NCBI GenBank assembly: GCA_009602735.1 | Contig: WELA01001729.1 | Location: 62,001 to 126,000 of the forward strand | DNA from: Mesotaenium endlicherianum | Lineage: Eukaryota | Direction of reading: 5' to 3' | Length of the DNA stretch: 64,000 nt | Shown: piece after piece, positions 1-64,000 of the stretch | Numbering within the stretch: position 1 is the first letter of the stretch | How the letters are laid out: every line of letters starts with the position of its first letter | Position numbers and translations under genes: made by a program | Notes under the pieces: model-generated | Told to the model about the DNA's origin: nothing | What the model saw: the letters and a program-made list of their open reading frames with translations, nothing else | Database searches by the model: none

Positions 1-2355
1 CCAGCATCTGGCTCCAGCGGTTCTCCCTCCTCGACAGCTTGGACTTCTTCTGAAAGTGGGTCAGAGCTAGACGATCTGTAATCAACTTAAAAGCTTTACC
101 ATGTAAGAATGCTCTCCANGGCTTTACCATGTAAGAATGCTCTTCACTGTTTGAGCACATGAATGATAGCTAGCAGCTCTCTATCATGCACTGAGTAATT
201 AATGGGTGCTGGAATAGATTTCATATCTCTGTACAACACAGGTTGCCATTCCTGCCTTACCTTACCATCCTTTGTGGTTTTGTCCGCAGGCTGCAACAAA
301 ATAGCACCCATGGCAAAGTCAGAGGCATCAGTGACCACCTGCACCGGTTTTCTGGAGTCATACACGGCTAGCACTGGGGCAGAACAAAGGGCATCTTTAA
401 GGGTCTGGAAGGCAGCCTGCTGCTCTTCCCCCCACGCATACCCTATATCTTTCTTAGTAAGGTCAGTCAGTTTACTGGCCTTTGTGGAGTAATTCACAAT
501 AATTTTCCTATAGTAGTTAGCACCAGACAGGGTATCAAGCTAGTCCTCGATTCTGGGTAAAGCATACTTGTTCTTTACCGTAATTCAGTTCAGGGCTCTG
601 TAATCCACACACATCCGCATACTGCCATCCTTTTTCTTAACAAATAGGATGGGTGCGCCGTAAGGTGATTTACTGTTGGATATATAACCATTTTCCTCAA
701 GCTCTGCAATCTGTGTTTTCAACTCCTCGCTCTCCACATTAGACAAGCCATAAGTGCGTTACCAAGGTGGCTGATTACCCGGTAATCAATCAATCCGATG
801 ATCTACTTCCCTCTTAGGGGGTAGTCCTGGAGGCATATTAAATACATCCGTGCACTAAGCAACAATTTTTGCAGCAGTAGGGTGCTCCGGAGTGCTTACC
901 TTTTTCTCCACCACTTCTTCAGGTTGAGGAGGTACCTCTCTTAGCAGCAGACAGAACATTCTATCTTCCTTCTAGTTCCAGCTGTCGATGAACTCCATTG
1001 CATTCAGCAATTTGCATCCTCCTGGAAGCCTCTCCTTTTCCTTCATTTGCCATCCGTACAGGACAAGAGGAAGAGCACTGGTGGGTGTCAAGTTAGTCTG
1101 TCCATCACTGGCTCCTCTCACTTTAACAATACCTCTACTCCAACACACTTCAGCTTGATGTATGTTAAGCCAGGACCTGCCTAGCACAAAATCATAAAAG
1201 CCAGTGTTGAGTACCTCAAATGTATGCGTTACAGTTAGAATTGCAATGCCAGAACCTAACTGGACCTCAATAGGCTTGGTTATAACTCCTCCCGGGATAC
1301 TTGAGGCATCTGCAAGGAATATTTTTCTATTCCCTTGGGTGATAGTTTGCAGCCTTAGCCGCTTAACTAAGTCCTTGTGTTAAGAAGTATGTGACGCCCC
1401 TCCGTCAACAAATGCCCTCACCTTCCTACCTGCAATCATGCAATGCAGTAGGATAGGGGAGACTGTCTTTTCTTGACTTTCGCATTGTTCTCCTGACTTG
1501 GCAAGGAAATGTTGGACATCAGGTGGGACACGATCATTCAGTGTGTGCTTTCTCTGGGGATCTGTATTGCTGATGGTCTCACTTATCTGTTTTCCAGGCA
1601 TGCATTGTGAATCCAGTTCAACAAGACCCATAATACCTGCTACAAGGGCAGCTAGTGACAACTTACTATCTCTAGCCTCCTCACAATCAGTAGACTGGAT
1701 TACTGACTGTTAATGTCTTTCAAAGGCTGGTCCTTTCTCTCGACCTTTGGAAGGTGCTTGACTGGACACTGCTCTCTGTAGTGACCCAGCTGCTGGCAAT
1801 GGAAGCAAATCGATTTTGCTGAGGCTGGTCTTGGCTTAATCCTACCTTTACCTCTTCCATAGCCACCTCGAGAGTAACCACCTCTCCCTGTAGACAGCAT
1901 AGCATTATGCTCATACTCATACTCATTACCCTGATTGTCCTCAGCTTGGTCTCCTGCAATTGCATTGTAGGAACCGTGTGGCTTTTTGACAATCTTAGGC
2001 ACCAAAGCAATACTCTGGCGCTTGTGATTGAACTGCTGCTGATCCCAGGCGTCAGCATCGTGGATCAAGTCAGCTAGTTTCTCATTTTTCGTTTCAGCAA
2101 AATGACCTGAGACTTAGGATTTCAAGCCATACTTGAAGTATGATATCCTATATCGCTCTGGCAACTCTGGCTGCTTCATCATGTTGTCTTGGAACTTTTT
2201 GAGCAAACTCAGCAACTGAAGTGATCTGCATCAATGTCAGGGAGATCATTGCATAGATAGCTTTCTCCTGCTAATTGATAACATCAAACTTCTCATGTAA
2301 CTTCTCGACAAACTCTACCCAAGTAGGGTCACCGAGTTGTTGAGCCATTCGCTCT
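1..2355 (-). pseudogene. Family A gag(3' half)-pol remnant with stops and internal deletions (part of RT removed near 525)
   Basis: ORF fragments 144-497 (RNase [11 protein letters not shown]), 972-1187, 1380-1661 (FVDGGAS protease) and 1700-2068 (CCHC knuckle) match the intact copy at 50062-55325; runs off the window start. Confidence 0.9.
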
Positions 2356-3753
2356 GGCTTCTGGGAGGCCTCTGGCTATTTCTCTAGCAGCCGTCCTGTC
2401 TGCCCTGTCTGACTGGGTCTCCGTGCCTGGAGATGGGTTCTGTCATTTGGCAGTTCCCAGCCAAGTGATATCCTCCTCCTCAACGAGTTGCTGTAGGGCC
2501 AACCCCGTCTTCTCCCTTACAAGGGATGTGGCAGGAGTCAGGATCACGGGAGGGCTAGTGTCCTCCTCGTTGCCTTCCTCCTCGTCTTCCTCTGACTCCT
2601 CCTCCTTTCCGTCCCCGGGTTCCTCTGAGACTTCTGGGGTCTCTTCTGTCAGCTGCTCCAATTCTTCCCGAGAAAAAGAATATCCCACTGACCTTCCCCT
2701 TTTTGGTGCTGGTGGGGGCTGCTGAGTCCGGACCGCATACAGGTCCTTTTCCCCCTGCTTGCTTGCCCATTTGGCATAAGCGTGCTTCCCTTTTGAGAAT
2801 GACTCTCGGGCCCTGCTTCTGTCCCCCTGCATTTTTTGGCTCATGCAGTCTCCGACTCCATCCAATCTTGGGTCCCAAGCCGCAATGTGAGGGTGCAATA
2901 CTATGTTCCCCTTTAGGTCTGTCATGAAATCCTCATCCGTCGCCCTGTCATTCTGCTGGTTCCTCATGTTGATGGTCATCCACCGCCAATCGGTGGGCTT
3001 CTGGAAGAAGGCAGGGTATGTCCTTTTCAGAATACAAGGGTACCAGTGCCCTGCAAAGTCTAGCTGACTAGTTTCCCTGGCCAAGAATTCCCAGCTCCTT
3101 CTCTCCACCTCATTATACATGGCCTTAAACCTGTTATGGGATGTAGAGTCCTTAAAGCTGTCCGCGTCCATGGGGATCATCCTGATGACCCTATCTTTCC
3201 CCCAGATACCCGGAATCGATACAGCTCCTTCCTCATTCACTTGCGCCATTGCCTTGGCCTCTCTGATCGTATATCCAACCATCCTGGCATAATCGTGGTA
3301 GAGGAGGACGCCTGTGCTGACCTTTGTATACTTGTCAAAATATTTGGATGTCTCCCCTTCCCTCTGCAGGATGTCCTTCTGCGACTCACTGCGACTGCTG
3401 TGGGCATACTTGAAGGCCTCCTCCAGTAGATCAAAGCCCTTGCCCAGCACTGTGTAGCGGTAGCTGGTGATTCTCCTCTGTTCTTCATTAGCCTGCTGCT
3501 TCCGCCTCTCCTCAGCTTGCCTCTCCTCCTCTGCCTTCTTGACTTCCAGTGCAGCTTATCTGTCCAGCTCTTCCTGCCTCAACCTGGCCTGTTCCTCCTC
3601 CTCCTTCTTCTTCTGTGCCTCGCGCTGTTGTTGGAGTCGTTGTGATTCCCGAGCGGAGATGGAGGATGACTCGATGTCTCCACGGAATTGCGAGTATTCT
3701 GCATGTGCCTCTTCCGCCCTTCTCTTCCTCTTGAGTTCCGACTTTTGAGTCAT
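2356..3753 (-). pseudogene. ORF3 type II (accessory ORF of unknown function), interrupted and 3'-truncated
   Basis: ORFs 3556-3762 and 2443-3450; shares motifs YNEVERRSWE, PTDWRWMT, WDPRL, FSKGKHA with the intact ORF at 35487-37163. Confidence 0.88.
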
Positions 3754-3754
3754 C

Positions 3755-3862
3755 CTGCTCAATCATAAACACAATGCAGTTAGTGAAGTCATGATATTTT
3801 GCTGCTACTGAGTGCCCTGTATGAAGAGGAACGCGATCGGGAGAGTTCCTAGTGTGAAATAC
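3755..3862 (-). other. Predicted 108 nt intron ending just upstream of the ORF3 type II ATG
   Basis: Minus strand reads CAAG|GTATTT ... CACTAAC ... GAGCAG|G ATG. Confidence 0.6.
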
Positions 3863-4101
3863 CTTGTCTGAGTGACTATAAGGGAAAATTGAGTTTGAGA
3901 GAAAGTGAGTGTGAGCGCAGGTTGAGTGTGTAATATGGTTGTCATAGATTTTCCGGCTGATCCCGATACAGAATACCACTCCCTCCAACCTAATTGTAAA
4001 GGTGGGCAACGTGTCACAGCTGTCACTAACTGTCACATCCCCCTCCAACTTATATGGAGACAGGACCTCCAGTCACCTTCCCATGTCTATTGAAGGGACA
4101 G

Positions 4102-6556
4102 TTAGGGCGGTGCCCCAGCCGCCCGAAGGTGGAACCGTTTCAACGCCCCTTTGGCATTGGTCAGCTAGTCTTTAATTTCCCAAGTGTCTCCAGAGGCATC
4201 GTAACCTTTGCATCGGATGAGGTACTTCATGACATATTTAGATGATCGACGGACCGAGCGAGCGTCTAAAATCTCATCGACCTCATATTACTCAGGGTCG
4301 CCGTCCCGGACAGCGGGGACCGGTCCCGGAAAGACAGGTAACCGACTTGTGAACAGTGTATCAACTTTGATGTATGGTTCCAGGAAGGAGACATTAAAGA
4401 CCGGGTTACCCTTGTAGTCCGCTGACATGTTCAGTTTGTAAGCATTCTGACCGACACGACGCACTACCAAATATGGACCGAACCAGACAGGGCCAAGCTT
4501 TTTCTTGACCACACCAGGGAGGTACAGGTGCTGAGAATGCAGTTTGACTAAATCGCTCTTAGAAAATGTCAGCTCCCGACGGTGTTGATTAGCGTATTTT
4601 TGGTGATTTTCTTGGGCTTTGTGCAGGTTTTGTTGGACTTCTGACAGGGTGTCAGCAAACTCCAGATTTAACTGGAGGGAGACCAGATTGTCAATCCCTT
4701 CAGGGTTACTTAAAGACTCCTTCAGTACATCTAAAGGAGACTTAGGGACTCTACCCAGGCTGAGTTCAAAAGGAGTCTTGCCCGTTGACGCGTGCACCGC
4801 ACTGTTGACCGCAAACTGAATTTGAGGCAACAGGTCATCCCAATTATCTTGTTTATGGTTAATATATGCTCTCAGCACCTCCTGCAGAACTTGGTTAGTT
4901 TTTTCATTTTGCCCATCAGTCCGAGGGGTGTTTTCTGTGCTGAGCAGCTCTTTGAATCCCATTAACCCCATTAAAGCTCTCCAGAAGTTAGAGGTAAATT
5001 TTGAGTCTCGGTCTGAAATGATATTAGGAAGTAGCCCATGTTGGCATACGATGTGGTTGTAGAATTGTCTCGCTGTTTCGAGTGCAATTACTTTGACAGT
5101 TGTGGGGATGAAAATGACCATTTTTGTCAGTTTATCCACGACTACCAGTATCGAATCATGCCCATTAGCAGTTCGTGGCAGTGTGACCACCCAGTCCATG
5201 GATATAGTTTCCCAGCGTCCTGCTGGGATGGGCAGCGGTTGCAAGAGACCTCCCGGTGGTGTGTGCCTAGATTTATTTCTTTGACACTAATCACAAGATT
5301 TCACATATTTCAAGACCTCTCGGGGCAACCCCTCCCAATGATAATGTTTTGCCAGTTTGCCAACAGTTTTGGCCTGCCCCAAATGCCCACCCAGTAAACT
5401 GTCATGTGCTTGACTCAATAAAAGAGACTTTATTTCCAAGTTATTAGGAATGACCAACTTCAGCCTGCCTGAAGTGGTTTCAGTCACCCAGACCCCTCCC
5501 TTAAGTTTATACCCGAGTGCAGTAGCACGACACACACCAGTAGTGGGGCTGGGCTCAAATGTTGGGTCAGAAAGGTAGGCTTTCCTAAGTTGTTCAAGGA
5601 AGGACTTTTTCACCTTTAGTGAAGTGAGTGGACACAGGACTTTATCTACAGCCTGCTGACTAAAGTTTCTTCCTTGCAAGTCAGGTCTTCTAGAGAGTGC
5701 ATCAGCAAGATTGAACTTCTCACGTTTGTAGTCGATCTGGACTTGGAATTGCTCCAGCATCTGGCTCCAGCGGTTCTCCCTCCTCGACAGCTTGGACTTC
5801 TTCTGAAAGTGAGTCAGAGTTAGATGATCTGTAATCACCTTAAAGGCTTTACCATGTAAGTATGCTCTTCACTGTTTGAGCACATGAATGATAGCTAGCA
5901 GCTCTTTATCATGCACTGAGTAATTAATCGCTGCTGGAATAAATTTCATATACTCGTACAACACATGTTGCCATTCCTGCCTCAGCTTGATGTATGTTAA
6001 GCCAGGACCTACCTAGCATGAGATCATCAAAGCCAGTGTTGAGTACCTCAAATGTATGCGTTTCAGTTAGAACTGCAATGCCAGGACCTAACTGGACCTC
6101 AATAGGCTTGGTTATAACTCCTCCCGGGATACTTGAGGCATCTCCAAGGAATATTTTTCTTATCCCTTGGGTGACTGTAGGCAGCCTTATCCGCTTAACT
6201 AAGTCCTTGTGTTAAAAAGTATGTGACGCCCCTCCGTCAACAAATGCCCTCACCTTCCTACCTGCAATCATGCAATGCAGTAGGATAGGGGGGACTGTCT
6301 TTTCTTGACTTTCGCATTGTTCTCCTGACTTAGCAAAGAAATGTTGGACATCAGGTGGAACAAGAACATCCAGAGTGTGCACTCTCTGGATGTCTATATT
6401 GCTGATGGTCTCCTTTATCTGGTTGTTAGGCATGCATAGTGAATCCAGTTCAGCAGGACCCATAATACCTGCTACGAGGGTAGCTAATGACGACTCACTA
6501 TCTCTAGCATCCTCACAATCAGTAGGCTGGATTACTGACTGTTGCTGTCTTTTAAA
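4102..6556 (-). pseudogene. pol: pol remnant of A0 (PR, RNase H end, integrase, chromodomain; RT deleted)
   Basis: ORFs 6212-6640, 5287-5838, 4288-5244; protease sequence joined directly to RNase H at ~5982. Confidence 0.9.
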
Positions 6557-8008
6557 GGCTGGTCTTTTCTCTTGACTTTTGGGAGGTGCTTGTGTGGACA
6601 CTGCTCTCTGAAGTGACCTGGCTGCTGGCAACGGAAGCAAATCGATTCTGCTGAGGCTGGTCTCGGCTTAGTCCTACCACCACCTCTTCCATAGCCGCCT
6701 CGAGGGAAACCACCTCTACCTCTAGACTGTATGGCATTATACTCATACACATATCCATCACCTTGATCGTCCTCAGCCTCGTCTCCTTCAAATACATTGT
6801 AGGATTCGTGGGGCTTTTTGACAATCTTAGACACCAAAGCATTACTCTGGCGCTTGTGATTGAACTGCTGCTGATCCCAGGCATCAGCATCCTGGATCAA
6901 GTCAGCCAGTTTCTCATATTTCTTCTCAGCGAAATGACCAGAGACTTCGGAGTTCAAGCCATACATGAAGTATGCTATCCTATACCGTTCTGGCAAGTCA
7001 GGCTGCTTCATCATGATCTCTTGGAACTTTTGAGCAAACTCAGCAACTGAAGTGGTCTGTTTCAGTGTCAAGGAGATCATTGCATAGATAGCTTTCTCCT
7101 GCTGGTTGATGACATCAAACTTCTCACAACTTCTCGACAAACTTTACCCACGTAGGGTCACCGATCTGCCGAGCCTTACGCTCTTCTTTCCAGTAAAGCC
7201 ACCAGTCTGCGGCACTGCCTTTCAGTAGCGCTCCGGTGTGCCTGACCTTCTCGTAATCTTGCAGTTTTGGGTAGTTTTCCAGCCACTGCTCAACATCCGC
7301 GAGAAACTTGATCAGGTAATATTTTCTGTTTCCCTCAGGATAATATTGCTGGGGAGGTTTTGGCTTGGGCTCACTAGGCCCTCGGCCACCACCACTAGTG
7401 GTTTGAGACCGGAGTTGATCTCTGTCCCGCAGTAGAGACATAATGATTCTTTTGTCCTCCTGTTGGGACTGATACATGCTCGCCATTTGTGACTGCATTT
7501 GAACGAACAATGCTACCAAGTCTACACTTTGGGGTGGTAGTCTAGCAAATGCAGCAGCAGCGTTGGCATCTACTCGCTGAGTAGTGTTCTCAACAGTCTC
7601 TCTCGCTCCTGCAGCAGCAATTCCTGCCGCATTCAGCCGGTCACGTATTTGACCTAGGGGTACATTGAGTTGTACAGCAGGAGGGGGGTTCAGAACATTG
7701 GCCCTTGATGCCATAAGTTGTTTAACAGTGCGCTCGTCAGCTGGCTGTCCTTCCCCCCTTTATGTATCTTCAGCGGCCTTTGCTAATTGTTCAGCTTCTA
7801 ATCTGGCTCTCTCCTCCTCAGCTTGCTGTGCTGCAACTGCGGCAATAGCAGCTGCCTCATCTGCAGCCCCTCTAGCTGCAGTATCTGCCACTGCTTCAGA
7901 ATAGGTACGGGTTCCCGCTACATGGCTTTCCGCCTGGTTTTTGACATTCTCGTTGTCCTGGTTCTCCATGTCTCGGGAGTTACTAGTTTGAGACCTTGTC
8001 GTTACCAT
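6532..8008 (-). pseudogene. gag: gag of A0 (frameshifted)
   Basis: ORFs 7760-8008, 7124-7714, 6532-7140 are colinear with the intact 492 aa Gag; RGG tract and CCHC knuckle. Confidence 0.92.
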
Positions 8009-8029
8009 ACAAAGAAGACTGTGATAACT

Positions 8030-8041
8030 GCTCCGATACCA
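8030..8041 (-). promoter_or_regulatory. Primer binding site (tRNA-iMet type)
   Basis: TGGTATCGGAGC on the minus strand, 1 nt from the LTR end. Confidence 0.9.
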
Positions 8042-8042
8042 C

Positions 8043-8761
8043 TGAAATGAATCGACTTACCAAATAGGCGATTAATAATTAATGAAGATCTTTATATCAA
8101 CAAGTAATCTTTATGGATTTTCCATTAACTAATTAAACGGCAAAAGGACAACACACTAGCAGGGAACAACACTCGTAAATCAAATGCAAGTAAACTAGCA
8201 TTAATAATGCACTCAGTAAACTCATACATAAGCAAGGTTAGAAGACAGTGCGTATCAATGGCTTCTCGCTTTGGATTCAGATCTCTCTCAGTAAGCTGTT
8301 CAAGAGAGTTGGCCTCGTTTCCGAATGCCGAACTCGAGAGCAATGCCTAGCATATGTACATGGAAGGAGTTTATTGTTCAACGGCCAGTGCGATGGCACC
8401 GCCTACCCGGGAGTTCACCACGTTGGTAGGACCTCGGTTAACCAAATCCACCCCCATCTCTTATCATCCCAAATCGCCATCCATCATAGGGATGTCATCT
8501 GGCCATTCATCTAGCATACCACACTTAGATGCATATCGAGGCAGTTCGCTGCTACCGAGTACGGAAGTCAGCTGGCTGTCAAAGAATGTGTCAGCAAGCT
8601 AACTTAAGCTGACTTCATCTTGCTGCTTTCGGCTAAGTCATTAATTGATATTAAATATAAAGTCCAGCAGACTGATTATTAACCAGAGTTCAGCAGGCTG
8701 AACTTGTTTAACTGTTATATTTAAATGAATATTATATCAACCAAGATACTGATTCCTTATA
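8043..8761 (-). repeat. Family A 5' LTR of A0, inserted into a family D LTR
   Basis: Homologous to 29179-29928; right flank continues as D LTR sequence also seen at ~12743 onward. Confidence 0.9.
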
Positions 8762-11700
8762 TCCTGGAAGTAGGACATTGAAACATGAGGGTTCCAGAAA
8801 GTACGTACAATTACGTAGAGTGCCAAAGTAATCGTGGAATTTCTAGAAACTCCGTGAGGAGTTAGTGGATTGTGTAGTAGAATATTCTAGAGTGTGATTG
8901 TGTGCATGTGAGTGTGCTAGCTTGTCCAACTAGGCAAGGTCACCTACATGGAAGGAGCCATAGGAGAAGGCTCTGGAGGTACTTTGCTAGAGAGGACACT
9001 TAGAGTTAAAGGATAAATGGAAAGCATAAAAAGAAGGAGCCTAGTCTTGTCTAGGGTAGTCTAGTCTAACCTTCTTATGTTGTACACGACTTTTTTTAAT
9101 AAAGTGAGTTCTTTTCCACTCCTCTCTCATGTAGCCCTCTAACTCTTGCAAGGGTGGCATACCACCAGGCCACTCCACCTTGTGTATGCAACTAGGAATG
9201 GTCCTCGTGCACGCTTCCACTCGCGGGTGAGGGTGCGTGAGTGTGTATGGGCGCACTCTCCGCACCCTTCCCCCTTTCACATGGTATCGGAGCTACCTAG
9301 TTGCTTCATTTGGAGGAGGGAGCTTTGGTTGGTGATGCTTGTAGGAGAGTGGAGAGCGTAGAGAGGAGAAGCAAGGATGATTTATAAGTTGCTAAGGGCA
9401 GCCATGAAGACGTTGATGCAAGCTAGCATCTCACTCTCTTGAAGGAGGGAGGAGATGGGAAGTGGGAGGTGCTCCAAGGAGTGTTAACTTGGATGCAACC
9501 AGATTTTAATACATCTTCCTTGTAGTATAAGAAGGTTGCCCAAGCATGGTAGTGATATAAGTAATATAGAGCAGCCTTTGCTTGAGTATGGAGACATATG
9601 AGCATGAAGAAAATATGGAGTTCACACGGCTAGATTTTTCCTTGAAGATGCAAGCTCTTTAGTGTAAAGCTCTTTCTATGATGAGGAGGCTTAGCATAAA
9701 GGTGATAGTGGCTAGAAAGGAGTGTGTGCCCATCTTTATTTCAGATCTTCAATGAAGGTGGAGCAGATTTTAAGGGTAGGCAACCGGGGACTTAGCAAGC
9801 ATGTGTACTTGCAAGTCTAGGAGCTTTGGCGAGCATAGCACTTGCAAGCTCAAGAGGTGCTCATGAGAAGCTCAAGAGAGGGTGCACCGGGGTGTTGCAC
9901 CAAGTTGGCCAAGTACGTGGCCAGATTTGGGTGGCCTTGCATCACTCCTATGTAGCCACTGGTTATTTGAGGCCAGCCATGATGGAGCTTGGTACCTTGT
10001 ATGGAGATTGAAGAAGCCTCAAGTGAAGAGAAGCATCGTGGAGAAGGCTTGGAGCAAGAAGAAGTATTCCAGATTTTTCTTTAAAGAGGAGAGATGGAGA
10101 TGGATCCTTTCAAATTCAGATTTCTCTTTTCTTATGGAGGAGAGTGCTACGAAGTATATGGAGTTGAGAACTATGATAAAGACGAGCCTATGGTGTGGAA
10201 GAAGAAGCAAGGTATGAAGTTGGTGCAAGAGGGCTAGTGCAAGAAATGTCTCCCACTTGAAGCGTGTGTGCCAATAGTTGTGTGATAGCATAGTTAAGGG
10301 GCAGATTTTGGTGCATCTATGGAAGCTCTTCATGTGAAAGTAGAGCACCAAGGCAAGCTGGGTTTAGTAGTAAGAAGTGTCATTGGGGTGACCAAGGCTA
10401 GAGTGCACTCAAGAAGCTAAGCATGTGGAAGGAGTTGCACAAAGAGAGTAGCCTATCCTCTAGTGCTTTAGTGCACGGGTCAAGTGAAGACCAAGGAGGA
10501 GTATGGTCAAGTGAGGATAGTGAAATAGGTGGAGGTAGATATGACCACAAGTAGCTATCTTCAGCCCGCTAGCAAAGAAGCGACGCGGGAAGGTGAAGGT
10601 GAAGGAGAAGCGCTTGTTTTGGTGACCTNATGACCTTGGCCTGGTCATCGCATGTAGCAAGCGTGCCTCCTAACAACCTTGGCGAGCGCGCATCGCTGGT
10701 GGAGCAAGTAGAGGTGTATGATCCCCTTGCTCATATATAGAGCAGACCCCAACTGCTCAAGTGGAGGAGCTCCTAGAAATTGAGCTCAAGAGGAGCCCGC
10801 TTGCAAGGCAAAGTGTGTGCGAGCACAAGATGAGGTGCAAGCACTAAGACTATATGCGTTTGCCCAAGTTATGGAGCTCATGGAGGCGTTCCAGATGTGT
10901 TTCTTGGAGCCTTGTGTGAAGGCTGACCTTCAAGAAGAGCCAGGAGTATGTGGGAGTGAGCATCTGGCTACGAAGAAGACTATGATAGTGTTTGGTGCAC
11001 CACGAGCGAGACTACGCGCTCATGCCTTGTGAAGATTACTATCGTCGCTTGATGGAGACTACGACTTTATGGATATGGACCTATGAGGAGGAGACCAAGT
11101 GTTATGGGGCTGATATCCTGCCTAAGATGGAGATATATGACAAAGACCTGGACATGAAGCTAGGAGAATCAGCGCCTATACAAGCAAGCACGAGAGAGGC
11201 GTAAAATCTGGACTTGGACACTCGAGTGGTAAGCGCCTTACCTTCATGATGAGGGGGAGGAGTGTTATAGTTGTTTAGAGTGCTTGTAAGCAAGGTCAAA
11301 CCAGTCCCATGAGTTCAGTTGTAACTAAGAGATGTGAAGTAAAAAGAAGTTTGAGAGCAAGAACTTGGAAGATACTCAAATGTGTCTATGTTTGAGGGTT
11401 TTACGGGTAGGCGAGCGCGAGGGTAAAAGTTGGCAGATTTTGGCTACTTTTTGCCTACTTAGGAGAGAGTGGATAATATTTTCACTAGAAGTCCTACATA
11501 ATGTGAGAGGTCTAGTATAAGGCCTGCCCTGAGTCATAGTCAAGTTTCAAAATCAGGGGTTTAAGCATGTGCCATTTGTAGGCGCGGGAGCTTGATAAAT
11601 GTTGCGAGCGTGTGCGTCCTACGAGCGTGAGGCACAAAATGACGATCTCGTTTGAGTGTTAGACTTTGATTCAGATTCTGAAATTTTGTGGAGAGGTAGT

Positions 11701-13120
11701 CCTATGGATTAAAATTCAGAAAAAGTAATTTTTCTTATAACAATATTAATTTATGTCCTGACAGTGCCACATGGCAGTCTGCTGGACTGCCGTGGGAGCC
11801 ACATGTGTGAGGCAAGGCGCAATCTGGTATCATGGTCTTAGGCTTGGAATCAGGAGAAACAAAGCTTACCAGTGAGTTTAAAGGGGAGATATTATGTATA
11901 TTACACAACTTTTAGGCTAAAAATGTCAGAAAAAGTCAGGGAGGTGCCACTTGGCGTCTTGAGAGGTCACCACGAGTCACGCACACAAGTGAGAGAGTGC
12001 AATACCTCTACAAGGAGTATGGCTTAGAGCTAGAGGTGACCAAGGGTACCGGAAGGTTCAAGAACATAGTGGAGTCAGGTTCATGATGTAATCTGGTCAA
12101 AATTATAAGAGCACCACGAGTAAGCCACATGGCGCGACGAGGAGTTGCCACTTGTCCAAGAGGGCGAAAAATGAGTATTTTGGCGATTTGGCGGACTATT
12201 ATGCCTTAGGTCCAGCTTTGGAGTATGTAGAGATGATGGAGGGAGTACGTTACAGCCCTTATGAAGATATTGGCCTATTCAAAGACGAAGGAGTTGAAGA
12301 GAAGATGCATTTGTGTTAGGAGACGCCATGTGTGGAGCCAATGTATGCGATGGAGCTTTTACTAAGTGGAGCAAGTTTGGAGTATTAAGTATCATCCTGT
12401 AGCCTGTTCAAGACCTGCAACTTGTATAATACATGTGAATATGTGTTTTTCTAGCGTATAAGTGAGCTCGACTCTTCATATGACATCACTTATGCTTAGT
12501 ATGCGCCGAGGACGTCGCATCTTGAGGAGGGAGATGATGTAAGGTTATGAACGTGTAGTTTGTTTCTTTCTAGTATTTTATGTGCATAGAGTGTGATTTT
12601 AGAAGAACTTTGGCCTTTATTTCACGTCATTTGGACAAGTATTGAGATAGTTATGAATTTTGGAAGTTTTTAGTGAGTTTTTAATGTCACAGATTCTATT
12701 TAGTGACAAGGACAGGTCCAGTGACGAAAATTTCGGTTGGAGTCCAGGAAGTAGGACATTGAAACATGAGGGTTCGAGAAAGTACGTACAATTACGTAGA
12801 GTGCCAAAGTGATCGTGGAATTTCTAGAAACTCCGCGAGGAGTTAGTGGTTTGTGTAGTAGAATTTTCTAGAGTGTGATTGTGTGCGTGTGAGTGTGCTA
12901 GCTTGTCCAACTAGGCAAGGTCACCTACACGGAAGGAGCCATAGGAGAAGGTTCTGGTGGTACTTTGCTATAGAGGACACTTACACTTGAGGGATAAATG
13001 GGAAGCATAAAAAGAAGGAGCCTAGTCTTGTCTCGGGGAGTCTAGTCTAACCTTCTTATCTTGTACACGACTTTTCTTAATAAAGTAATTTCTTTTCCAC
13101 TCCTCTCTCATGTAGCCCTC
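8762..13120 (+). mobile_element. Family D non-autonomous (LARD-like) LTR element: partial 5' LTR 8762-~9280, PBS 9282-9293, ~3.2 kb non-coding interior, PPT 12524-12537, 3' LTR from 12538
   Basis: Direct repeat 8762-9140 vs 12743-13120; TGGTATCGGAGC after ..CCCCTTTCA; GAGGAGGGAGATGA before TGTAAGG; no RT/IN-like ORF. Confidence 0.8.
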
Positions 13121-13257
13121 ATTAACAACTTCCAAAATTCATAACTATCTCAATACTTGTCCAAATGACGTGAAATAAAAGCCAAAGTTTTTCTAAAATT
13201 ACACTCTATGCACATAAAATTCTAGAAAGAAACAAACTACACTTTCGTAACCTTACA
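13121..13257 (-). repeat. Inverted copy of the 5' tip of the family D LTR
   Basis: Reverse complement of ~12538-12675, ending ..CCTTACA. Confidence 0.85.
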
Positions 13258-15875
13258 AAAAGGATCATGATGGCATTGTTACGTGACAGAGACCAATTGG
13301 GTTCTCACATCACTGGTGGTGGTGACAGAGGGCCGAGTAAGCCTAAGCCAAAACTTCCTCAGGATTATGACCCTGAGGGAAACCAAAAGTACCCTCTGAT
13401 CAAGTTTCTTACTGACCTTGAGCAGTGGCTGGAAAACTACCCAGAGCTGCAGGACTACGAGAAGGTCACGCACACCGGTGCTCTACTAAAAGGCAGTGCA
13501 GCAGACTGGTGGATTTACTGGAAAGGAGAGCGTAAAGCTCAACAACTCCGTGACCTTACTTGGGTAGAGTTTGTCGAGAAGCTGCATGAGAAGTTTGATA
13601 TTATCAATCAGCTGGAGAAAGCTATCTATGCCATGATCTCCTTAACACGAAAGCAGACCACTTCAGTTGGTGAGATTGCTCAAAAGTTCCAGAAGAACAT
13701 GATGAAGCAGTCGAAATTGCCAGAGCAGTATAGGATAGCATACTTCACGTATGGCTTAAAGTCCGAGGTCTCAGGTCATTTTGCTGAAAAGAAATATGAG
13801 AAACTGGCTGACCTGATCCAGGATGCTCATGCCTGGGATCATTAGCAGTTCAATCACAAGCGCCAGAGTAATGCTTTGGTGCCTAAGATTGTCAAAAAGC
13901 CACATGGTTCCTACAATGCATTTGAAGAAGATCAAGTTGAGGATGATCAGAGTGATGACTACAAGTATGAGTATAATGCCATGCAATCTAGAGGAAGAGG
14001 TGGATACTCTCGAGGTGGCTACGGGAGAGGTGGTGGTAGGACTAAGCCGCACCAACCTCAGCAAAATCTATTTGCTACCATTGTCAAGAGTTAGGTGACT
14101 ACCGCGAGCAGTGTCCTAGAAAGCACCTACCAAAGGCCAAGAGAAAGGATCAACCTTTAAAAGACAGCAACAGTCAGTAATCCAATATACTGACTGTGAG
14201 GATGCTAGAGATAGTGAATCGTCGCTAGTTGCCCTCGTAACGGGTATTATGCGTCCTGCTGAACTGGATTCACTATGCCTGCTTGACAACCAGATGAAGG
14301 AGACCATCAGCAATATAGATCTTCAGAGAGTGCACACTCTGGAAGGTCTTGTTACACTTGATGTCTAATATTTCTTTGCTAATTCAAGAGAAAAATGCAA
14401 AAGTCAGGAAAAGTCAGTCCCCCTTATTCTACTGCATTGTATGATTGCGGGTAGGAAGGTGAGGGCATTTGTTGATGGAGGAGCGTCACATACTTTTATC
14501 CACAAGAACTTTGTTAAGCGGATATGGCTGCCTACTGCCACCCAAGGGTTTCGAAAAATATTCCTTGGAGATTCCTCAAGTATCCCGGGAGGAGTTACAA
14601 CCAAGCCTATTGAGGTCCAAATAGATTCTGGCATTGCGATTCTAAGTGAAACGATTACATTTGAGGTAGTCAACACTGGCTTTTACGATCTTATGCTAGG
14701 AAGATCCTAACTCAATAGACATAAAGTTGAAGTGTGTTGGAGCAAAGGTACAATTAAAGCGAGAGGAGCTTGGCACCCACCAGTGCTCTTCCTCTTGTCC
14801 TGTATGGATGGCAAATGAAGGAAAAGAAGAGACTTTCAGGAGGATGCAAGTTGCTGAATGCAATGGACTTCGTCGAAAGCTGGAACCAGAAGGAAGACAT
14901 AATGTTCTGTCTGCTGCTCCAAGAGGTACCCCCTCAACCTGAAGAAGTGGTTGAGAAAAGGTGAGCCCTCTGGAGCGCCCTACAGCTGCAAAAATTGTTG
15001 CTCAGTATGATGATGTTTGTAACATGCCTTTAGGACTGCCCCCAAAGAGGGAGGTGGATCATAAAAAATTATGTGGGAGTCAACCATCTTGCCAACGCAC
15101 TTATGGCTTGTCCTATGTGGAAAGTGCAAAGTTAAAAACACAAATTTCAGAGTTGGAGGAGAATGGATATATTTCTCCCAGTAAATCATCTTATGACGCA
15201 CCCATCTTATTTGTTAAGAGAAAGGATGGCACTATGCGAATGTGTGTGGATTACAGAGGTCTGAACAAAATCGTAGTAAAGAACAAGTGTGCTTTACCCT
15301 GAATAAAGGACTTGCTTGATACACTGTCTGGTACTATAGTGTTCAGTAAGATTGATGTCAAGAGTGGTTATCATCAGATCAGAGTTGCTGAGGGAGATGA
15401 ACATAAGATTGCATTTTGCACACGTTATTGACACTATGAGTTTAATGTGATGCCATTTGGATTGACTAAAGCTCCTGCAACCTTCATGGGTGCTATAATT
15501 GACAATTTCAGACCTTACTTGGACAGGTTTGTGCAAGTCTTTTTAGATGACATTCTAATTTTCTCTAAAAGAGAGTTTGAGCATGCCGAACACTTGAAGA
15601 CAATAATGGACACTCACAGAAAGATTCAATTTTATGCTAAAATGAGCAAGTGTGATCTCTTTAAGGAGAGTATTGAATTCATAGAACACGTTATCAGTAA
15701 GGAAGGCATTAGTGTGGATCCTAAGAAAGTGTAGACCATAAGGGAGTGGCCAGTACCTTTATCTCACAAGTTAGATCCTTCCTAGCGCTGACTAATTACT
15801 ACAGGAGATTTATTGAGAATTATTCCGCAATGGCTAGTAAACTGACTGACCTCACTAAAAAGAACATAGGGTATG
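13258..15875 (+). pseudogene. Old family A host copy H, part 1 (gag 3' part, PR, RT)
   Basis: Degenerate ORFs 13267-13845, 14441-14710, 14961-15302, 15447-15734 (VFLDDIL); ends at TSD GTATG 15871-15875. Confidence 0.88.
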
Positions 15876-18589
15876 TGTAATGAATCAATATATTGGTTGA
15901 TATAATATTCGTTTGAATATAATAGTTAAATAAGTTCAGCCTGCTGAACTTTAGTTAATATTGAGTCTGGTGGACTCTATTAAATAATCAATTTAATGAC
16001 TCAGCCGGGAGCAGCAGGCTGAAGTCAACTTAGGTCAGCTTGCTGACACATTCTTTGACAGCCAGCTGACTTCTGTACTCGGTAGCAGCGAACTGCCTAG
16101 ATACGCATCTAAGTGTGGTGTGCTAGATGAATGGCCAAATGACATCCTTCGGATGGATGGCGATTCGGGATGATGGGAAATGTCGGTGGATTTGGTCACC
16201 CGAGGTCCTACCAACGTGGTTAAGTCCCGGGTAGGCGGTGCCATCGCACTGGCCGTTGAATTGTAAACTCATTCCATGTACATGTGCTAGGATTGCTCTC
16301 AAGTTCGGCATTCAGAAACGAGGGCAACTCTCCTGTACTGCTTTTGAGAGAGATCTGAATCCAAGACGAGAAGCTATTGATATGCACTGTCTCCTAGCCT
16401 TGCTTATGTGTGAGTTTACTGATTGCATTATTGATGCTAGTATACCTCCATTTGACTTACGAGTATTGTCCACTGCTAGTGTGTTGTCTTTTGCTGTTTA
16501 ATTAATCAACATAAAATACCATAAAGATTACTTGCTGATATAATGATCTTCATTCATTATTGATTGCCTTTTTAGTAAGCCGATTCATTTCAATGGTATC
16601 GGAGCAGTTATCACAGTCTTCTTTGTGTGGTAAGGACAAGGTCTCAAACTAGCAACTCCCAAGACATGGAGAACCAGGATAACGAGAATGTCAAAAATTA
16701 GACGGAAAGCCATGTAGCGGGAACCCGTACCTATTCTGAAGCAGTGGCAGATACTGCAGCTAGAGAGGCTGCAGATGAGACAGCTGCTATTGCCGCAGTT
16801 GCAGCACAGCAGGCTGAGGAGGAGAGAGCCGGATTGAAAAGTTGAACGATTAGCAAAGGCTGCTAAAGATACAAAAAGGAGGGAAGGACAGCCAGCGGAC
16901 GAGCGCACCATGGAAGAACATGTGGCATCAAGGGCCAATAATCTGAACCCACCTCCTGCTGTACAATTCAATGTGCCCCTAGGTCAATTCGTGACTGGCT
17001 GAATGCGGCAGGAATTGCTGCTGCAGGAGCGGGAGGGACTGTTGAGCACACTACTCAGCGAGTTGATGCCGCTGCTACTGCTGCATTTGCTAGACTCCCA
17101 CCTCAAAATGTGGATCTAGGCGCATTGTTCGTGCAAATGCAATCGCAATGGCGAGCATGTATCAGTCCCAACAGGAGGACAAGAGAATCATAATGTCTCT
17201 GTTGCGGGACAGACACCACCTGGGTGCACAAACCACTGGTGGTGTTGGCTTAGGGCCTAGTAAGCCCAAGCCTAAACCTCCCCAGGATTATGATCTTGAG
17301 GGGAACAAAAAGTATTACCTGATCAAGTTTCTCGCTGATGTCGAGCAGTGGCTAGAGAACTATCCAAAACTGCAAGAATATGAGAAGGTCAGGCACACTG
17401 GTGCTCTACTGAAAGGCAGTGCAGCAGATTGGTGGCTGTATTGGAAAGGAGAGCGTAAGGCTCAATAACTCGGTGACCCTACTTGGGTAGAGTTTGTTGA
17501 GAAACTGCATGAGAAGTTTGATGCGATTTATCAGCAGGAGAAAGCTATCTATGAGATGATCTCCTTCACACTGAAGTAGACCACTTCAGTTGCTGAGTTT
17601 GCTCAAAAGGTCCAGGAGAACATGATGAAGCCGCCAAACATGCCAGAGCCGTATAGGATAGCATACTTTAGGTAAGGCTTGAAATCCGAAGTCTCTGGTC
17701 ATTTTGCTGAAAAGAAGTATGAGAAACTGGCTGACTTGATCCAGGATGCTGATGTCTGGGATCAGCAGCAGTTTAATCACAAGCGCCAGAGTAAAGCTTT
17801 GGTGTCTAAGGTTGCCAAAAAGCCCCACAGTTCCTACAATGCAATTGAAGGAGACCAGGCTGAGGATGATCAGGGTGATGAATATGGGTATGAGTACAAT
17901 GCTATGCAGTCTAGAGGGAGAGGTGGTTTCTCTTGAGGCAGGTAAGGAAGAGGTGGTGGTAGGATTAAGCCGAGACCAGCCTCACCAAAATCGATTTGCT
18001 TCCATTGCCAACAGAGAGGTCACTTCACAGAGCAGTGTCCAGACAAGCATTGTAGTGATTTGAGTATTATATATTAGTTTGCATATACTTTAATGTTTTC
18101 AAATATATTTGGAGTAGTATTGTGTGGAGTCAAGTGTGAATAGGTACTCTAGTAACTTGGTTCATGTCCTTTGAACCTTCCAAGGCATTTTTGAAGTTAG
18201 AGGAAAGACCTAGAAGAACTCCGTGTGGCAAAAGTCAAATGTGCCATTTTTAGGCCAAAAGGACATGTGTACATTATTCTAGAAAGAGGTGGCAAGTTTT
18301 GGGATGTGTTGGGTGCCAACACATCAACATACACTTTCCTAGAAATTACTTATGTAACAAGTATATAAACAAGAGCTAGAACATAGAAAGACATTCCAGA
18401 ATCACTCTTGTACTTGCCAAAATCCAGAAATATATTAACTTTCAAGAAGCCATCTCTCTTTCAAGAAGCTACCACTTGTGTTCAAAGATCCTTGTCTTGA
18501 ATAGATAAAGTATTCTATTTTACTAAGTACTTTATCTATCTGTTTCACTACAGTAGTATCGGAGCTAGGCACTTTGGTAGCACAAGAAG

Positions 18590-19870
18590 ATGGCCGATCC
18601 TCAAGACCAACAGCAAGCTTTTGAAGGAAGCCCTTCCTCTCCAAGACACCCTCCTCCAGCGCCGATGGGAGAGCCCGCTCAAGAAAATCTGCAACAACAA
18701 GAAGCACCACAAGTAGGAGCACACCCTCCTCCAGCGTCCATGGGAGAGCCTACTCAAGGAAATCTGCAACAACAAGAAGCACCACAAGGAGGAGCACCGT
18801 CAAATCCCGTGGCAGCCGCTATAGCAAAGTTGACCCCACCACAAGGAGTTCCCGCAAATGAGTGGGCAGCCTTCCTAATGACCGTCCACAACCAAGTGGG
18901 CTTGGCCACCTATGAAGCAACCGTGCAAGCGTCAAGAGAAGCTATGGCTGCCATGGTTGCCCCTATTGCGAGCAATGCTCAAAATCCAGCCCCGGCTCAA
19001 GCGCCTCCACAAGAGCCAACGAGAGCAAGGAAACTCATCAAGCCCGGCAAACCCGACACTTTCAACCCCGGGAAAGGTGCCAACCTGAATTTATGGCTCT
19101 ACCAAGTGGAGACGTACCTCGCGTTCCTTGAAGTACCCGAGGAGGACTACGTTCCCTTTGCCGTTACCTTACTTAGAGGAGCAGCAACATCATGGTGGCG
19201 TAACTATCAAGCGGCTATATATCAAGCTATGGCGCACCCCATGCTCGGCCAAGAGCCCCCACCATCATATGCAAGATGGGCAGATTTTCGTGAGGCCCTC
19301 AAGAAGCAATTCATGCCCATCAATGCGGAGAAGATTGCCCGAGGAAAGCTCCACCATCTCAAGCAAACGACGTCCGTTCAAGAGTATACATCCAGATTTC
19401 ACGCCCTCACTCTTGAGATCCCCAACATGTCTCTCGAGGAGAAGATTGACCGTTACATCTTTGGCCTCAAACCCAAGGTGGCAAAGGAAGTGGAGTTACG
19501 CGACTTGACGGACTTCTCAAAGATCATTGAAGTGGCCCAAAAGGTGGATACCTTGGATTTCAAGCACTCCGTGCCTTCATCTTCACGGGTACCGACGACG
19601 CGGGTGTACGCAGCCCCTTCCACATCCGAATCTGGACCCACACCCATGGAAATCGGAGTTATTAAAAGGGACCCCGCGGCTGCCCGGAAGAGTGGAAGAC
19701 CCTCCAATGACACTTATGATGCAAGAAACCAGCAAGGAGTGAAAGCAAGACTCTCCCCGGCTGAAAAAGAAGCTCTCATGACGGCTGGACTATGCTTTTA
19801 TTGCAAGGAAAAGGGCCATCGTGCACTGTCATGCCCCAAAAAGTTGTCAAAAAACGGACAGCGCCGGTAG
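18590..19870 (+). CDS. gag: Family B Gag (426 aa)
   Basis: Retrotransposon Gag core (LKQTTSVQEYTSRF), GPTPMEIG motif, CFYCKEKGHRALSC zinc knuckle. Confidence 0.93.
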   Translation: MADPQDQQQAFEGSPSSPRHPPPAPMGEPAQENLQQQEAPQVGAHPPPASMGEPTQGNLQQQEAPQGGAPSNPVAAAIAKLTPPQGVPANEWAAFLMTVHNQVGLATYEATVQASREAMAAMVAPIASNAQNPAPAQAPPQEPTRARKLIKPGKPDTFNPGKGANLNLWLYQVETYLAFLEVPEEDYVPFAVTLLRGAATSWWRNYQAAIYQAMAHPMLGQEPPPSYARWADFREALKKQFMPINAEKIARGKLHHLKQTTSVQEYTSRFHALTLEIPNMSLEEKIDRYIFGLKPKVAKEVELRDLTDFSKIIEVAQKVDTLDFKHSVPSSSRVPTTRVYAAPSTSESGPTPMEIGVIKRDPAAARKSGRPSNDTYDARNQQGVKARLSPAEKEALMTAGLCFYCKEKGHRALSCPKKLSKNGQRR

Positions 19871-19884
19871 GCCAGGAGCCTACC
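19849..19884 (+). promoter_or_regulatory. Predicted -1 ribosomal frameshift signal of family B
   Basis: A_AAA_AAC in the gag frame (19849-19855); pol lies in the -1 frame; hairpin GGTAGGC/GCCTACC at 19866-19884. Confidence 0.75.
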
Positions 19885-22800
19885 ACCCCAAGACCCACTT
19901 CACGAAAAGGCAACATGCCAATTGAGGTGGAGACCCCCGTTGAAGACGACGTTCCAGCCCCAATGAGTTTGAGAGGTTACCTTGGAGGAAAGAAGGTCCA
20001 CATCTTGGTGGATAGCGGAGCTCAAGGCAACTTTATTGTTGCAGATTTGGCCACCAAGCACGGTATTACTATGCAAACTCTTGACCACGACGAGGAGATT
20101 ATGATGCCCGATGGATTCTCCTATACTACCCCTTCCAAGAAGACGTACCCCTTGGCACTCTCTATCAAGTCCTTCAAGGATAGAGTAGTGTTCTCGCCCA
20201 TGCAATTGGGCAAGTACGACGTCATCCTAGGGACGCCTTAGTTGACCAAGCACAATCCCCAAGTTGATAGGAGGACCGGTACTATCAAAATCAAGAATGA
20301 CATCACTTCAAGAATCTGCATTTTGCGCGCAATCCAGAATATCCAGACCCAAGACATCCGGAAGCCGACACCCGAGATACTATTGTCCGCCCTCCAACTC
20401 AAGAGACTTGTGAGGAAGGGACACGAGCTTCTTTTGGCCTTGATCACGCCAAAAGACATCAAGAAAGACATCGAGAGTCAAGAAGGCAGCCCCGTTCCCA
20501 AGGAGATACAAGAAGTCTTAGAGGACTACAAAGAAGTGTTCTCCCCGGAATTGCCCAAGGGCCTACCCCCCAAAAGATTCGTAGACCACAAGATAGAGTT
20601 GGAGCCCGGAAGCAAGCCCATCTCTCGGCCTACGTTCAAAATGTCATACACGGAGCTAGACGAAGTCAAGAAGCAAATCAAGGAGCTACTGGAGCATGGC
20701 TTCATTCGACCTAGCAAGTCGCCATTTGGAGCCCCGGTGCTATTTGTCAAGAAGAAAGATGGTACCTTGAGGATGTGTGTGGACTATCGCGCCCTCAACA
20801 AGATCACCATCAAGAATCGATACCCGCTGCCGCGCATGGATGAGCTCATGGACCGGCTGGTTGGAGCCAAGTACTTCACGAAGATTGACTTACGGAGCGG
20901 CTACCACCAGATTCGCATCGCAGAACCGGACATAGAGAAGACGGCATTCAGGACAAGATATGGACATTTTGAGTTCATGGTCCTGCCATTTGGACTCACC
21001 AACGCGCCAGCAACTTTCATGACTATGATGAACACCATATTTCAGCCCATGTTGGACAGATTTGTGGTGGTATTCATCGATGACATCCTTATCTACAGCA
21101 AGACCCTTGAAGAGCATGCGAGACACTTGAAAGAAGTCCTTGAAGTATTGAAGCAAAACAAGCTATTTGCGAAGGAGTCAAAGTGCGAGTTTGCCAAACA
21201 AGAAGTGGAGTTCCTAGGTCTCCACGTGACTGCTGATGGCATCAAGATGGACCCCAAGAAGACCACGGTGGTGGAGGAATGGCCAACCGCCACGACCAAG
21301 AAAGAACTCCAGTCATTCTTGGGATTTGCCAATTGGTACAGAAAATTCATCCAAGGCTTCTCGCACATAGCAGCCCCCTTGACAGATCTACTCAAGAAGG
21401 ACAGGCTTTATGCATGGACCGAGAAAGAGGAAGAGGCATTTCAAGAATTAAAGCGAAGATTGACCACATCCCCGGTGCTCACTCTCCCAAGTCCAAACCC
21501 TGATTGGCCCTTCCACGTCATCACCGATGCATCTTCCTATGCAATAGGAGCAATCCTGCTTCAAGACCAAGGCACGGGACTGCAGCCCATTGCCTACGAG
21601 TCAAGAAAGCTAAATCCGGCCGAGCAAAATTATACGACCACGAAGCGAGAGGCATTGGCGATTGTACATGCCTTGAAGGTTTGGCGCTGCTACGTTGAAG
21701 GACGCAAGGTACTGGTCACCACGGACCACGAGGCGTTAAAGCACCTCCAGACGCAGCCGTATCTCTCAAGGAGACAAGCAAGATGGAGCGGATACTTGCA
21801 ACAATACAACATCACGATTCAGTACCAGCCCGGCAAGACAAACCCGGCTGACCCCCTCTCAAGACTGCAATTAAATGCAGTGATGGTATCCCTGAAGACA
21901 GATCTGGAAGCTCGATTTTCAGCCGCCTATGAAAGAGACCCTTACTACAAGAACGGAGAAGCAGCCTTGGACCCATGCAAGAAGCAAGAAGGCAATTATT
22001 GGGTGAGGCAAGATACGGGCCAGAGATGTGTTCCTAATGACTTAGACCTCCGGCTCTTGCTTCTACGAGAAGCACACGACAACCCTCTTGGAGGACACTT
22101 TGGAATCCTAAGGACCACGGGCGTTCTAGCTAGGACTTATTGTTGGCCAGGCATGTCTAAGCAAGTCAAGGAGTACTGCAGGAGCTGTGACACATGCCAA
22201 AGAATCAAGCCATCATCGCAAAAGGCGGGAGGACTCCTCCAACCACTACCAATCCCCGAAAGACAATGGACGGACATCTCAATGGACCTTATCGTGGACT
22301 TGCCCGTGACACCTCGAGGCCATAATGCAATACTCACGGTGGTGGACAGACTTACCAAGATGGCTCATTTTATTCCCACGACGACTAAGGCTACAGCACC
22401 ACAACTTGCAAGACTCATCTTTGACAACATCTTCCGACTCCATGGACTACCATCAAGAATTGTGTCAGATAGAGACCCAAGATTCACAAGCCATTTCTGG
22501 AAAAATCTCTTCAAGGACTTGGGTACATCGCTGGATATGTCCACTGCCTACCACCCGCAATCAGATGGGCAAACCGAGCGTATGAATCGTACCCTAAAGA
22601 CCTCTCTAAAGGCCTACGTGTCTACTCTGGAGCAAGATTGGGACATGTACTTGACCCCCCTTGAGTTTGCCTACAACAACACAACGCAAGCCTTTACCCA
22701 AGAGTCCCCATTCTTCCTCAACTATGGCTTCCATCCGACCACGCCACTGAGCTTCACGGCTGGCCTTGATGAAGTACCTGCAGCCACAGATTTTATGGAG

Positions 22801-23197
22801 ACATTAGAAGCAGCCCTTACAGCAGCGAAGAAAGCTCTACAACACGCGCAAGATGCTCAAGCAAGAGTGGCGAACAGATCCAGAAGAAAAATTACGTACA
22901 GAGTGGGTGACAATGTGTTACTATCATCCAAGAACATTTCCCTGAACAACAGGCCTGCCGGCAGCAAGTTCTCTCCCAAGTATTTGGGACCCTTCAAGAT
23001 TATCCAGCAAGTCAACCCCGTTGCTTTCAAGCTAGAACTTCCCCAGACTATGCACATCGACCCCGTATTCCACGCTTCCCTCTTCAAGCCGTATGTGCAA
23101 CCCGACAACAAGTTCCCAGGACGTGTGACAACCCCACCAGCCCCAACAATAGTGGATGATCATTTGGAGTACGAAGTGGAAGACATAGTGGCTATGA
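19855..23197 (+). pseudogene. pol: Family B Pol (PR-RT-RH-IN-chromodomain start), one premature TAG at 20239-20241, end in N gap
   Basis: LVDSGA protease, FIDDIL RT, TDASSY RNase H, HHCC + DDE integrase, GPF motif, EYEVEDI chromodomain start. Confidence 0.93.
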
Positions 23198-23295
23198 NNN
23201 NNNNNNNNNNNNNNNNNNNNNNNNNNNNNNNNNNNNNNNNNNNNNNNNNNNNNNNNNNNNNNNNNNNNNNNNNNNNNNNNNNNNNNNNNNNNNNT

Positions 23296-23795
23296 TGTAG
23301 TGAAACAGATAGATAAAGTACTTAGTAAAACAGAATAGTTTATCTATTCAAGACAAGGATCTTTGAACACAAGTGATAGCTTCTTGAAAGTGAGATGGCT
23401 TCTTGAAAGTTAATATATTTCTGGATTTTGGCAAGTACAAGAGTGATTCTGGAATGTCTTTCTATGTTCAAGCTCTTGTTTATATACTTGCTACATAAGT
23501 AATTTCTAGGAAAGTGTATGTAGATGTGTTGGCACCCAACACATCCCAAAACTTGCCACCTCTTTCTAGAATGTACACATGTCCTTTTGACCTAAAAATG
23601 GCACATTTGACTTTTGCCACATGGAGTTCTTCTAAGTCTTTCCTCTAACTTCGAAAATGCCTTGGAAGGTTCAAAGGACATGAATAAAGTTATCAGAGTA
23701 CCTATTCACACTTGACTCCACACACTACTACTCCAAATATATTTGAAAACAATAAAATATATGCAAACTAATATATAATAACTCAAATCACTACA
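23296..23795 (-). repeat. Family B LTR in antisense orientation inside element B
   Basis: Reverse complement of 18051-18552; left flank hidden by N gap 23198-23294. Confidence 0.88.
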
Positions 23796-24607
23796 GCGGC
23801 GCACTACCTTGACAAAGTTCAGAGAAAGTTGAAGCGCTTCCATACCGCCAACCCCCATCTTTGACCAGCCCCAAGTCTCTCTACTAAAAGCCCAAAGACT
23901 TGAAGGAGGCAGCCTGCCACCATCAAGAAGCAGCAGAAGACCCCTTGGAGGCAGCCTGCAAGAACAAGAAAGACGAAAAATTGACATTAGACACTCTTCT
24001 CTTCTCGCAGTTTCTAGACAGAAAACTAAAACTGCTACTGGTGATAGGTCTCTGCTTAATATATCCTGAAAATTGACCTAGCTGTAGTCCTTGAGTAGCC
24101 GGTCATTTAGAGTCCAAGTTTGCACAATTTGGAGCACTGGTGAGAGAGATATGATGCTCTAAGTAGAAGGGGGTCAGGCTGCTGGCATTGTAAGGACAGA
24201 ATATGCCTTCTAACATTGTGCCCTCCCCTGAACTTGGAATGCTCTGAAACTCAAGACTCTGGTAGAACATCTTACAGCGCCCAGTTTGAGACTTAGTTTG
24301 CAAAATTTGGAGAAGCATAGAAGGACTTCTGATTTTCAGAAGTTTCTGCACAGATTTGGAGGAGTGCCTACTCTCTCAGCTCTCAACGACACTCCAGACA
24401 TGAGAATGCTCTCAAATTTGGTGACCCAGTAGAATTCTCTGACGCGGTCCGTTTGGCACTTGAATTTTCAGATTTAGAGCAGTCCTTTGGCCGCTATGAA
24501 TTTTTGAATTTGTGGCAGGTTTTGGGCCAACTTGTACAATTTTCTTTATCATCAAGGAGTAGGCTAGCCAATAAGGTCACACCACCTACGACCTTACCTA
24601 GTCTACC

Positions 24608-24720
24608 TTACATGTGTAGCACCTGACTTGGCGCCTTTGACTAGTCCTCTTCACATGTGTGGCATCTGACTTGAAACTGTTGACTAGTTTGCTCCACATG
24701 TGTAAGACCTGACTTGACGC
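24608..24720 (+). repeat. Three ~43 bp degenerate tandem repeats in the family B 3' UTR
   Basis: Core CATGTGT(A/G)NNN(C/T)CTGACTTG recurs three times upstream of the PPT. Confidence 0.7.
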
Positions 24721-26752
24721 GCCGAGACGTCGCTTTTTCTATCGGGGGGGTGATGTAGTGATTTGAGTATAATATATTAGTTTGCATATACTTTAATGTT
24801 TTCAAATATATTTGGAGTAGTATTCTGTGGAGTCAAGTGTGACTAGGTACCCTAGTAACTTGGTTCATGTCCTTTGAACCTTCCAAGGCATTTTCGAAGT
24901 TAGAGGAAAGACCTAGAAGATCTCCATGTGGCAAAAGTCAAATGTGCCATTTTTAGGTCAAAAGGACATGTGTACATTATTCTAGAAAGAGGTGGCAAGT
25001 TTTGGGATGTGTTGGGTGCCAACACATCAACATACACTTTCCTAGAAATTACTTATGTAACAAGTATATAAACAAGAGCTAGAACATAGAAAGACATTCC
25101 AGAATCACTATTGCACTTGCCAAAATCCAGAAATATATTAACTTTCAAGAAGCCATCTCTCTTTCAAGAAGCTATCACTTGTGTTCAAAGAACCTTGTCT
25201 TGAATACATAAACTATTCTGTTTTACTAAGTACTTTATCTATCTGTTTCACTACAAGCATCTCCCAAAGGTCGAGAGAAAAGACCAGCCTTTAAAAGACA
25301 GCAATAGTCAGTAATCCAGTCTACTGACTGTGAGGATGCTAGAGATAGTGAGTAGCCACTAGCTGCCCTCGTAGCAGGTATTATGGGTCCTGCTGAAGTT
25401 GATTCACTATGCATGCCTGACAACCAGATAAAGGAGACCATCAACAATATAGATCTCCAGAGAGTGCACACTCTAGATGATCTTGTTCCACCTGATGTCC
25501 AACATTTCTTTGCTAAGTCAGGAGAACAATGCGAAAGTCAGGGAAAGACAGTCCCCCCTATCTTACTGCATTGCACAATTGCAGGTGGGAAGGTGAGGGC
25601 ATTTGTTGACGGAGGAGCGCCACGTACTTTCATCCATCAGGACTTACTTAAGCGACTAAGGCTGCCTATTGTTACCCAAGAGAATAGAAAAATATTTGTT
25701 GGAGATGCCTCAAGTATCCAGGGAGGAATTATAACCAAGCCTATTGAGGTACAGTTAGGTTTTGGCATTGCAGTTCTAACTGAAACGCTTACATTTGAGG
25801 TACTCAACACTGGCTTCTATAATCTCGTGCTAGGCAGGTCCTAGCTTAACAGACATCAAGCTGAAGTGTGTTGGAGTAGAGGTACAGTTTAAGTGAGAGG
25901 AGCCAGTGATGGGCAGACTAACTTGGCACCCACCAGTGCTCTTCCTCTTGTCCTGTACGGATAGCAAATGAAGGAAAAGGAGAGGCTTCCAGGAGGATGC
26001 AAATTCTTGAATGCAATGGAGTTCATCGACAGCTGGAACCAGAAGGAAGACAGAATGTTCTATCTGCTGCTAAGAGAGGTACCTCCTCAACCTGAAGAAG
26101 TGGATGAGAAAAAGGTAAGCCCTCCGGAGCACCCTACTGTTGCAAATATTGTTGCTCAGTACACTGATGTTTTTAATATGCCTCCAAGACTACCTCCTAA
26201 GACAGAAGTGGATCACATGATTGACTTATTATTTGGGAGTCAGCCACCCTACCAACGCACTTATGGCTTGTCTTATGTGGAGAGCGAAGAGTTGAAAACA
26301 CAGATTGCAGAGCTTAAGGAGAATGGTTACATTTCCCCCAGTAAATCACCTTATGGCGCACCCATCCTCTTTGTTAAGAAATAGGATGGGAGTATGCGGA
26401 TGTGTGTTGATTACAGAGCTCTTAACAGAATTACAATAAAGAACAAGTATGCTTTACCCAGAATTGAGGACTTGCTTGACACCCTGTCTGGTGCTAAAGT
26501 GTTCAGTAAGATAGATCTCAAGAGAAGTTATCATCAAATCAGAATTGCTGAGGCGGAAGAACACACGTTATAGACACTATGAGTTCAACGTGATGCCATT
26601 CGACCTGACCAATGCTCCTGCAACCTTCATGGGTGCTATGAATGACATTTCCAGACCATACCTGGATAAGTTTGTGCAAGTCTTCCTGGATGATATTTTA
26701 ATTTTCTCTAAAGATGAAGTTCAACATGCTAAACACTTTAAGACAGTCATGG

Positions 26753-27492
26753 TGAAAGGGGCAGAGTGCCCTAGTGGAAGCGTAGTAACTCACGAGGAAA
26801 GGAACTAGTTGCAATCATACTAAAGAGTGCAGCGGCATATCATTAAGAAAACTTAGGAAAATTACTCAACATTTTGAGTAGCAAGAAACTGCTCACAAAT
26901 GATGCAGGATGAAAGGCCTTGTCATTACAAACCCGTAGAAAGTTACAGAAGTGAAAACTGATAAGAAACAAAGAAGTTATGCCTATTTATAATTTTCTAC
27001 CTAAGTGCTCCTCTCTAGGAGGAAGCTACGGATTTTCCTAAGTGTTCGTCAAATCGTCCCTTCCAGAATGTTCGTGAGTAAGCTAGATCAGTCTAATCTG
27101 ACGTTTCGGGCCAAATTGACGTCCACATACATGCGTCGACATTACTAGAATATTCTATCTTAGACGCGCTAGGCTAAACCGAAACTTCTAGGTAAGTCGA
27201 CCTAGTCGGCACTCCGCGTCAGCCGAACTTACATGAAGGTTCGAGTTCATTCTAACAGGCCAGATTGCTCGACGCTGTCGGTCAATCCGACGGTCGCGCT
27301 CACCGCGAATTAAGGACAGTCGTCAACCGACCTCAAAAATACTTAAACTTCAGAAATCTGTAACTCTCTCAATACTTGACCAAATTCGACGAACTTTATA
27401 TCAAAATGACCACAAAAATGCACTCTACGGTACTGTACAATCAAAACATACTTTCATGAAACTCAAAAATGCACTTTGTAAACCTATGACCT
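26753..27492 (-). repeat. Family C LTR (antisense, 5' tip missing), inserted in the RT of copy X
   Basis: Near-identical to 42684-43430, starts TGAAAGGGGCAGAG on +. Confidence 0.88.
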
Positions 27493-29178
27493 CGAACCTT
27501 CACGTGAGTTCGGCTGACGCGGAGTGCCGACTAGGTCGATTTACCTAGAAGTTTCGATTTAGCCTAGCGCGTCTAAGACTAGTAATGTCGATGCATGTAT
27601 GTGGACGTCAATTCGGCCCGACACGTCGGATTAGACTGATCTAGCTTACTCACGAATATTCTGGAAGGGACGATTTGACGAACACTTAGGAAAATCCGTA
27701 GCTTCGTCCTAGAGAGGAGCACTTTAGGCAAAAATTTATAAATAGGCATAACTTCTTTGCTTCTTATCAATTTTCACTTCTGTAAATTTCTACGGGTTTG
27801 TTATGACAAGGCGTTTCATCCTACATCATTTGTGAGCAGTTTTTTGCTACTCAATATGCGCCAAGAAGTGGAGAGAATGGTGCGAGTTGTTATGGGGAAC
27901 GCCGCTTTGACGAGTTTGGCACCGACACCTGTTGCGCCACCGATTCATGTTAACCCAGTGGTGCAACCAGTTATTCCACCCGCATCAAGAGTGCGTGCGC
28001 CTAAGCCTAAAGTTTATACTGGAGAGCGTGGATCGCCGCCTGTTCATCAATGGATTTTTGGAGTGAAGAAATTTATGGAGTACTCTGCGCTCACACCCGA
28101 CAGGCAAGTCGCCTTTGTCATAACTTTGCTGCAAAAGAGTGCTGGAGCTTGGTATGAACGAGAAGAGCAGCTGTCTAGAGTTCCTGCTACTGCTGATCAG
28201 CTCTTTGAAGGCTTGAAGAGGCAATTATAACCTATTGCACCCGAGGCTACCGCTCGAGATCTATTGGTGCGCCTTCGTTAACGAGGAAGCGTTCAGTATG
28301 TATCGCGCTTCAACGAGCTGGTGCTTCAACGTCCATCCATGCACGAGTTGGAGATGATGGACAATTTCAAGAGAGAACTCAAGTCAACTGTGGCCAAAGA
28401 AGTGGCGCTTAAGGACCCTACCAGTCTTGGAGAAATGATGGCATTGGCAACAAAGGTCGACGCTGTGGAGTATAGTCAGAGGCAGTGGGGCAGCCACAAT
28501 TTTGGAGGATATCGACACTTTGGATCTCAAGCGCCAAGCACGAGTGTTCAAGGTCCAAAACCTATGGAGTTGGGACTTGTGCAGCACCAGCGCAGGCAGC
28601 AGAATTTTAAGCCGAGAGGATCTTGCTATAATTGTGGCAAGCTTGGACATCTGGCTCGAGACTACCATGTGAAGACGAAGCAACCTCAACACCAGGAAAA
28701 AGGAGGACGCCAGTAAGTCGTTGTGGGGTGTCTATTGGCGTGAAGACGGAAACTCACAAGGAGGCTACCCCTAGGAGCATGCCGAGAAGCAAAGGACGAG
28801 ATATTGGCAAGCCTATCATCGTGGAAGGAGTGGTCGACAGCAACAAGGCGAATCCCTGTGCAGAAGCAATATGAGCCTAAGGAGGCAATTTTGGCGAATG
28901 GGCGGAGACTCAAGTGTGGTGCACTTACGGAAGCTATTCACGTGGAAGTAGCGGGGCACCGGCGTAAGGAAGTTATGGAGCGGGCAGAGTTGGGTCACCA
29001 TGAGGTAATATTGGGCCGACCATGGCTGAGAAAAGCCAACCCTCAAGTGCACTAGAGCACAAGACAAGTGAAGGTCCAAGGGCGTGATGGTCGAATGGAG
29101 ACAGCGAAACAGGTGGCGGTAGATACGACCACAAGTAACTGCCTTCTGTCGAGCCTACAAGTTAAGAAGCTATGCAGG
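27493..29178 (+). mobile_element. Family C element, 5' part (partial 5' LTR 27493-27854, degenerate gag 27856-28716, protease region)
   Basis: LTR fragment is the reverse complement of ~26873-27244; Gag motifs GPKPMELG and CYNCGKLGHLARD; ILGRPWL; ends at TSD GCAGG 29174-29178. Confidence 0.85.
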
Positions 29179-29928
29179 TGTAATGAATCAGTATATTAGT
29201 GGATATAATATTCATTTAAATCTAATAGTTAATTAAGATCAGCCTGCTGAACTTTAGTTAATAGTCAGTCTGCTGGACTTTACTTTAGTTAATAGTCAGT
29301 CTGCTGGACTTTACATAATTATCAGTTTAATGACTCGGCCGAACGCAACAGGCTGAAGTCAACTTAAGTCAGCTTGCTGACACATTCTTTGACAGCCAGC
29401 TGACTTCCGTGCTCGGTAGCAGCGAACTGCCTTGATATGCATCTAAGTACGACCTGCTAGATGAATGGCCAGATGACATCCCCATGATGGATGGCTATTC
29501 GGGATGATGGGAGATGGCGGTGGATTTGGTTAACCGAGGTCCTACCAACGTGGTTAACTCCCGGGTAGGCGGTGCCATCGCACTGACCGTTGAACAGTAA
29601 ACTCATTCCATGTACATATGCTAGGCATTGCTCTCGAGTTCGGCATTCGGAAACGAGGCCAACTCTCTTGTACAGCTTACTGAGAGAGATCTGAATCCAA
29701 GGCGAGAAGCCATTGATACGCACTGTCTTCTAACCTTGCTTATGTATGAGTTTACTGATTTGCATCATTGATGCTAGTTTACTCGCATTTGACTTACGAG
29801 TATTATTCCCTGCTAGTGTATTGTCCTTTGCCGTTTAACTAGTTAACGGAAATACCATAAAGATTACTTGCTGATATAAAGATCTTTATTAATTGTTAAT
29901 CGCCTATTTGGTAAGTCGATTCATTTCA
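29179..29928 (+). repeat. Family A LTR (750 bp) with a 31 bp tandem duplication
   Basis: TGTAATGAATC..GATTCATTTCA terminal inverted repeat; TTAGTTAATAGTCAGTCTGCTGGACTTTAC occurs twice. Confidence 0.95.
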
Positions 29929-29929
29929 G

Positions 29930-29941
29930 TGGTATCGGAGC
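29930..29941 (+). promoter_or_regulatory. PBS, tRNA-iMet type
   Basis: TGGTATCGGAGC. Confidence 0.92.
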
Positions 29942-29962
29942 AGTTATCACAGTCTTCTTTGT

Positions 29963-31441
29963 ATGGTAAGGACAAGGTCTCAAACTAGCAACTCCCGAGA
30001 CATGGAGAACCAGGATAACGAGAATGTCGAAAACCAGGCGGAAAGCCATGTAGCGGGAAACCGTACCTATTCGGAAGCAGTAGCGGATACTGCAGCTAGG
30101 GAGGCTGCAGATGAGGCAGCTGCTATTGCCTCAGTCGCAGCTCAGCAAGCTGAGGAGGAGATAGCCAGACTAGAAGCTGAACAAGTAGCAAAGGCCGCTG
30201 AAGATATACAAAGGAGGGAAGGACAGCCAGCTGACGAGCGCACTGTTGAAGAACTTATGGCATCAAGGGCCAATGTTCTGAACCCACCTCCTGCCGTACA
30301 ACTCAATGTACCCCTAGGTCAAATACGTGACCGGCTGAATGCGGCAGGAATTGCTGCTGCAGGAGCAAGAGGGATTGTTGAGGACACTACTCAGCGAGTA
30401 GATGCCAATGCTGCTGCTGCATTTGCTAATCTACCACCCCAAAATGTAGACTTGGGAGCATTGTTCGTTCAGATGCAGTCGCAAATGGCGACCATGTATC
30501 AGTCCCAGCAGGAGGACAAAAGAATCATAATGTCCCTACTCCGGGACAGAGACCAACTGGGGTCTCACACCACTAGTGGTGGTGGCCGAGGGCCTAGTAA
30601 GCCCAAGCCGAAACCTCCCCAGGACTATGATCCTGAGGGAAACAGAAAATATTACCTGATCAAGTTTCTCGCGGATGTTGAGCAGTGGCTGGAGAACTAC
30701 CCAGAACTGCAAGATTACGAGAAGGTCAGGCACACCGGTGCGCTACTGAAAGGCAGTGCCGCAGACTGGTGGCTTTACTGGAAGGAAGAGCGTAAGGCTC
30801 GGCAACTCGGTGACCCTACGTGGGTAGAGTTTGTCGAGAAGTTGCATGAGAAGTTTGATGTCATCAACCAGCAGGAGAAAGCTATCTATGCGATGATCTC
30901 CCTGACACTGAAGCAGACCACTTCAGTTGCTGAGTTTGCTCAAAAGTTCCAAGAGAACATGATGAAGCAGCCTGATTTGCCAGAACGGTATAGGATAGCA
31001 TACTTCAGGTATGGCTTGAAATCCGAGGTCTCTGGTCATTTTGCTGAGAAAAAGTATGAGAAACTGGCTGACTTGATCCAGGATGCTGACGCCTGGGATC
31101 AGCAGCAGTTCAATCACAAGCGCCAGAGTAACGCTTTGGTGTCTAAGATTGTCAAAAAGCCCCACGGTTCCTACAATGCAGTTGAAGGAGACCAGGCTGA
31201 GGATAATCAGGGTGATGAATATGAGTATGAGTACAATGCTATTCAGTCTAGAGGTAGAGGTGGTCCCTCTCGAGGTGGCTATGGAAGGGGTGGTGGTAGG
31301 ACTAAGCCGAGACCAGCCTCAGCAAAATCTACTTGCTACCATTGTCAGCAGAAAGGCCACTACAGAGAACAGTGTCCGGTCAAGCACCTGCCTAAGGTCG
31401 AGAGAAAAGACCAGCCTTTAAAAGACAGCAACAGTCAGTAA
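29963..31441 (+). CDS. gag: Family A Gag (492 aa)
   Basis: Intact ORF; capsid-like core, RGG-rich tract, [14 protein letters not shown] knuckle; protein identical to 53847-55325. Confidence 0.95.
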
Positions 31442-31464
31442 TCCAGTCTACTGACTGTGAGGAT
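31417..31464 (+). promoter_or_regulatory. Predicted -1 frameshift signal: slippery heptamer plus hairpin/pseudoknot
   Basis: T_TTA_AAA 31417-31423 in the gag frame; 7 nt spacer; stem ACAGTCAGTA/TACTGACTGT 31431-31458; loop ATCC can pair with GGAT 31461-31464. Confidence 0.82.
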
Positions 31465-34400
31465 GCTAGAGATAGTGAGTCGTCACTAGCTGCCCTCGTA
31501 GCAGGTATTATGGGTCCTGCTGAACTGGATTCACTATGCATGCCTGACAACCAGATAAAGGAGACCATCAGCAATATAGACGTCCAGAGAGTGCACACTC
31601 TGGATGCTCTTGTTCCACCTGATGTCCAACATTTCTTTGCTACGTCAGGAGAACAATGCGAAAGTCAGGAAAAGACAGTCCCCCCTATCCTACTGCATTG
31701 CATGATTGCAGGTAGGAAGGTGAGGGCATTTGTTGACGGAGGGGCGTCACATACTTTTATCCACAAGGACTTAGTTAAGCGGCTAAGGCTGCCTACTGTC
31801 ACCCAAGGGAATAGAAAAATATTCCTTGGAGATGCCTCAAGTATCCCGGGAGGAGTTATAACCAAGCCTATTGAGGTCCAGTTAGGTTCTGGCATTGCAG
31901 TTCTAACTGAAACGCTTACATTTGAGGTACTCAACACTGGCTTTTATGATCTCGTGCTAGGCAGGTCCTGGCTTAATAGACATCAAGCTGAAGTGTGTTG
32001 GAGCAGAGGTACAGTTAAAGTGAGAGGAGCCAGTGATGGGCAGACTGACTTGGCACCCACCAGTGCTCTTCCTCTTGTCCTGTGTGGATGGCAAATGAAG
32101 GAAAAGAAGAGGCTTCCAGAAGGATGCAAGTTGCTGAATGCAATGGAGTTCGTCAAAAGCTGGAACCAGAAGGAAGACAGAATGTTCTGTCTGCTGCTAA
32201 GAGAGGTACCTCCTCAACCTGAAGAAGTGGTTGAGAAAAAGGTACACCCTCCGGAACACCCTACTGCTGCAAACATTGTTGCTCAGTACACGGATGTGTT
32301 TAATATGCCTCCAGGACTACCCCCTAAGCGGGAAGTAGATCATAGGATTGATTTATTACCTGGTAGCCAGCCACCCTGGCAACGCACGTATGGCTTGTCT
32401 TATTTGGAGAGTGAGGAGTTGAAAACACAGATTGCAGAGCTGGAGGAAAATGGTTACATTTCTCCCAGTAAATCACCGTACGGCGCACCTATCCTATTTG
32501 TTAAGAAAAAGGATGGCAGTATGCGGATGTGTGTGGATTACAGAGCCCTGAACAGAATTACAGTAAAGAACAAGTATGCTTTACCCAGAATCGAGGACTT
32601 GCTTGATACCCTGTCTGGCGCTAAGGTGTTCAGTAAGATAGATCTCAAGAGTGGTTATCATCAAATCAGAATTGCTGAGGGGGATGAACACAAGACTGCT
32701 TTCCGCACACGTTATGGACACTTTGAGTTCAACGTGATGCCATTTGGACTGACTAATGCTCCTGCTACCTTTATGGGTGCTATGAATGACATTTTCAGGC
32801 CTTATTTGGATAAGTTTGTGCAAGTTTTCCTGAATGATGTTTTAATTTTCTCTAAAGATGAAGCTCAGCACACTTAAAGAAAGTGCTGGACACTCTGCGG
32901 AAAAATCACTTGTATGCAAAGATGAGCAAGTATGATTTCTTTAAGGAAAGTATTGAATTCTTAGGCCACGTTGTCAGTAAAGAGGGCATCAGTGTGGATC
33001 CTAAGAAAGTCCAGACCATAAGGGACTGGCCAGTACCACAGTCGGTCTCTGAAGTTAGATCCTTCCTCGGGTTGGCTAACTACTATAGGAGATTTATTGA
33101 GAATTATTCCACAAAGGCCAGTAAACTGACTGACCTTACTAAGAAAGACATCGGGTATGTGTGGGGGGAAGAGCAGCAGGCTGCCTTCCAGACCCTTAAA
33201 GATGCCCTTTGTTCTGCCCCAGTGCTAGCCGTGTATGACCCCAGCAAACCGGTGCAGGTGGTTACTGATGCCTCTGATTTTGCCATGGGTGCTATTTTGT
33301 TGCAGCCTGCTGACAAAACCACAAAGGATGGTAAGGTACGGCAGGAGTGGCATCCTGTGTTGTATGAGTCTATGAAATTTAATCCAGCGGAGATTAATTA
33401 CTCAGTGCATGATAAAGAGCTGCTAGCTATCATTCATGTACTCAAACAGTGGAGAGCATACTTACATGGTAAAGCTTTTAAGGTGATTACAGATCATCTA
33501 GCTCTGACCCACTTTCAGAAGAAGTCCAAGCTGTCGAGGAGGGAGAACCGCTGGAGCCAGATGCTGGAGCAGTTCCAAGTCCAGATCGACTACAAACCAG
33601 GGAAGTTGAATCCTGCTGATGCACTCTCTAGAAGACCTGACTTGCAAGAAAGGAACTTTAGTCAGCATACTGTAGATAAAGTCCTGTGTGCACTCACTTC
33701 ACTAAAGGTGAAAAAGTCCTTCCTTGAACAACTTAGGAAAGCCTACCTTTCTGACCCAACATTTGAGCCCAGCCCCACTACTGGTGTGTGTCGTGCTACT
33801 GCACTCGGGTATAAGCTCAAGGGAGGGGTCTGGGTGACTGAAACCACTTCAGGCAGGCTGAAGCTGGTCATTCCTAATAATTTGGAAATAAGGTCTCTCT
33901 TACTGAGTCAAGCTCATGACAGTCTCCTGGGTGGACATTTGGGGCAGGCCAAAACTGTTGGCAAACTGGCAAAACATTATCATTGGGAGGGGTTACCCCG
34001 GGAGGTCTTGAAATATGTCAAGTCCTGTGACCAGTGTCAGAGAAATAAGTCTCGGCACACACCACCCGGAGGTCTCTTGCAACCGCTACCCATCCCAGCG
34101 GGACGCTGGGAAACTATATCCATGGACTGGGTGGTCTCACTACCAAGAACTGCCAACGGGCATGATTCAATACTGGTAGTCGTGGATAAACTGACAAAAA
34201 TGGTCATTTTTATCCCCACAACTGTCAAAGTGACTGCACTCGAAACAGCGAGACAGTTTTACAACCATGTAGTATGCCAACATGGGCTCCCTTCTAATAT
34301 CATCTCAGACAGAGACTCAAAATTCACCTCTAAGTTCTGGAGAGCTTTAATGGGGTTAATGGGAGTCAAACAGCTGCTCAGCACAGCAAACCACCCTCAG

Positions 34401-35219
34401 ACTGATGGGCAGACTGAAAGAACTAACCGAGTTCTGCAGGAGGTGCTGAGAGCATATATTAACCAAAAACAAGATAATTGGGATGACCTGTTGCCTCAAA
34501 TTCAGTTTGCGGTCAACAGTGCGGTGCACGCGTCAACGGGCAAAACTCCTTTTGAACTCAGCCTGGGTAGAGTCCCTAAGTCTCCTCTAGATGTGCTAGG
34601 GGAATCTTTAACTCACCCTGAAGGGATTGACAACCCGGTCTCCCTCCAGTTAACTCAGGAGTTTGCTGACACCCTGTCAGAAGTCCAACGAAACTTGCAC
34701 ACGGCCCAAGAAAACCAACAAAAATACGCTAATCAACACCGTCGGGAACTGACATTTTCCAAGGGGGATTTAGTCAAACTGCATTCTCAGCACCTGTACC
34801 TCCCTGGTGTGGTCAAGAAAAAGCTTGGCCCTGTCTGGGTCGGTCCATATTCGGTGGTCCGTCGTGTCGGTCAGAATGCTTACAAACTGAACATGTCAGC
34901 TGAATACAAGGGGCACCCGGTCTTTAATGTCTCCTTCCTGGAACCGTACATCAAAGGTGATACACTGTTCACAGGTCGGTTCCCTGTCCAACCGGGACCG
35001 GTCCCCGCTGTCCGGGACGGCGACCCTGAGGAATATGAGGTCGATGAGATTTTAGACGCTCGCTCGGTCCGTCGATCGTCTAAATATGTCATGAAATACC
35101 TCATTCGATGGAAGGGTTACGATGCCTCTGGGGACACTTGGGAGTTTAAGGACCACTTGACCAATGCCAAAGGGGCGTTGACACGGTTCCACCTTCGGGC
35201 CGCTGGAGTCCCTCCATAA
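31423..35219 (+). pseudogene. pol: Family A Pol of A1, inactivated (RT catalytic FLDD changed to FLND; 7 bp frameshifting deletion at ~32874)
   Basis: ORFs 31510-32877 and 32883-35219; comparison with 50062-53778 shows loss of GAACACT. Confidence 0.93.
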
Positions 35220-35268
35220 CTGTCATTTCAGTTGACACGGGAAGGTGACAGGCGGTCCTGTCTCCATT

Positions 35269-35281
35269 TAAGTTGGAGGGG
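35269..35281 (+). promoter_or_regulatory. Internal PPT-like duplicate directly after pol
   Basis: TAAGTTGGAGGGG, same as the terminal PPT 37263-37275; preceded by hairpin GACAGG/CCTGTC 35247-35262. Confidence 0.7.
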
Positions 35282-35382
35282 AAAATATATGACAGTTAGT
35301 GAGCGAGAGCGATAAAAACACACTCATACGTTTATGTGTAGCGCATCGCAACTACGTCAACTTTTAGCAATCATCCTGTAAG

Positions 35383-35485
35383 GTAAACAGCAGCGAAGCC
35401 ACTATACTAAATACTAACATACTTCCTGCAATCCCTATGACAAAGGTCCATATCCTACTAACTTGTGCCCTGGTTACATGTGCAG
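35383..35485 (+). other. Predicted 103 nt intron ending just upstream of the ORF3 ATG
   Basis: AAG|GTAAAC donor, TACTAAC at 35456-35462, TGCAG|G ATG (ATG at 35487). Confidence 0.65.
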
Positions 35486-35486
35486 G

Positions 35487-37163
35487 ATGGCGCCCACCAC
35501 ACAAAAGGAGGACAGAAAGCGCAAGGCAGAAGAAGCCAGGAGGACAATGGAGCAATACCAGAAGGAGCTGGCGGCGACGTCCCTCACCAGGAGAGAACAA
35601 GAAAGGGTCCGCAAACAACAAGAGGCGGCAGAAGAGGCACAGAGGAAGAAGGATCAGGAAGCGGAAAACCTCAGGAAGGCTGAGGAGGAGAGACAGAAGA
35701 AACAGCAAGAAGAAGCGGCAGCGGCAGAAGAGGAGAAAAGAAAAAAGATTGAAGCGGACAGACAGAAGAGCTTGGCCACTTACAGGTATACTGTGGTGGG
35801 TGGCCAAAACTTCGATAACCTGAAGGAAGCATTGCTGGCAGCCCAGGAGATCAACAGGCTGGAACAGACAACACTGCTACAGAAGGAAGGAGCTACAGCA
35901 CTGGACAGGTACATCGAGACACACACCGGCGTGGTCCTTTACGAAGATTATGCTAAGATGGTGGGCTATACAGCAGAGCAGGCCCGGTATCTCGCAGATG
36001 ATTCAGAGGACAAGCCGGTCCCCATACCGGGAATAGTGGGAGATCAGAGACTCATCCGGATGGTGAGCATGCGGCCCGATAGCTTTAAGGATACGGTATT
36101 CTACCTCACACTCCTGCCAGCTTACAATGAAGTTGAGAGAAGGAGCTGGGAGTACTTGGCCAGGGAAGCAGGACAGCAGATGTTCTCTCCCCACTGGTTC
36201 CCGTGTAAACTGAGGAAGGCTGAGCACGGACCCCAGTACTACCAGCAGCCAACAGACTGGAGGTGGATGACCGTCACAAATAAGAAGCAGGAGTGTGACC
36301 GAGCCCAACCGGATGACTTCCACTATGGCCTAGACGGCTATCTCATCCTACCACCTCACATTGCCCCTTGGGACCCCAGGCTGAATGGATGCCTGAGCAA
36401 TATGAATGCAGAGACCAAGGAACATAGGAGGAGGGGAAGAGAGTACTTCTCTAAGGGAAAGCATGCCTTTGTCAAATGGGCAAAGAATGCAGGCCGGATA
36501 GATATCAGTAGGCTGAAGGCCAAGCAACCTCCAGCGCGCCCTAAGAAAGGGAGGTCGGTAGACTACTCCATGTCTACTAGGGAGCAGGACGACTTAGTGG
36601 ACGAGACCCCTACTCTCTCCGAGGAGGAGGATGAGGAGGATGAGGAAGAAGAACAAGGCAGAGGAGAAGCATCAGCAGCAGGTACTCAGGATACCCAGGG
36701 ACAGGCAGGGGCGCTTCCTAAAGAACCACGATCAGGTGTTTGGAATGTGATCCCCGTTATGGCGACAACTGGACCCCGCGCTCGCTCCCCCAGCCCACCT
36801 GCCCAAGCAGGGGAAGAAGCTGATCTGACTGTACTGGGCAGCAGACACAGACAGAAATCCCCAGAGGACAGGGGTGCCAGAAGAGGGACACGCGGGTGGG
36901 CCAGAGGTATGCCAGCCTCCCCCTCCGCTCAGGGGCATGTACCTCTAGCCAATGTATTTCAGCATCCTACTGGAATGCCTGTCTATGTGGGAATCAACAC
37001 CCAAGTGGTTGAAGAGCAGGCCACCATCCTCCGTTCTCCTCGAGGGCCAACTTTAGAGCAAACAGGGTTCTTTAGAAGGCCAGCTGACAGACCTAGAGGG
37101 CTGTCCAGATCTAGGTCCAGATCTCCGTCTCCTGACCCTGAAGCCCCAGGAACAACCCCTTAA
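35487..37163 (+). CDS. ORF3 type I, accessory protein of unknown function (558 aa from ATG 35487)
   Basis: Intact ORF between pol and PPT; charged coiled-coil-like N-terminus, aromatic-rich conserved core, acidic tract, RS/SP-rich tail; five homologous copies in the window. Confidence 0.9.
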   Translation: MAPTTQKEDRKRKAEEARRTMEQYQKELAATSLTRREQERVRKQQEAAEEAQRKKDQEAENLRKAEEERQKKQQEEAAAAEEEKRKKIEADRQKSLATYRYTVVGGQNFDNLKEALLAAQEINRLEQTTLLQKEGATALDRYIETHTGVVLYEDYAKMVGYTAEQARYLADDSEDKPVPIPGIVGDQRLIRMVSMRPDSFKDTVFYLTLLPAYNEVERRSWEYLAREAGQQMFSPHWFPCKLRKAEHGPQYYQQPTDWRWMTVTNKKQECDRAQPDDFHYGLDGYLILPPHIAPWDPRLNGCLSNMNAETKEHRRRGREYFSKGKHAFVKWAKNAGRIDISRLKAKQPPARPKKGRSVDYSMSTREQDDLVDETPTLSEEEDEEDEEEEQGRGEASAAGTQDTQGQAGALPKEPRSGVWNVIPVMATTGPRARSPSPPAQAGEEADLTVLGSRHRQKSPEDRGARRGTRGWARGMPASPSAQGHVPLANVFQHPTGMPVYVGINTQVVEEQATILRSPRGPTLEQTGFFRRPADRPRGLSRSRSRSPSPDPEAPGTTP

Positions 37164-37276
37164 GGTGACACGCTGAAGAGGCAGTCAGTAAGGGAGGCTG
37201 GTCAGGTTCAGTTCCCTTATTTAAAATTTCTGCAGTTTAATGTTGTCGAGGCGACAACAAGTTAAGTTGGAGGGAT

Positions 37277-38028
37277 TGTAATGAATCAGTATATTAGTGG
37301 ATATAATATTCATTTAAATATAATAGTTAATTAAGATCCGCCTGCTGAACTTTAGTTAATAGTCAGTCTGCTGGACTTTACTTTAGTTAATAGTCAGTCT
37401 GCTGAACTTTACATAATTATCAGTTTGCTGACTGAGTCGAAAGCAGCAGGCTCGAAGTCCATATAAGTCAGCTTGCTGACACATTCTTTGACAGCAAGCT
37501 GACTTCCGTACTCGGTAGCAGCAAACTACCCTGATATGCATCTAAGTTCGGTATGCTAGATGTATAGCCAGATGACATCCCTATGATGGATGGCTATTCG
37601 GGATGATGCGAGATGGCGGTGGATTTGGTTATCCGAGGTCCTACCAACGTGGTTAACTCCCGAATAGGCGGTGCCATCGCACCGACCGTTGAACAGTAAA
37701 CTCATTCCATGTACATACGCTAGGCATTGCTCTCGAGTTCGGCATTCGGACACGAGGCCAACTCTCTTGTACAGCTTACTGAGAGAGATCTGAATCCAAG
37801 GCGAGAAGCCATTGATACGCACTGTCTTCTAACCTTGCTTATGTATGAGTTTACTGATTTGCATTATTGATGCTAGTTTACTCTCATTTGACTGACGAGT
37901 ATTATTCACTGCTAGTGTGTTGTCCTTTGCCGTTAAACCAGTTAACGGAAAATACCATAAAGATTACTTGCTGATATAAAGATCTTTATTAATTATTAAT
38001 CGCCTTTTTAGTAACCGGATTCATTTCA
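37277..38028 (+). repeat. Family A LTR with chimeric 3' tip
   Basis: Follows the PPT; tip GCCTTTTTAGTAA resembles LTR 15876-16592; followed by GTATG. Confidence 0.93.
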
Positions 38029-38084
38029 GTATGTGTGGGGGGAAGAGCTGCAAGCAGCCTTCTAGACCCTTAAAGATGCCCTAT
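38029..38084 (+). pseudogene. 56 bp piece of host copy H pol trapped between two insertions
   Basis: GTATGTGTGGGGGGAAGAG..GATGCCCTAT encodes YVWGEE..DAL; begins with TSD GTATG and ends with TSD CCTAT. Confidence 0.88.
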
Positions 38085-38886
38085 CGAAATGAATCGACTT
38101 ACCAAATAGGCTATTAACAATTAATAAAGATCTTTATATCAGCAAGTAATCTTTATGGTATTTTCTGTTGATTAATTCAACAGCAAAAAATAATATACTA
38201 GCAGTGGACAATACTCGTAAGTCAAATGGAAGTAAATTAACATCAATAATACAATCAATAAACTCACATATAAGCAAGGCTAGGAGATAGTGCATATCAA
38301 TGGCTTCTCGCTCTCGATTCAGATCTCTCTTAGAAGCAGTACAGGAGAGTTGGCCTCGTTTCCGAATGCCGAACTTGAGAGCAATCCTAGCATATGTATA
38401 TGAAATGAGTTTACTGTTCAACGGCCAGTGCGATGGCACCACCTACCCGGGAGTTAACCACGTTGGTAGGACCTCGGTTGACCAAATCCACCGCCATCTC
38501 CCATTATCTCGAATTGCCATCCATCCGGAGGATGTCATTTGCCCATTTATCTAGCACACCACACTTAGATGCATATCTAGGCAGTTCGCTGCTACCGAAT
38601 ACGGAAGTCAGCTGGCTGTCAAAGAATGTGTCAGCAAGCTGACCTAAGTTGACGTCAGCCTGCTACTCCCGGCTGAGTCATTAAATTGATTATTTAATAG
38701 AGTCCACCAGACTCAATATTAACTAAAGTTCAGCAGGCTGAACTTATATAACTATTATATTTAAATGAATATTATATCAACCAATATACTGATTAATTAC
38801 AATCCCTCCAACTTAACGTGCTGTCGTCTTGACAACACTAACACTAGTAACAGCGTGCTGTCCCTTCCGTCCCCAGCCTCCTGCCA

Positions 38887-40545
38887 TTAGGAGGGAGATG
38901 TCCCTGGGGCCCTACACTCAAGAGAGCCAGACCTCGTCCTGTCTTGGGGTCTGCTGAAGCCTGAGGGATCCGCGTAGGGGCCTCGCAAAGTACGCAGTAA
39001 GTGGGCTGTTTCCTCGTGCACAGTCTGAAAATGAAGGGAGGCAGCCTTCTCCTGGGCAGCCCTCAAACTGACAGGTACATATACCAGCATCCCAGAAGGA
39101 TCTTGCATGACATGAGCCAAAGGCATATGCTCTCTCTGCGAGGGAGATGTTGGCAGGCCTTTGGCTATCTCCCTAGCAGCCCTCCTGTCTGCCCTGTCAG
39201 ACTGGGTCTCCGTGCCTGCAGATGGGCTCTGTCCTCTGGCAGTTCCCAGCCAAGTGATGTCCTCCTCTTCAGCGAGCTGTTGCAAGGCCATCCCAGTCTT
39301 CTCCCTTACAGGGGATGTGACAGGTGTCAGGACCACAGCGGAGCAAGTGTCCTCCTCCTCGCCTTCCTCTTCTTCTTCTTCTGACCCCTCCTCCTCTCCT
39401 TCCCCTGGTTCCTCTGAGACCGCTGGGGTCTCCTCTGTCAACTGCTCTAACTCTTCCCGAGAAAATGAATATTCCACTGACCATCCCCTTTTGGGTGCTG
39501 GTGGAGGCTGTTGAGTTCGGACCGCATATAGGTCCTTTTCTCCCTGCTTGCTTGCCCATTTGGCATAAGCATGCTTCCCTTTAGAGAATGACTCTCGGGC
39601 CCTGCTCCTGTCATCGTGCATTTTTTGGCTCATGCAGTCTCTCCCTCCATCCAGTCTTGGGTCCCAAGCTGCAATGTGAGGAGGCAACAGTATGTTCCCC
39701 TGTAGGCCTGTTAGGAAATCCTCATCCTTCGCCTTGTCATTCTGCTGGTCCCTCATATTAATGGTCATTCACCGCCAATCGGTGGGCTTCTGGAAAAAGG
39801 CAGGGTCTGTCCTTTTCAGAGTGCACGAGTACCAGTGCCTTGCAAAGTCCAGCTGACTGGTTTTCCTGGCCAAGAACTCCCAGCTTCTCCTCTCCACCTC
39901 ATTATATATGGCCTTGAACCGGTTATGGGGTGTAGAGTCCTTAAAGCTGTCCTCGTCCATGGGGATCATCCTGATGACCCTGTCCTTTCCCCAGGTACCC
40001 GGGATCGATACAACTCTTGTCTCATTCACTTGGGCCATTGCCTTGGCCTCTCTGACTGTATACCCTACCATCCTGGCATAATCGTGGTAGAGGAGTAGCC
40101 CTGTGCTGACCTCGATATACTTGTCAAAGTGTTCGAATGTCTCCCTTTCCCTCTGTAGGATGTTCTGCTGTGCCTCACTGCGACTTCTCTGGGCATACCT
40201 GAAGGCCTCCTCCAGTAGATGAAAGCCCTTGCCCAGTACTGTGTAGCGGTAGCTGTTGATTCTCCTCTGTTGTTCTTCTTCAGCCTGCTGCTTCTGCCTC
40301 TCCTCAACTTGCCTCTCCTCTTCCGCCTACTTGGCCTCCTCTGCAGCTTTTCTGTCCAGTTCTTCCTGCCTCAGCCTGGCTTGCTTCTCCTCCTCCTTCT
40401 TCTTCTGTGCCTCCCGCTGTTATTGGAGTCGTTGTGATTCCCAAGCGGAGATGAAGGATGATTTGATGTCGCCACGGAATTACAAGTATCCTGCATGTGC
40501 CTCTTCCGCTCTACTCTTCCTCTTAAGTTCCGACTTCTGGGTCAT
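38887..40545 (-). pseudogene. ORF3 type II, full span but with stop/frameshift
   Basis: ORFs 39769-40071 and 38887-39768 are separated by one TGA; ATG at 40545; C-terminal motif HMPLAHVMQDPSGMLVYV homologous to type I HVPLANVFQHPTGMPVYV. Confidence 0.88.
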
Positions 40546-40546
40546 C

Positions 40547-40648
40547 CTGCTCAAACACAATGCAGTCAGAAGAGTCATGATACTTGGCCGCTATTGAGTG
40601 CCCGTGGTTAAGAAGAACGTGATAGGGAGAGTCCCTAGTGTGTAGTAC
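40547..40648 (-). other. Predicted 102 nt intron upstream of the ORF3 type II ATG
   Basis: Minus strand reads CAAG|GTACTA ... TTCTGAC ... GAGCAG|G ATG. Confidence 0.6.
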
Positions 40649-42683
40649 CTTGTGTGAGTGAGCATAAGAGAGAATTGAGTTAGAGAGAAAAAGTGAGTAT
40701 GAGCGCAGGTTGAGTGTGTAAAATGGTTATAAAATTTGCCTGGCTGATCCCGAAACGGAATACACTCCCTCCAACTTAATTTTAAAGGTGGGTTGCCTGT
40801 CACAACTGTCACTATCTGTCACTAACTGTCACATTCCCCTCTAACTTATACGGAGACAGGACCTCCTGTCACCTGTCCGTAACCACTGAAATGACAGTTA
40901 GGGAGGGGTGCCAGCCGCCCAAAGGTGGAACCATTTCAACGCCCCTTTGGCATTGGTCAGCGGGTCTTTAAATTCCCAAGTGTCCCCAGAGGCATCGAAC
41001 CCCTTCCATCCGACCAGGTACTTCATGACATGATCGACGGACAGAGCGAGCGTCTAAAATCTCCTCCACCTCATATTCCTCGGGGTCACCATCCCAGACA
41101 GCGGGGACCGGTCCCGGTTGGACAGGTAACCGACCTGTGAACAGTGTGTCACCTTTGATGTATGGTTCCAGGAAGGAGACATTAAAGACCGGGTGACCCT
41201 TATATTTTGCTGACATGTTCAGTTTGTAAGCATTCTGACTGACACGGCGCACCACCGAATATAGATCGACGTAGACAGGACCAAGCTTTTTCTTGACCAC
41301 GCCAGGTAAATACAGGTGCAGAGAATGCAGTTTGACCAAATCGCCGTTAGAAAATGTCGATTCTCGACGGTGCTGATTAGCGTGTTTTTGTTGGTTTGCC
41401 TGGGCATTGTGCAGGTTCTGTTGGACTTCTGACAGGCAGTCACCAAACTCTTGTGTTAACTGGAGGGAGATCGGATTGTCAAAGACTCCCCTAGTACATC
41501 TAAAGGAGACTTAGGGACTCTACCCAGGCTCAGTTGAAAAGGAGTCTTGCCCGTTGACGCGTGCACCGCACTGTTGATCGCAAACTGGATTTGACGTAAC
41601 AGGTCATTCCAATTATCTTATTTTTGGTTAGTATAGCCTCTCAGTACCTCTTGCAGAGCTCGATTACTTCTTTCAGTCTGCCCATCAGTCTGAGGGTGGT
41701 TTGCTGTGCTGAGCAGCTGCTTGACTCTCATTAACCCCATTAAAGCTCTCCACAACTTAGAGGTAAATTTTGAGTCTCTGTCTGAGATGATATTAGAGGG
41801 TAGCCCATGTTGGCATACTACTTGCTTGTAGAACTGTCTCGATGTTTCGAGTGCAGTAACTTTGACAGTTGTGGGGATGAAAATGACCATTTTTGTTAAT
41901 TTATCCACTACTACCAGTATCGAATCATGCCCATTGGCAGTTCTTGGTAGTGCTACCACCCAGTCCATGGATATTGTTTCCCAGCGGCCAGTTGGGATGG
42001 GCAGCGGTTGTAAGAGGCCCTTCGGTGGTGTGTGCCTAGACTTATTCCCTTGGCACTGGTCACAGGATTTTACATATTCTAAGACCTCCCGAGGTAAGTC
42101 CTCCCAATGATAATGTTTTGCCAATTTGCCAACATTTTTGGCCTGCCCCAAATGCCCAGTAAACTGTCATGTGCTTGACTCAGTAAAAGGAACCTTATTT
42201 CCAAGTTATCAGGAATCACCAACTTCAGCCTGCCTGAAGTGGTTACAGTCACCCAGACCCCACCCTTAAGTCGATACCCAAGTGCAGTAGCAGGACACAC
42301 ACCATCAGTGGGGCTGGGCTCAAATGTTGGGTTAAAAAGTTAGGCTTTCCTAAGTTGTTCAAGAAAGGACTTTTTCACCTTTAGTGAAGTGAGTGCACAA
42401 AGAACTTTGTTTACAGCATGCTGACTAAAGTTCCTTTCTTGCAAGTCAAGTCTTCTAGAGAGTGCATCAGCAGGATTCAACTTCCCTGGTTTGTAGTCAA
42501 TTTGGACTTGAAACTGCTCCAGAATCTGGCTCCAGCGGTTCTCCCTCCTTGACAGCTTGGACTTCTTCTGAAAGTGAGTCAGATCTGGATGATCTGTAAT
42601 CACCTTAAGAGGTTTACCATGTAAGTATGCTCTCCACTATATGAGCACATGAATGATTGCTAGCAGCTCTTTATCATGTACAG

Positions 42684-45600
42684 TGAAAGGGGCAGAGTGC
42701 CCTTGTGGAAGCGTAGTAACTCACGAGGAAAAGAACTAGTTGCAATCATACTAAAGAGTGCAGCGGTATATCACTAAGAAAACTTAGGAAAATTATCCAA
42801 CATTTTGAGTAGCAAGAAACTGCTCACAAATGAACTAGGATGATAGGCCTTGTCATTACAAACCCGTAGAAGTATACAGAAGTGACAACTGATAAAAAAC
42901 AAAGAAGTTATGCCTATTTATAATTTTCTGCCTAAATGCTCCTCTCTAAGTGGAAGCTACGGATTTTCCTAAGTGTTCGTCAAATCGTCCCTTCCAGAAT
43001 ATTCGTGAGTAAGCCAGATCAGTCTAATCTGACGTGTCGGGCCAAATTGACGTCCACATACATGCATCGACATTACTAGAATATTATATCTTAGACGCGC
43101 TAGGCTAAACCGAAACTTCTAGGTAAATCGACCTAGTCGGCACTCCGCGTCAGCCAAACTTACGTGAAGGTTCGAGTTCATTCTAACGGGCCAAATCGCT
43201 CGACGCTGTCGGTCAATCCGACGGTCGCGCTCACCGCGAACTAAGGACAGTCGTCAACCGACCTCAAAACTAATTAAACCTCAGTAATCCGTAACTCTCT
43301 CAATACTTGACCAAATTCAACGAACTTTATATCAAAATGACCACAAATATGCACTCTCCACTACTGTACAATCAAAACATACTTTCATGAAACTCAAAAA
43401 TGCACTTTATAAACCTATGACCTTTTTACATCATCCCCCTCCTCAAGATGCGACGTCCTCGACGCATTCTGCAAATAACGTCTCAACTTACTCTTACAAT
43501 GAGTCAAGTTGGCCTCTGGCTCCCAAGTGTTGTCGTCCGCATGGTAGCCTTTCCACTTGACCAAATACGCTTGGACAAATCGTTGACCTCGCTTGACTCG
43601 TCGATCGCCGACAATTGCCTCCACTTCATACTCCAATACATCATCGATCTCGACCGGTGGTGGCTGTGTAGGTAGTCGTCCAGGATGTCCTTCATTCGGG
43701 TCAACGTATGGTTGCAAACAACTGACATGGAACACATCATAGATACGCCAGCCTGAAGGAAGTTCCAACTTGTAGGCCACTGGATTCACCTGCTTGAGCA
43801 CTACAAAGGGACCTGTAAACCGTGCCCGCAGTTTCCTCTTGCCTGTGAAAGGTAGGTTCTCTGTGGACAAGAGTACTTTGTCGCCCACATGGAATGTCAC
43901 TTCCCTCCTGTGCTTGTTAGCATGCTTGACCTGCTCTTCCTGTGCCTTCCGAATACACGTCTTCGCCATATTCCAAGTCTTGGCCATCTGCTCCATAAAA
44001 GCTTGTGTAATAGGAAACTGAGTCTCCTTGGCCTTCTCCAACAAGATGTTCCCTGGATGATATACTTCTCTTCCATAAACCATAGCGAATGGTGACTGCT
44101 TGGTCGATCCCTGCATGCTGTTGTTGTAGGCAAACATCCTGGCAGCTTCCTGTCCCACTCTGAAGGGTCTTCTATAGTGAAACTCTTGAGCACCTCTTGC
44201 AAAGTTCTGTTGAGCCTCTCACGGTGTCCGTCTGTCTGAGCATGATAGGAAGTGCTCATACTCAGCTTGGTCCCCATCAAAGTAAACAATGACCGCCAAA
44301 AGTTGCTAGTAAACCTTGGATCCCGATTTGAAACAATCACCTTCGGCAACCCATGTAGCCTGAAAATATGATCAAAGAATAGCCGTGCCACATCTATTGC
44401 CGTAGAAGTCTCCTTCATGGGAATGAAGTGAGCCATCTTGCTGAGTCTGTCAGACACAACCCATCCTGCATCGTGCCCTTGACCACTGATTGGTAACGAT
44501 GTGATGAAGTCCATAGCAATCTGCTCCCAAGGATACTCTGGAATAGGCAGGGGTCGCAATGNGAATGTACCTCCCTTCTTTTGATTGGGTGTCTTATTCC
44601 GCTGGCACGCATCGCAACTCCTGATCCACTCCTCGATGTCCTTGTCCATATTTCTCCAATAGTACTCCCGCTTCAGCACACTTGCCGTCTTCTCGCTTCC
44701 AAAGTGTCCTGCATATAAGCAATCGTGATGCTCCGCAAGTAGTAAGTCTCGTAGCTCCTTGATGTCAGGTACCACCACTCTCTTGGAATCACCATAATAC
44801 CATATGCCGTCCTTCTTCTGCATACTTGAAATGAATCGACTTATCAAATAGGCAATTAACAATTAATAAAGATCTTTATATCAGCAAGTAATCTTTATGG
44901 TATTTTTCGTTAACTGTTTTAACGGCAAAAGGACAACGCACTAGCAGTGAATAATACTCGCCAGTCAAATGAGAGTAAACTAGCATCAATAATGCAAATC
45001 AGTAAACTCATACATAAGCAAGGTTAGAAGACAGTGCGTAACAATGGCTTCTCGCCTTGGATTCAGATCTCTCTCAGTAAGCTGTACCAAAGAGTTGGCC
45101 TCGTTTCCGAATGCCGAACTCGAGAGCAATGCCTAGCGTATGTACATGGAATGAGTTTACTGTTCAACGGTCAGTGCGATGGCACCGCCTACCCGGGAGT
45201 TAACCACGATGGTAGGACCTCGGTTAACCAAATCCACCGCCATCTCCCATCATCCCGAATAGCCATCCATCATAGGGATGTCATCTGGCCATTCATCTAG
45301 CATATCCTACTTAGGTGTATGTCAAGGCAGTTCGCTGCTACCGAGTGCGGAGGTCAGCTGGCTGTCAAAGAATTGGTCAGCAAGCTGACTTATATAAACT
45401 TCAGCCTGCTGCTTCCGGCTGAGTCATTAAACTGATAAATATGTAAAGTCCAGCAGACTAAATATTAACTAAAGTTCAGTAGGCTGAACTTAATTAACTA
45501 TTATATTTAAACGAATATTATATCTACTAATATACTGATTCTTTACAATACTCGAGTTGGACTCAGCTGCTCCACCATCAGCAAACTCTGGGTCCTCCTC

Positions 45601-47285
45601 ATAACCTCTCTGAAGCTTCTTCTTGAAGTCCATACTCTCCTTGATGACCGAGACAGCTGCAAGGTCACACCTTCTGGATAAAGCATCTGCAGGGTTGATC
45701 TTCCCAGGTGATTACTCAATCTTGTGGTCGAACTGTTGCAGAAACTCCATCCACCTTGCTTGTCTTGGTGTCAACGTTGGTTGCGTCATAAACTTCTCCA
45801 AGCTCTTGTGGTCGGTCTTGATGAACACCTTCCGGCCGTCCACATAACATCGCCAAATCCTCAAAGCTTGGATAATAGCCAACATCTCCCGCTCGTGTGC
45901 TGCATAGTTTTGCTCAGCAGGACTCAACTTCTTGCTCTCATATGCTTCAGGCTGCAATCCTTTGCCCTGGTCTTGGAGAAGAATGGCTGCCACTGCAAAA
46001 TTTGATGCGTCCGTGATGATGGTGAAAGGAAGCTCTAAACTTGCAATTGCCAACACGGGTGCCTATGTCAACAGCTTCTTAATCTTCTCGAAGGCTTGCT
46101 GCTCCTTGTCACCCCATAGCCACTTCTCCTGCTTCTTCAACATGTCCATGAGCGGTGCACACACCTTGGCAAATCCTTCAATGAAATGTCGATAATAATT
46201 CGCCATGCCGAGGAAACTCCTGAATTGATGAATATCAGCAGGCACCGGCCAATCTCTGACTGCTTGCATCTTCTTCTGCTCCACCTTGACTCCTTCGGCT
46301 TCCACTATATGTCCAAGAAATTCGACTTCATTGAGACAGAAGTCGCACTTGCTCATCTTCCCATACAGCTTTTGATCTCTCAAGACCTCCAACATCTTCC
46401 TCAGATGCTCCACATGCTCTTCCAAGGTCTTTGAATAGATCAGGATGTCGTCCAAAAATAGCACCACAAACTGGTCCAAGTAGGGTCTGAAGATACTATT
46501 CATGAGTCCCATGAATGTTGCAAATGCATTAGTCAATCCAAAAGGCATGACCGTGAACTCAAATAAACCATAGCGAGTCCTGAAAGCAGTCTTCTGAACG
46601 CCTGCTTCCGCAATCCGTTCCTGGTGATAGCCACTCCTCAAATCGATCTTCAAGAAATACTTCGCCCCGACAAGCCTGTCAATTAACTCGTCCACTCGTG
46701 GAAATGGGTACCTGTTCTTGATNNNNNNNNNNNNNNNNNNNNNNNNNNNNNNNNNNNNNNNNNNNNNNNNNNNNNNNNNNNNNNNNNNNNNNNNNNNNNN
46801 NNNNNNNNNNNNNNNNNNNNNNNNNNNNNNNNNNNNNNNNNNNNNNNNNNNNNNNNNNNNNNNNNNNNNNNNNNNNNNNNNNNNNNNNNNNNNNNNNNNN
46901 NNNNNNNNNNNNNNNNNNNNNNNNNNNNNNNNNNNNNNNNNNNNNNNNNNNNNNNNNNNNNNNNNNNNNNNNNNNNNNNNNNNNNNNNNNNNNNNNNNNN
47001 NNNNNNNNNNNNNNNNNNNNNNNNNNNNNNNNNNNNNNNNNNNNNNNNNNNNNNNNNNNNNNNNNNNNNNNNNNNNNNNNNNNNNNNNNNNNNNNNNNNN
47101 NNNNNNNNNNNNNNNNNNNNNNNNNNNNNNNNNNNNNNNCTTCTGAGCAAGGGGATCAGACACCACTACTTGCTCCTTCGGCGATGTACATTCGCCCAGG
47201 CTGTTAGGATTCACGCTTGTTCCATCTGATGACCTGGCCAGGGCCACCGAAACAAGGTACATCTCCTTCACCCGATTCGCCCTGC
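42684..47285 (-). mobile_element. Family C element, 3' part (RT, RH, IN, chromodomain, PPT, 3' LTR 42684-43430)
   Basis: FLDDIL RT 46063-46720, RH 45712-46056, IN 43897-44826, chromodomain EYEVEAIV..WKGY..NTWEP; PPT 43431-43444; starts with TSD GCAGG (CCTGC at 47281-47285); N gap 46723-47139. Confidence 0.9.
44827..45547 (-). repeat. Family A solo LTR with TSD ATACT
   Basis: ATACT at 44822-44826 and 45548-45552; no PBS or PPT adjacent. Confidence 0.93.
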
Positions 47286-48117
47286 TGAAATGAATCGCCT
47301 TACCAAATAGGCGATTAACAATTAATAAAGATCTTTATATCAGCAAGTAATCTTATAGTATTTCCGTTAATTAGTTAAACGGCAAAGGACAATACACTAG
47401 CAGGGAATAATACTCGTAAGTCAAATGCGAGTAAACTAGCATCAATGATGCAAATCAGTAAACTCATACATAAGCAAGGTTAGAAGACAGTGCGTATCAA
47501 TGGCTTCTCGCCTTGGATTCAGAGTTCTCTCAGTAAGCTGTACAAGAGAGTTGGCCTCGTTTCCGAATGCCGAACTCGAGAGCAATGCCTAGCATATGTA
47601 CATGGAATGAGTTTACTGTTCAACGGTCAGTGCGATGGCACCGCCTACCCGGGAGTTAACCACGTTGGTAGGACCTCGGTTAATCAAATCCACCGCCCAT
47701 CTCTTATCATCCCGAATAGCCATCCATCATGGGGATGTCATCTGGCCATTCATCTAGCGGGTCGTACTTAGATGCATATCAAGGCAGTTCGCTGCTACCG
47801 AGCACGGAAGTCAGCTGGCTGTCAAAGAATGTGTCAGCAAGCTGACTTAAGTTGACTTCAGCCTGTTGCTTTCGGCCGAGGCATTCAACTGATAATTATG
47901 TAAAGTCCAGCAGACTGATTATTAACTAAAGTTCAGCAGGCTGAACTGAATTAACTATTAGATTTAAATGAATATTATATCCACTAATATACTGATTCAT
48001 TACAATCCCTCCAACTTAACATGTTGTCGCCTCGACAACATTAAACTGCAGAAATTTTAAATAAGGGAGCTGAACCTGACCAGCCTTCCTTACTGACTGC
48101 CTCTTCAGCGTGTCACC

Positions 48118-49794
48118 TTAAGGGGTTGTTCCTGGGGCTTCAGGGTCAGGAGACGGAGAGCTGGACCTAGATCTGGACAGCCCTCTAGGTCTGTCAGCTG
48201 GCCTTCTAAAGAACCCTGTTTGCTCTAAAGTTGGCCCTCGAGGAGAACGGAGGATGGTGGCCTGCTCTTCAACTATTTGGGTGTTGATTCCCACATAGAC
48301 AGGCATTCCAGTAGGATGCTGAAATACATTGGCTAGAGGTACATGCCCCTGAGCGGAGGGGGAGGCTGGCATACTTCTGGCCCACCCGCGTGTCTCTCTT
48401 CCGGCACCCCTGTCCTCTGGGGATTTCTGTCTGTGTCTGCTGCCCAGTACCGTCAGATCAGCTTCTTCCCCTGCTTGGGCAGGTGGGCTGGGGGAGCGAG
48501 CGCGGGGTCCAGTTGTCGCCATAACGGGGATCACATTCCACACACCTGATCGTGGTTCTTTAGGAAGTGCCACTGCCTGTCCCTGGGTATCCTGAGTACC
48601 TGCTGCTGATGCTTCTCCTCTGCCTTGTTCTTCTTCCTCATCCTCCTCATCCTCCTCCTCGGAGAGAGTAGGGGTCTCGTCCACTAAGTCGTCCTGCTCC
48701 CTAGTAGACATGGAGTAGTCTACCGACCTCCCTTTCTTAGGGCGCGCTGGAGGTTGCTTGGCCTTCAGCCTACTGATATCTATCCGGCCTGCATTCTTTG
48801 CCCATTTGACAAAGGCATGCTTTCCCTTAGAGAAGTACTCTCTTCCCCTCCTCCTATGTTCCTTGGTCTCTGCATTCATATTGCTCAGGCATCCATTCAG
48901 CCTGGGGTCCCAAGGGGCAATGTGAGGTGGTAGGATGAGATAGCCGTCTAGGCCATAGTGGAAGTCATCCGGTTGGGCTCGGTCACACTCCTGCTTCTTA
49001 TTTGTGACGGTCATCCACCTCCAGTCTGTTGGCTGCTGGTAGTACTGGGGTCCGTGCTCAGCCTTCCTCAGTTTACACGGGAACCAGTGGGGAGAGAACA
49101 TCTGCTGTCCTGCTTCCCTGGCCAAGTACTCCCAGCTCCTTCTCTCAACTTCATTGTAAGCTGGCAGGAGTGTGAGGTAGAATACCGTATCCTTATAGCT
49201 ATCGGGCCGCAAACTCACCATCCGGATGAGTCTCTGATCTCCCACTATTCTCGGTATGGGGACCGGCTTGTCCTCTGAATCATCTGCGAGATACCGGGCC
49301 TGCTCTGCTGTATAGCCCACCATCTTAGCATAATCTTCGTAAAGGACCACGCCGGTGTGTGTCTCGATGTACCTGTCCAGTGCTGTAGCTCCTTCCTTCT
49401 GTAGCAGTGTTGTCTGTTCCAGCCTGTTGATCTCCTGGGCTGCCAGCAATGCTTCCTTCAGGTTATCGAAGTTTTGGCCACCCACCACAGTATACCTGTA
49501 AGTGGCCAAGCTCTTCTGCCTGTCCGCTTCAATCTTTTTTCTTTTCTCCTCGTCTGCCGCTGCCGCTTCTTCTTGCTGTTTCTTCTGTCTCTCCTCCTCA
49601 GCCTTCCTGAGGTTTTCCGCTTCCTGATTCTTCTTCCTCTGTGCCTCTTCTGCCGCCTCTTGTTGCTTGCGGACCCTTTCTTGTTCTCTCCTGGTGAGGG
49701 ACGTCGCCGCCAGCTCCTTCTGGTATTGCTCCATTGTCCTCCTGGCTTCTTCTGCCTTGCGCTTTCTGTCCTCCTTTTGTGTGGTGGGCGCCAT
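48118..49794 (-). CDS. ORF3 type I (558 aa), intact
   Basis: 11 aa differences from 35487-37163 by manual comparison; predicted intron 49796-49898 upstream. Confidence 0.9.
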   Translation of the reverse strand: MAPTTQKEDRKRKAEEARRTMEQYQKELAATSLTRREQERVRKQQEAAEEAQRKKNQEAENLRKAEEERQKKQQEEAAAADEEKRKKIEADRQKSLATYRYTVVGGQNFDNLKEALLAAQEINRLEQTTLLQKEGATALDRYIETHTGVVLYEDYAKMVGYTAEQARYLADDSEDKPVPIPRIVGDQRLIRMVSLRPDSYKDTVFYLTLLPAYNEVERRSWEYLAREAGQQMFSPHWFPCKLRKAEHGPQYYQQPTDWRWMTVTNKKQECDRAQPDDFHYGLDGYLILPPHIAPWDPRLNGCLSNMNAETKEHRRRGREYFSKGKHAFVKWAKNAGRIDISRLKAKQPPARPKKGRSVDYSMSTREQDDLVDETPTLSEEEDEEDEEEEQGRGEASAAGTQDTQGQAVALPKEPRSGVWNVIPVMATTGPRARSPSPPAQAGEEADLTVLGSRHRQKSPEDRGAGRETRGWARSMPASPSAQGHVPLANVFQHPTGMPVYVGINTQIVEEQATILRSPRGPTLEQTGFFRRPADRPRGLSRSRSSSPSPDPEAPGTTP

Positions 49795-50061
49795 CCTGCA
49801 CATGTAACCAGGGCACAAGTTAGTAGGATATGGACCTTTGTCATAGGGATTGCAGGAAGTATGTTAGTATTTAGTATAGTGGCTTCGCTGCTGTTTACCT
49901 TACAGGATGATTGCTAAAAGTTGACGTAGTTGCGATGCGCTACACATAAACGTATGAGTGTGTTTTTATCGCTCTCGCTCACTAACTGTCATATATTTTC
50001 CCCTCCAACTTAAATGGAGACAGGACCGCCTGTCACCTTCCCGTGTCAACTGAAATGACAG

Positions 50062-53000
50062 TTATGGAGGGACTCCAGCGGCCCGAAGGTGGAACCGTGT
50101 CAACGCCCCTTTGGCATTGGTCAAGTGGTCCTTAAACTCCCAAGTGTCCCCAGAGGCATCGTAACCCTTCCATCGAATGAGGTATTTCATGACATATTTA
50201 GACGATCGACGGACCGAGCGAGCGTCTAAAATCTCATCGACCTCATATTCCTCCGGGTCGCCGTCCCGGACAGCGGGGACCGGTCCCGGTTGGACAGGGA
50301 ACCGACCTGTGAACAGTGTATCACCTTTGGTGTACGGTTCCAGGAAGGAGACATTAAAGACCGGGTGCCCATTGTATTCAGTTGACATGTTCAATTTGTA
50401 AGCATTCTGACCGACACGACGGACCACCAAATATGGACCGACCTTGACAGGGCCAAGCTTTTTCTTGACCACACCAGGGAGGTACAGGTGCTGAGAATGC
50501 AGTTTGACTAAATCCCCCTTGGAAAATGTCAGTTCCCGACGGTGTTGATTAGCGTATTTTTGTTGGTTTTCTTGGGCCGTGTGCAAGTTTCGTTGGACTT
50601 CTGACAGGGTGTCAGCAAACTCCTGAGTTAACTGGAGGGAGACCGGGTTGTCAATCCCTTCAGGGTGAGTTAAAGATTCCCCTAGCACATCTAGAGGAGA
50701 CTTAGGGACTCTACCCAGGCTGAGTTCAAAAGGAGTTTTGCCCGTTGACGCGTGCACCGCACTGTTGACCGCAAACTGAATTTGAGGCAACAGGTCATCC
50801 CAATTATCTTGTTTTTGGTTAATATATGCTCTCAGCACCTCCTGCAGAACTCGGTTAGTTCTTTCAGTCTGCCCATCAGTCTGAGGGTGGTTTGCTGTGC
50901 TGAGCAGCTGTTTGACTCCCATTAACCCCATTAAAGCTCTCCAGAACTTAGAGGTGAATTTTGAGTCTCTGTCTGAGATGATATTAGAAGGGAGCCCATG
51001 TTGGCATACTACATGGTTGTAAAACTGTCTCGCTGTTTCGAGTGCAGTCACTTTGACAGTTGTGGGGATAAAAATGACCATTTTTGTCAGTTTATCCACG
51101 ACTACCAGTATTGAATCATGCCCGTTGGCAGTTCTTGGTAGTGAGACCACCCAGTCCATGGATATAGTTTCCCAGCGTCCCGCTGGGATGGGTAGCGGTT
51201 GCAAGAGACCTCCGGGTGGTGTGTGCCGAGACTTATTTCTCTGACACTGGTCACAGGACTTGACATATTTCAAGACCTCCCGGGGTAACCCCTCCCAATG
51301 ATAATGTTTTGCCAGTTTGCCAACAGTTTTGGCCTGCCCCAAATGTCCACCCAGGAGACTGTCATGAGCTTGACTCAGTAAGAGAGACCTTATTTCCAAG
51401 TTATTAGGAATGACCAGCTTCAGCCTGCCTGAAGTGGTTTCAGTCACCCAGACCCCTCCCTTGAGCTTATACCCGAGTGCAGTAGCACGACACACACCAG
51501 TAGTGGGGCTGGGCTCAAATGTTGGGTCAGAAAGGTAGGCTTTCCTAAGTTGTTCAAGGAAGGACTTTTTCACCTTTAGTGAAGTGAGTGCACACAGGAC
51601 TTTATCTACAGCATGCTGACTAAAGTTCCTTTCTTGCAAGTCAGGTCTTCTAGAGAGTGCATCAGCAGGATTCAACTTCCCTGGTTTGTAGTCGATCTGG
51701 ACTTGGAACTGCTCCAGCATCTGGCTCCAGCGGTTCTCCCTCCTCGACAGCTTGGACTTCTTCTGAAAGTGGGTCAGAGCTAGATGATCTGTAATCACCT
51801 TAAAAGCTTTACCATGTAAGTATGCTCTCCACTGTTTGAGTACATGAATGATAGCTAGCAGCTCTTTATCATGCACTGAGTAATTAATCTCCGCTGGATT
51901 AAATTTCATAGACTCATACAACACAGGATGCCACTCCTGCCGTACCTTACCATCCTTTGTGGTTTTGTCAGCAGGCTGCAACAAAATAGCACCCATGGCA
52001 AAATCAGAGGCATCAGTAACCACCTGCACCGGTTTGCTGGGGTCATACACGGCTAGCACTGGGGCAGAACAAAGGGCATCTTTAAGGGTCTGGAAGGCAG
52101 CCTGCTGCTCTTCCCCCCACACATACCCGATGTCTTTCTTAGTAAGGTCAGTCAGTTTACTGGCCTTTGTGGAATAATTCTCAATAAATCTCCTATAGTA
52201 GTTAGCCAACCCGAGGAAGGATCTAACTTCAGAGACAGACTGTGGTACTGGCCAGTCCCTTATGGTCTGGACTTTCTTAGGATCCACACTGATGCCCTCT
52301 TTACTGACAACGTGGCCTAAGAATTCAATACTTTCCTTAAAGAAATCACACTTGCTCATTTTAGCATACAAGTGATTTTTCCGCAGAGTGTCCAGCACTT
52401 TCTTTAAGTGTTCAGTGTGCTGAGCTTCATCTTTAGAGAAAATTAAAATATCATCCAGGAAAACTTGCACAAACTTATCCAAATAAGGTCTGAAAATGTC
52501 ATTCATAGCACCCATAAAGGTAGCAGGAGCATTAGTCAGTCCAAATGGCATCACGTTGAACTCATAGTGTCCATAACGTGTGCGGAAAGCAGTCTTGTGT
52601 TCATCCCCCTCAGCAATTCTGATTTGATGATAACCACTCTTGAGATCTATCTTACTGAACACCTTAGCGCCAGACAGGGTATCAAGCAAGTCCTCGATTC
52701 TGGGTAAAGCATACTTGTTCTTTACTGTAATTCTGTTCAGGGCTCTGTAATCCACACACATCCGCATACTGCCATCCTTTTTCTTAACAAATAGGATAGG
52801 TGCGCCGTACGGTGATTTACTGGGAGAAATGTAACCATTTTCCTCCAGCTCTGCAATCTGTGTTTTCAACTCCTCGCTCTCCAAATAAGACAAGCCATAA
52901 GTGCGTTGCCAGGGTGGCTGGCTACCAGGTAATAGATCAATCCTATGATCTACTTCCCTTTTAGGGGGTAGTCCTGGAGGCATGTTAAACACATCAGTGT

Positions 53001-53865
53001 ACTGAGCAACAATTTTTGCAGCAGTAGGGTGCTCCGGAGGGCTTACCTTTTTCTCAACCACTTCTTCAGGTTGAGGAGGTACCTCTCTTAGCAGCAGACA
53101 GAACATTCTGTCTTCCTTCTGGTTCCAGCTTTTGACGAACTCCATTGCATTCAGCAACTTGCATCCTTCTGGAAGCCTCTTCTTTTCCTTCATTTGCCAT
53201 CCACACAGGACAAGAGGAAGAGCACTGGTGGGTGCCAAGTCAGTCTGCCCATCACTGGCTCCTCTCACTTTAACTGTACCTCTGCTCCAACACACTTCAG
53301 CTTGATGTCTATTAAGCCAGGACCTGCCTAGCACGAGATCATAAAAGCCAGTGTTGAGTACCTCAAATGTAAGCGTTTCAGTTAGAACTGCAATGCCAGA
53401 ACCTAACTGGACCTCAATAGGCTTGGTTATAACTCCTCCCGGGATACTTGAGGCATCTCCAAGGAATATTTTTCTATTCCCTTGGGTGACAGTAGGCAGC
53501 CTTAGCCGCTTAACTAAGTCCTTGTGGATAAAAGTATGTGACGCCCCTCCGTCAACAAATGCCCTCACCTTCCTACCTGCAATCATGCAATGCAGTAGGA
53601 TAGGGGGGACTGTCTTTTCCTGACTTTCGCATTGTTCTCCTGACGTAGCAAAGAAATGTTGGACATCAGGTGGAACAAGAGCATCCAGAGTGTGCACTCT
53701 CTGGACGTCTATATTACTGATGGTCTCCTTTATCTGTTTGTCAGGCATGCATAGTGAATCCAGTTCAGCAGGACCCATAATACCTGCTACGAGGGCAGCT
53801 AGTGACGACTCACTATCTCTAGCATCCTCACAGTCAGTAGACTGGATTACTGACTGTTGCTGTCT
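50062..53865 (-). CDS. pol: Family A Pol: protease, RT, RNase H, integrase, chromodomain (entered by -1 frameshift at 53871-53865)
   Basis: 1238 aa open frame; [44 protein letters not shown]. Confidence 0.95.
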
Positions 53866-55325
53866 TTTAAAGGCTGGTCTTTTCTCTCGACCTTAGGCAG
53901 GTGCTTGACCGGACACTGTTCTCTGTAGTGGCCTTTCTGCTGACAATGGTAGCAAGTAGATTTTGCTGAGGCTGGTCTCGGCTTAGTCCTACCACCACCC
54001 CTTCCATAGCCACCTCGAGAGGGACCACCTCTACCTCTAGACTGAATAGCATTGTACTCATACTCATATTCATCACCCTGATTATCCTCAGCCTGGTCTC
54101 CTTCAACTGCATTGTAGGAACCGTGGGGCTTTTTGACAATCTTAGACACCAAAGCGTTACTCTGGCGCTTGTGATTGAACTGCTGCTGATCCCAGGCGTC
54201 AGCATCCTGGATCAAGTCAGCCAGTTTCTCATACTTTTTCTCAGCAAAATGACCAGAGACCTCGGATTTCAAGCCATACCTGAAGTATGCTATCCTATAC
54301 CGTTCTGGCAAATCAGGCTGCTTCATCATGTTCTCTTGGAACTTTTGAGCAAACTCAGCAACTGAAGTGGTCTGCTTCAGTGTCAGGGAGATCATCGCAT
54401 AGATAGCTTTCTCCTGCTGGTTGATGACATCAAACTTCTCATGCAACTTCTCGACAAACTCTACCCACGTAGGGTCACCGAGTTGCCGAGCCTTACGCTC
54501 TTCCTTCCAGTAAAGCCACCAGTCTGCGGCACTGCCTTTCAGTAGCGCACCGGTGTGCCTGACCTTCTCGTAATCTTGCAGTTCTGGGTAGTTCTCCAGC
54601 CACTGCTCAACATCCGCGAGAAACTTGATCAGGTAATATTTTCTGTTTCCCTCAGGATCATAGTCCTGGGGAGGTTTCGGCTTGGGCTTACTAGGCCCTC
54701 GGCCACCACCACTAGTGGTGTGAGACCCCAGTTGGTCTCTGTCCCGGAGTAGGGACATTATGATTCTTTTGTCCTCCTGCTGGGACTGATACATGGTCGC
54801 CATTTGCGACTGCATCTGAACGAACAATGCTCCCAAGTCTACATTTTGGGGTGGTAGATTAGCAAATGCAGCAGCAGCATTGGCATCTACTCGCTGAGTA
54901 GTGTCCTCAACAATCCCTCTTGCTCCTGCAGCAGCAATTCCTGCCGCATTCAGCCGGTCACGTATTTGACCTAGGGGTACATTGAGTTGTACGGCAGGAG
55001 GTGGGTTCAGAACATTGGCCCTTGATGCCATAAGTTCTTCAACAGTGCGCTCGTCAGCTGGCTGTCCTTCCCTCCTTTGTATATCTTCAGCGGCCTTTGC
55101 TACTTGTTCAGCTTCTAGTCTGGCTATCTCCTCCTCAGCTTGCTGAGCTGCGACTGAGGCAATAGCAGCTGCCTCATCTGCAGCCTCCCTAGCTGCAGTA
55201 TCCGCTACTGCTTCCGAATAGGTACGGTTTCCCGCTACATGGCTTTCCGCCTGGTTTTCGACATTCTCGTTATCCTGGTTCTCCATGTCTCGGGAGTTGC
55301 TAGTTTGAGACCTTGTCCTTACCAT
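53847..55325 (-). CDS. gag: Family A Gag (492 aa)
   Basis: Intact ORF with CCHC knuckle. Confidence 0.95.
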
Positions 55326-56110
55326 ACAAAGAAGACTGTGATAACTGCTCCGATACCACTGAAATGAATCGACTTACCAAATAGGCGATTAACAATTAAT
55401 AAAGATCTTTATATCAGCAAGTAATCTTTATGGTAATTTCCGTTAACTGGTTAAACGGCAAAGGACAATACACTAGCAGTGAATAATACTCGTAAGTCAA
55501 ATGCGAGTAAACTAGCATCAATAATGCAAATCAGTAAACTCATACATAAGCAAGGTTAGAAGACAGTGCGTATCAATGGCTTCTCGCCTTGGATTCAGAT
55601 CTCTCTCAGTAAGCTGTACAAGAGAGTTGGCCTCGTTTCCGAATGCCGAACTCGAGAGCAATGCCTAGCATATGTACATGGAATGAGTTTACTGTTCAAC
55701 GGTCAGTGCGATGGCACCGCCTACCCGGGAGTTAACCACGTTGGTAGGACCTCGGTTAACCAAATCCACCGCCATCTCCCATCATCCCGAATAGCCATCC
55801 ATCATGGGGATGTCATCTGGCCATTCATCTAGCAGGTCGTACTTAGATGCATATCAAGGCAGTTCGCTGCTACCGAGCACGGAAGTCAGCTGGCTGTCAA
55901 AGAATGTGTCAGCAAGCTGACTTAAGTTGACTTCAGCCTGTTGCGTTCGGCCGAGTCATTAAACTGATAATTATGTAAAGTCCAGCAGACTGACTATTAA
56001 CTAAAGTAAAGTCCAGCAGACTGACTATTAACTAAAGTTCAGCAGGCTGATCTTAATTAACTATTATATTTAAATGAATATTATATCCACTAATATACTG
56101 ATTCATTACA

Positions 56111-57900
56111 CCTATGCTTTCTTGTTCTTGCTGTGTATGACTCCAGTAAACCTGTGCAGGTGGTTACTGACGTTTTTTACTTTGCCATGGGTGCTATTTT
56201 GTTACAACCTGCTGACAAACCACAAAGGATTTTTTATTTAGTGCATGATAAGAAGCTGTTGGCAATTATTAATGTCCTCAAACAGTGGAGAGCACACTTA
56301 CATGATAAGGCTTTCAAGGTGTCAACAGAAATCTGGCTCTGACTCATTTTTTAGTGGAATTCCAAGCTGTCGAGGAGGGAGGATTGCTGGAGCTAGATGC
56401 TGGAGCAGAACCAAATCCAGATCGACTACAAACCAGGGAAGTTGAATCCTGCTGATGCACTCTCTAAAAGACCTGACCTGCAAGAAAGGAACTCTAATCA
56501 GCATGCTGTAGATAAAGTTATTGGTAATCACGTCACTTAAGGTGAAAAATCCCTTATCTTGAATAACTTAGAAAAGCCTAGTTTTCTAGCCCAACATTTG
56601 AGCCCAGCCAAACAGTTGGTGTGTGTCCCGCTACTTCACTCGGTTGTAGGCTGAAAAGAGGGGTCTGGGTAATTAAACTTAGGAAGGCTCAAGTAGGTGA
56701 TTCCTAATAACTTGGAATTAAGGTCTTTATTCCTTAGTCACGCTCATGACAGTTTACTGGGTGGACATTTGGGGCAGGCCAAAATTGTGGGCATATTGGC
56801 AAACTTTACCACTGGGAAGGGTTGCCTCGAGAGGTCTTTAAATATGTTAGGTCCTGTGATCCTCGTCAAATAATTAAGTCTAGACACACACCATCCGGGG
56901 GGCTATTGCAACCACTATCTATCCCAGCTGGACGATGAGACACCATATCCATGGACTGGGTGATAACACTACCAAGAACTGCCAATGGGCATGATTCTAT
57001 ACTGGTAATAGTGGATAAATTGACAAAAATGGTCATTTTCATCCTCACAATTGTCAAGGTGACTGCACTCAAAACTGCGAGACAGTTGTATAACCATCTT
57101 TGCCAATATGGATTACTCTCCAATATCATCTCAGACAGAGACTCAAAGTTTACCTCCAAGTCCTGAAGAGCCTTAATGGGGTTGATGGGAGTCAAACAAT
57201 TGCTCAGCACAACAAACCACCCTTACACTGCTGTGCAAACTAAAAGAACTAATCAAATTTTGCAGGAGGTGCCGAGAACTTATATTAATACAAGATAATT
57301 GGGATGACTTGAAATTGAATTTGCGGTTAACAATGCGGTGCATGCGTCAACGGGAAAGACTCCTTTTGAACTCCGTCTGGGTAGGGTCCCTAAGTCTCCT
57401 TTAGATGTGGTAGAGGAGTCTTTAACTCATCCTTAGAAGATTGACAATCCGGTGTTTCTCCAGTCAACTCAGGAATTTGCTGACCCCCTGTTTGAAGTCC
57501 AGCAGAACTTGTACAAAGCACAAGAAACCCAATTAAAATATGCCAATCAACACCATCGGGAGCTGACATTGTCTAAGGACGATTTGGTCAAACTGCTTTC
57601 TCAACACCCGTACCTGCCTGGTGTGGTCAAGAAAAAGCTGGGGCCAGTCTGGATGGGTCCATACTTGGTGGTACGCCAAGTTGGTCAGAATGCTTACAAA
57701 CTGCACATGTCAGCGGAATATAAGGGTCACTCCGTCTTTAATGTCTCTTTTCTAGAACCATACATCAAGGGTGACACAGTGTTCACAGGTCGGTTACCTG
57801 TGCAACCAAAACCAGTCCCCGCTATTGGAGACACTTGGGAATACAAAGACCATTTGGTCAACGCAAAAGGGGCGTTGAAATGTTTCTATGTCTAGGAAGC
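56111..57900 (+). pseudogene. Host copy H, part 3 (RH, IN, partly deleted chromodomain)
   Basis: Starts with TSD CCTAT and continues the sequence of 38029-38084; ORFs 56133-56342, 56951-57166, 57452-57895. Confidence 0.87.
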
Positions 57901-58261
57901 CGATAGACCACCTTAACTGCCATTTCAATAGACATGGGAAGGTGACAGGGCGGTTGTTTCTCCATTTAAGTTGGAGGGAAATGTGACAGTTAAGTGTCAC
58001 CATAGTGACAGATGTGACAACCAGGCCCACCTTGAGCAAAGTTGGAGGGTGTCCACCACTTGGAAGGAGGGAGGGACCAGTACATGAACAAATCACTCAA
58101 CTCACCCTGCACACACATACCTTCGTTTATTCTCATCACGCTACAGCTCAATTAACTCCTAGTACCCACTCTGTAGAATAAGGGAACAACTCTGCTGTAA
58201 TAATACAAACTTACTCCTCTTTCTGCATCTATTGTGACAATGAATGATATCCTACTAACTT

Positions 58262-59705
58262 GCTGCGGAGGAAGAAAGAAAGAAGGAGGAAGCTAAAAGG
58301 CAGAAGAGCGTGGCCACTTACAGATATACTGTGGTGGATGGCCAAATCTTTGATAATGTGAAGGAGACACTACTGGCAGTCCAGGATATTAATCGAATTG
58401 CCAAGCAAACAGTGTTGCGGAAGCAGGGAGCTGAAGCTCGGGATAGGTATATTGAGACACGCACTGGGGTTGTCCTCTACAAAGATTATGCCAAGATGGT
58501 GGGGTATATAGCGGAGCAGGCGCGGTTCTTTGCTGATAACTTGGAAGATAAGCCAGTACCAGTACCTGGCATAGTGGAGGATCAGTGGCTCATCGAAATG
58601 GTGAGCATGCAGCCCGATGGCTTTAACGATGTCTTGTTTTCCCAGACGTTGCTGCCAGCCTACAATGAAGTTGAGAGAAGGAGCTGGGAGTACTTGGCCA
58701 AGAAAACACGACAGCAGATGTTCTCTCCCCATGTTCCCTTGTAAGCTGAAAAATGCTAAACATGGGCCACAATACTACCAGCAACCTACAAACTGGAGGT
58801 GGATGATCGTCCCTAACAGGAAGCAGCACTGTGAACGGGCCCACCCGGATGATTTCCACTATGGGCTGGACGGTTAGCTTATCCTGCCACCTCACATTGC
58901 TCTTTGGGACTTCAGGCTTAATGGATGCCCGAGTAACATGAATGAGAAAACCAAGGAGAACAAGAGGAGAGGACAGGACTACTTCTCTAAGGGGAAGTAT
59001 GCCTTTGTTAAATGGGCAAAGAATGCAGGCTGGATAGATATCAGCAAGTTGAAGGCCAAGCAACCCCCAGCTCATCCTAACAAAGGGGGGTCACTAGATT
59101 TCTCCATGTCTACCAGGGAGCAGGATAACTTGGTAGATGAGACCCCTACCCTCTCTGAGGAGAAGGATGAGGAGGATGAGGAGGATGAGGAAGCGGAACA
59201 GGGCAGGGGAGAAGCATAAACCTCTGGAGCTCAAGAGATCCGGGGACAGGCAGAGGCAGGAACTCCTAGGGGGCCAAGAGCAGGAGGAAGGACTGTGACT
59301 CCTACTGTGGAGACAACGGTACCTCGAGCTCGATCTCCCGGCCCACCTGCCCAAGCAAAGGAAGAGGCAGAGCTGACTGTACTTGGTAGCAGAGAGAGGC
59401 AGAAATCCCCAGAGGACAGAGCTCCTAGAAGTGGAACTCGCGGTGTGGCCAGAGGTATGCTAGCCACCCCCTCCAGTCAGGGATGTGTGCCCCTTGCCAA
59501 TGTATTTTAGCATCCTACTGGTTTGCCTGTCTATGTGGGAATCAACATCCAGGAGGTTGAAGAGCAGGCTGCAATCCTCCGTTCCCCTTGTGGCCCCACT
59601 TTAGAGCAGACAGGGTTCTTCAGGAGGCCAGTCGACAGAACTAGAGGGATGTCCAGGTCTAGGTCCAGATCTCAGTCCCCTGATCCTGGAGCCCCAAGAA
59701 CATCA
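58262..59705 (+). pseudogene. Degenerate ORF3 type I of copy H (N-terminus deleted)
   Basis: ORFs 58310-58744, 58938-59219, 59295-59510, 59523-59768 are colinear with ORF3 type I; ATCCTACTAACTTG retained at ~58249-58262. Confidence 0.88.
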
Positions 59706-59835
59706 TTTGAAACCATCCTCCGGTCAAGCCTTGCTGGGGGTCTCTCTGTTTGCTCTCCGCAAAGGTAGTGGACTGAGGGTGGAGGTGACAGTTTACTGCC
59801 ATTAGTGATCCCCATAGTGATCTCCATAACAGTGT

Positions 59836-62090
59836 TGAAACTGGCTGACTTGATCCAGGATGCTGATGCCTAGGATCAGCAGCAGTTCAATCACAAGCGC
59901 CAGAGTAATGCTTTGGTGTCTAAGATTGTCAAAAAGCCATATGGTTCCTACAATGCAATTGAAGGAGATCAGGCTGAGGACGATGAGAGTAATGAGTACA
60001 AATATGAATATAATGCTATGCTGTCTAGAAGGAGAGGTGGACACTCTCGAGGTGGTTATGGAAGAGGTGGTGGCATGACTAAGCCGAGACCAGCCTCAGC
60101 AAAACCTATTTGCTACCATTTCCAGAAGTTTGGCCACTACAGAGAGCAGTGTCCTAGCAAGCACCTTCCAAAGGTCAAGAGAAAAGATCAGTCCTCAAAA
60201 GATAGCAACAGTCAGTAATTCAGATTATTGACACTGAAAATGCTAGAGATAGTGAGTCGTCACTAGCTTCCCTCGTAGCAGGTATTATGGGTCCTGCTAA
60301 ATTGGATTTACTATGCATGCTTGGCAAATAGATAAAGGAGACTTTCAACAATATAGATTCCCAGAGAGTGCAAACTCTGGATGATCTTGTGTTACCTGAT
60401 GTCCAACATTTCTTTGCTAAGTCAAGAGAACATTGCGAAAGTCAGGAAAAGTCAGATTCCCTATCCTACTGCATTGTATGATTGCAGGTAGGAAGGTGAG
60501 GGCATTTGTTGACGGAGGGGCGTCATATACTTTTATCCATAAGGACTAAGTTAAGCGGCTAAGGCTGCCTACTGTCACCCAAGGGAACAGAAAAATATTC
60601 CTTGAACATGCCTCAAGTATCTCAGGAGGAGTTATAACCAAGCCTATTGGGGTTCGGATAGGTTTTGGCATTGCGGTCTAACTGAAACGCTTACATTTGA
60701 CGTACTCAACACTGGGTTTTATGATCTTGTGCTAGGCAAGTTTTGGCTTAACAGACATCAAGTCAAAATGTGTTGGAGCAGAGGTACAGTTGAACTGAGA
60801 GGAGCCAGTGATTGGCAGACTAACTTGGCACCCACCAGTACTCTTCCTCTTGTCCTGTATGGATGGCAAACGAAGGAAAAGGAGAGGCTTCCAGAAGGAT
60901 GCAAATTGCTGAATGCAATGGAGTTCATCGAAAGTTGGAACCAGAAGGAAGACATAATGTTCTGTCTGCTGCTAAAAGAGGTACCTCCTCAACCTGAAGA
61001 AGTGGTTGAGAAAAAAGATAAGCCCTCTAGAGCTCTCTACTGTTGCAAAAATTGTTGCTCAGTGTATGATGTTTTTAATATGCCTCCAGGATTGCTCCAG
61101 GATTGGCAAAGGTTTTAAGGTAATTACAGATTATCTAGCTCTAACTCACGTTAAGAAGAAGTCCAACCTGTTGAGGAGGAAGACTCGCTGGAGCCATGTA
61201 GTGATACAGATAGATAAAATACTTAGTAAAACAGAATACTTTATCTATTCAAGACAAGGATCTTTGAACACAAGTGGTAGCTTCTTGAAAGAGAGATGGC
61301 TTCTTGAAACTTAATATATTTCTGCATTTTGGCAAGTACAAGAGTGATTCTCCAATGTCTTTCTATGTTCTTGCTCTTGTTTATTTACTTGCTAAATAAG
61401 CAACTTCTAGGAAGGTGTATGTTGATGTGTTGGCACCCAACACATCCCAAAACTTGCCACCTCTTTCTAGAATAATGTACAATAATGTGTGATTTCTTCA
61501 AGGAAAGTATTGAATTCTTGGAGCACGTTGTCAGTAAGGAAGACATCAATGTGGGTCCTAAGAAAGTCCTGACCAAAAGGGACTGGCCAGTGCCACAGTC
61601 TGTCTCGAAAAATTAGATCCTTCCTCGGGTTGGCTAAATTCATTGAGAATTATTTTACAAAGGCCAGTAAACTGACTGACCTTTCTAAGATGGACATAGG
61701 GTATGCGTGGGGGGAAGAGCAGCAAGCTACCTTCCAGATCCTTAAAGATGCTCTTTGTTTTGCCTTAGTCCTAGCCGTGTATGACCCCAGCAAACCTGTG
61801 CAGGTGGTTACTAATGCTACTAACTTTGCTATGGGTGCTATTTTGTTGCAGCTTGTTGACAAAACCACAAAGGATGAAGATAAAGCGGGAGTGACACCTT
61901 GTGCTGCACGTGTCTATGCAATTCAATCCAGCTAAGATCAATTTTTCTATTCATAATAAAGAGCTGCTGGCTATCATTCATGTTCTCAAACAATGGAGAG
62001 CATTCTTACATGACAAAGTTTTTAACGTAATTACAGCTTATCTACCTCTAACTCAAGTTAAGAAGAAGTCCAAGCTGTTGAGGAGGAAGC
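59836..62090 (+). pseudogene. Fragmented family A gag-pol remnants, with an antisense B LTR fragment at 61197-~61481
   Basis: ORFs 59913-60218, 60729-61118, 61630-61935; multiple deletions. Confidence 0.82.
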
Positions 62091-62133
62091 GACAACGGAC
62101 GCATCGTGACAAGACCTTTTCGAAAAGTCCTAG

Positions 62134-62636
62134 TGTAGTGAAACAGATAGATAAAGTACTTAGTAAAACAGAATACTTTATCAATTCAAGACAAGGATCT
62201 TTGAACACAAGTGGTAGCTTCTTGAAAGAGAGATGGCTTCTTGAAAATTAATACATTTCTGGATTTTGGCAAGTACAAGAGTGATTCTCCAATGGCTTTC
62301 TATGTTCTAGCTCTTGTTTATATACTTGCTAAATAAGTAGCTTCTAGGTAGGTGTATGTTGATGTGTTGGCACCCAACACATCCCAAAACTTGCCACCTC
62401 TTTCTAGAATAATGTACACATGTCCTTTTGACCTAAAAATGGCACATCTGACTTTTGCCACATGGAGTTCTTCTAGGTCTTTCCTCTAACTTCGAAAATG
62501 CCTTGGAAGGTTCAAAGGACATGAACCAAGTTACTAGAGTACCTATTCACACTTGACTCCACACAATACTACTCCAAATATATTTGAAAACATTAAAATA
62601 TATGCGAATTAATATATAATAACTCAAATCACTACA
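62134..62636 (-). repeat. Family B LTR, complete, without matching TSD
   Basis: Reverse complement of 18051-18552; flanks CCTAG and GCCGA. Confidence 0.9.
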
Positions 62637-64000
62637 GCCGAACTCGTCAAAGCGGCGTTCCCCATAACAACTCGCACCATTCTCTCCACCTCTGCGCGCA
62701 TATATATTTTGAAAACATTAAAGTATATGCAAACTCAAATCACTTTAATGCTTGTCTGGACATGCTCTGTGAAGTGACCTCTCGGCTGGCAATGGAAGCA
62801 AATCGATTCGAGGGTAGAGGAAGGACCTAGAAGAACTCCTAGAAAGTTCCTAGAAGTTACTTATTTAGCAAGTATATAAACAAGAGCTAGTACATAGAAA
62901 GACATTGGAGAATCACTCTTGTACTTGTCAAAATCCAGAAATGTATTAACTTTCAAGAAGCCATCTCTCTTTCAAGAAGCTACCACTTGTGTTCAAAGAT
63001 CCTTGTCTTGAATAAAGTATTCAATTTCACTAAGTACTTCGTCTATCTGTTTTACTACAAAAACTGTTGGCAAATTGGCAAAACATTCAGTGGGAAGGAT
63101 TACTTCGGAAGGTCTTGAAATATGTTAAGTCCTGTGATCAGTGTCTTAGCCCTAAAAACAAGGCGGGACACAAACCACCCGAAGGGCTATTGCAACCACT
63201 ACCCATCCCCGCTGGACGATGGGAACCAATATCCATAGACTGAATGATGACACTACGAAGAACTGCCAATGGGCATGATTATATCCTAGTAGTAGTGGAT
63301 AAATTGACAAAAATGGTCATTTTCATCCCCACCACTGTCAAAGTGAGTGCACTCGAAACTGCGAGACGTTTCTACAACCATGCAGTATGCAAACTTGGAC
63401 TACCCTCATATATCATCTCGGACAGAGACTCAAAATTCACCTTGAAATTATGAAGAGCTTTAATGGGGTTGAGTCAAACAGCAAACAGCTGCTCAGCACA
63501 GCAAACCACCCTCAGATTGATGGGCAGACAGAGAGTACTAACCGAGTTCTGTAAGAAGTATTGAGAGTATATGTTAACCAAAACATAGATAATTGGGATG
63601 ACCTGTTGCCTCAAATTCAATTCGCGGTCAACAGCGCGGTGCTTGCGTCAAAGGAAAAGACTCCTTCTGTGAAAGGGGCAAAGTGCCCTAGTGGAAGCGT
63701 AGTAACTCACGAGGAAAAAAACTAGTTGCAATCATGTCAAAGAGTGCAGCGGCACATCACTAAGAAAACTTAGGAAAAATACTCAACATTTGAGTAACAA
63801 GAAACTGCTCACAAATGTACTAGGATGAAAGGCCTTGTCATTACAAACCCGTAGAAATTTACAGAAGTGAAACTTGATAAGAAACAAGGAAGTTATGCCT
63901 ATTTATAATTTTCTGCCTAAGTGCTCCTCCCTAGAGAAGAATGGCTCCCACTGCAAAATTTGATGCGTCCGTAATGATGGTAAAAGGAAGCTCTGGACTT
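62637..64000. mobile_element. Mosaic of short A, B and C fragments (C gag antisense, B LTR pieces to 63059, A integrase 63060-63669, C LTR 63670-~63935, C RNase H antisense)
   Basis: Each piece matches a sequence elsewhere in the window (27856-27915, 18190-18552, ~33950-34550, 42684-42950, ~45975-46042). Confidence 0.8.

What the first reader, a model, noticed from the sequence alone, without database searches (positions are those of the whole stretch)
35247..37276. ORF3 is a cassette bracketed by duplicated hairpin+PPT signals and apparently exchangeable
Seen: TAAGTTGGAGGG occurs both ~50 nt after the pol stop (35269-35281) and before the 3' LTR (37263-37275). Each is preceded by a hairpin (GACAGG/CCTGTC 35247-35262; TGTTGTCG/CGACAACA ~37241-37259). 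In older copies the internal PPT is followed by an LTR-like TGTGACAG and a further PPT-like copy (~3980-3992 and 4038-4052; ~40766-40778; ~57967-57979 and ~58039-58049). Similarity between type I and type II copies ends just after TGACAGTTAGTGA and resumes only at the terminal hairpin, while their gag/pol remain highly similar. Inference: either an ancestral pol-PPT-LTR end whose old LTR decayed into the ORF3 promoter, or a second plus-strand priming site; ORF3 alleles may be swapped between backbones by template switching at these repeats.
Basis: partly seen in the sequence, partly recalled or inferred. Interest (0 to 1): 0.75.

Follow-up and report, generated by a model that had tools for sequence, protein, structure and literature searches.

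The report
Swapped third gene in a retrotransposon
A jumping-gene family carries an unknown third gene between two copies of its DNA-priming signal, and two very different versions of that gene sit on closely related backbones, likely exchanged by copying errors at those signals.

Summary
The window is a nest of chromodomain Ty3/Gypsy retrotransposons, probably of a non-seed plant or alga. Family A has a 558-aa orphan ORF3 between pol and the 3' LTR. A 13-nt polypurine tract (PPT) occurs both 49 nt after the pol stop and before the LTR. The internal copy is better conserved than neutral sites. ORF3 comes in two homologous types (about 48% amino-acid identity, synonymous sites saturated) on backbones 90-93% identical. 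Identity falls sharply within about 35 nt of the PPT blocks, so at least one whole-gene exchange happened. Corrections: the two hairpins are unrelated in sequence. The stretch after the internal PPT shows no LTR similarity beyond TG. Types I and II are homologues, not unrelated. The break against copy Y lies at the second internal PPT. A1 and A2 are not independent copies. One swap is enough to explain the data. Best reading: reverse-transcriptase template switching at the conserved PPT blocks; internal priming is untested. An extra PPT, extra ORFs and inter-element recombination are each known, so this is a new variant of a known kind.

The parts
29179..29928 (+). 5' LTR of copy A1 (TG...CA)
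29930..29941 (+). primer binding site, plant-type initiator tRNA-Met (tRNA match recalled)
29915..31441 (+). gag (stop to stop; Ty3 capsid, zinc knuckle)
   Evidence: Pfam run on the A2 copy
31396..35219 (+). pol PR-RT-RH-IN-chromodomain; split into two frames near 32862-32877 in A1, one frame in A2
35217..35298 (+). conserved non-coding block; 9-nt inverted repeat 35217-35225 / 35290-35298 encloses the hairpin and PPT1
   Evidence: no compensatory changes
35247..35262 (+). internal 6-bp hairpin
35268..35280 (+). internal PPT copy (PPT1), 13 nt identical to the terminal PPT
35281..35316 (+). left break zone; degenerate GTGACA repeats; A1 is about 95 nt shorter here than Y and lacks PPT2
35383..35485 (+). 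candidate 5'-UTR intron (AG|GT donor, TACTAAC branch-like site, CAG acceptor 1 nt before ATG); same layout in type II; predicted only
   Evidence: no RNA support
35487..37163 (+). ORF3 type I, 558 aa; charged N-terminus, conserved core of about 290 aa, acidic and Arg/Ser-rich tail; no membrane segment, no homologue found
37207..37243 (+). right break zone (type I v type II)
37241..37259 (+). terminal 8-bp hairpin
37262..37274 (+). terminal PPT, 2 nt before the LTR
37277..38028 (+). 3' LTR next to A1 (94% identical to A1's 5' LTR; its target duplication pairs with the LTR at 15876)
2362..4052 (-). copy A0: PPT1, PPT2 and broken, truncated ORF3 type II
38804..40848 (-). copy X: PPT1, PPT2, broken ORF3 type II, terminal hairpin and PPT
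47286..56110 (-). copy A2, 98% identical to A1 over 8.86 kb; not independent
57967..59702 (+). copy Y: PPT1, PPT2 and broken ORF3 type I on the most diverged pol

Best explanation
This chromodomain Gypsy family carries a conserved orphan third gene between two copies of its polypurine tract, and two deeply diverged versions of that gene sit on closely related gag-pol/LTR backbones, likely because reverse transcriptase switched between co-packaged RNAs at the conserved PPT blocks and replaced the whole gene at least once. Shown: duplicate PPT, purifying selection on ORF3, constraint on the internal block, and sharp breaks at both blocks. Inferred: the two parent RNAs were too different inside ORF3 to recombine there, so the PPT/hairpin blocks were the last homology on each side. 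Their stems may also pause the enzyme. Also inferred: the internal PPT marks the old pol-PPT-LTR end and has been kept by selection, most likely as an auxiliary plus-strand primer like Ty1 PPT2 or the HIV central PPT. ORF3 is predicted to be made from its own spliced RNA as a soluble, probably nuclear accessory protein rather than an envelope.
For: Distance jump: third-position identity A1/A0 is 87% in pol and 42-44% in ORF3, while A0/X stays at 83% and 82-83%. Fourfold sites A1/A0 are 231 of 263 in pol and 17 of 52 in ORF3. Informative sites: pol 23:11:9 for A1A0|XY, ORF3 core 208:3:4 for A1Y|A0X. ORF3 rejects the pol topology (p-AU about 2e-5), and the ORF3 branch separating A0+X is 0.96 against at most 0.015 in pol. 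LTRs track pol, not ORF3 (A1 v A0 91%, v X 89%), so both edges were crossed. Breaks lie at 35280-35312 and 37207-37243; Y v type II similarity ends 3 nt after PPT2. dN/dS of the ORF3 core is 0.14-0.24 in the 5 pairs with finite dS, like pol at 0.18-0.32. PPT1 shows 1 change across 4 copies where 6.9 are expected (P=0.008). The non-coding block exceeds fourfold-site identity in the three pairs with Y (P=0.001-0.025) but not in the three closer pairs. Among 2159 contigs from four runs, none of the 36 listed variant rows falls in 35269-35345. The A1 junction stands with no other letter in contigs of three other organism labels (X7 35223-35519, X9 35254-35344, X5 35254-35317), and a type II-style continuation after PPT1 stands in X5 and X7. 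So both arrangements are amplified lineages. Hairpins and homology promote retroviral template switching (PMC3187697, passages).
Against: Only four independent copies were compared. Pol does not reject the ORF3 topology (p-AU 0.062; 0.10 with gag and protease added), so direction and number of swaps are open. Breaks at the last conserved bases are also expected from ordinary recombination anywhere in the flanks. A1's own left edge is confounded by a deletion of about 95 nt. PPT2 conservation is only marginal (P=0.06), and A1 has lost PPT2. The absence of variants in the 12-nt PPT is not significant alone (7 rows in the 49 nt before it), and contigs break nearby. The proposed stems show no compensatory change, and two variant rows fall in the outer arm (35221, 35225). 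The window itself has been rearranged between inverted copies. No donor backbone was found, and priming was not observed.
Confidence: 0.5

Rival explanations
1. The two ORF3 types diverged in place as old haplotypes of one co-packaging family. Ordinary recombination kept pol and the LTR homogeneous up to the last homologous base. The internal block is conserved as ORF3 promoter or RNA structure, not as primer or switch site.
For: It gives the same distance pattern. GTGACA repeats, a 9-bp inverted repeat and a shared intron-like layout lie in the block. Mixed continuations follow PPT1 in 37 contigs of X1, with agreement 0.59.
Against: It does not explain why the internal tract stays identical to the terminal PPT for 13 nt. 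Pol quartet sites favour one topology in most 200-nt windows rather than a patchwork, though weakly.
Confidence: 0.25
2. The internal PPT primes plus-strand DNA, so the ORF3 block is made as a separate PPT-to-PPT fragment that is displaced and taken up by the other genome copy (strand displacement-assimilation). This would make it a true cassette.
For: The fragment's predicted ends match the breaks, and Y v type II similarity ends 3 nt after PPT2. TG follows PPT1 at 3 nt in 3 of 4 copies. The model is described for avian retroviruses (PMC3187697, passage).
Against: Assimilation needs homology, and the types are about 55% identical. Upstream-primed DNA is said to be outcompeted by the natural PPT (PMC2829016, passage). 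Nothing here shows priming.
Confidence: 0.12
3. The mosaics arose after insertion, by ectopic recombination, gene conversion or nested insertion with deletion, or in the assembly.
For: Target duplications pair across copies (15876 LTR with A1 3' LTR, A1 5' with A2 3', A2 5' with X 3'). A1 and A2 5' LTRs are 99.5% alike while their own 3' LTRs are 94% and 97% alike.
Against: A0 and X are separate insertions (89% alike) with the same type II junction. Both junctions occur in independent public contigs. A chromosomal event could still have founded a lineage that then amplified.
Confidence: 0.1
4. No exchange took place and ORF3 simply evolves faster.
For: The pol topology test is not significant against the ORF3 tree. 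A1/Y dS is higher in ORF3 (0.87 v 0.52).
Against: A0/X shows no such jump (dS 0.26 v 0.33), dN/dS is unchanged, and only the internal branch lengthens about 60-fold.
Confidence: 0.03

Closest known systems
Bongo3 (Tekay chromovirus of Beta vulgaris), additional PPTa (PMC3605345, passages)
   Same: A chromovirus with a second PPT just after the chromodomain at the gag-pol stop and the functional PPT before the 3' LTR.
   Different: There PPTa overlaps the stop codon. The passages seen mention no third ORF between the PPTs and no exchange.
Athila4/Calypso and Sirevirus extra PPTs (PMC2829016, passages; the original Athila4 paper was not held)
   Same: Extra identical PPTs in the pol-LTR linker of elements with an additional sense ORF; role unclear.
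   Different: These are not chromoviruses. Most Sirevirus extra PPTs lie after the ENV-like gene (56 of 63), whereas here the extra PPTs precede ORF3. ORF3 has no membrane segment.
Plant extra ORFs in sense between pol and 3' LTR (PMC6317226, section 9, passages and two supplements; PMC7264820, first third of text)
   Same: Lineage-specific extra ORF with no known domain; 18% of Tekay chromoviruses have one.
   Different: None is listed for Tcn1, Chlamyvir, Galadriel, Reina or CRM. This element has an aromatic-cage chromodomain, said to be limited to non-seed plants.
ORF3/env exchange and inter-element recombination: bdelloid LTR elements (PMC5408684, passages), ERV env swapping (PMC10536682, abstract), grass CR recombinants (PMC4079200, passages), review PMC6894440 (passages)
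   Same: The third gene or other modules are exchanged between backbones, and template switching is proposed.
   Different: The passages seen do not place both breakpoints at duplicated PPTs.
Ty1 PPT2 and HIV-1 central PPT (PMC2829016, PMC3187697, passages)
   Same: An internal duplicate of the 3' PPT.
   Different: Those lie in coding sequence near the middle and are shown to prime. Here the copy is non-coding, 69% along the element, and untested.

Membership tests
Ty3/Gypsy LTR retrotransposon | gag, then PR-RT-RNaseH-integrase order | tested here: met
Ty3/Gypsy LTR retrotransposon | TG...CA LTRs, 5-bp target duplications, PBS, PPT | tested here: met
   (duplications pair across rearranged copies)
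Chromovirus | chromodomain at the integrase C-terminus | tested here: met
   PF00385 E=2.1e-8; Y/W/Y cage residues read by eye
Chromovirus clade (Tcn1, Chlamyvir, Galadriel/Galahad, Tekay) | placement in a reverse-transcriptase tree with reference elements | not tested
   no labelled references at hand; best named hits Closterium and Haematococcus, top hits 37-49%
Tcn1 clade | self-priming, no tRNA PBS (83% of members) | tested here: not met
   tRNA-Met-type PBS; overlapping gag/pol frames do match Tcn1
env-like third ORF (Athila, Sirevirus, errantivirus) | sense ORF between pol and 3' LTR | tested here: met
env-like third ORF (Athila, Sirevirus, errantivirus) | transmembrane segment | tested here: not met
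   highest 19-residue hydropathy 0.73 in A1; 0.7 and 0.9 in type II pieces
env-like third ORF (Athila, Sirevirus, errantivirus) | spliced subgenomic mRNA | tested here: inconclusive
   splice-like signals in both types; no reads on ORF3
central/second PPT (Ty1 PPT2, HIV cPPT) | internal duplicate of the 3' PPT under constraint | tested here: met
central/second PPT (Ty1 PPT2, HIV cPPT) | primes plus-strand DNA | not testable with these tools
   needs extrachromosomal DNA
relic LTR after the internal PPT | sequence similarity to an LTR | tested here: not met
   0 of 16 comparisons beat shuffles; only TG follows the PPT

The most novel reading that the evidence does not exclude
The internal PPT is an active plus-strand primer, and the PPT-to-PPT interval works as a modular cassette. 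A pool of several accessory-gene types is swapped repeatedly among backbones through the priming signals themselves, giving a retrotransposon a built-in gene-exchange slot.
Probability: 0.15. Interest if true: 0.75.

Novelty: new variant of a known kind. Interest (0 to 1): 0.45.

Why it matters
How LTR retrotransposons gain and trade extra genes (the step that made retroviruses) and what extra PPTs do are both open questions; the Sirevirus paper calls the role of multiple PPTs unclear. This family is a high-copy natural test case: an orphan gene under purifying selection, two types, and breaks at duplicated priming signals. A genome-wide breakpoint map plus plus-strand end mapping could tie the two questions together. 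If the PPT blocks are only the last homologous bases, the case reduces to ordinary recombination in a family with an extra ORF.

Tried and rejected
No whole genome is held, so no genome-wide trees or search for ORF3-less copies could be made. ORF3 homologue searches gave nothing: 0 of 5018 candidates; 0 at E<=0.001 among 1.84 billion representatives; 212 pattern matches, none confirmed, in metagenome contigs. Pfam gave only a weak low-complexity hit, PHROGs none, and PDB only thymidylate kinase at E>=0.11, taken as chance. The Atlas did not hold the sequence. The fold was unusable (pLDDT 34.9), so no fold search was run. No RNA holder was listed. Three poly(A) runs of one study, 6-12% of each read, gave zero depth on ORF3 type I (35456-36817) and almost none on type II. 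This leaves the intron and the promoter untested; the one contig spanning the candidate intron (X7, RNA only guessed) is unspliced. ORF3-less copies: no internal-PPT-to-LTR joint among 15 of 311 joints shown and no LTR start among 10 of 111 loose ends shown; this does not exclude them. The pol search in metagenomes gave 3 distant loci (32-41%), not informative. Covariation in the stems: none. Earlier findings of this scan: none. Literature: the searches listed no paper, in the titles and passages I saw, with ORF3 exchange bounded by duplicated PPTs. Steinbauerova 2011 and Wright and Voytas 2002 were seen only as references. Additional files 1 and 3 of PMC6317226 were too large to read and may bear on novelty. 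PMC1142308, PMC3185511 and PMC3350952 were read as passages only.

Full report
Setting. The window is a nest of LTR retrotransposons. Family A has gag and an overlapping pol with protease, RT, RNase H, integrase and chromodomain. It has 750-bp TG...CA LTRs and a PBS of the plant initiator tRNA-Met type (the tRNA match is recalled). The best named pol hits are Closterium and Haematococcus proteins, top hits at 37-49%. The chromodomain keeps the aromatic cage, which PMC6317226 limits to non-seed plants (section 9). I therefore infer a non-seed plant or alga; the host was not identified. No genome was held. Copies used: A1 (29179-38028, +), A2 (47286-56110, -), A0 (8759 to 2362, -), X (42681 to 38085, -) and Y (about 56113-59836, +).

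Observation. The 12-mer is at 35269-35280 and 37263-37274, and 13 nt are identical. There are 12 matches with up to one mismatch against 0.44 expected; 11 are homologous PPT sites. A0, X and Y have two internal copies about 60-70 nt apart, separated by GTGACA repeats. Both hairpins exist, but the sequences upstream of the two PPTs are unrelated, and a 6-bp stem is found in 199 of 8824 windows. The stretch after the internal PPT begins with TG in 3 of 4 independent copies but resembles no LTR in the window (0 of 16 comparisons).

ORF3. It is a 558-aa open frame in A1 and A2 and is broken in A0, X and Y. Types I (A1, A2, Y) and II (A0, X) are homologues at 48% amino-acid identity over the core. 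dN/dS is 0.14-0.24 in the five pairs with finite dS, as in pol, so the gene mattered to the element. It has no membrane segment and no homologue in any library searched. The fold failed. Both types show a donor, a branch-like site and a CAG acceptor just before the ATG, although their promoters do not align. This predicts a separate spliced transcript. RNA did not test it: three poly(A) runs, 6-12% read, had no reads on ORF3 type I.

Exchange. Identity of A1 to A0 is 92% up to 35296 and 56% after it; the right break is at 37207-37243. Third positions fall from 87% to 42-44% for A1/A0 and stay at 82-83% for A0/X. dS is 0.20 v saturated, against 0.26 v 0.33 for the control pair. Quartet sites are 23:11:9 in pol and 3:4:208 in the ORF3 core. 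ORF3 rejects the pol topology, but pol does not reject the ORF3 topology (p-AU 0.062; 0.10 with gag and protease added, where I assumed from nesting which 5' fragments belong to X and Y). At least one whole-gene exchange is therefore needed, and one is enough: capture of type II by the ancestor of A0 and X. LTRs follow pol, so both edges were crossed.

Where the left edge lies. Y, a type I copy, shares about 74 nt after PPT1 with type II, and the match ends 3 nt after PPT2. A1 is about 95 nt shorter in this linker. Public contigs show loose ends behind 35316 and before 35315, and the latter resemble Y's linker by eye. Either way the edge lies at or within about 35 nt of a PPT copy.

Independence and artefact check. 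Target-site duplications pair across copies, and the A1 and A2 5' LTRs are closer to each other than to their own 3' LTRs. The region has been inverted and homogenised, in the chromosome or in the assembly, so A1 and A2 count as one. The junctions are nonetheless real beyond this locus. Contigs of three other organism labels bridge the A1 junction with no other letter, and two of them also hold the type II-style continuation. In X1, 37 contigs leave the reference just after PPT1 with only 0.59 agreement, which hints at further types; only 10 of 111 loose ends were shown.

Is the internal PPT kept? One change is seen across four copies where 6.9 are expected from fourfold sites (P=0.008); for PPT2, two changes against 6.1 (P=0.06). 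The 79-nt block after the stop is more conserved than fourfold sites in the three pairs with Y but not in the three close pairs. Recent homogenisation could mimic this. None of 36 variant rows falls in the PPT, which is consistent but not significant alone. A 9-bp inverted repeat from the stop codon to the first TGACAG encloses the hairpin and PPT1 in all four copies (94% of cells paired), with no compensatory change.

Mechanism. Most likely (0.5): copy-choice switching during reverse transcription between co-packaged RNAs whose only homology next to ORF3 was the two PPT blocks, with the internal PPT retained as an auxiliary primer. Rivals are in-place haplotypes with recombining flanks (0.25), exchange of a PPT-primed plus-strand fragment (0.12), a chromosomal founding event (0.10) and rate change (0.03). 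That an exchange occurred is about 0.9 likely; the use of the PPT in it is inference.

Comparison with known systems. A second PPT at the pol stop is described in the chromovirus Bongo3 (PMC3605345). Extra PPTs are described in Athila4, Calypso and Sireviruses (PMC2829016). Sense extra ORFs occur in 18% of Tekay elements and are not listed for the non-seed clades. Exchange of third ORFs and inter-element recombination are described in bdelloid elements, ERVs and grass CR elements. I did not see the combination, an orphan gene exchanged between duplicated PPTs, in the searches run, but two key papers and two large supplements could not be read. Verdict: real, a new variant of a known kind, interest 0.45.

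Noticed in passing
window 15876, 29179, 38028-38085, 47286, 56110: 5-bp target duplications pair across different copies, implying two inversions between inverted family A copies (one flips a 54-bp pol piece at 38029-38082); A1/A2 interiors look homogenised. Could be chromosomal or an assembly effect.
   Followed up: partly
window 35381-35487; 3864-3757 (-); 40650-40549 (-): The same intron-like layout lies before the ORF3 start in both types although the promoter sequences do not align.
   Followed up: partly
window 4016-4036, 40797-40872, 57942-58011: Clusters of GTGACA(G) around the internal PPT; TGACAG is a TALE-homeodomain (KNOX/BELL) site by recall, which could tie ORF3 to a life stage. 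Untested.
   Followed up: no
window 33640-35455: Poly(A) reads mostly with the first mate on + (probably antisense to pol) and many differences, stopping near the internal PPT region; likely from another copy.
   Followed up: no
window 18051-25255: Family B element (target duplication AGCAT) has about 880 nt without a long ORF between pol and its terminal PPT, and an inverted LTR inserted at the pol end; a purine tract at 24160 resembles family A's PPT with 2 mismatches.
   Followed up: partly
window 8762-13257: A 4.5-kb stretch with a 378-bp direct repeat, a tRNA-Met-type PBS at 9282, a 140-bp inverted repeat and short matches to family C, but no long ORF; possibly a decayed or non-autonomous element.
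   Followed up: no
runs X1-X20: Near-identical copies (share of words 0.61-0.91) in runs under five organism labels and seven studies: recent activity across close species, transfer, or host DNA in mixed samples.
   Followed up: no

Follow-up and report, generated by a model that had tools for sequence, protein, structure and literature searches.

Retrotransposons with an additional ORF in sense orientation on their 3′ side are already known, and so are retrotransposons with spliced RNAs or with an internal promoter. The barley element BARE1 (Ty1/copia) carries an alternatively spliced intron of 104 nt, and its packaged RNA is described as a separate, uncapped and unspliced pool in an element that encodes only gag and pol (PMC3735527). 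Penelope and Chlamys-3_cRei possess a 5′ UTR intron that overlaps an internal promoter (bioRxiv 10.1101/2021.04.23.441226). Gene23 of maize Grande and the extra ORFs of Tat/Retand elements lie between pol and the 3′ LTR, in antisense orientation and in non-chromoviruses; gene23 has its own promoter and encodes a nuclear protein without database match (PMC7264820). The env-like ORFs of Bagy2, Athila and SIRE as well as eORF-3′F of Tekay are also located between pol and the 3′ LTR, in sense orientation (PMC7264820; PMC6317226), and either splicing or an internal promoter has been proposed for such sense 3′ ORFs (PMC7264820; PMC6317226; PMC2829016). According to the available text of the REXdb survey, only one of seven chromovirus groups, Tekay, has sense 3′ ORFs (18%), and none is listed for the groups with an aromatic-cage chromodomain, i.e. 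Chlamyvir, Tcn1 and Galadriel (PMC6317226). Lastly, the gypsy-type element Cer1 of C. elegans produces from a spliced mRNA an orphan accessory protein, CERV, whose export function has been shown (PMC10309623).

The present analysis concerns a window of 64,000 nt from Mesotaenium endlicherianum (contig WELA01001729.1), in which a Ty3/gypsy family carries a third ORF (ORF3) preceded by a predicted intron. Like BARE1, this family would keep a GT-AG intron of about 100 nt in an LTR element, with similar junctions (CAG/GTAT and CAG/GA in BARE1, which replicates via unspliced RNA). However, BARE1 is a copia element whose U-rich intron, established with cDNA, is located at the end of gag and serves a Gag-only RNA (PMC3735527), whereas the present family is of the gypsy type and its predicted non-coding intron lies before a third ORF, is not U-rich and is deduced from sequence comparison. 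As in Penelope and Chlamys-3_cRei, a 5′ UTR intron tied to a promoter would precede an ORF and be kept through retrotransposition, but those elements are Penelope-like and not LTR elements, and their intron precedes the main ORF and not an accessory gene (bioRxiv 10.1101/2021.04.23.441226). ORF3 resembles Grande gene23 in its position between pol and the 3′ LTR and in its lack of database match, as well as in having its own promoter and a nuclear location, both predicted here. In antisense ORFs like those of the Grande type, an intron would be kept automatically, whereas a sense intron such as the one predicted before ORF3 is not. CERV is likewise an orphan accessory protein of a gypsy-type element, but ORF3 displays neither a sequence link to it nor any functional sign. 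In the literature as available to us, we found no chromovirus in which a sense 3′ ORF is preceded by a 5′ UTR intron; single cases may sit in Additional files 1 and 3 of PMC6317226. Overall, the family combines intron keeping as in BARE1 and Penelope with an accessory gene as in Grande, and is a member of none of these.

The window consists of nested LTR retrotransposons. Two copies of the ORF3 family, A and B (98.3% alike), are near-complete, and three further members (C, D and E) are partial (Table 1). LTRs, a primer-binding site (PBS), polypurine tract (PPT), gag and a pol of PR-RT-RH-IN order are all present, Pfam scores gag, PR-RT-RH-IN and a chromodomain, and the latter (PF00385) lies above the cut-off at the C-terminus of the integrase in copies A and B. 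The family is thus a Ty3/gypsy chromovirus. By eye, the aromatic cage of its chromodomain is kept (Tyr/Trp/Tyr), and among plants, chromodomains of this kind are reported only from algae, mosses and club-mosses (PMC6317226), so that the elements themselves point to a seed-free green plant or an alga as the probable host. Database searches with pol returned only distant relatives, with about 61% at most over RT-RH among the best-scoring ones; they include named sequences from Closterium, Haematococcus, seed plants and fungi. The named clades at issue are Chlamyvir, Tcn1, Galadriel, Tekay, Reina and CRM; in a quick tree of 59 rows that holds no references for these clades, the family falls outside the seed-plant rows (support 100) and apart from the fungal rows (99), inside no supported group. 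Tcn1 elements are mostly self-priming (83%; PMC6317226), in contrast to the tRNA-type PBS of the ORF3 family. We take the PBS of copy A to be of the initiator-Met tRNA type.

Table 1. Coordinates of the features of the ORF3 family in the window
Feature	Copy	Position	Strand	Remarks
Element	A	29179-38030	+	near-complete
5′ LTR	A	29179..29929	+	donor-like GTAAGT at 29911-29916
Primer-binding site	A	29930..29941	+	presumed initiator-Met type
gag	A	29963..31441	+	Ty3 capsid, zinc knuckle
pol	A	31396..35219	+	PR-RT-RH-IN-chromodomain; two frames in A, one frame in B
Internal exact copy of the 11-nt 3′ polypurine-tract core	A	35270..35280	+	ORF3 cassette diverges just downstream
ACACACTCA block	A	35318..35326	+	common to types I and II at equal distance from ATG
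Predicted 5′ UTR intron, type I	A	35383..35485	+	103 nt, before ORF3
Branch-point motif TACTAAC	A	35456..35462	+	16-nt block around it identical in diverged copy E
ORF3, type I	A	35487..37163	+	558 aa, intact
3′ polypurine tract and 3′ LTR	A	37264..38030	+	
Element	B	47285-56110	-	near-complete
Predicted intron	B	49796..49898	-	identical to A; ORF3 48118-49794; ACACACTCA 49955-49963
Predicted 108-nt intron, type II	C	3755..3862	-	ORF3 start 3753; ACACACTCA 3923-3931
Predicted 102-nt intron, type II	D	40547..40648	-	ACACACTCA 40711-40719
Intron remnant, decayed type I	E	58183..58262	+	branch block kept; acceptor and ORF3 start deleted
Internal polypurine-tract core copies		35270-35280, 50001-50011, 4041-4051, 40767-40777, 57968-57978, 58039-58049		

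A sequence-only reading of this DNA had proposed that a conserved intron ends one nucleotide before the ORF3 start codon in four copies. The four intervals have the claimed lengths (103, 103, 108 and 102 nt), show AAG/GTA at their 5′ border and GCAG/G-ATG at their 3′ border, and contain the announced CTRAC branch motif, whose A is 20-26 nt from the 3′ end. The order and spacing are those of a U2-type intron, i.e. a GT donor and a CURAY branch about 20-40 nt before a YAG acceptor. The distance from the donor to the start of the branch motif is 76, 80 and 80 nt. Type I is free of AG dinucleotides from the branch to the acceptor, and a single GAG lies 3 nt upstream of the acceptor in type II. In type I, a second possible donor is found 5 nt upstream (CCT/GTAAGG, 35378) and would give an intron of 108 nt. 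The motifs thus occur in all four copies, but their value as four observations does not hold: since A does not differ from B anywhere in the 270-nt spacer and C is close to D (81% alike inside the intron), they represent only two lineages. Likewise, the statement that the pol-ORF3 spacers of types I and II are not alignable applies only downstream of about 35290, as the stretch between the pol stop and the internal polypurine-tract copy can be aligned in all copies, at 77-89%.

The sequence-only reading had omitted a fifth copy (copy E), which lies near 58.2 kb and is decayed. Its 16 nt around the branch motif are all kept (16/16), against 54% identity in the interior of the interval. Its donor place reads GG instead of GT, and the acceptor and ORF3 start are gone in a deletion of about 260 nt. 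Since this deletion spans from behind the branch to about codon 80, an intron loss was rejected as its explanation. Copy E also carries stops and a frameshift, and decay may explain its missing donor GT.

The synonymous sites of ORF3 are near saturation between types I and II (dS 1.6-1.8; only 32-33% identical in the core), and an alignment of the intron interiors scores like one of shuffled sequences (z -0.2 and -0.3). We searched, with no splice prior, for words that A, C and D share at matching offsets (tolerance 10 nt). The 6-letter words returned were only ACACACTCA and AAGGTA (15 nt covered compared to 1.6 expected, P 0.0015), the 5-letter words add TTGTG and GCAGG (P 0.005), and A with C alone adds ACTAACT. 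Counted from the ATG, these words are located at -169 (ACACACTCA), -107 (AAGGTA), -24 (TTGTG) and -5 (GCAGG) in A, C and D, and at -30 (ACTAACT) in A and C only; over the whole search, shuffling A gives P 0.0015-0.011. In order, they correspond to the donor, the branch region and the acceptor of the predicted intron, plus one block further upstream. Signals are therefore kept while the interior drifts, as in U2-type introns, except for the donor of copy E. With the geometry fixed by type I, the full set of motifs arose in 7, 4 and 8 of 300,000 mononucleotide shuffles of the spacer (C, D and A, respectively), and donor plus branch alone in 0.05-0.12%; these shuffles preserve base composition only, and the motif set was originally picked by eye. 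Under looser rules, 6 of the 2214 ATGs of the window have a full set, i.e. the four described here and one homologous pol site in two copies. Taken as a whole, these sequence comparisons argue that a real 5′ UTR intron precedes ORF3, which we consider likely.

Alternatively, there may be no intron at all, and the shared words could serve an unspliced ORF3 mRNA as signals of its promoter, start context or N-terminal coding part, completed by chance; this seems rather unlikely. The acceptor word GCAGG before the ATG is also a good start context and in frame also gives Cys/Ser-Arg codons, and each of the three sequences has an in-frame upstream ATG (A, -9; C, -39, with a stop; D, -33). The type II donors are weak (6/11 and 5/11 against the U1 consensus, scores reached by 18% and 42% of the GT sites of the window). 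The T content of the interval (25-30%) is above that of exon 2 and below that of the exon before (30-38%), so that the U-richness over flanking exons, a rule of vascular plants that may not be that of this host, is lacking. Without the demand for an ATG, 13 intron-like sets occur in the window, four of which are the ORF3 intervals and nine are others. However, a reading without intron needs three words that mimic the order and spacing of donor, branch and acceptor in two near-saturated lineages. Furthermore, the places of the upstream ATGs differ, and CTRAC lies in different reading frames in types I and II, so codon conservation does not explain it. A conserved RNA structure was rejected as well, no stable fold being found in intron or spacer (z -1.6 to +0.9).

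The RNA data bear on the same alternative. Parts of three RNA runs (6%, 13% and 24%) and one contig set were mapped on copy A (type I). No read crosses the junction 35382/35486 in the three runs, at bin depths of 0, 0 and about 2, which are too shallow to speak for or against splicing. One contig of run X1 spans 35210-35856 at depth 18 with no gap or joint; the absence of a spliced read and this unbroken contig would be in line with an unspliced mRNA. That X1 derives from RNA is our guess: if it does, the spliced form is rare there, and if it is DNA, it only shows that copies lacking the intron are not frequent. A small number of reads (about 5) from one stranded run cover 35386-35925, mostly on the strand taken as sense, and the bin before 35386 contains no sense-strand read; this counts in favour of the reading preferred below. 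In run X13, 8 reads with 6 different starts show a skip of 289 nt in pol (34695-34983 in copy A coordinates, minus strand). Shifted by one base, this skip corresponds to an opposite-strand GT-AG intron in the integrase of C and D, absent in A and B. It implies that (i) the mapping sees junctions where reads exist, (ii) the host uses TGCAG/G acceptors like the one predicted before ORF3 and (iii) the host is able to splice at motifs that are probably fortuitous. The conserved intron announced by the sequence-only reading is thus supported by comparison but not by spliced reads. Two other patterns were seen among the reads. In two stranded runs, reads of a single orientation cover 34036-35385 and continue into a type II spacer; they could stem from antisense transcription with a promoter inside the spacer, or from a fragment embedded in a host transcript. 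Moreover, at 29928 and 30031 many reads of all three RNA runs exit the element into the same foreign sequence, and we read them as solo-LTR or truncated copies inside host transcripts.

Two routes to a spliced ORF3 mRNA had been put forward, an internal promoter and a subgenomic RNA using a donor in the LTR; the former is favoured by our analysis and the latter stays open. A read-through from pol was rejected, as the pol-ORF3 spacer has stops in every frame; ORF3 therefore needs its own mRNA or an internal entry. We slightly favour the view that the interval is a spliceosomal 5′ UTR intron of an ORF3 mRNA initiated at an internal promoter behind pol, since the proximal donor and the intron length are conserved and ACACACTCA lies about 60 nt upstream. 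This block, which has five matches in the window (both strands), four of them in the ORF3 spacers, is a candidate transcription start or core-promoter element; no conserved TATA box was seen upstream of it. Transcription would start near ACACACTCA and give a first exon of about 60 nt. The interval contains one or two AUGs in each sequence, which splicing would remove, leaving AAGG-ATG with a purine at -3; among four donors tested, only the proximal AAG/GT yields this purine. By analogy with BARE1, reverse transcription would not remove the intron, since the full-length RNA that is packaged would belong to an unspliced pool, and an overlap of the interval with promoter elements may, as in Penelope, lead to selection against intron-less copies.

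The acceptor could instead be joined to a far upstream donor, in U5 of the LTR (29910/29911) or at the gag start (ATG/GTAAG, 29965/29966), so that ORF3 would be expressed from a subgenomic RNA as in retroviruses; a short middle exon that ends at the proximal donor may be included. TTG/GTAAGT is indeed found at 29910/29911 as claimed, 6 of the 8 LTR copies carry GTAAG close to their end (4 of the 8 have the full GTAAGT), both upstream donors score 7/11 against U1, and a TAG shortly before the proximal donor in A, C and E could close a micro-exon. Furthermore, a spliced env-like RNA was reported for barley Bagy2 (PMC7264820). However, such splicing leaves the conserved proximal donor, the constant intron length and the ACACACTCA block unexplained, direct joins leave a T at -3 with the gag ATG out of frame, copy D has no upstream TAG, and no joint from either donor is found among the mapped reads, where sense coverage is low. 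We thus regard a far donor as unlikely. The LTR donor may also play a role in polyadenylation control. Around the gag start (29963-29971), A and B read ATG/GTAAGG, C has GTAACG, and a copy at 16.6 kb has GTG/GTAAGG.

ORF3 is a real gene under purifying selection. Its protein comprises a charged N-terminal part of 95 aa, an orphan core (about 95-350), an acidic stretch and a low-complexity tail; copy C has stops and is cut near 2362, and copy D (38887-40545, minus strand) has 4 stops. The core is 48-49% identical between types I and II. The dN/dS ratio is 0.24-0.27 between types, 0.24 for C vs D and 0.19-0.20 for A vs E, all inside the ranges of pol (0.13-0.30) and gag (0.13-0.36); it is 0.54 for A vs B, where changes are very few. 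Pfam has no family above the cut-off in ORF3; homologs were found neither among 7992 and 3672 word-matched candidates (306-977 aa) nor in viral and metagenome contigs. A profile search against 1.84 billion representatives returned 2 hits at about 1e-5, repeat proteins without real pairwise match, which were rejected. AlphaFold2 yielded no usable model of the core (pLDDT 37), and a fold search with that model came back empty. The DNA pattern of the spacer matched 3 metagenome loci, none of them otherwise similar to the window, and 0 viral loci. In contrast to env-like ORFs, ORF3 lacks a transmembrane segment (hydropathy over 19 residues peaks at 0.7-0.9 in A-D), and an env-like nature was rejected. 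Copies A, B and C have basic NLS-like clusters near residues 10 and 353, whereas none was scored in the damaged D. We predict a nuclear protein that is not inserted in a membrane. In type I, an overlapping Arg-rich frame (35368-35823, plus strand) opens at an AUG inside the intron and has a hydrophobic N-terminus; it is probably a by-product of the purine-rich codons of ORF3.

ORF3 had been described as RS-rich and possibly devoted to the export of unspliced RNA. SR proteins have a long domain of RS dipeptides, usually together with an RRM. The longest RS runs of ORF3 comprise 3 (A), 2 (B), 1 (C) and 2 (D) dipeptides, with 5-8% Ser, and no Pfam family is detected, so that neither the RS-rich description nor an SR or RS-domain protein was retained. 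A related scenario is that the intron is spliced from an LTR-initiated RNA and that ORF3 is a factor of the Rev/CERV kind exporting or protecting the unspliced genomic RNA. The interval is kept in all intact copies, ORF3 has NLS-like clusters and no membrane segment, and CERV of Cer1 does such a job from a spliced mRNA (PMC10309623), but ORF3 has no homolog or RNA-binding domain that we found, and removing 100 nt would leave it about 5.5 kb from the cap. Moreover, BARE1 retains its intron with only gag and pol and no extra protein (PMC3735527), and two other chromovirus families of the window end shortly after pol without an ORF3 homolog. Export by ORF3 is thus not supported, and we consider this scenario quite improbable. 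Our leading guess, a tentative one drawn from the analogy with Grande gene23, is that ORF3 may act in trans as a chromatin or anti-silencing regulator.

This work also revealed that the predicted intron travels in a cassette. The spacer opens with the internal copy of the polypurine-tract core, present once or twice in each of the five copies; the first tract is followed by TG(T)GACAG, which resembles the beginning of an LTR, and C, D and E each contain a second tract copy. When A is compared with D, identity falls just past the internal tract and recovers shortly before the 3′ tract, and the cassettes 35290-37240 and 38830-40830 differ by a dS of about 1.7, compared to 0.19-0.35 for the pol beneath. 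At the integrase end, A and C are closest (92%), yet their ORF3 types differ (68%), and E is the outgroup (82-83%), yet it has a type I ORF3 like A (80%). This conflict of ancestry implies that the intron-bearing cassette was exchanged between backbones. That priming at the internal tract drives the exchange is speculation; Athila4, Calypso and Sireviruses also possess extra polypurine tracts, whose role is unclear, and those of Athila4 and Calypso were reported in the linkers (PMC2829016). A joint reading, doubtful as a whole, would be a chromovirus of the seed-free green lineage with an exchangeable cassette between two polypurine-tract copies, comprising a promoter, a short exon, a sense intron and an orphan nuclear protein. 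Its alleles, far older than pol, would be swapped between co-packaged genomes by plus-strand priming at the internal tract, and the intron would be kept since only the internally started RNA is spliced, ORF3 enforcing this split.

An element that replicates through RNA is expected to lose a sense intron quickly. Keeping such an intron over near-saturating divergence would imply either that the copied RNA escapes splicing or that intron-less copies die out, and a non-coding intron of 100 nt in young, near-intact copies offers a small testable system for this. It may also show how the 3′ extra ORFs of plants are expressed, an open point in reviews (PMC7264820; PMC2829016). Furthermore, ORF3 is a candidate new accessory protein, being an orphan under purifying selection in a kind of chromovirus for which the available survey text lists no 3′ ORFs (PMC6317226). 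As each ingredient is precedented, this extends known biology rather than overturning it.

Some observations concern the other elements of the window and the setting of copies A and B. The two other gypsy (chromovirus) families lie at 18051-23795 and 43415-47334. A separate element at 8762-13257 has an LTR pair at 94% and the same PBS type at 9282; it contains no long ORF of its own in 9282-12742 and is possibly non-autonomous, and its LTR contains the fifth ACACACTCA match of the window. Lastly, the 5 nt before the 5′ LTR of copy A (29174-29178) are the same as the 5 nt after the 3′ LTR of copy B (47281-47285), and the 5′ LTRs of A and B are 99% alike compared to 94-97% for the pair within each element. 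This pattern hints at an inversion or a conversion between inverted copies; the other two flanks differ.

Follow-up and report, generated by a model that had tools for sequence, protein, structure and literature searches.

A cassette-borne extra gene behind pol in a family of chromodomain Ty3 retrotransposons

Extra genes of LTR retrotransposons and the element carrying ORF3

Extra open reading frames (ORFs) are common in LTR retrotransposons, almost none of them having a known function. Those found in the sense direction between pol and the 3' LTR form a described category, aORF-3S (PMC7264820); in the available part of the REXdb account (PMC6317226), where this kind is named eORF-3'F, extra ORFs as a whole are reported for 3372 Ty3 elements and fall into 314 unrelated groups. 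Among chromoviruses, the same part records extra ORFs on the 3' side and in sense for 18% of Tekay elements, and for none of the other six rows, which include Tcn1, Chlamyvir, Galadriel, Reina, CRM and unclassified chromoviruses. An earlier note on the DNA described here had regarded extra ORFs as foreign to the standard chromovirus layout, a view which, in that form, the Tekay figure does not support.

Three element-encoded proteins offer a functional comparison. Grande, a Retand-type element of maize, carries gene 23, a 3' internal accessory gene driven by a promoter of its own, whose product is nuclear (PMC7264820). CERV, from the LTR retrotransposon Cer1 of C. elegans, is a novel nuclear protein made from a spliced message and needed for genomic RNA export, according to the accessible text of PMC10309623. 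VANC, of the VANDAL DNA transposons, is an anti-silencing factor, structurally related to MAIN and dicot-specific in the excerpt available (PMC13547354). Chromovirus-like elements of algae that bear additional methyltransferase domains are mentioned in the accessible portion of a preprint (bioRxiv 10.64898/2026.05.21.726589).

The window, i.e. the whole 64-kb stretch of DNA analysed, is a tangle of Ty3 retrotransposon copies, five of which, here called A to E, keep the pol end of the family under study. The features are reported in Table 1. The family has LTRs, a primer-binding site (PBS), a polypurine tract (PPT) and 5-bp target-site duplications, the latter cross-paired between copies; the PBS of copy A presumably matches the 3' end of plant initiator tRNA-Met. 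Pol features the order PR-RT-RH-IN, followed at its C-terminus by a chromodomain (Pfam Chromo, E 1e-8). In copy B every ORF is open. A T TTA AAA heptamer is found in the three copies inspected (3/3), and the segment with this heptamer and a hairpin is likely to be a -1 ribosomal frameshift site between gag and pol.

As read from its sequence, the chromodomain retains the aromatic-cage residues; such chromodomains are reported, in the available parts of PMC3350952 and PMC6317226, from algae, mosses, lycophytes, fungi and animals, not from seed plants. This feature and the 5-bp target duplications are shared with the group I chromoviruses (Tcn1, Chlamyvir, Selaginella Galadriel-like), and gag and pol frames overlap, as in most Tcn1. 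The family differs from Tcn1, 83% of which self-prime (PMC6317226, same part), by its tRNA-type PBS, and from the whole group by the presence of ORF3 and by its RT-RH, whose long branch stays unplaced and falls outside the seed-plant clade of 12 rows. This placement comes from a quick tree of 63 rows, made solely of the query, one other family of the window and 61 of 120 hits selected by label and coverage. The best relatives found by the RT search are 57-61% identical.

ORF3 lies in the sense direction between pol and the 3' PPT, 267 nt past pol in copy A. It follows all of the five pol ends of the family (5/5), two copies being intact and three broken, as the earlier note had described for every copy keeping its 3' region; no further matches are found by tblastn of the 64-kb window. 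Copy E contains three stops and one frameshift, and its first ~79 residues, start codon and splice acceptor are gone. The remaining five frames across ORF3 of copy A contain 9-30 stops each, and an antisense gene was discarded. No host gene is recognised among the listed ORFs of the window.

With at least 250 codons, sense orientation, location between pol and the 3' LTR and separation from the polyprotein, ORF3 corresponds to eORF-3'F, as defined in the available part of PMC6317226. It resembles aORF-3S/eORF-3'F frames in position, orientation, presence in all family copies, lack of database matches and occurrence of a splice acceptor just before the start. It differs in having no transmembrane segment, in its local 103-nt leader intron, where Bagy2 has a long env-type splice, and in its carrier, endowed with a group I chromodomain and overlapping gag and pol. 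Sense 3' extra ORFs are thus known as a category: what is unusual here is the cassette anatomy of a conserved orphan gene.

Table 1. Features of the family within the window
Feature	Position	Strand	Remarks
5' LTR, copy A	29179..29928	+	750 nt, TG...CA
Primer-binding site, tRNA-type	29930..29941	+	from sequence
gag	29963..31441	+	Ty3 capsid, zinc knuckle
Predicted -1 frameshift signal	31417..31458	+	T TTA AAA in gag frame; 12-bp hairpin 7 nt downstream
pol, copy A	31510..35219	+	PR-RT-RH-IN-chromodomain; split by a frameshift near 32870
Cassette leader	35220..35382	+	TGACA cluster, upstream PPT copy (35270-35280), putative promoter, first exon
Leader intron, copy A	35383..35485	+	103 nt, GT-AG, CTAAC branch point; ends one base before ATG
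ORF3 type I, copy A	35487..37163	+	intact, 558 aa
ORF3 protein layout, copy A			charged N-terminus 1-95; aromatic-rich core 96-362; then acidic run and low-complexity tail
3' polypurine tract	37264..37276	+	
3' LTR, copy A	37277..38028	+	
pol, copy B	53778-50062	-	unbroken; the only whole pol
ORF3 type I, copy B	48118..49794	-	intact, 558 aa, 98% identical to A
ORF3 type I, divergent copy E	58262..59705	+	76% aa identity to A; broken
ORF3 type II, copy D	38887..40545	-	4 stops
Predicted leader intron, copy D	40547..40648	-	102 nt; same place relative to ATG
ORF3 type II, copy C	2362..3753	-	2 stops; 3' end lost, cut by gag fragment
Predicted leader intron, copy C	3755..3862	-	108 nt
LTRs in cross-pairing set	15876-16592, 29179-29928, 37277-38028, 38086-38801, 47286-48004, 55360-56110		

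Composition, conservation and exchange of ORF3

The N-terminus of ORF3 is highly charged (K, R, D or E at 51 of 95 positions), while the core contains 30 aromatics in 267 residues; basic clusters are located in the N-terminus and at residues 353-356. No transmembrane or signal stretch is present in copies A, C and D, where the best 19-residue hydropathy is 0.70-0.90, in agreement with the non-env protein proposed by the earlier note. The charged N-terminus, basic clusters and acidic run listed there are also present, as are, in the alignments, the motif blocks common to both types; the SRSRSRSPSP tail is limited to type I, with 10 RS/SR dipeptides vs 2 in type II copy D. Invariant positions across the aligned copies are 96/267 in the core, 27/95 in the N-terminus and 58/196 in the tail: judged from these counts, constraint spans the whole length, the core being only slightly more invariant, and is not specific to the core, as had been suggested. 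Invariant core residues include His236, Cys240, His291 and 18 aromatics; a metal site is possible.

The statement that ORF3 contains no recognisable domain still holds. Pfam shows no match (7 proteins and 8 alignment members scanned), nor, within the eORF domains covered by Pfam, any Retand, Ogre or Athila domain. A profile search against 1.84 billion representatives returned a single hit (E 1e-5), aligned over six stretches to a protein which, from its sequence, reads as a fibronectin-III-like repeat protein, and the hit was rejected. The best E value against PDB sequences is 0.76; none of the pattern matches was confirmed among metagenome contigs (0/131 and 0/212) or viral contigs (0/57), and no sequence match to MAIN or VANC was found, the fold comparison being limited by poor models. 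In a word-index search with residues 95-365, 0 of 4116 candidates were confirmed, a weak blank, as the gag control gave likewise 0 of 1758. Since the gag control is blank, and the RT relatives are so distant, the libraries appear to lack the lineage, and the blank for ORF3 is to be read with this qualification. Literature coverage, mostly outside subscription journals, included no description of the family or of the ORF3 protein.

AlphaFold models of ORF3 are unusable (pLDDT 39 and 34), although both show mostly helical secondary structure. Foldseek searches with these low-pLDDT models, uninformative on the fold, found nothing at E 0.001 in PDB and viral libraries; a VIA search with them, likewise uninformative, reached a best Z of 4.2. 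The best score in a Protein Atlas feature search, 0.79, is at chance level. Two filamentous-virus coat families (Flexi_CP and Poty_coat, 0.76-0.77) came up in it, with scores also at chance level and not repeated with the type II core; Pfam shows no match to them, and the fold search covered them with a poor model.

Selection on ORF3 was evaluated by dN/dS (Nei-Gojobori), where post-insertion decay raises all values. For the core, dN/dS is 0.17 for A-E (95% interval 0.11-0.25) and 0.25 for C-D (0.16-0.37); between types it is 0.21 (A-C) and 0.25 (A-D), with dS near saturation, far from the value near 1 which the earlier note had set against its own reading. Tail and N-terminus, where estimable, show 0.22-0.33, while the A-B value (0.54, interval 0.20-1.76) stems from too few differences for inference. 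As the 3' part of pol features 0.19-0.33 in the same divergent pairs, ORF3 is, by these estimates, under purifying selection as strong as that on pol. Of the proposed selection on a folded core of about 260 residues, the selection is therefore supported (0.17-0.25), while the folding is not, given the pLDDT values above.

ORF3 is very probably a functional, element-borne gene. It is highly improbable that it is a recently captured host gene, or a fragment of another element, which merely hitchhikes. Such an origin would fit with libraries in which the host organism is under-represented, as indicated by the blank gag control; yet a dN/dS near 0.2 on element lineages, together with a dS near 2 between types, indicates long selection inside the element, and a long-conserved host gene would probably show up among 1.84 billion representatives. 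The CpG ratio of ORF3 (0.32-0.43) is low, as it is in gag and pol (0.40-0.48). A capture both recent and functionless is largely refuted.

The two ORF3 types are far apart: type I of copy A and type II of copies C and D share 45-46% protein identity over the whole ORF and 48-49% over the core. The elements carrying them are close: overall, DNA likeness is 50-60% for the two ORF3 types, and 82-96% for pol and LTR. In 200-nt bins, DNA identity between A and D drops from 86-94% in pol to 47-60% along the spacer and ORF3, and is again 79-90% in the LTR; for A and C, pol bins show 90-96% and cassette bins 48-60%. Pol dS is 0.19 (A-C), 0.29 (A-D) and 0.46 (A-E), while in the ORF3 core the A-C and A-D values are both about 2 and that of A-E is 0.77. 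The inner branch of the four-copy tree measures 1.02 in ORF3 vs 0.014 in pol, tip branches being similar. The large distance in ORF3, contrasted with the closeness of pol and LTR, indicates that ORF3 is an exchanged cassette. The pol quartet favours another topology without rejecting that of ORF3 (AU p 0.09), and exchange is therefore argued from depth and not from topology.

A copy of the PPT is found 50 nt past the pol stop in all five copies (5/5), doubled in C, D and E, and the drop in A-D identity starts in the bin containing it: in the alignments, the left edge of the cassette is this second PPT copy. Most simply, recombination brought one of the ORF3 types in from a sister family of greater age, the putative route being a template switch at the PPT they share; a precedent is provided by Athila, whose distant families recombine (PMC2410132, available part). 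The upstream PPT may be the former 3' end of an ORF3-less ancestor, or a second plus-strand start.

Both types are also present in three out of three other contig runs (X3, X6, X4). Their persistence, and the depth of the two alleles on a near-identical backbone, could be explained by a selfish or competitive module, acting in copy-number control, sister exclusion or toxin-like addiction, with alleles under frequency-dependent selection. This is very unlikely: the cassette contains no partner ORF besides ORF3, and a single recombination with an older sister family suffices, with no need for balancing selection.

Exchange bears also on a role in the particle or in the pre-integration complex, where ORF3 could help with entry into the nucleus, with the choice of target sites alongside the chromodomain, or with movement from cell to cell. 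ORF3 occupies the position of env, its N-terminal charged helix and basic clusters are suitable, and two coat families emerged in the feature search. Their scores, however, are those expected by chance and were not reproduced when the type II core was used; there is no membrane segment, and nothing was found in viral or PDB fold libraries, searched with a poor model. Alleles as divergent as these, swapping on one Gag-Pol, would fit a tight structural partner less well. A particle role is accordingly unlikely.

Leader signals and traces of expression

The ATG of copies A, B, C and D is preceded by a branch-point motif, by CAG and by one G, and a GT donor is located 103, 103, 108 and 102 nt upstream, respectively. 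The intron interiors are barely alignable, yet the splice signals are kept. In run X1 a contig joint skips exactly positions 35383-35485 (GT..AG), with a depth of 473. It is the deepest in a listing of 15 joints, the remaining 14 having 91-287, and 114 further joints fall outside this listing. The joint is contained in one contig, with a 23-letter short side and three letters of microhomology; the acceptor had been noted before the read results were seen, while the donor coordinate was fixed afterwards. The kind of run X1, perhaps from the same sample as the window, is a guess (DNA), and the joint represents either a transcript after splicing or a copy made without the intron by reverse transcription. 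No intron-skipping joint is found in the three other contig runs (0/3), for types I and II alike; these runs carry the intron-bearing form.

Three poly(A) runs, with the same species label as X1, were sampled to 6-12% each: of 580 reads matching copy A, mostly diverged LTR and pol fragments, none falls on ORF3. At 86% likeness, one poly(A) run shows none on type I and a few on type II. The silence of ORF3 is thus observed in runs in which the element as a whole is hardly expressed. Reads of run X23 on type II, near 39224-39417, were not counted, being low-complexity matches to the acidic tract with loose ends.

A perfect donor-like motif, GGTAAGT, is found at 29908-29917, at the U5 end of most LTR copies, and no joint is seen to start from there. 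Only the local donor is seen in use, at a scant RNA coverage at which an env-type long splice from a donor in the 5' leader might go unseen.

The intron suggests an alternative role for ORF3, that of an RNA-handling factor, like HIV Rev or CERV, by which intron-containing genomic RNA would escape splicing and exit the nucleus. The genomic RNA must indeed retain an efficient-looking intron, the skipped form being rare in X1; Arg/Lys-rich segments and the type I RS tail are compatible with RNA handling, and CERV is a precedent in an LTR retrotransposon (PMC10309623, text available in part). The tail loses weight as an argument, most of the RS dipeptides being absent from type II (2 vs 10). No RNA-binding family is matched in Pfam, and a protein solving the problem of its own intron brings no net gain, unless it has a further role. 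CERV itself has exons in common with Gag and contains H, M and G domains (same source and part), whereas ORF3 follows pol and has nothing in common with Gag. On balance, this role is rather unlikely.

In the stretch from the pol stop to the leader, the four non-redundant copies A, C, D and E have TGACA counts of 4, 4, 6 and 5, respectively, against 0.6-1.3 expected from 500 shuffles (p 0.002-0.022, generous values, as the motif was chosen by eye after viewing the sequence). It is somewhat enriched inside ORF3 of copy D too. Plant KNOX/BELL sites, and a Chlamydomonas zygote element, have TGAC as their core, as reported in the available part of PMC4889651; the exact ZYRE motif given there, YGACAYGAC, is absent by eye from four leaders, the TGAC core alone being common. 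A link of the cluster to KNOX/BELL factors or to the zygote element is a lead only. The LTRs are likewise TGAC-rich.

A tentative role and the surrounding copies

The reading we prefer, tentatively, is that ORF3 is a nuclear trans-acting booster of the expression of its own element, made from a short spliced message. The cassette, enclosed by two PPT copies, would be swappable among elements; an internal promoter at the TGACA cluster would drive a separate message, which would lose the 103-nt leader intron before the ATG. Basic clusters would send the protein to the nucleus, where it might act on element chromatin or transcription, as a transactivator or an anti-silencing factor. The precedent of Grande gene 23, the lack of a hydrophobic segment and the basic clusters support the nuclear booster, although gene 23 is antisense, belongs to a non-chromovirus and shows no detected sequence link to ORF3.

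A narrower version appears quite unlikely: an allele-specific counter-silencing module, made of a new protein family, flanked by PPTs, exchanged among sister elements and switched on at fertilisation, through the TGACA cluster, by KNOX/BELL-type homeodomain factors of the host, with reactivation in the zygote. VANC would be an analogue in function only, and its MAIN-related sequence finds no match in ORF3; if counter-silencing were true, ORF3 would be a retrotransposon counterpart of VANC, based on an unrelated protein. Natural controls are available in the family, namely two alleles 45% identical, one Gag-Pol, a copy (B) with all frames open, a defined intron and a candidate promoter, so that the role of such extra genes is directly testable. 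The cassette exchange, the second PPT, the leader intron and the TGACA cluster are additions to the earlier note.

The 5-base target duplications pair LTRs across apparent elements: the left of 29179 pairs with the right of the minus-strand LTR ending at 47286, the left of 15876 with the right of 38028, and the left of 56110 with the right of 38086. A and B have 5' LTRs with 99.3% likeness; from its own 3' LTR each of these differs by 4-8%. The cross-pairing indicates recombination among copies with inversion, or an assembly error; because of it, A and B are not plainly independent insertions. The short spacer 38029-38085 separates two head-to-head LTRs; in runs X3, X6 and X4 it is flanked by non-LTR sequence, which may represent an empty site or another repeat copy, and the family may be insertion-polymorphic.

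Run X1 yielded 47,079 contigs on 9 kb (29100-38100), vs 123-193 from the three other runs on 5.8 kb, and many of its joints link an LTR end to an internal site. The excess may reflect a large copy burst or extrachromosomal DNA, depth not being a copy number.

Other Ty3 families or fragments occupy 18590-23316 (+), 43415-47262 (-) and 27742-29055 (+), none with a relative of ORF3. A tandem duplication of about 31 nt in U3 (29226-29310, 37324-37408) is present in three type I LTRs and in none of the other five. A solo LTR of the family, at 44827-45547, features its own five-base target duplication and is located inside the pol of another Ty3 family.
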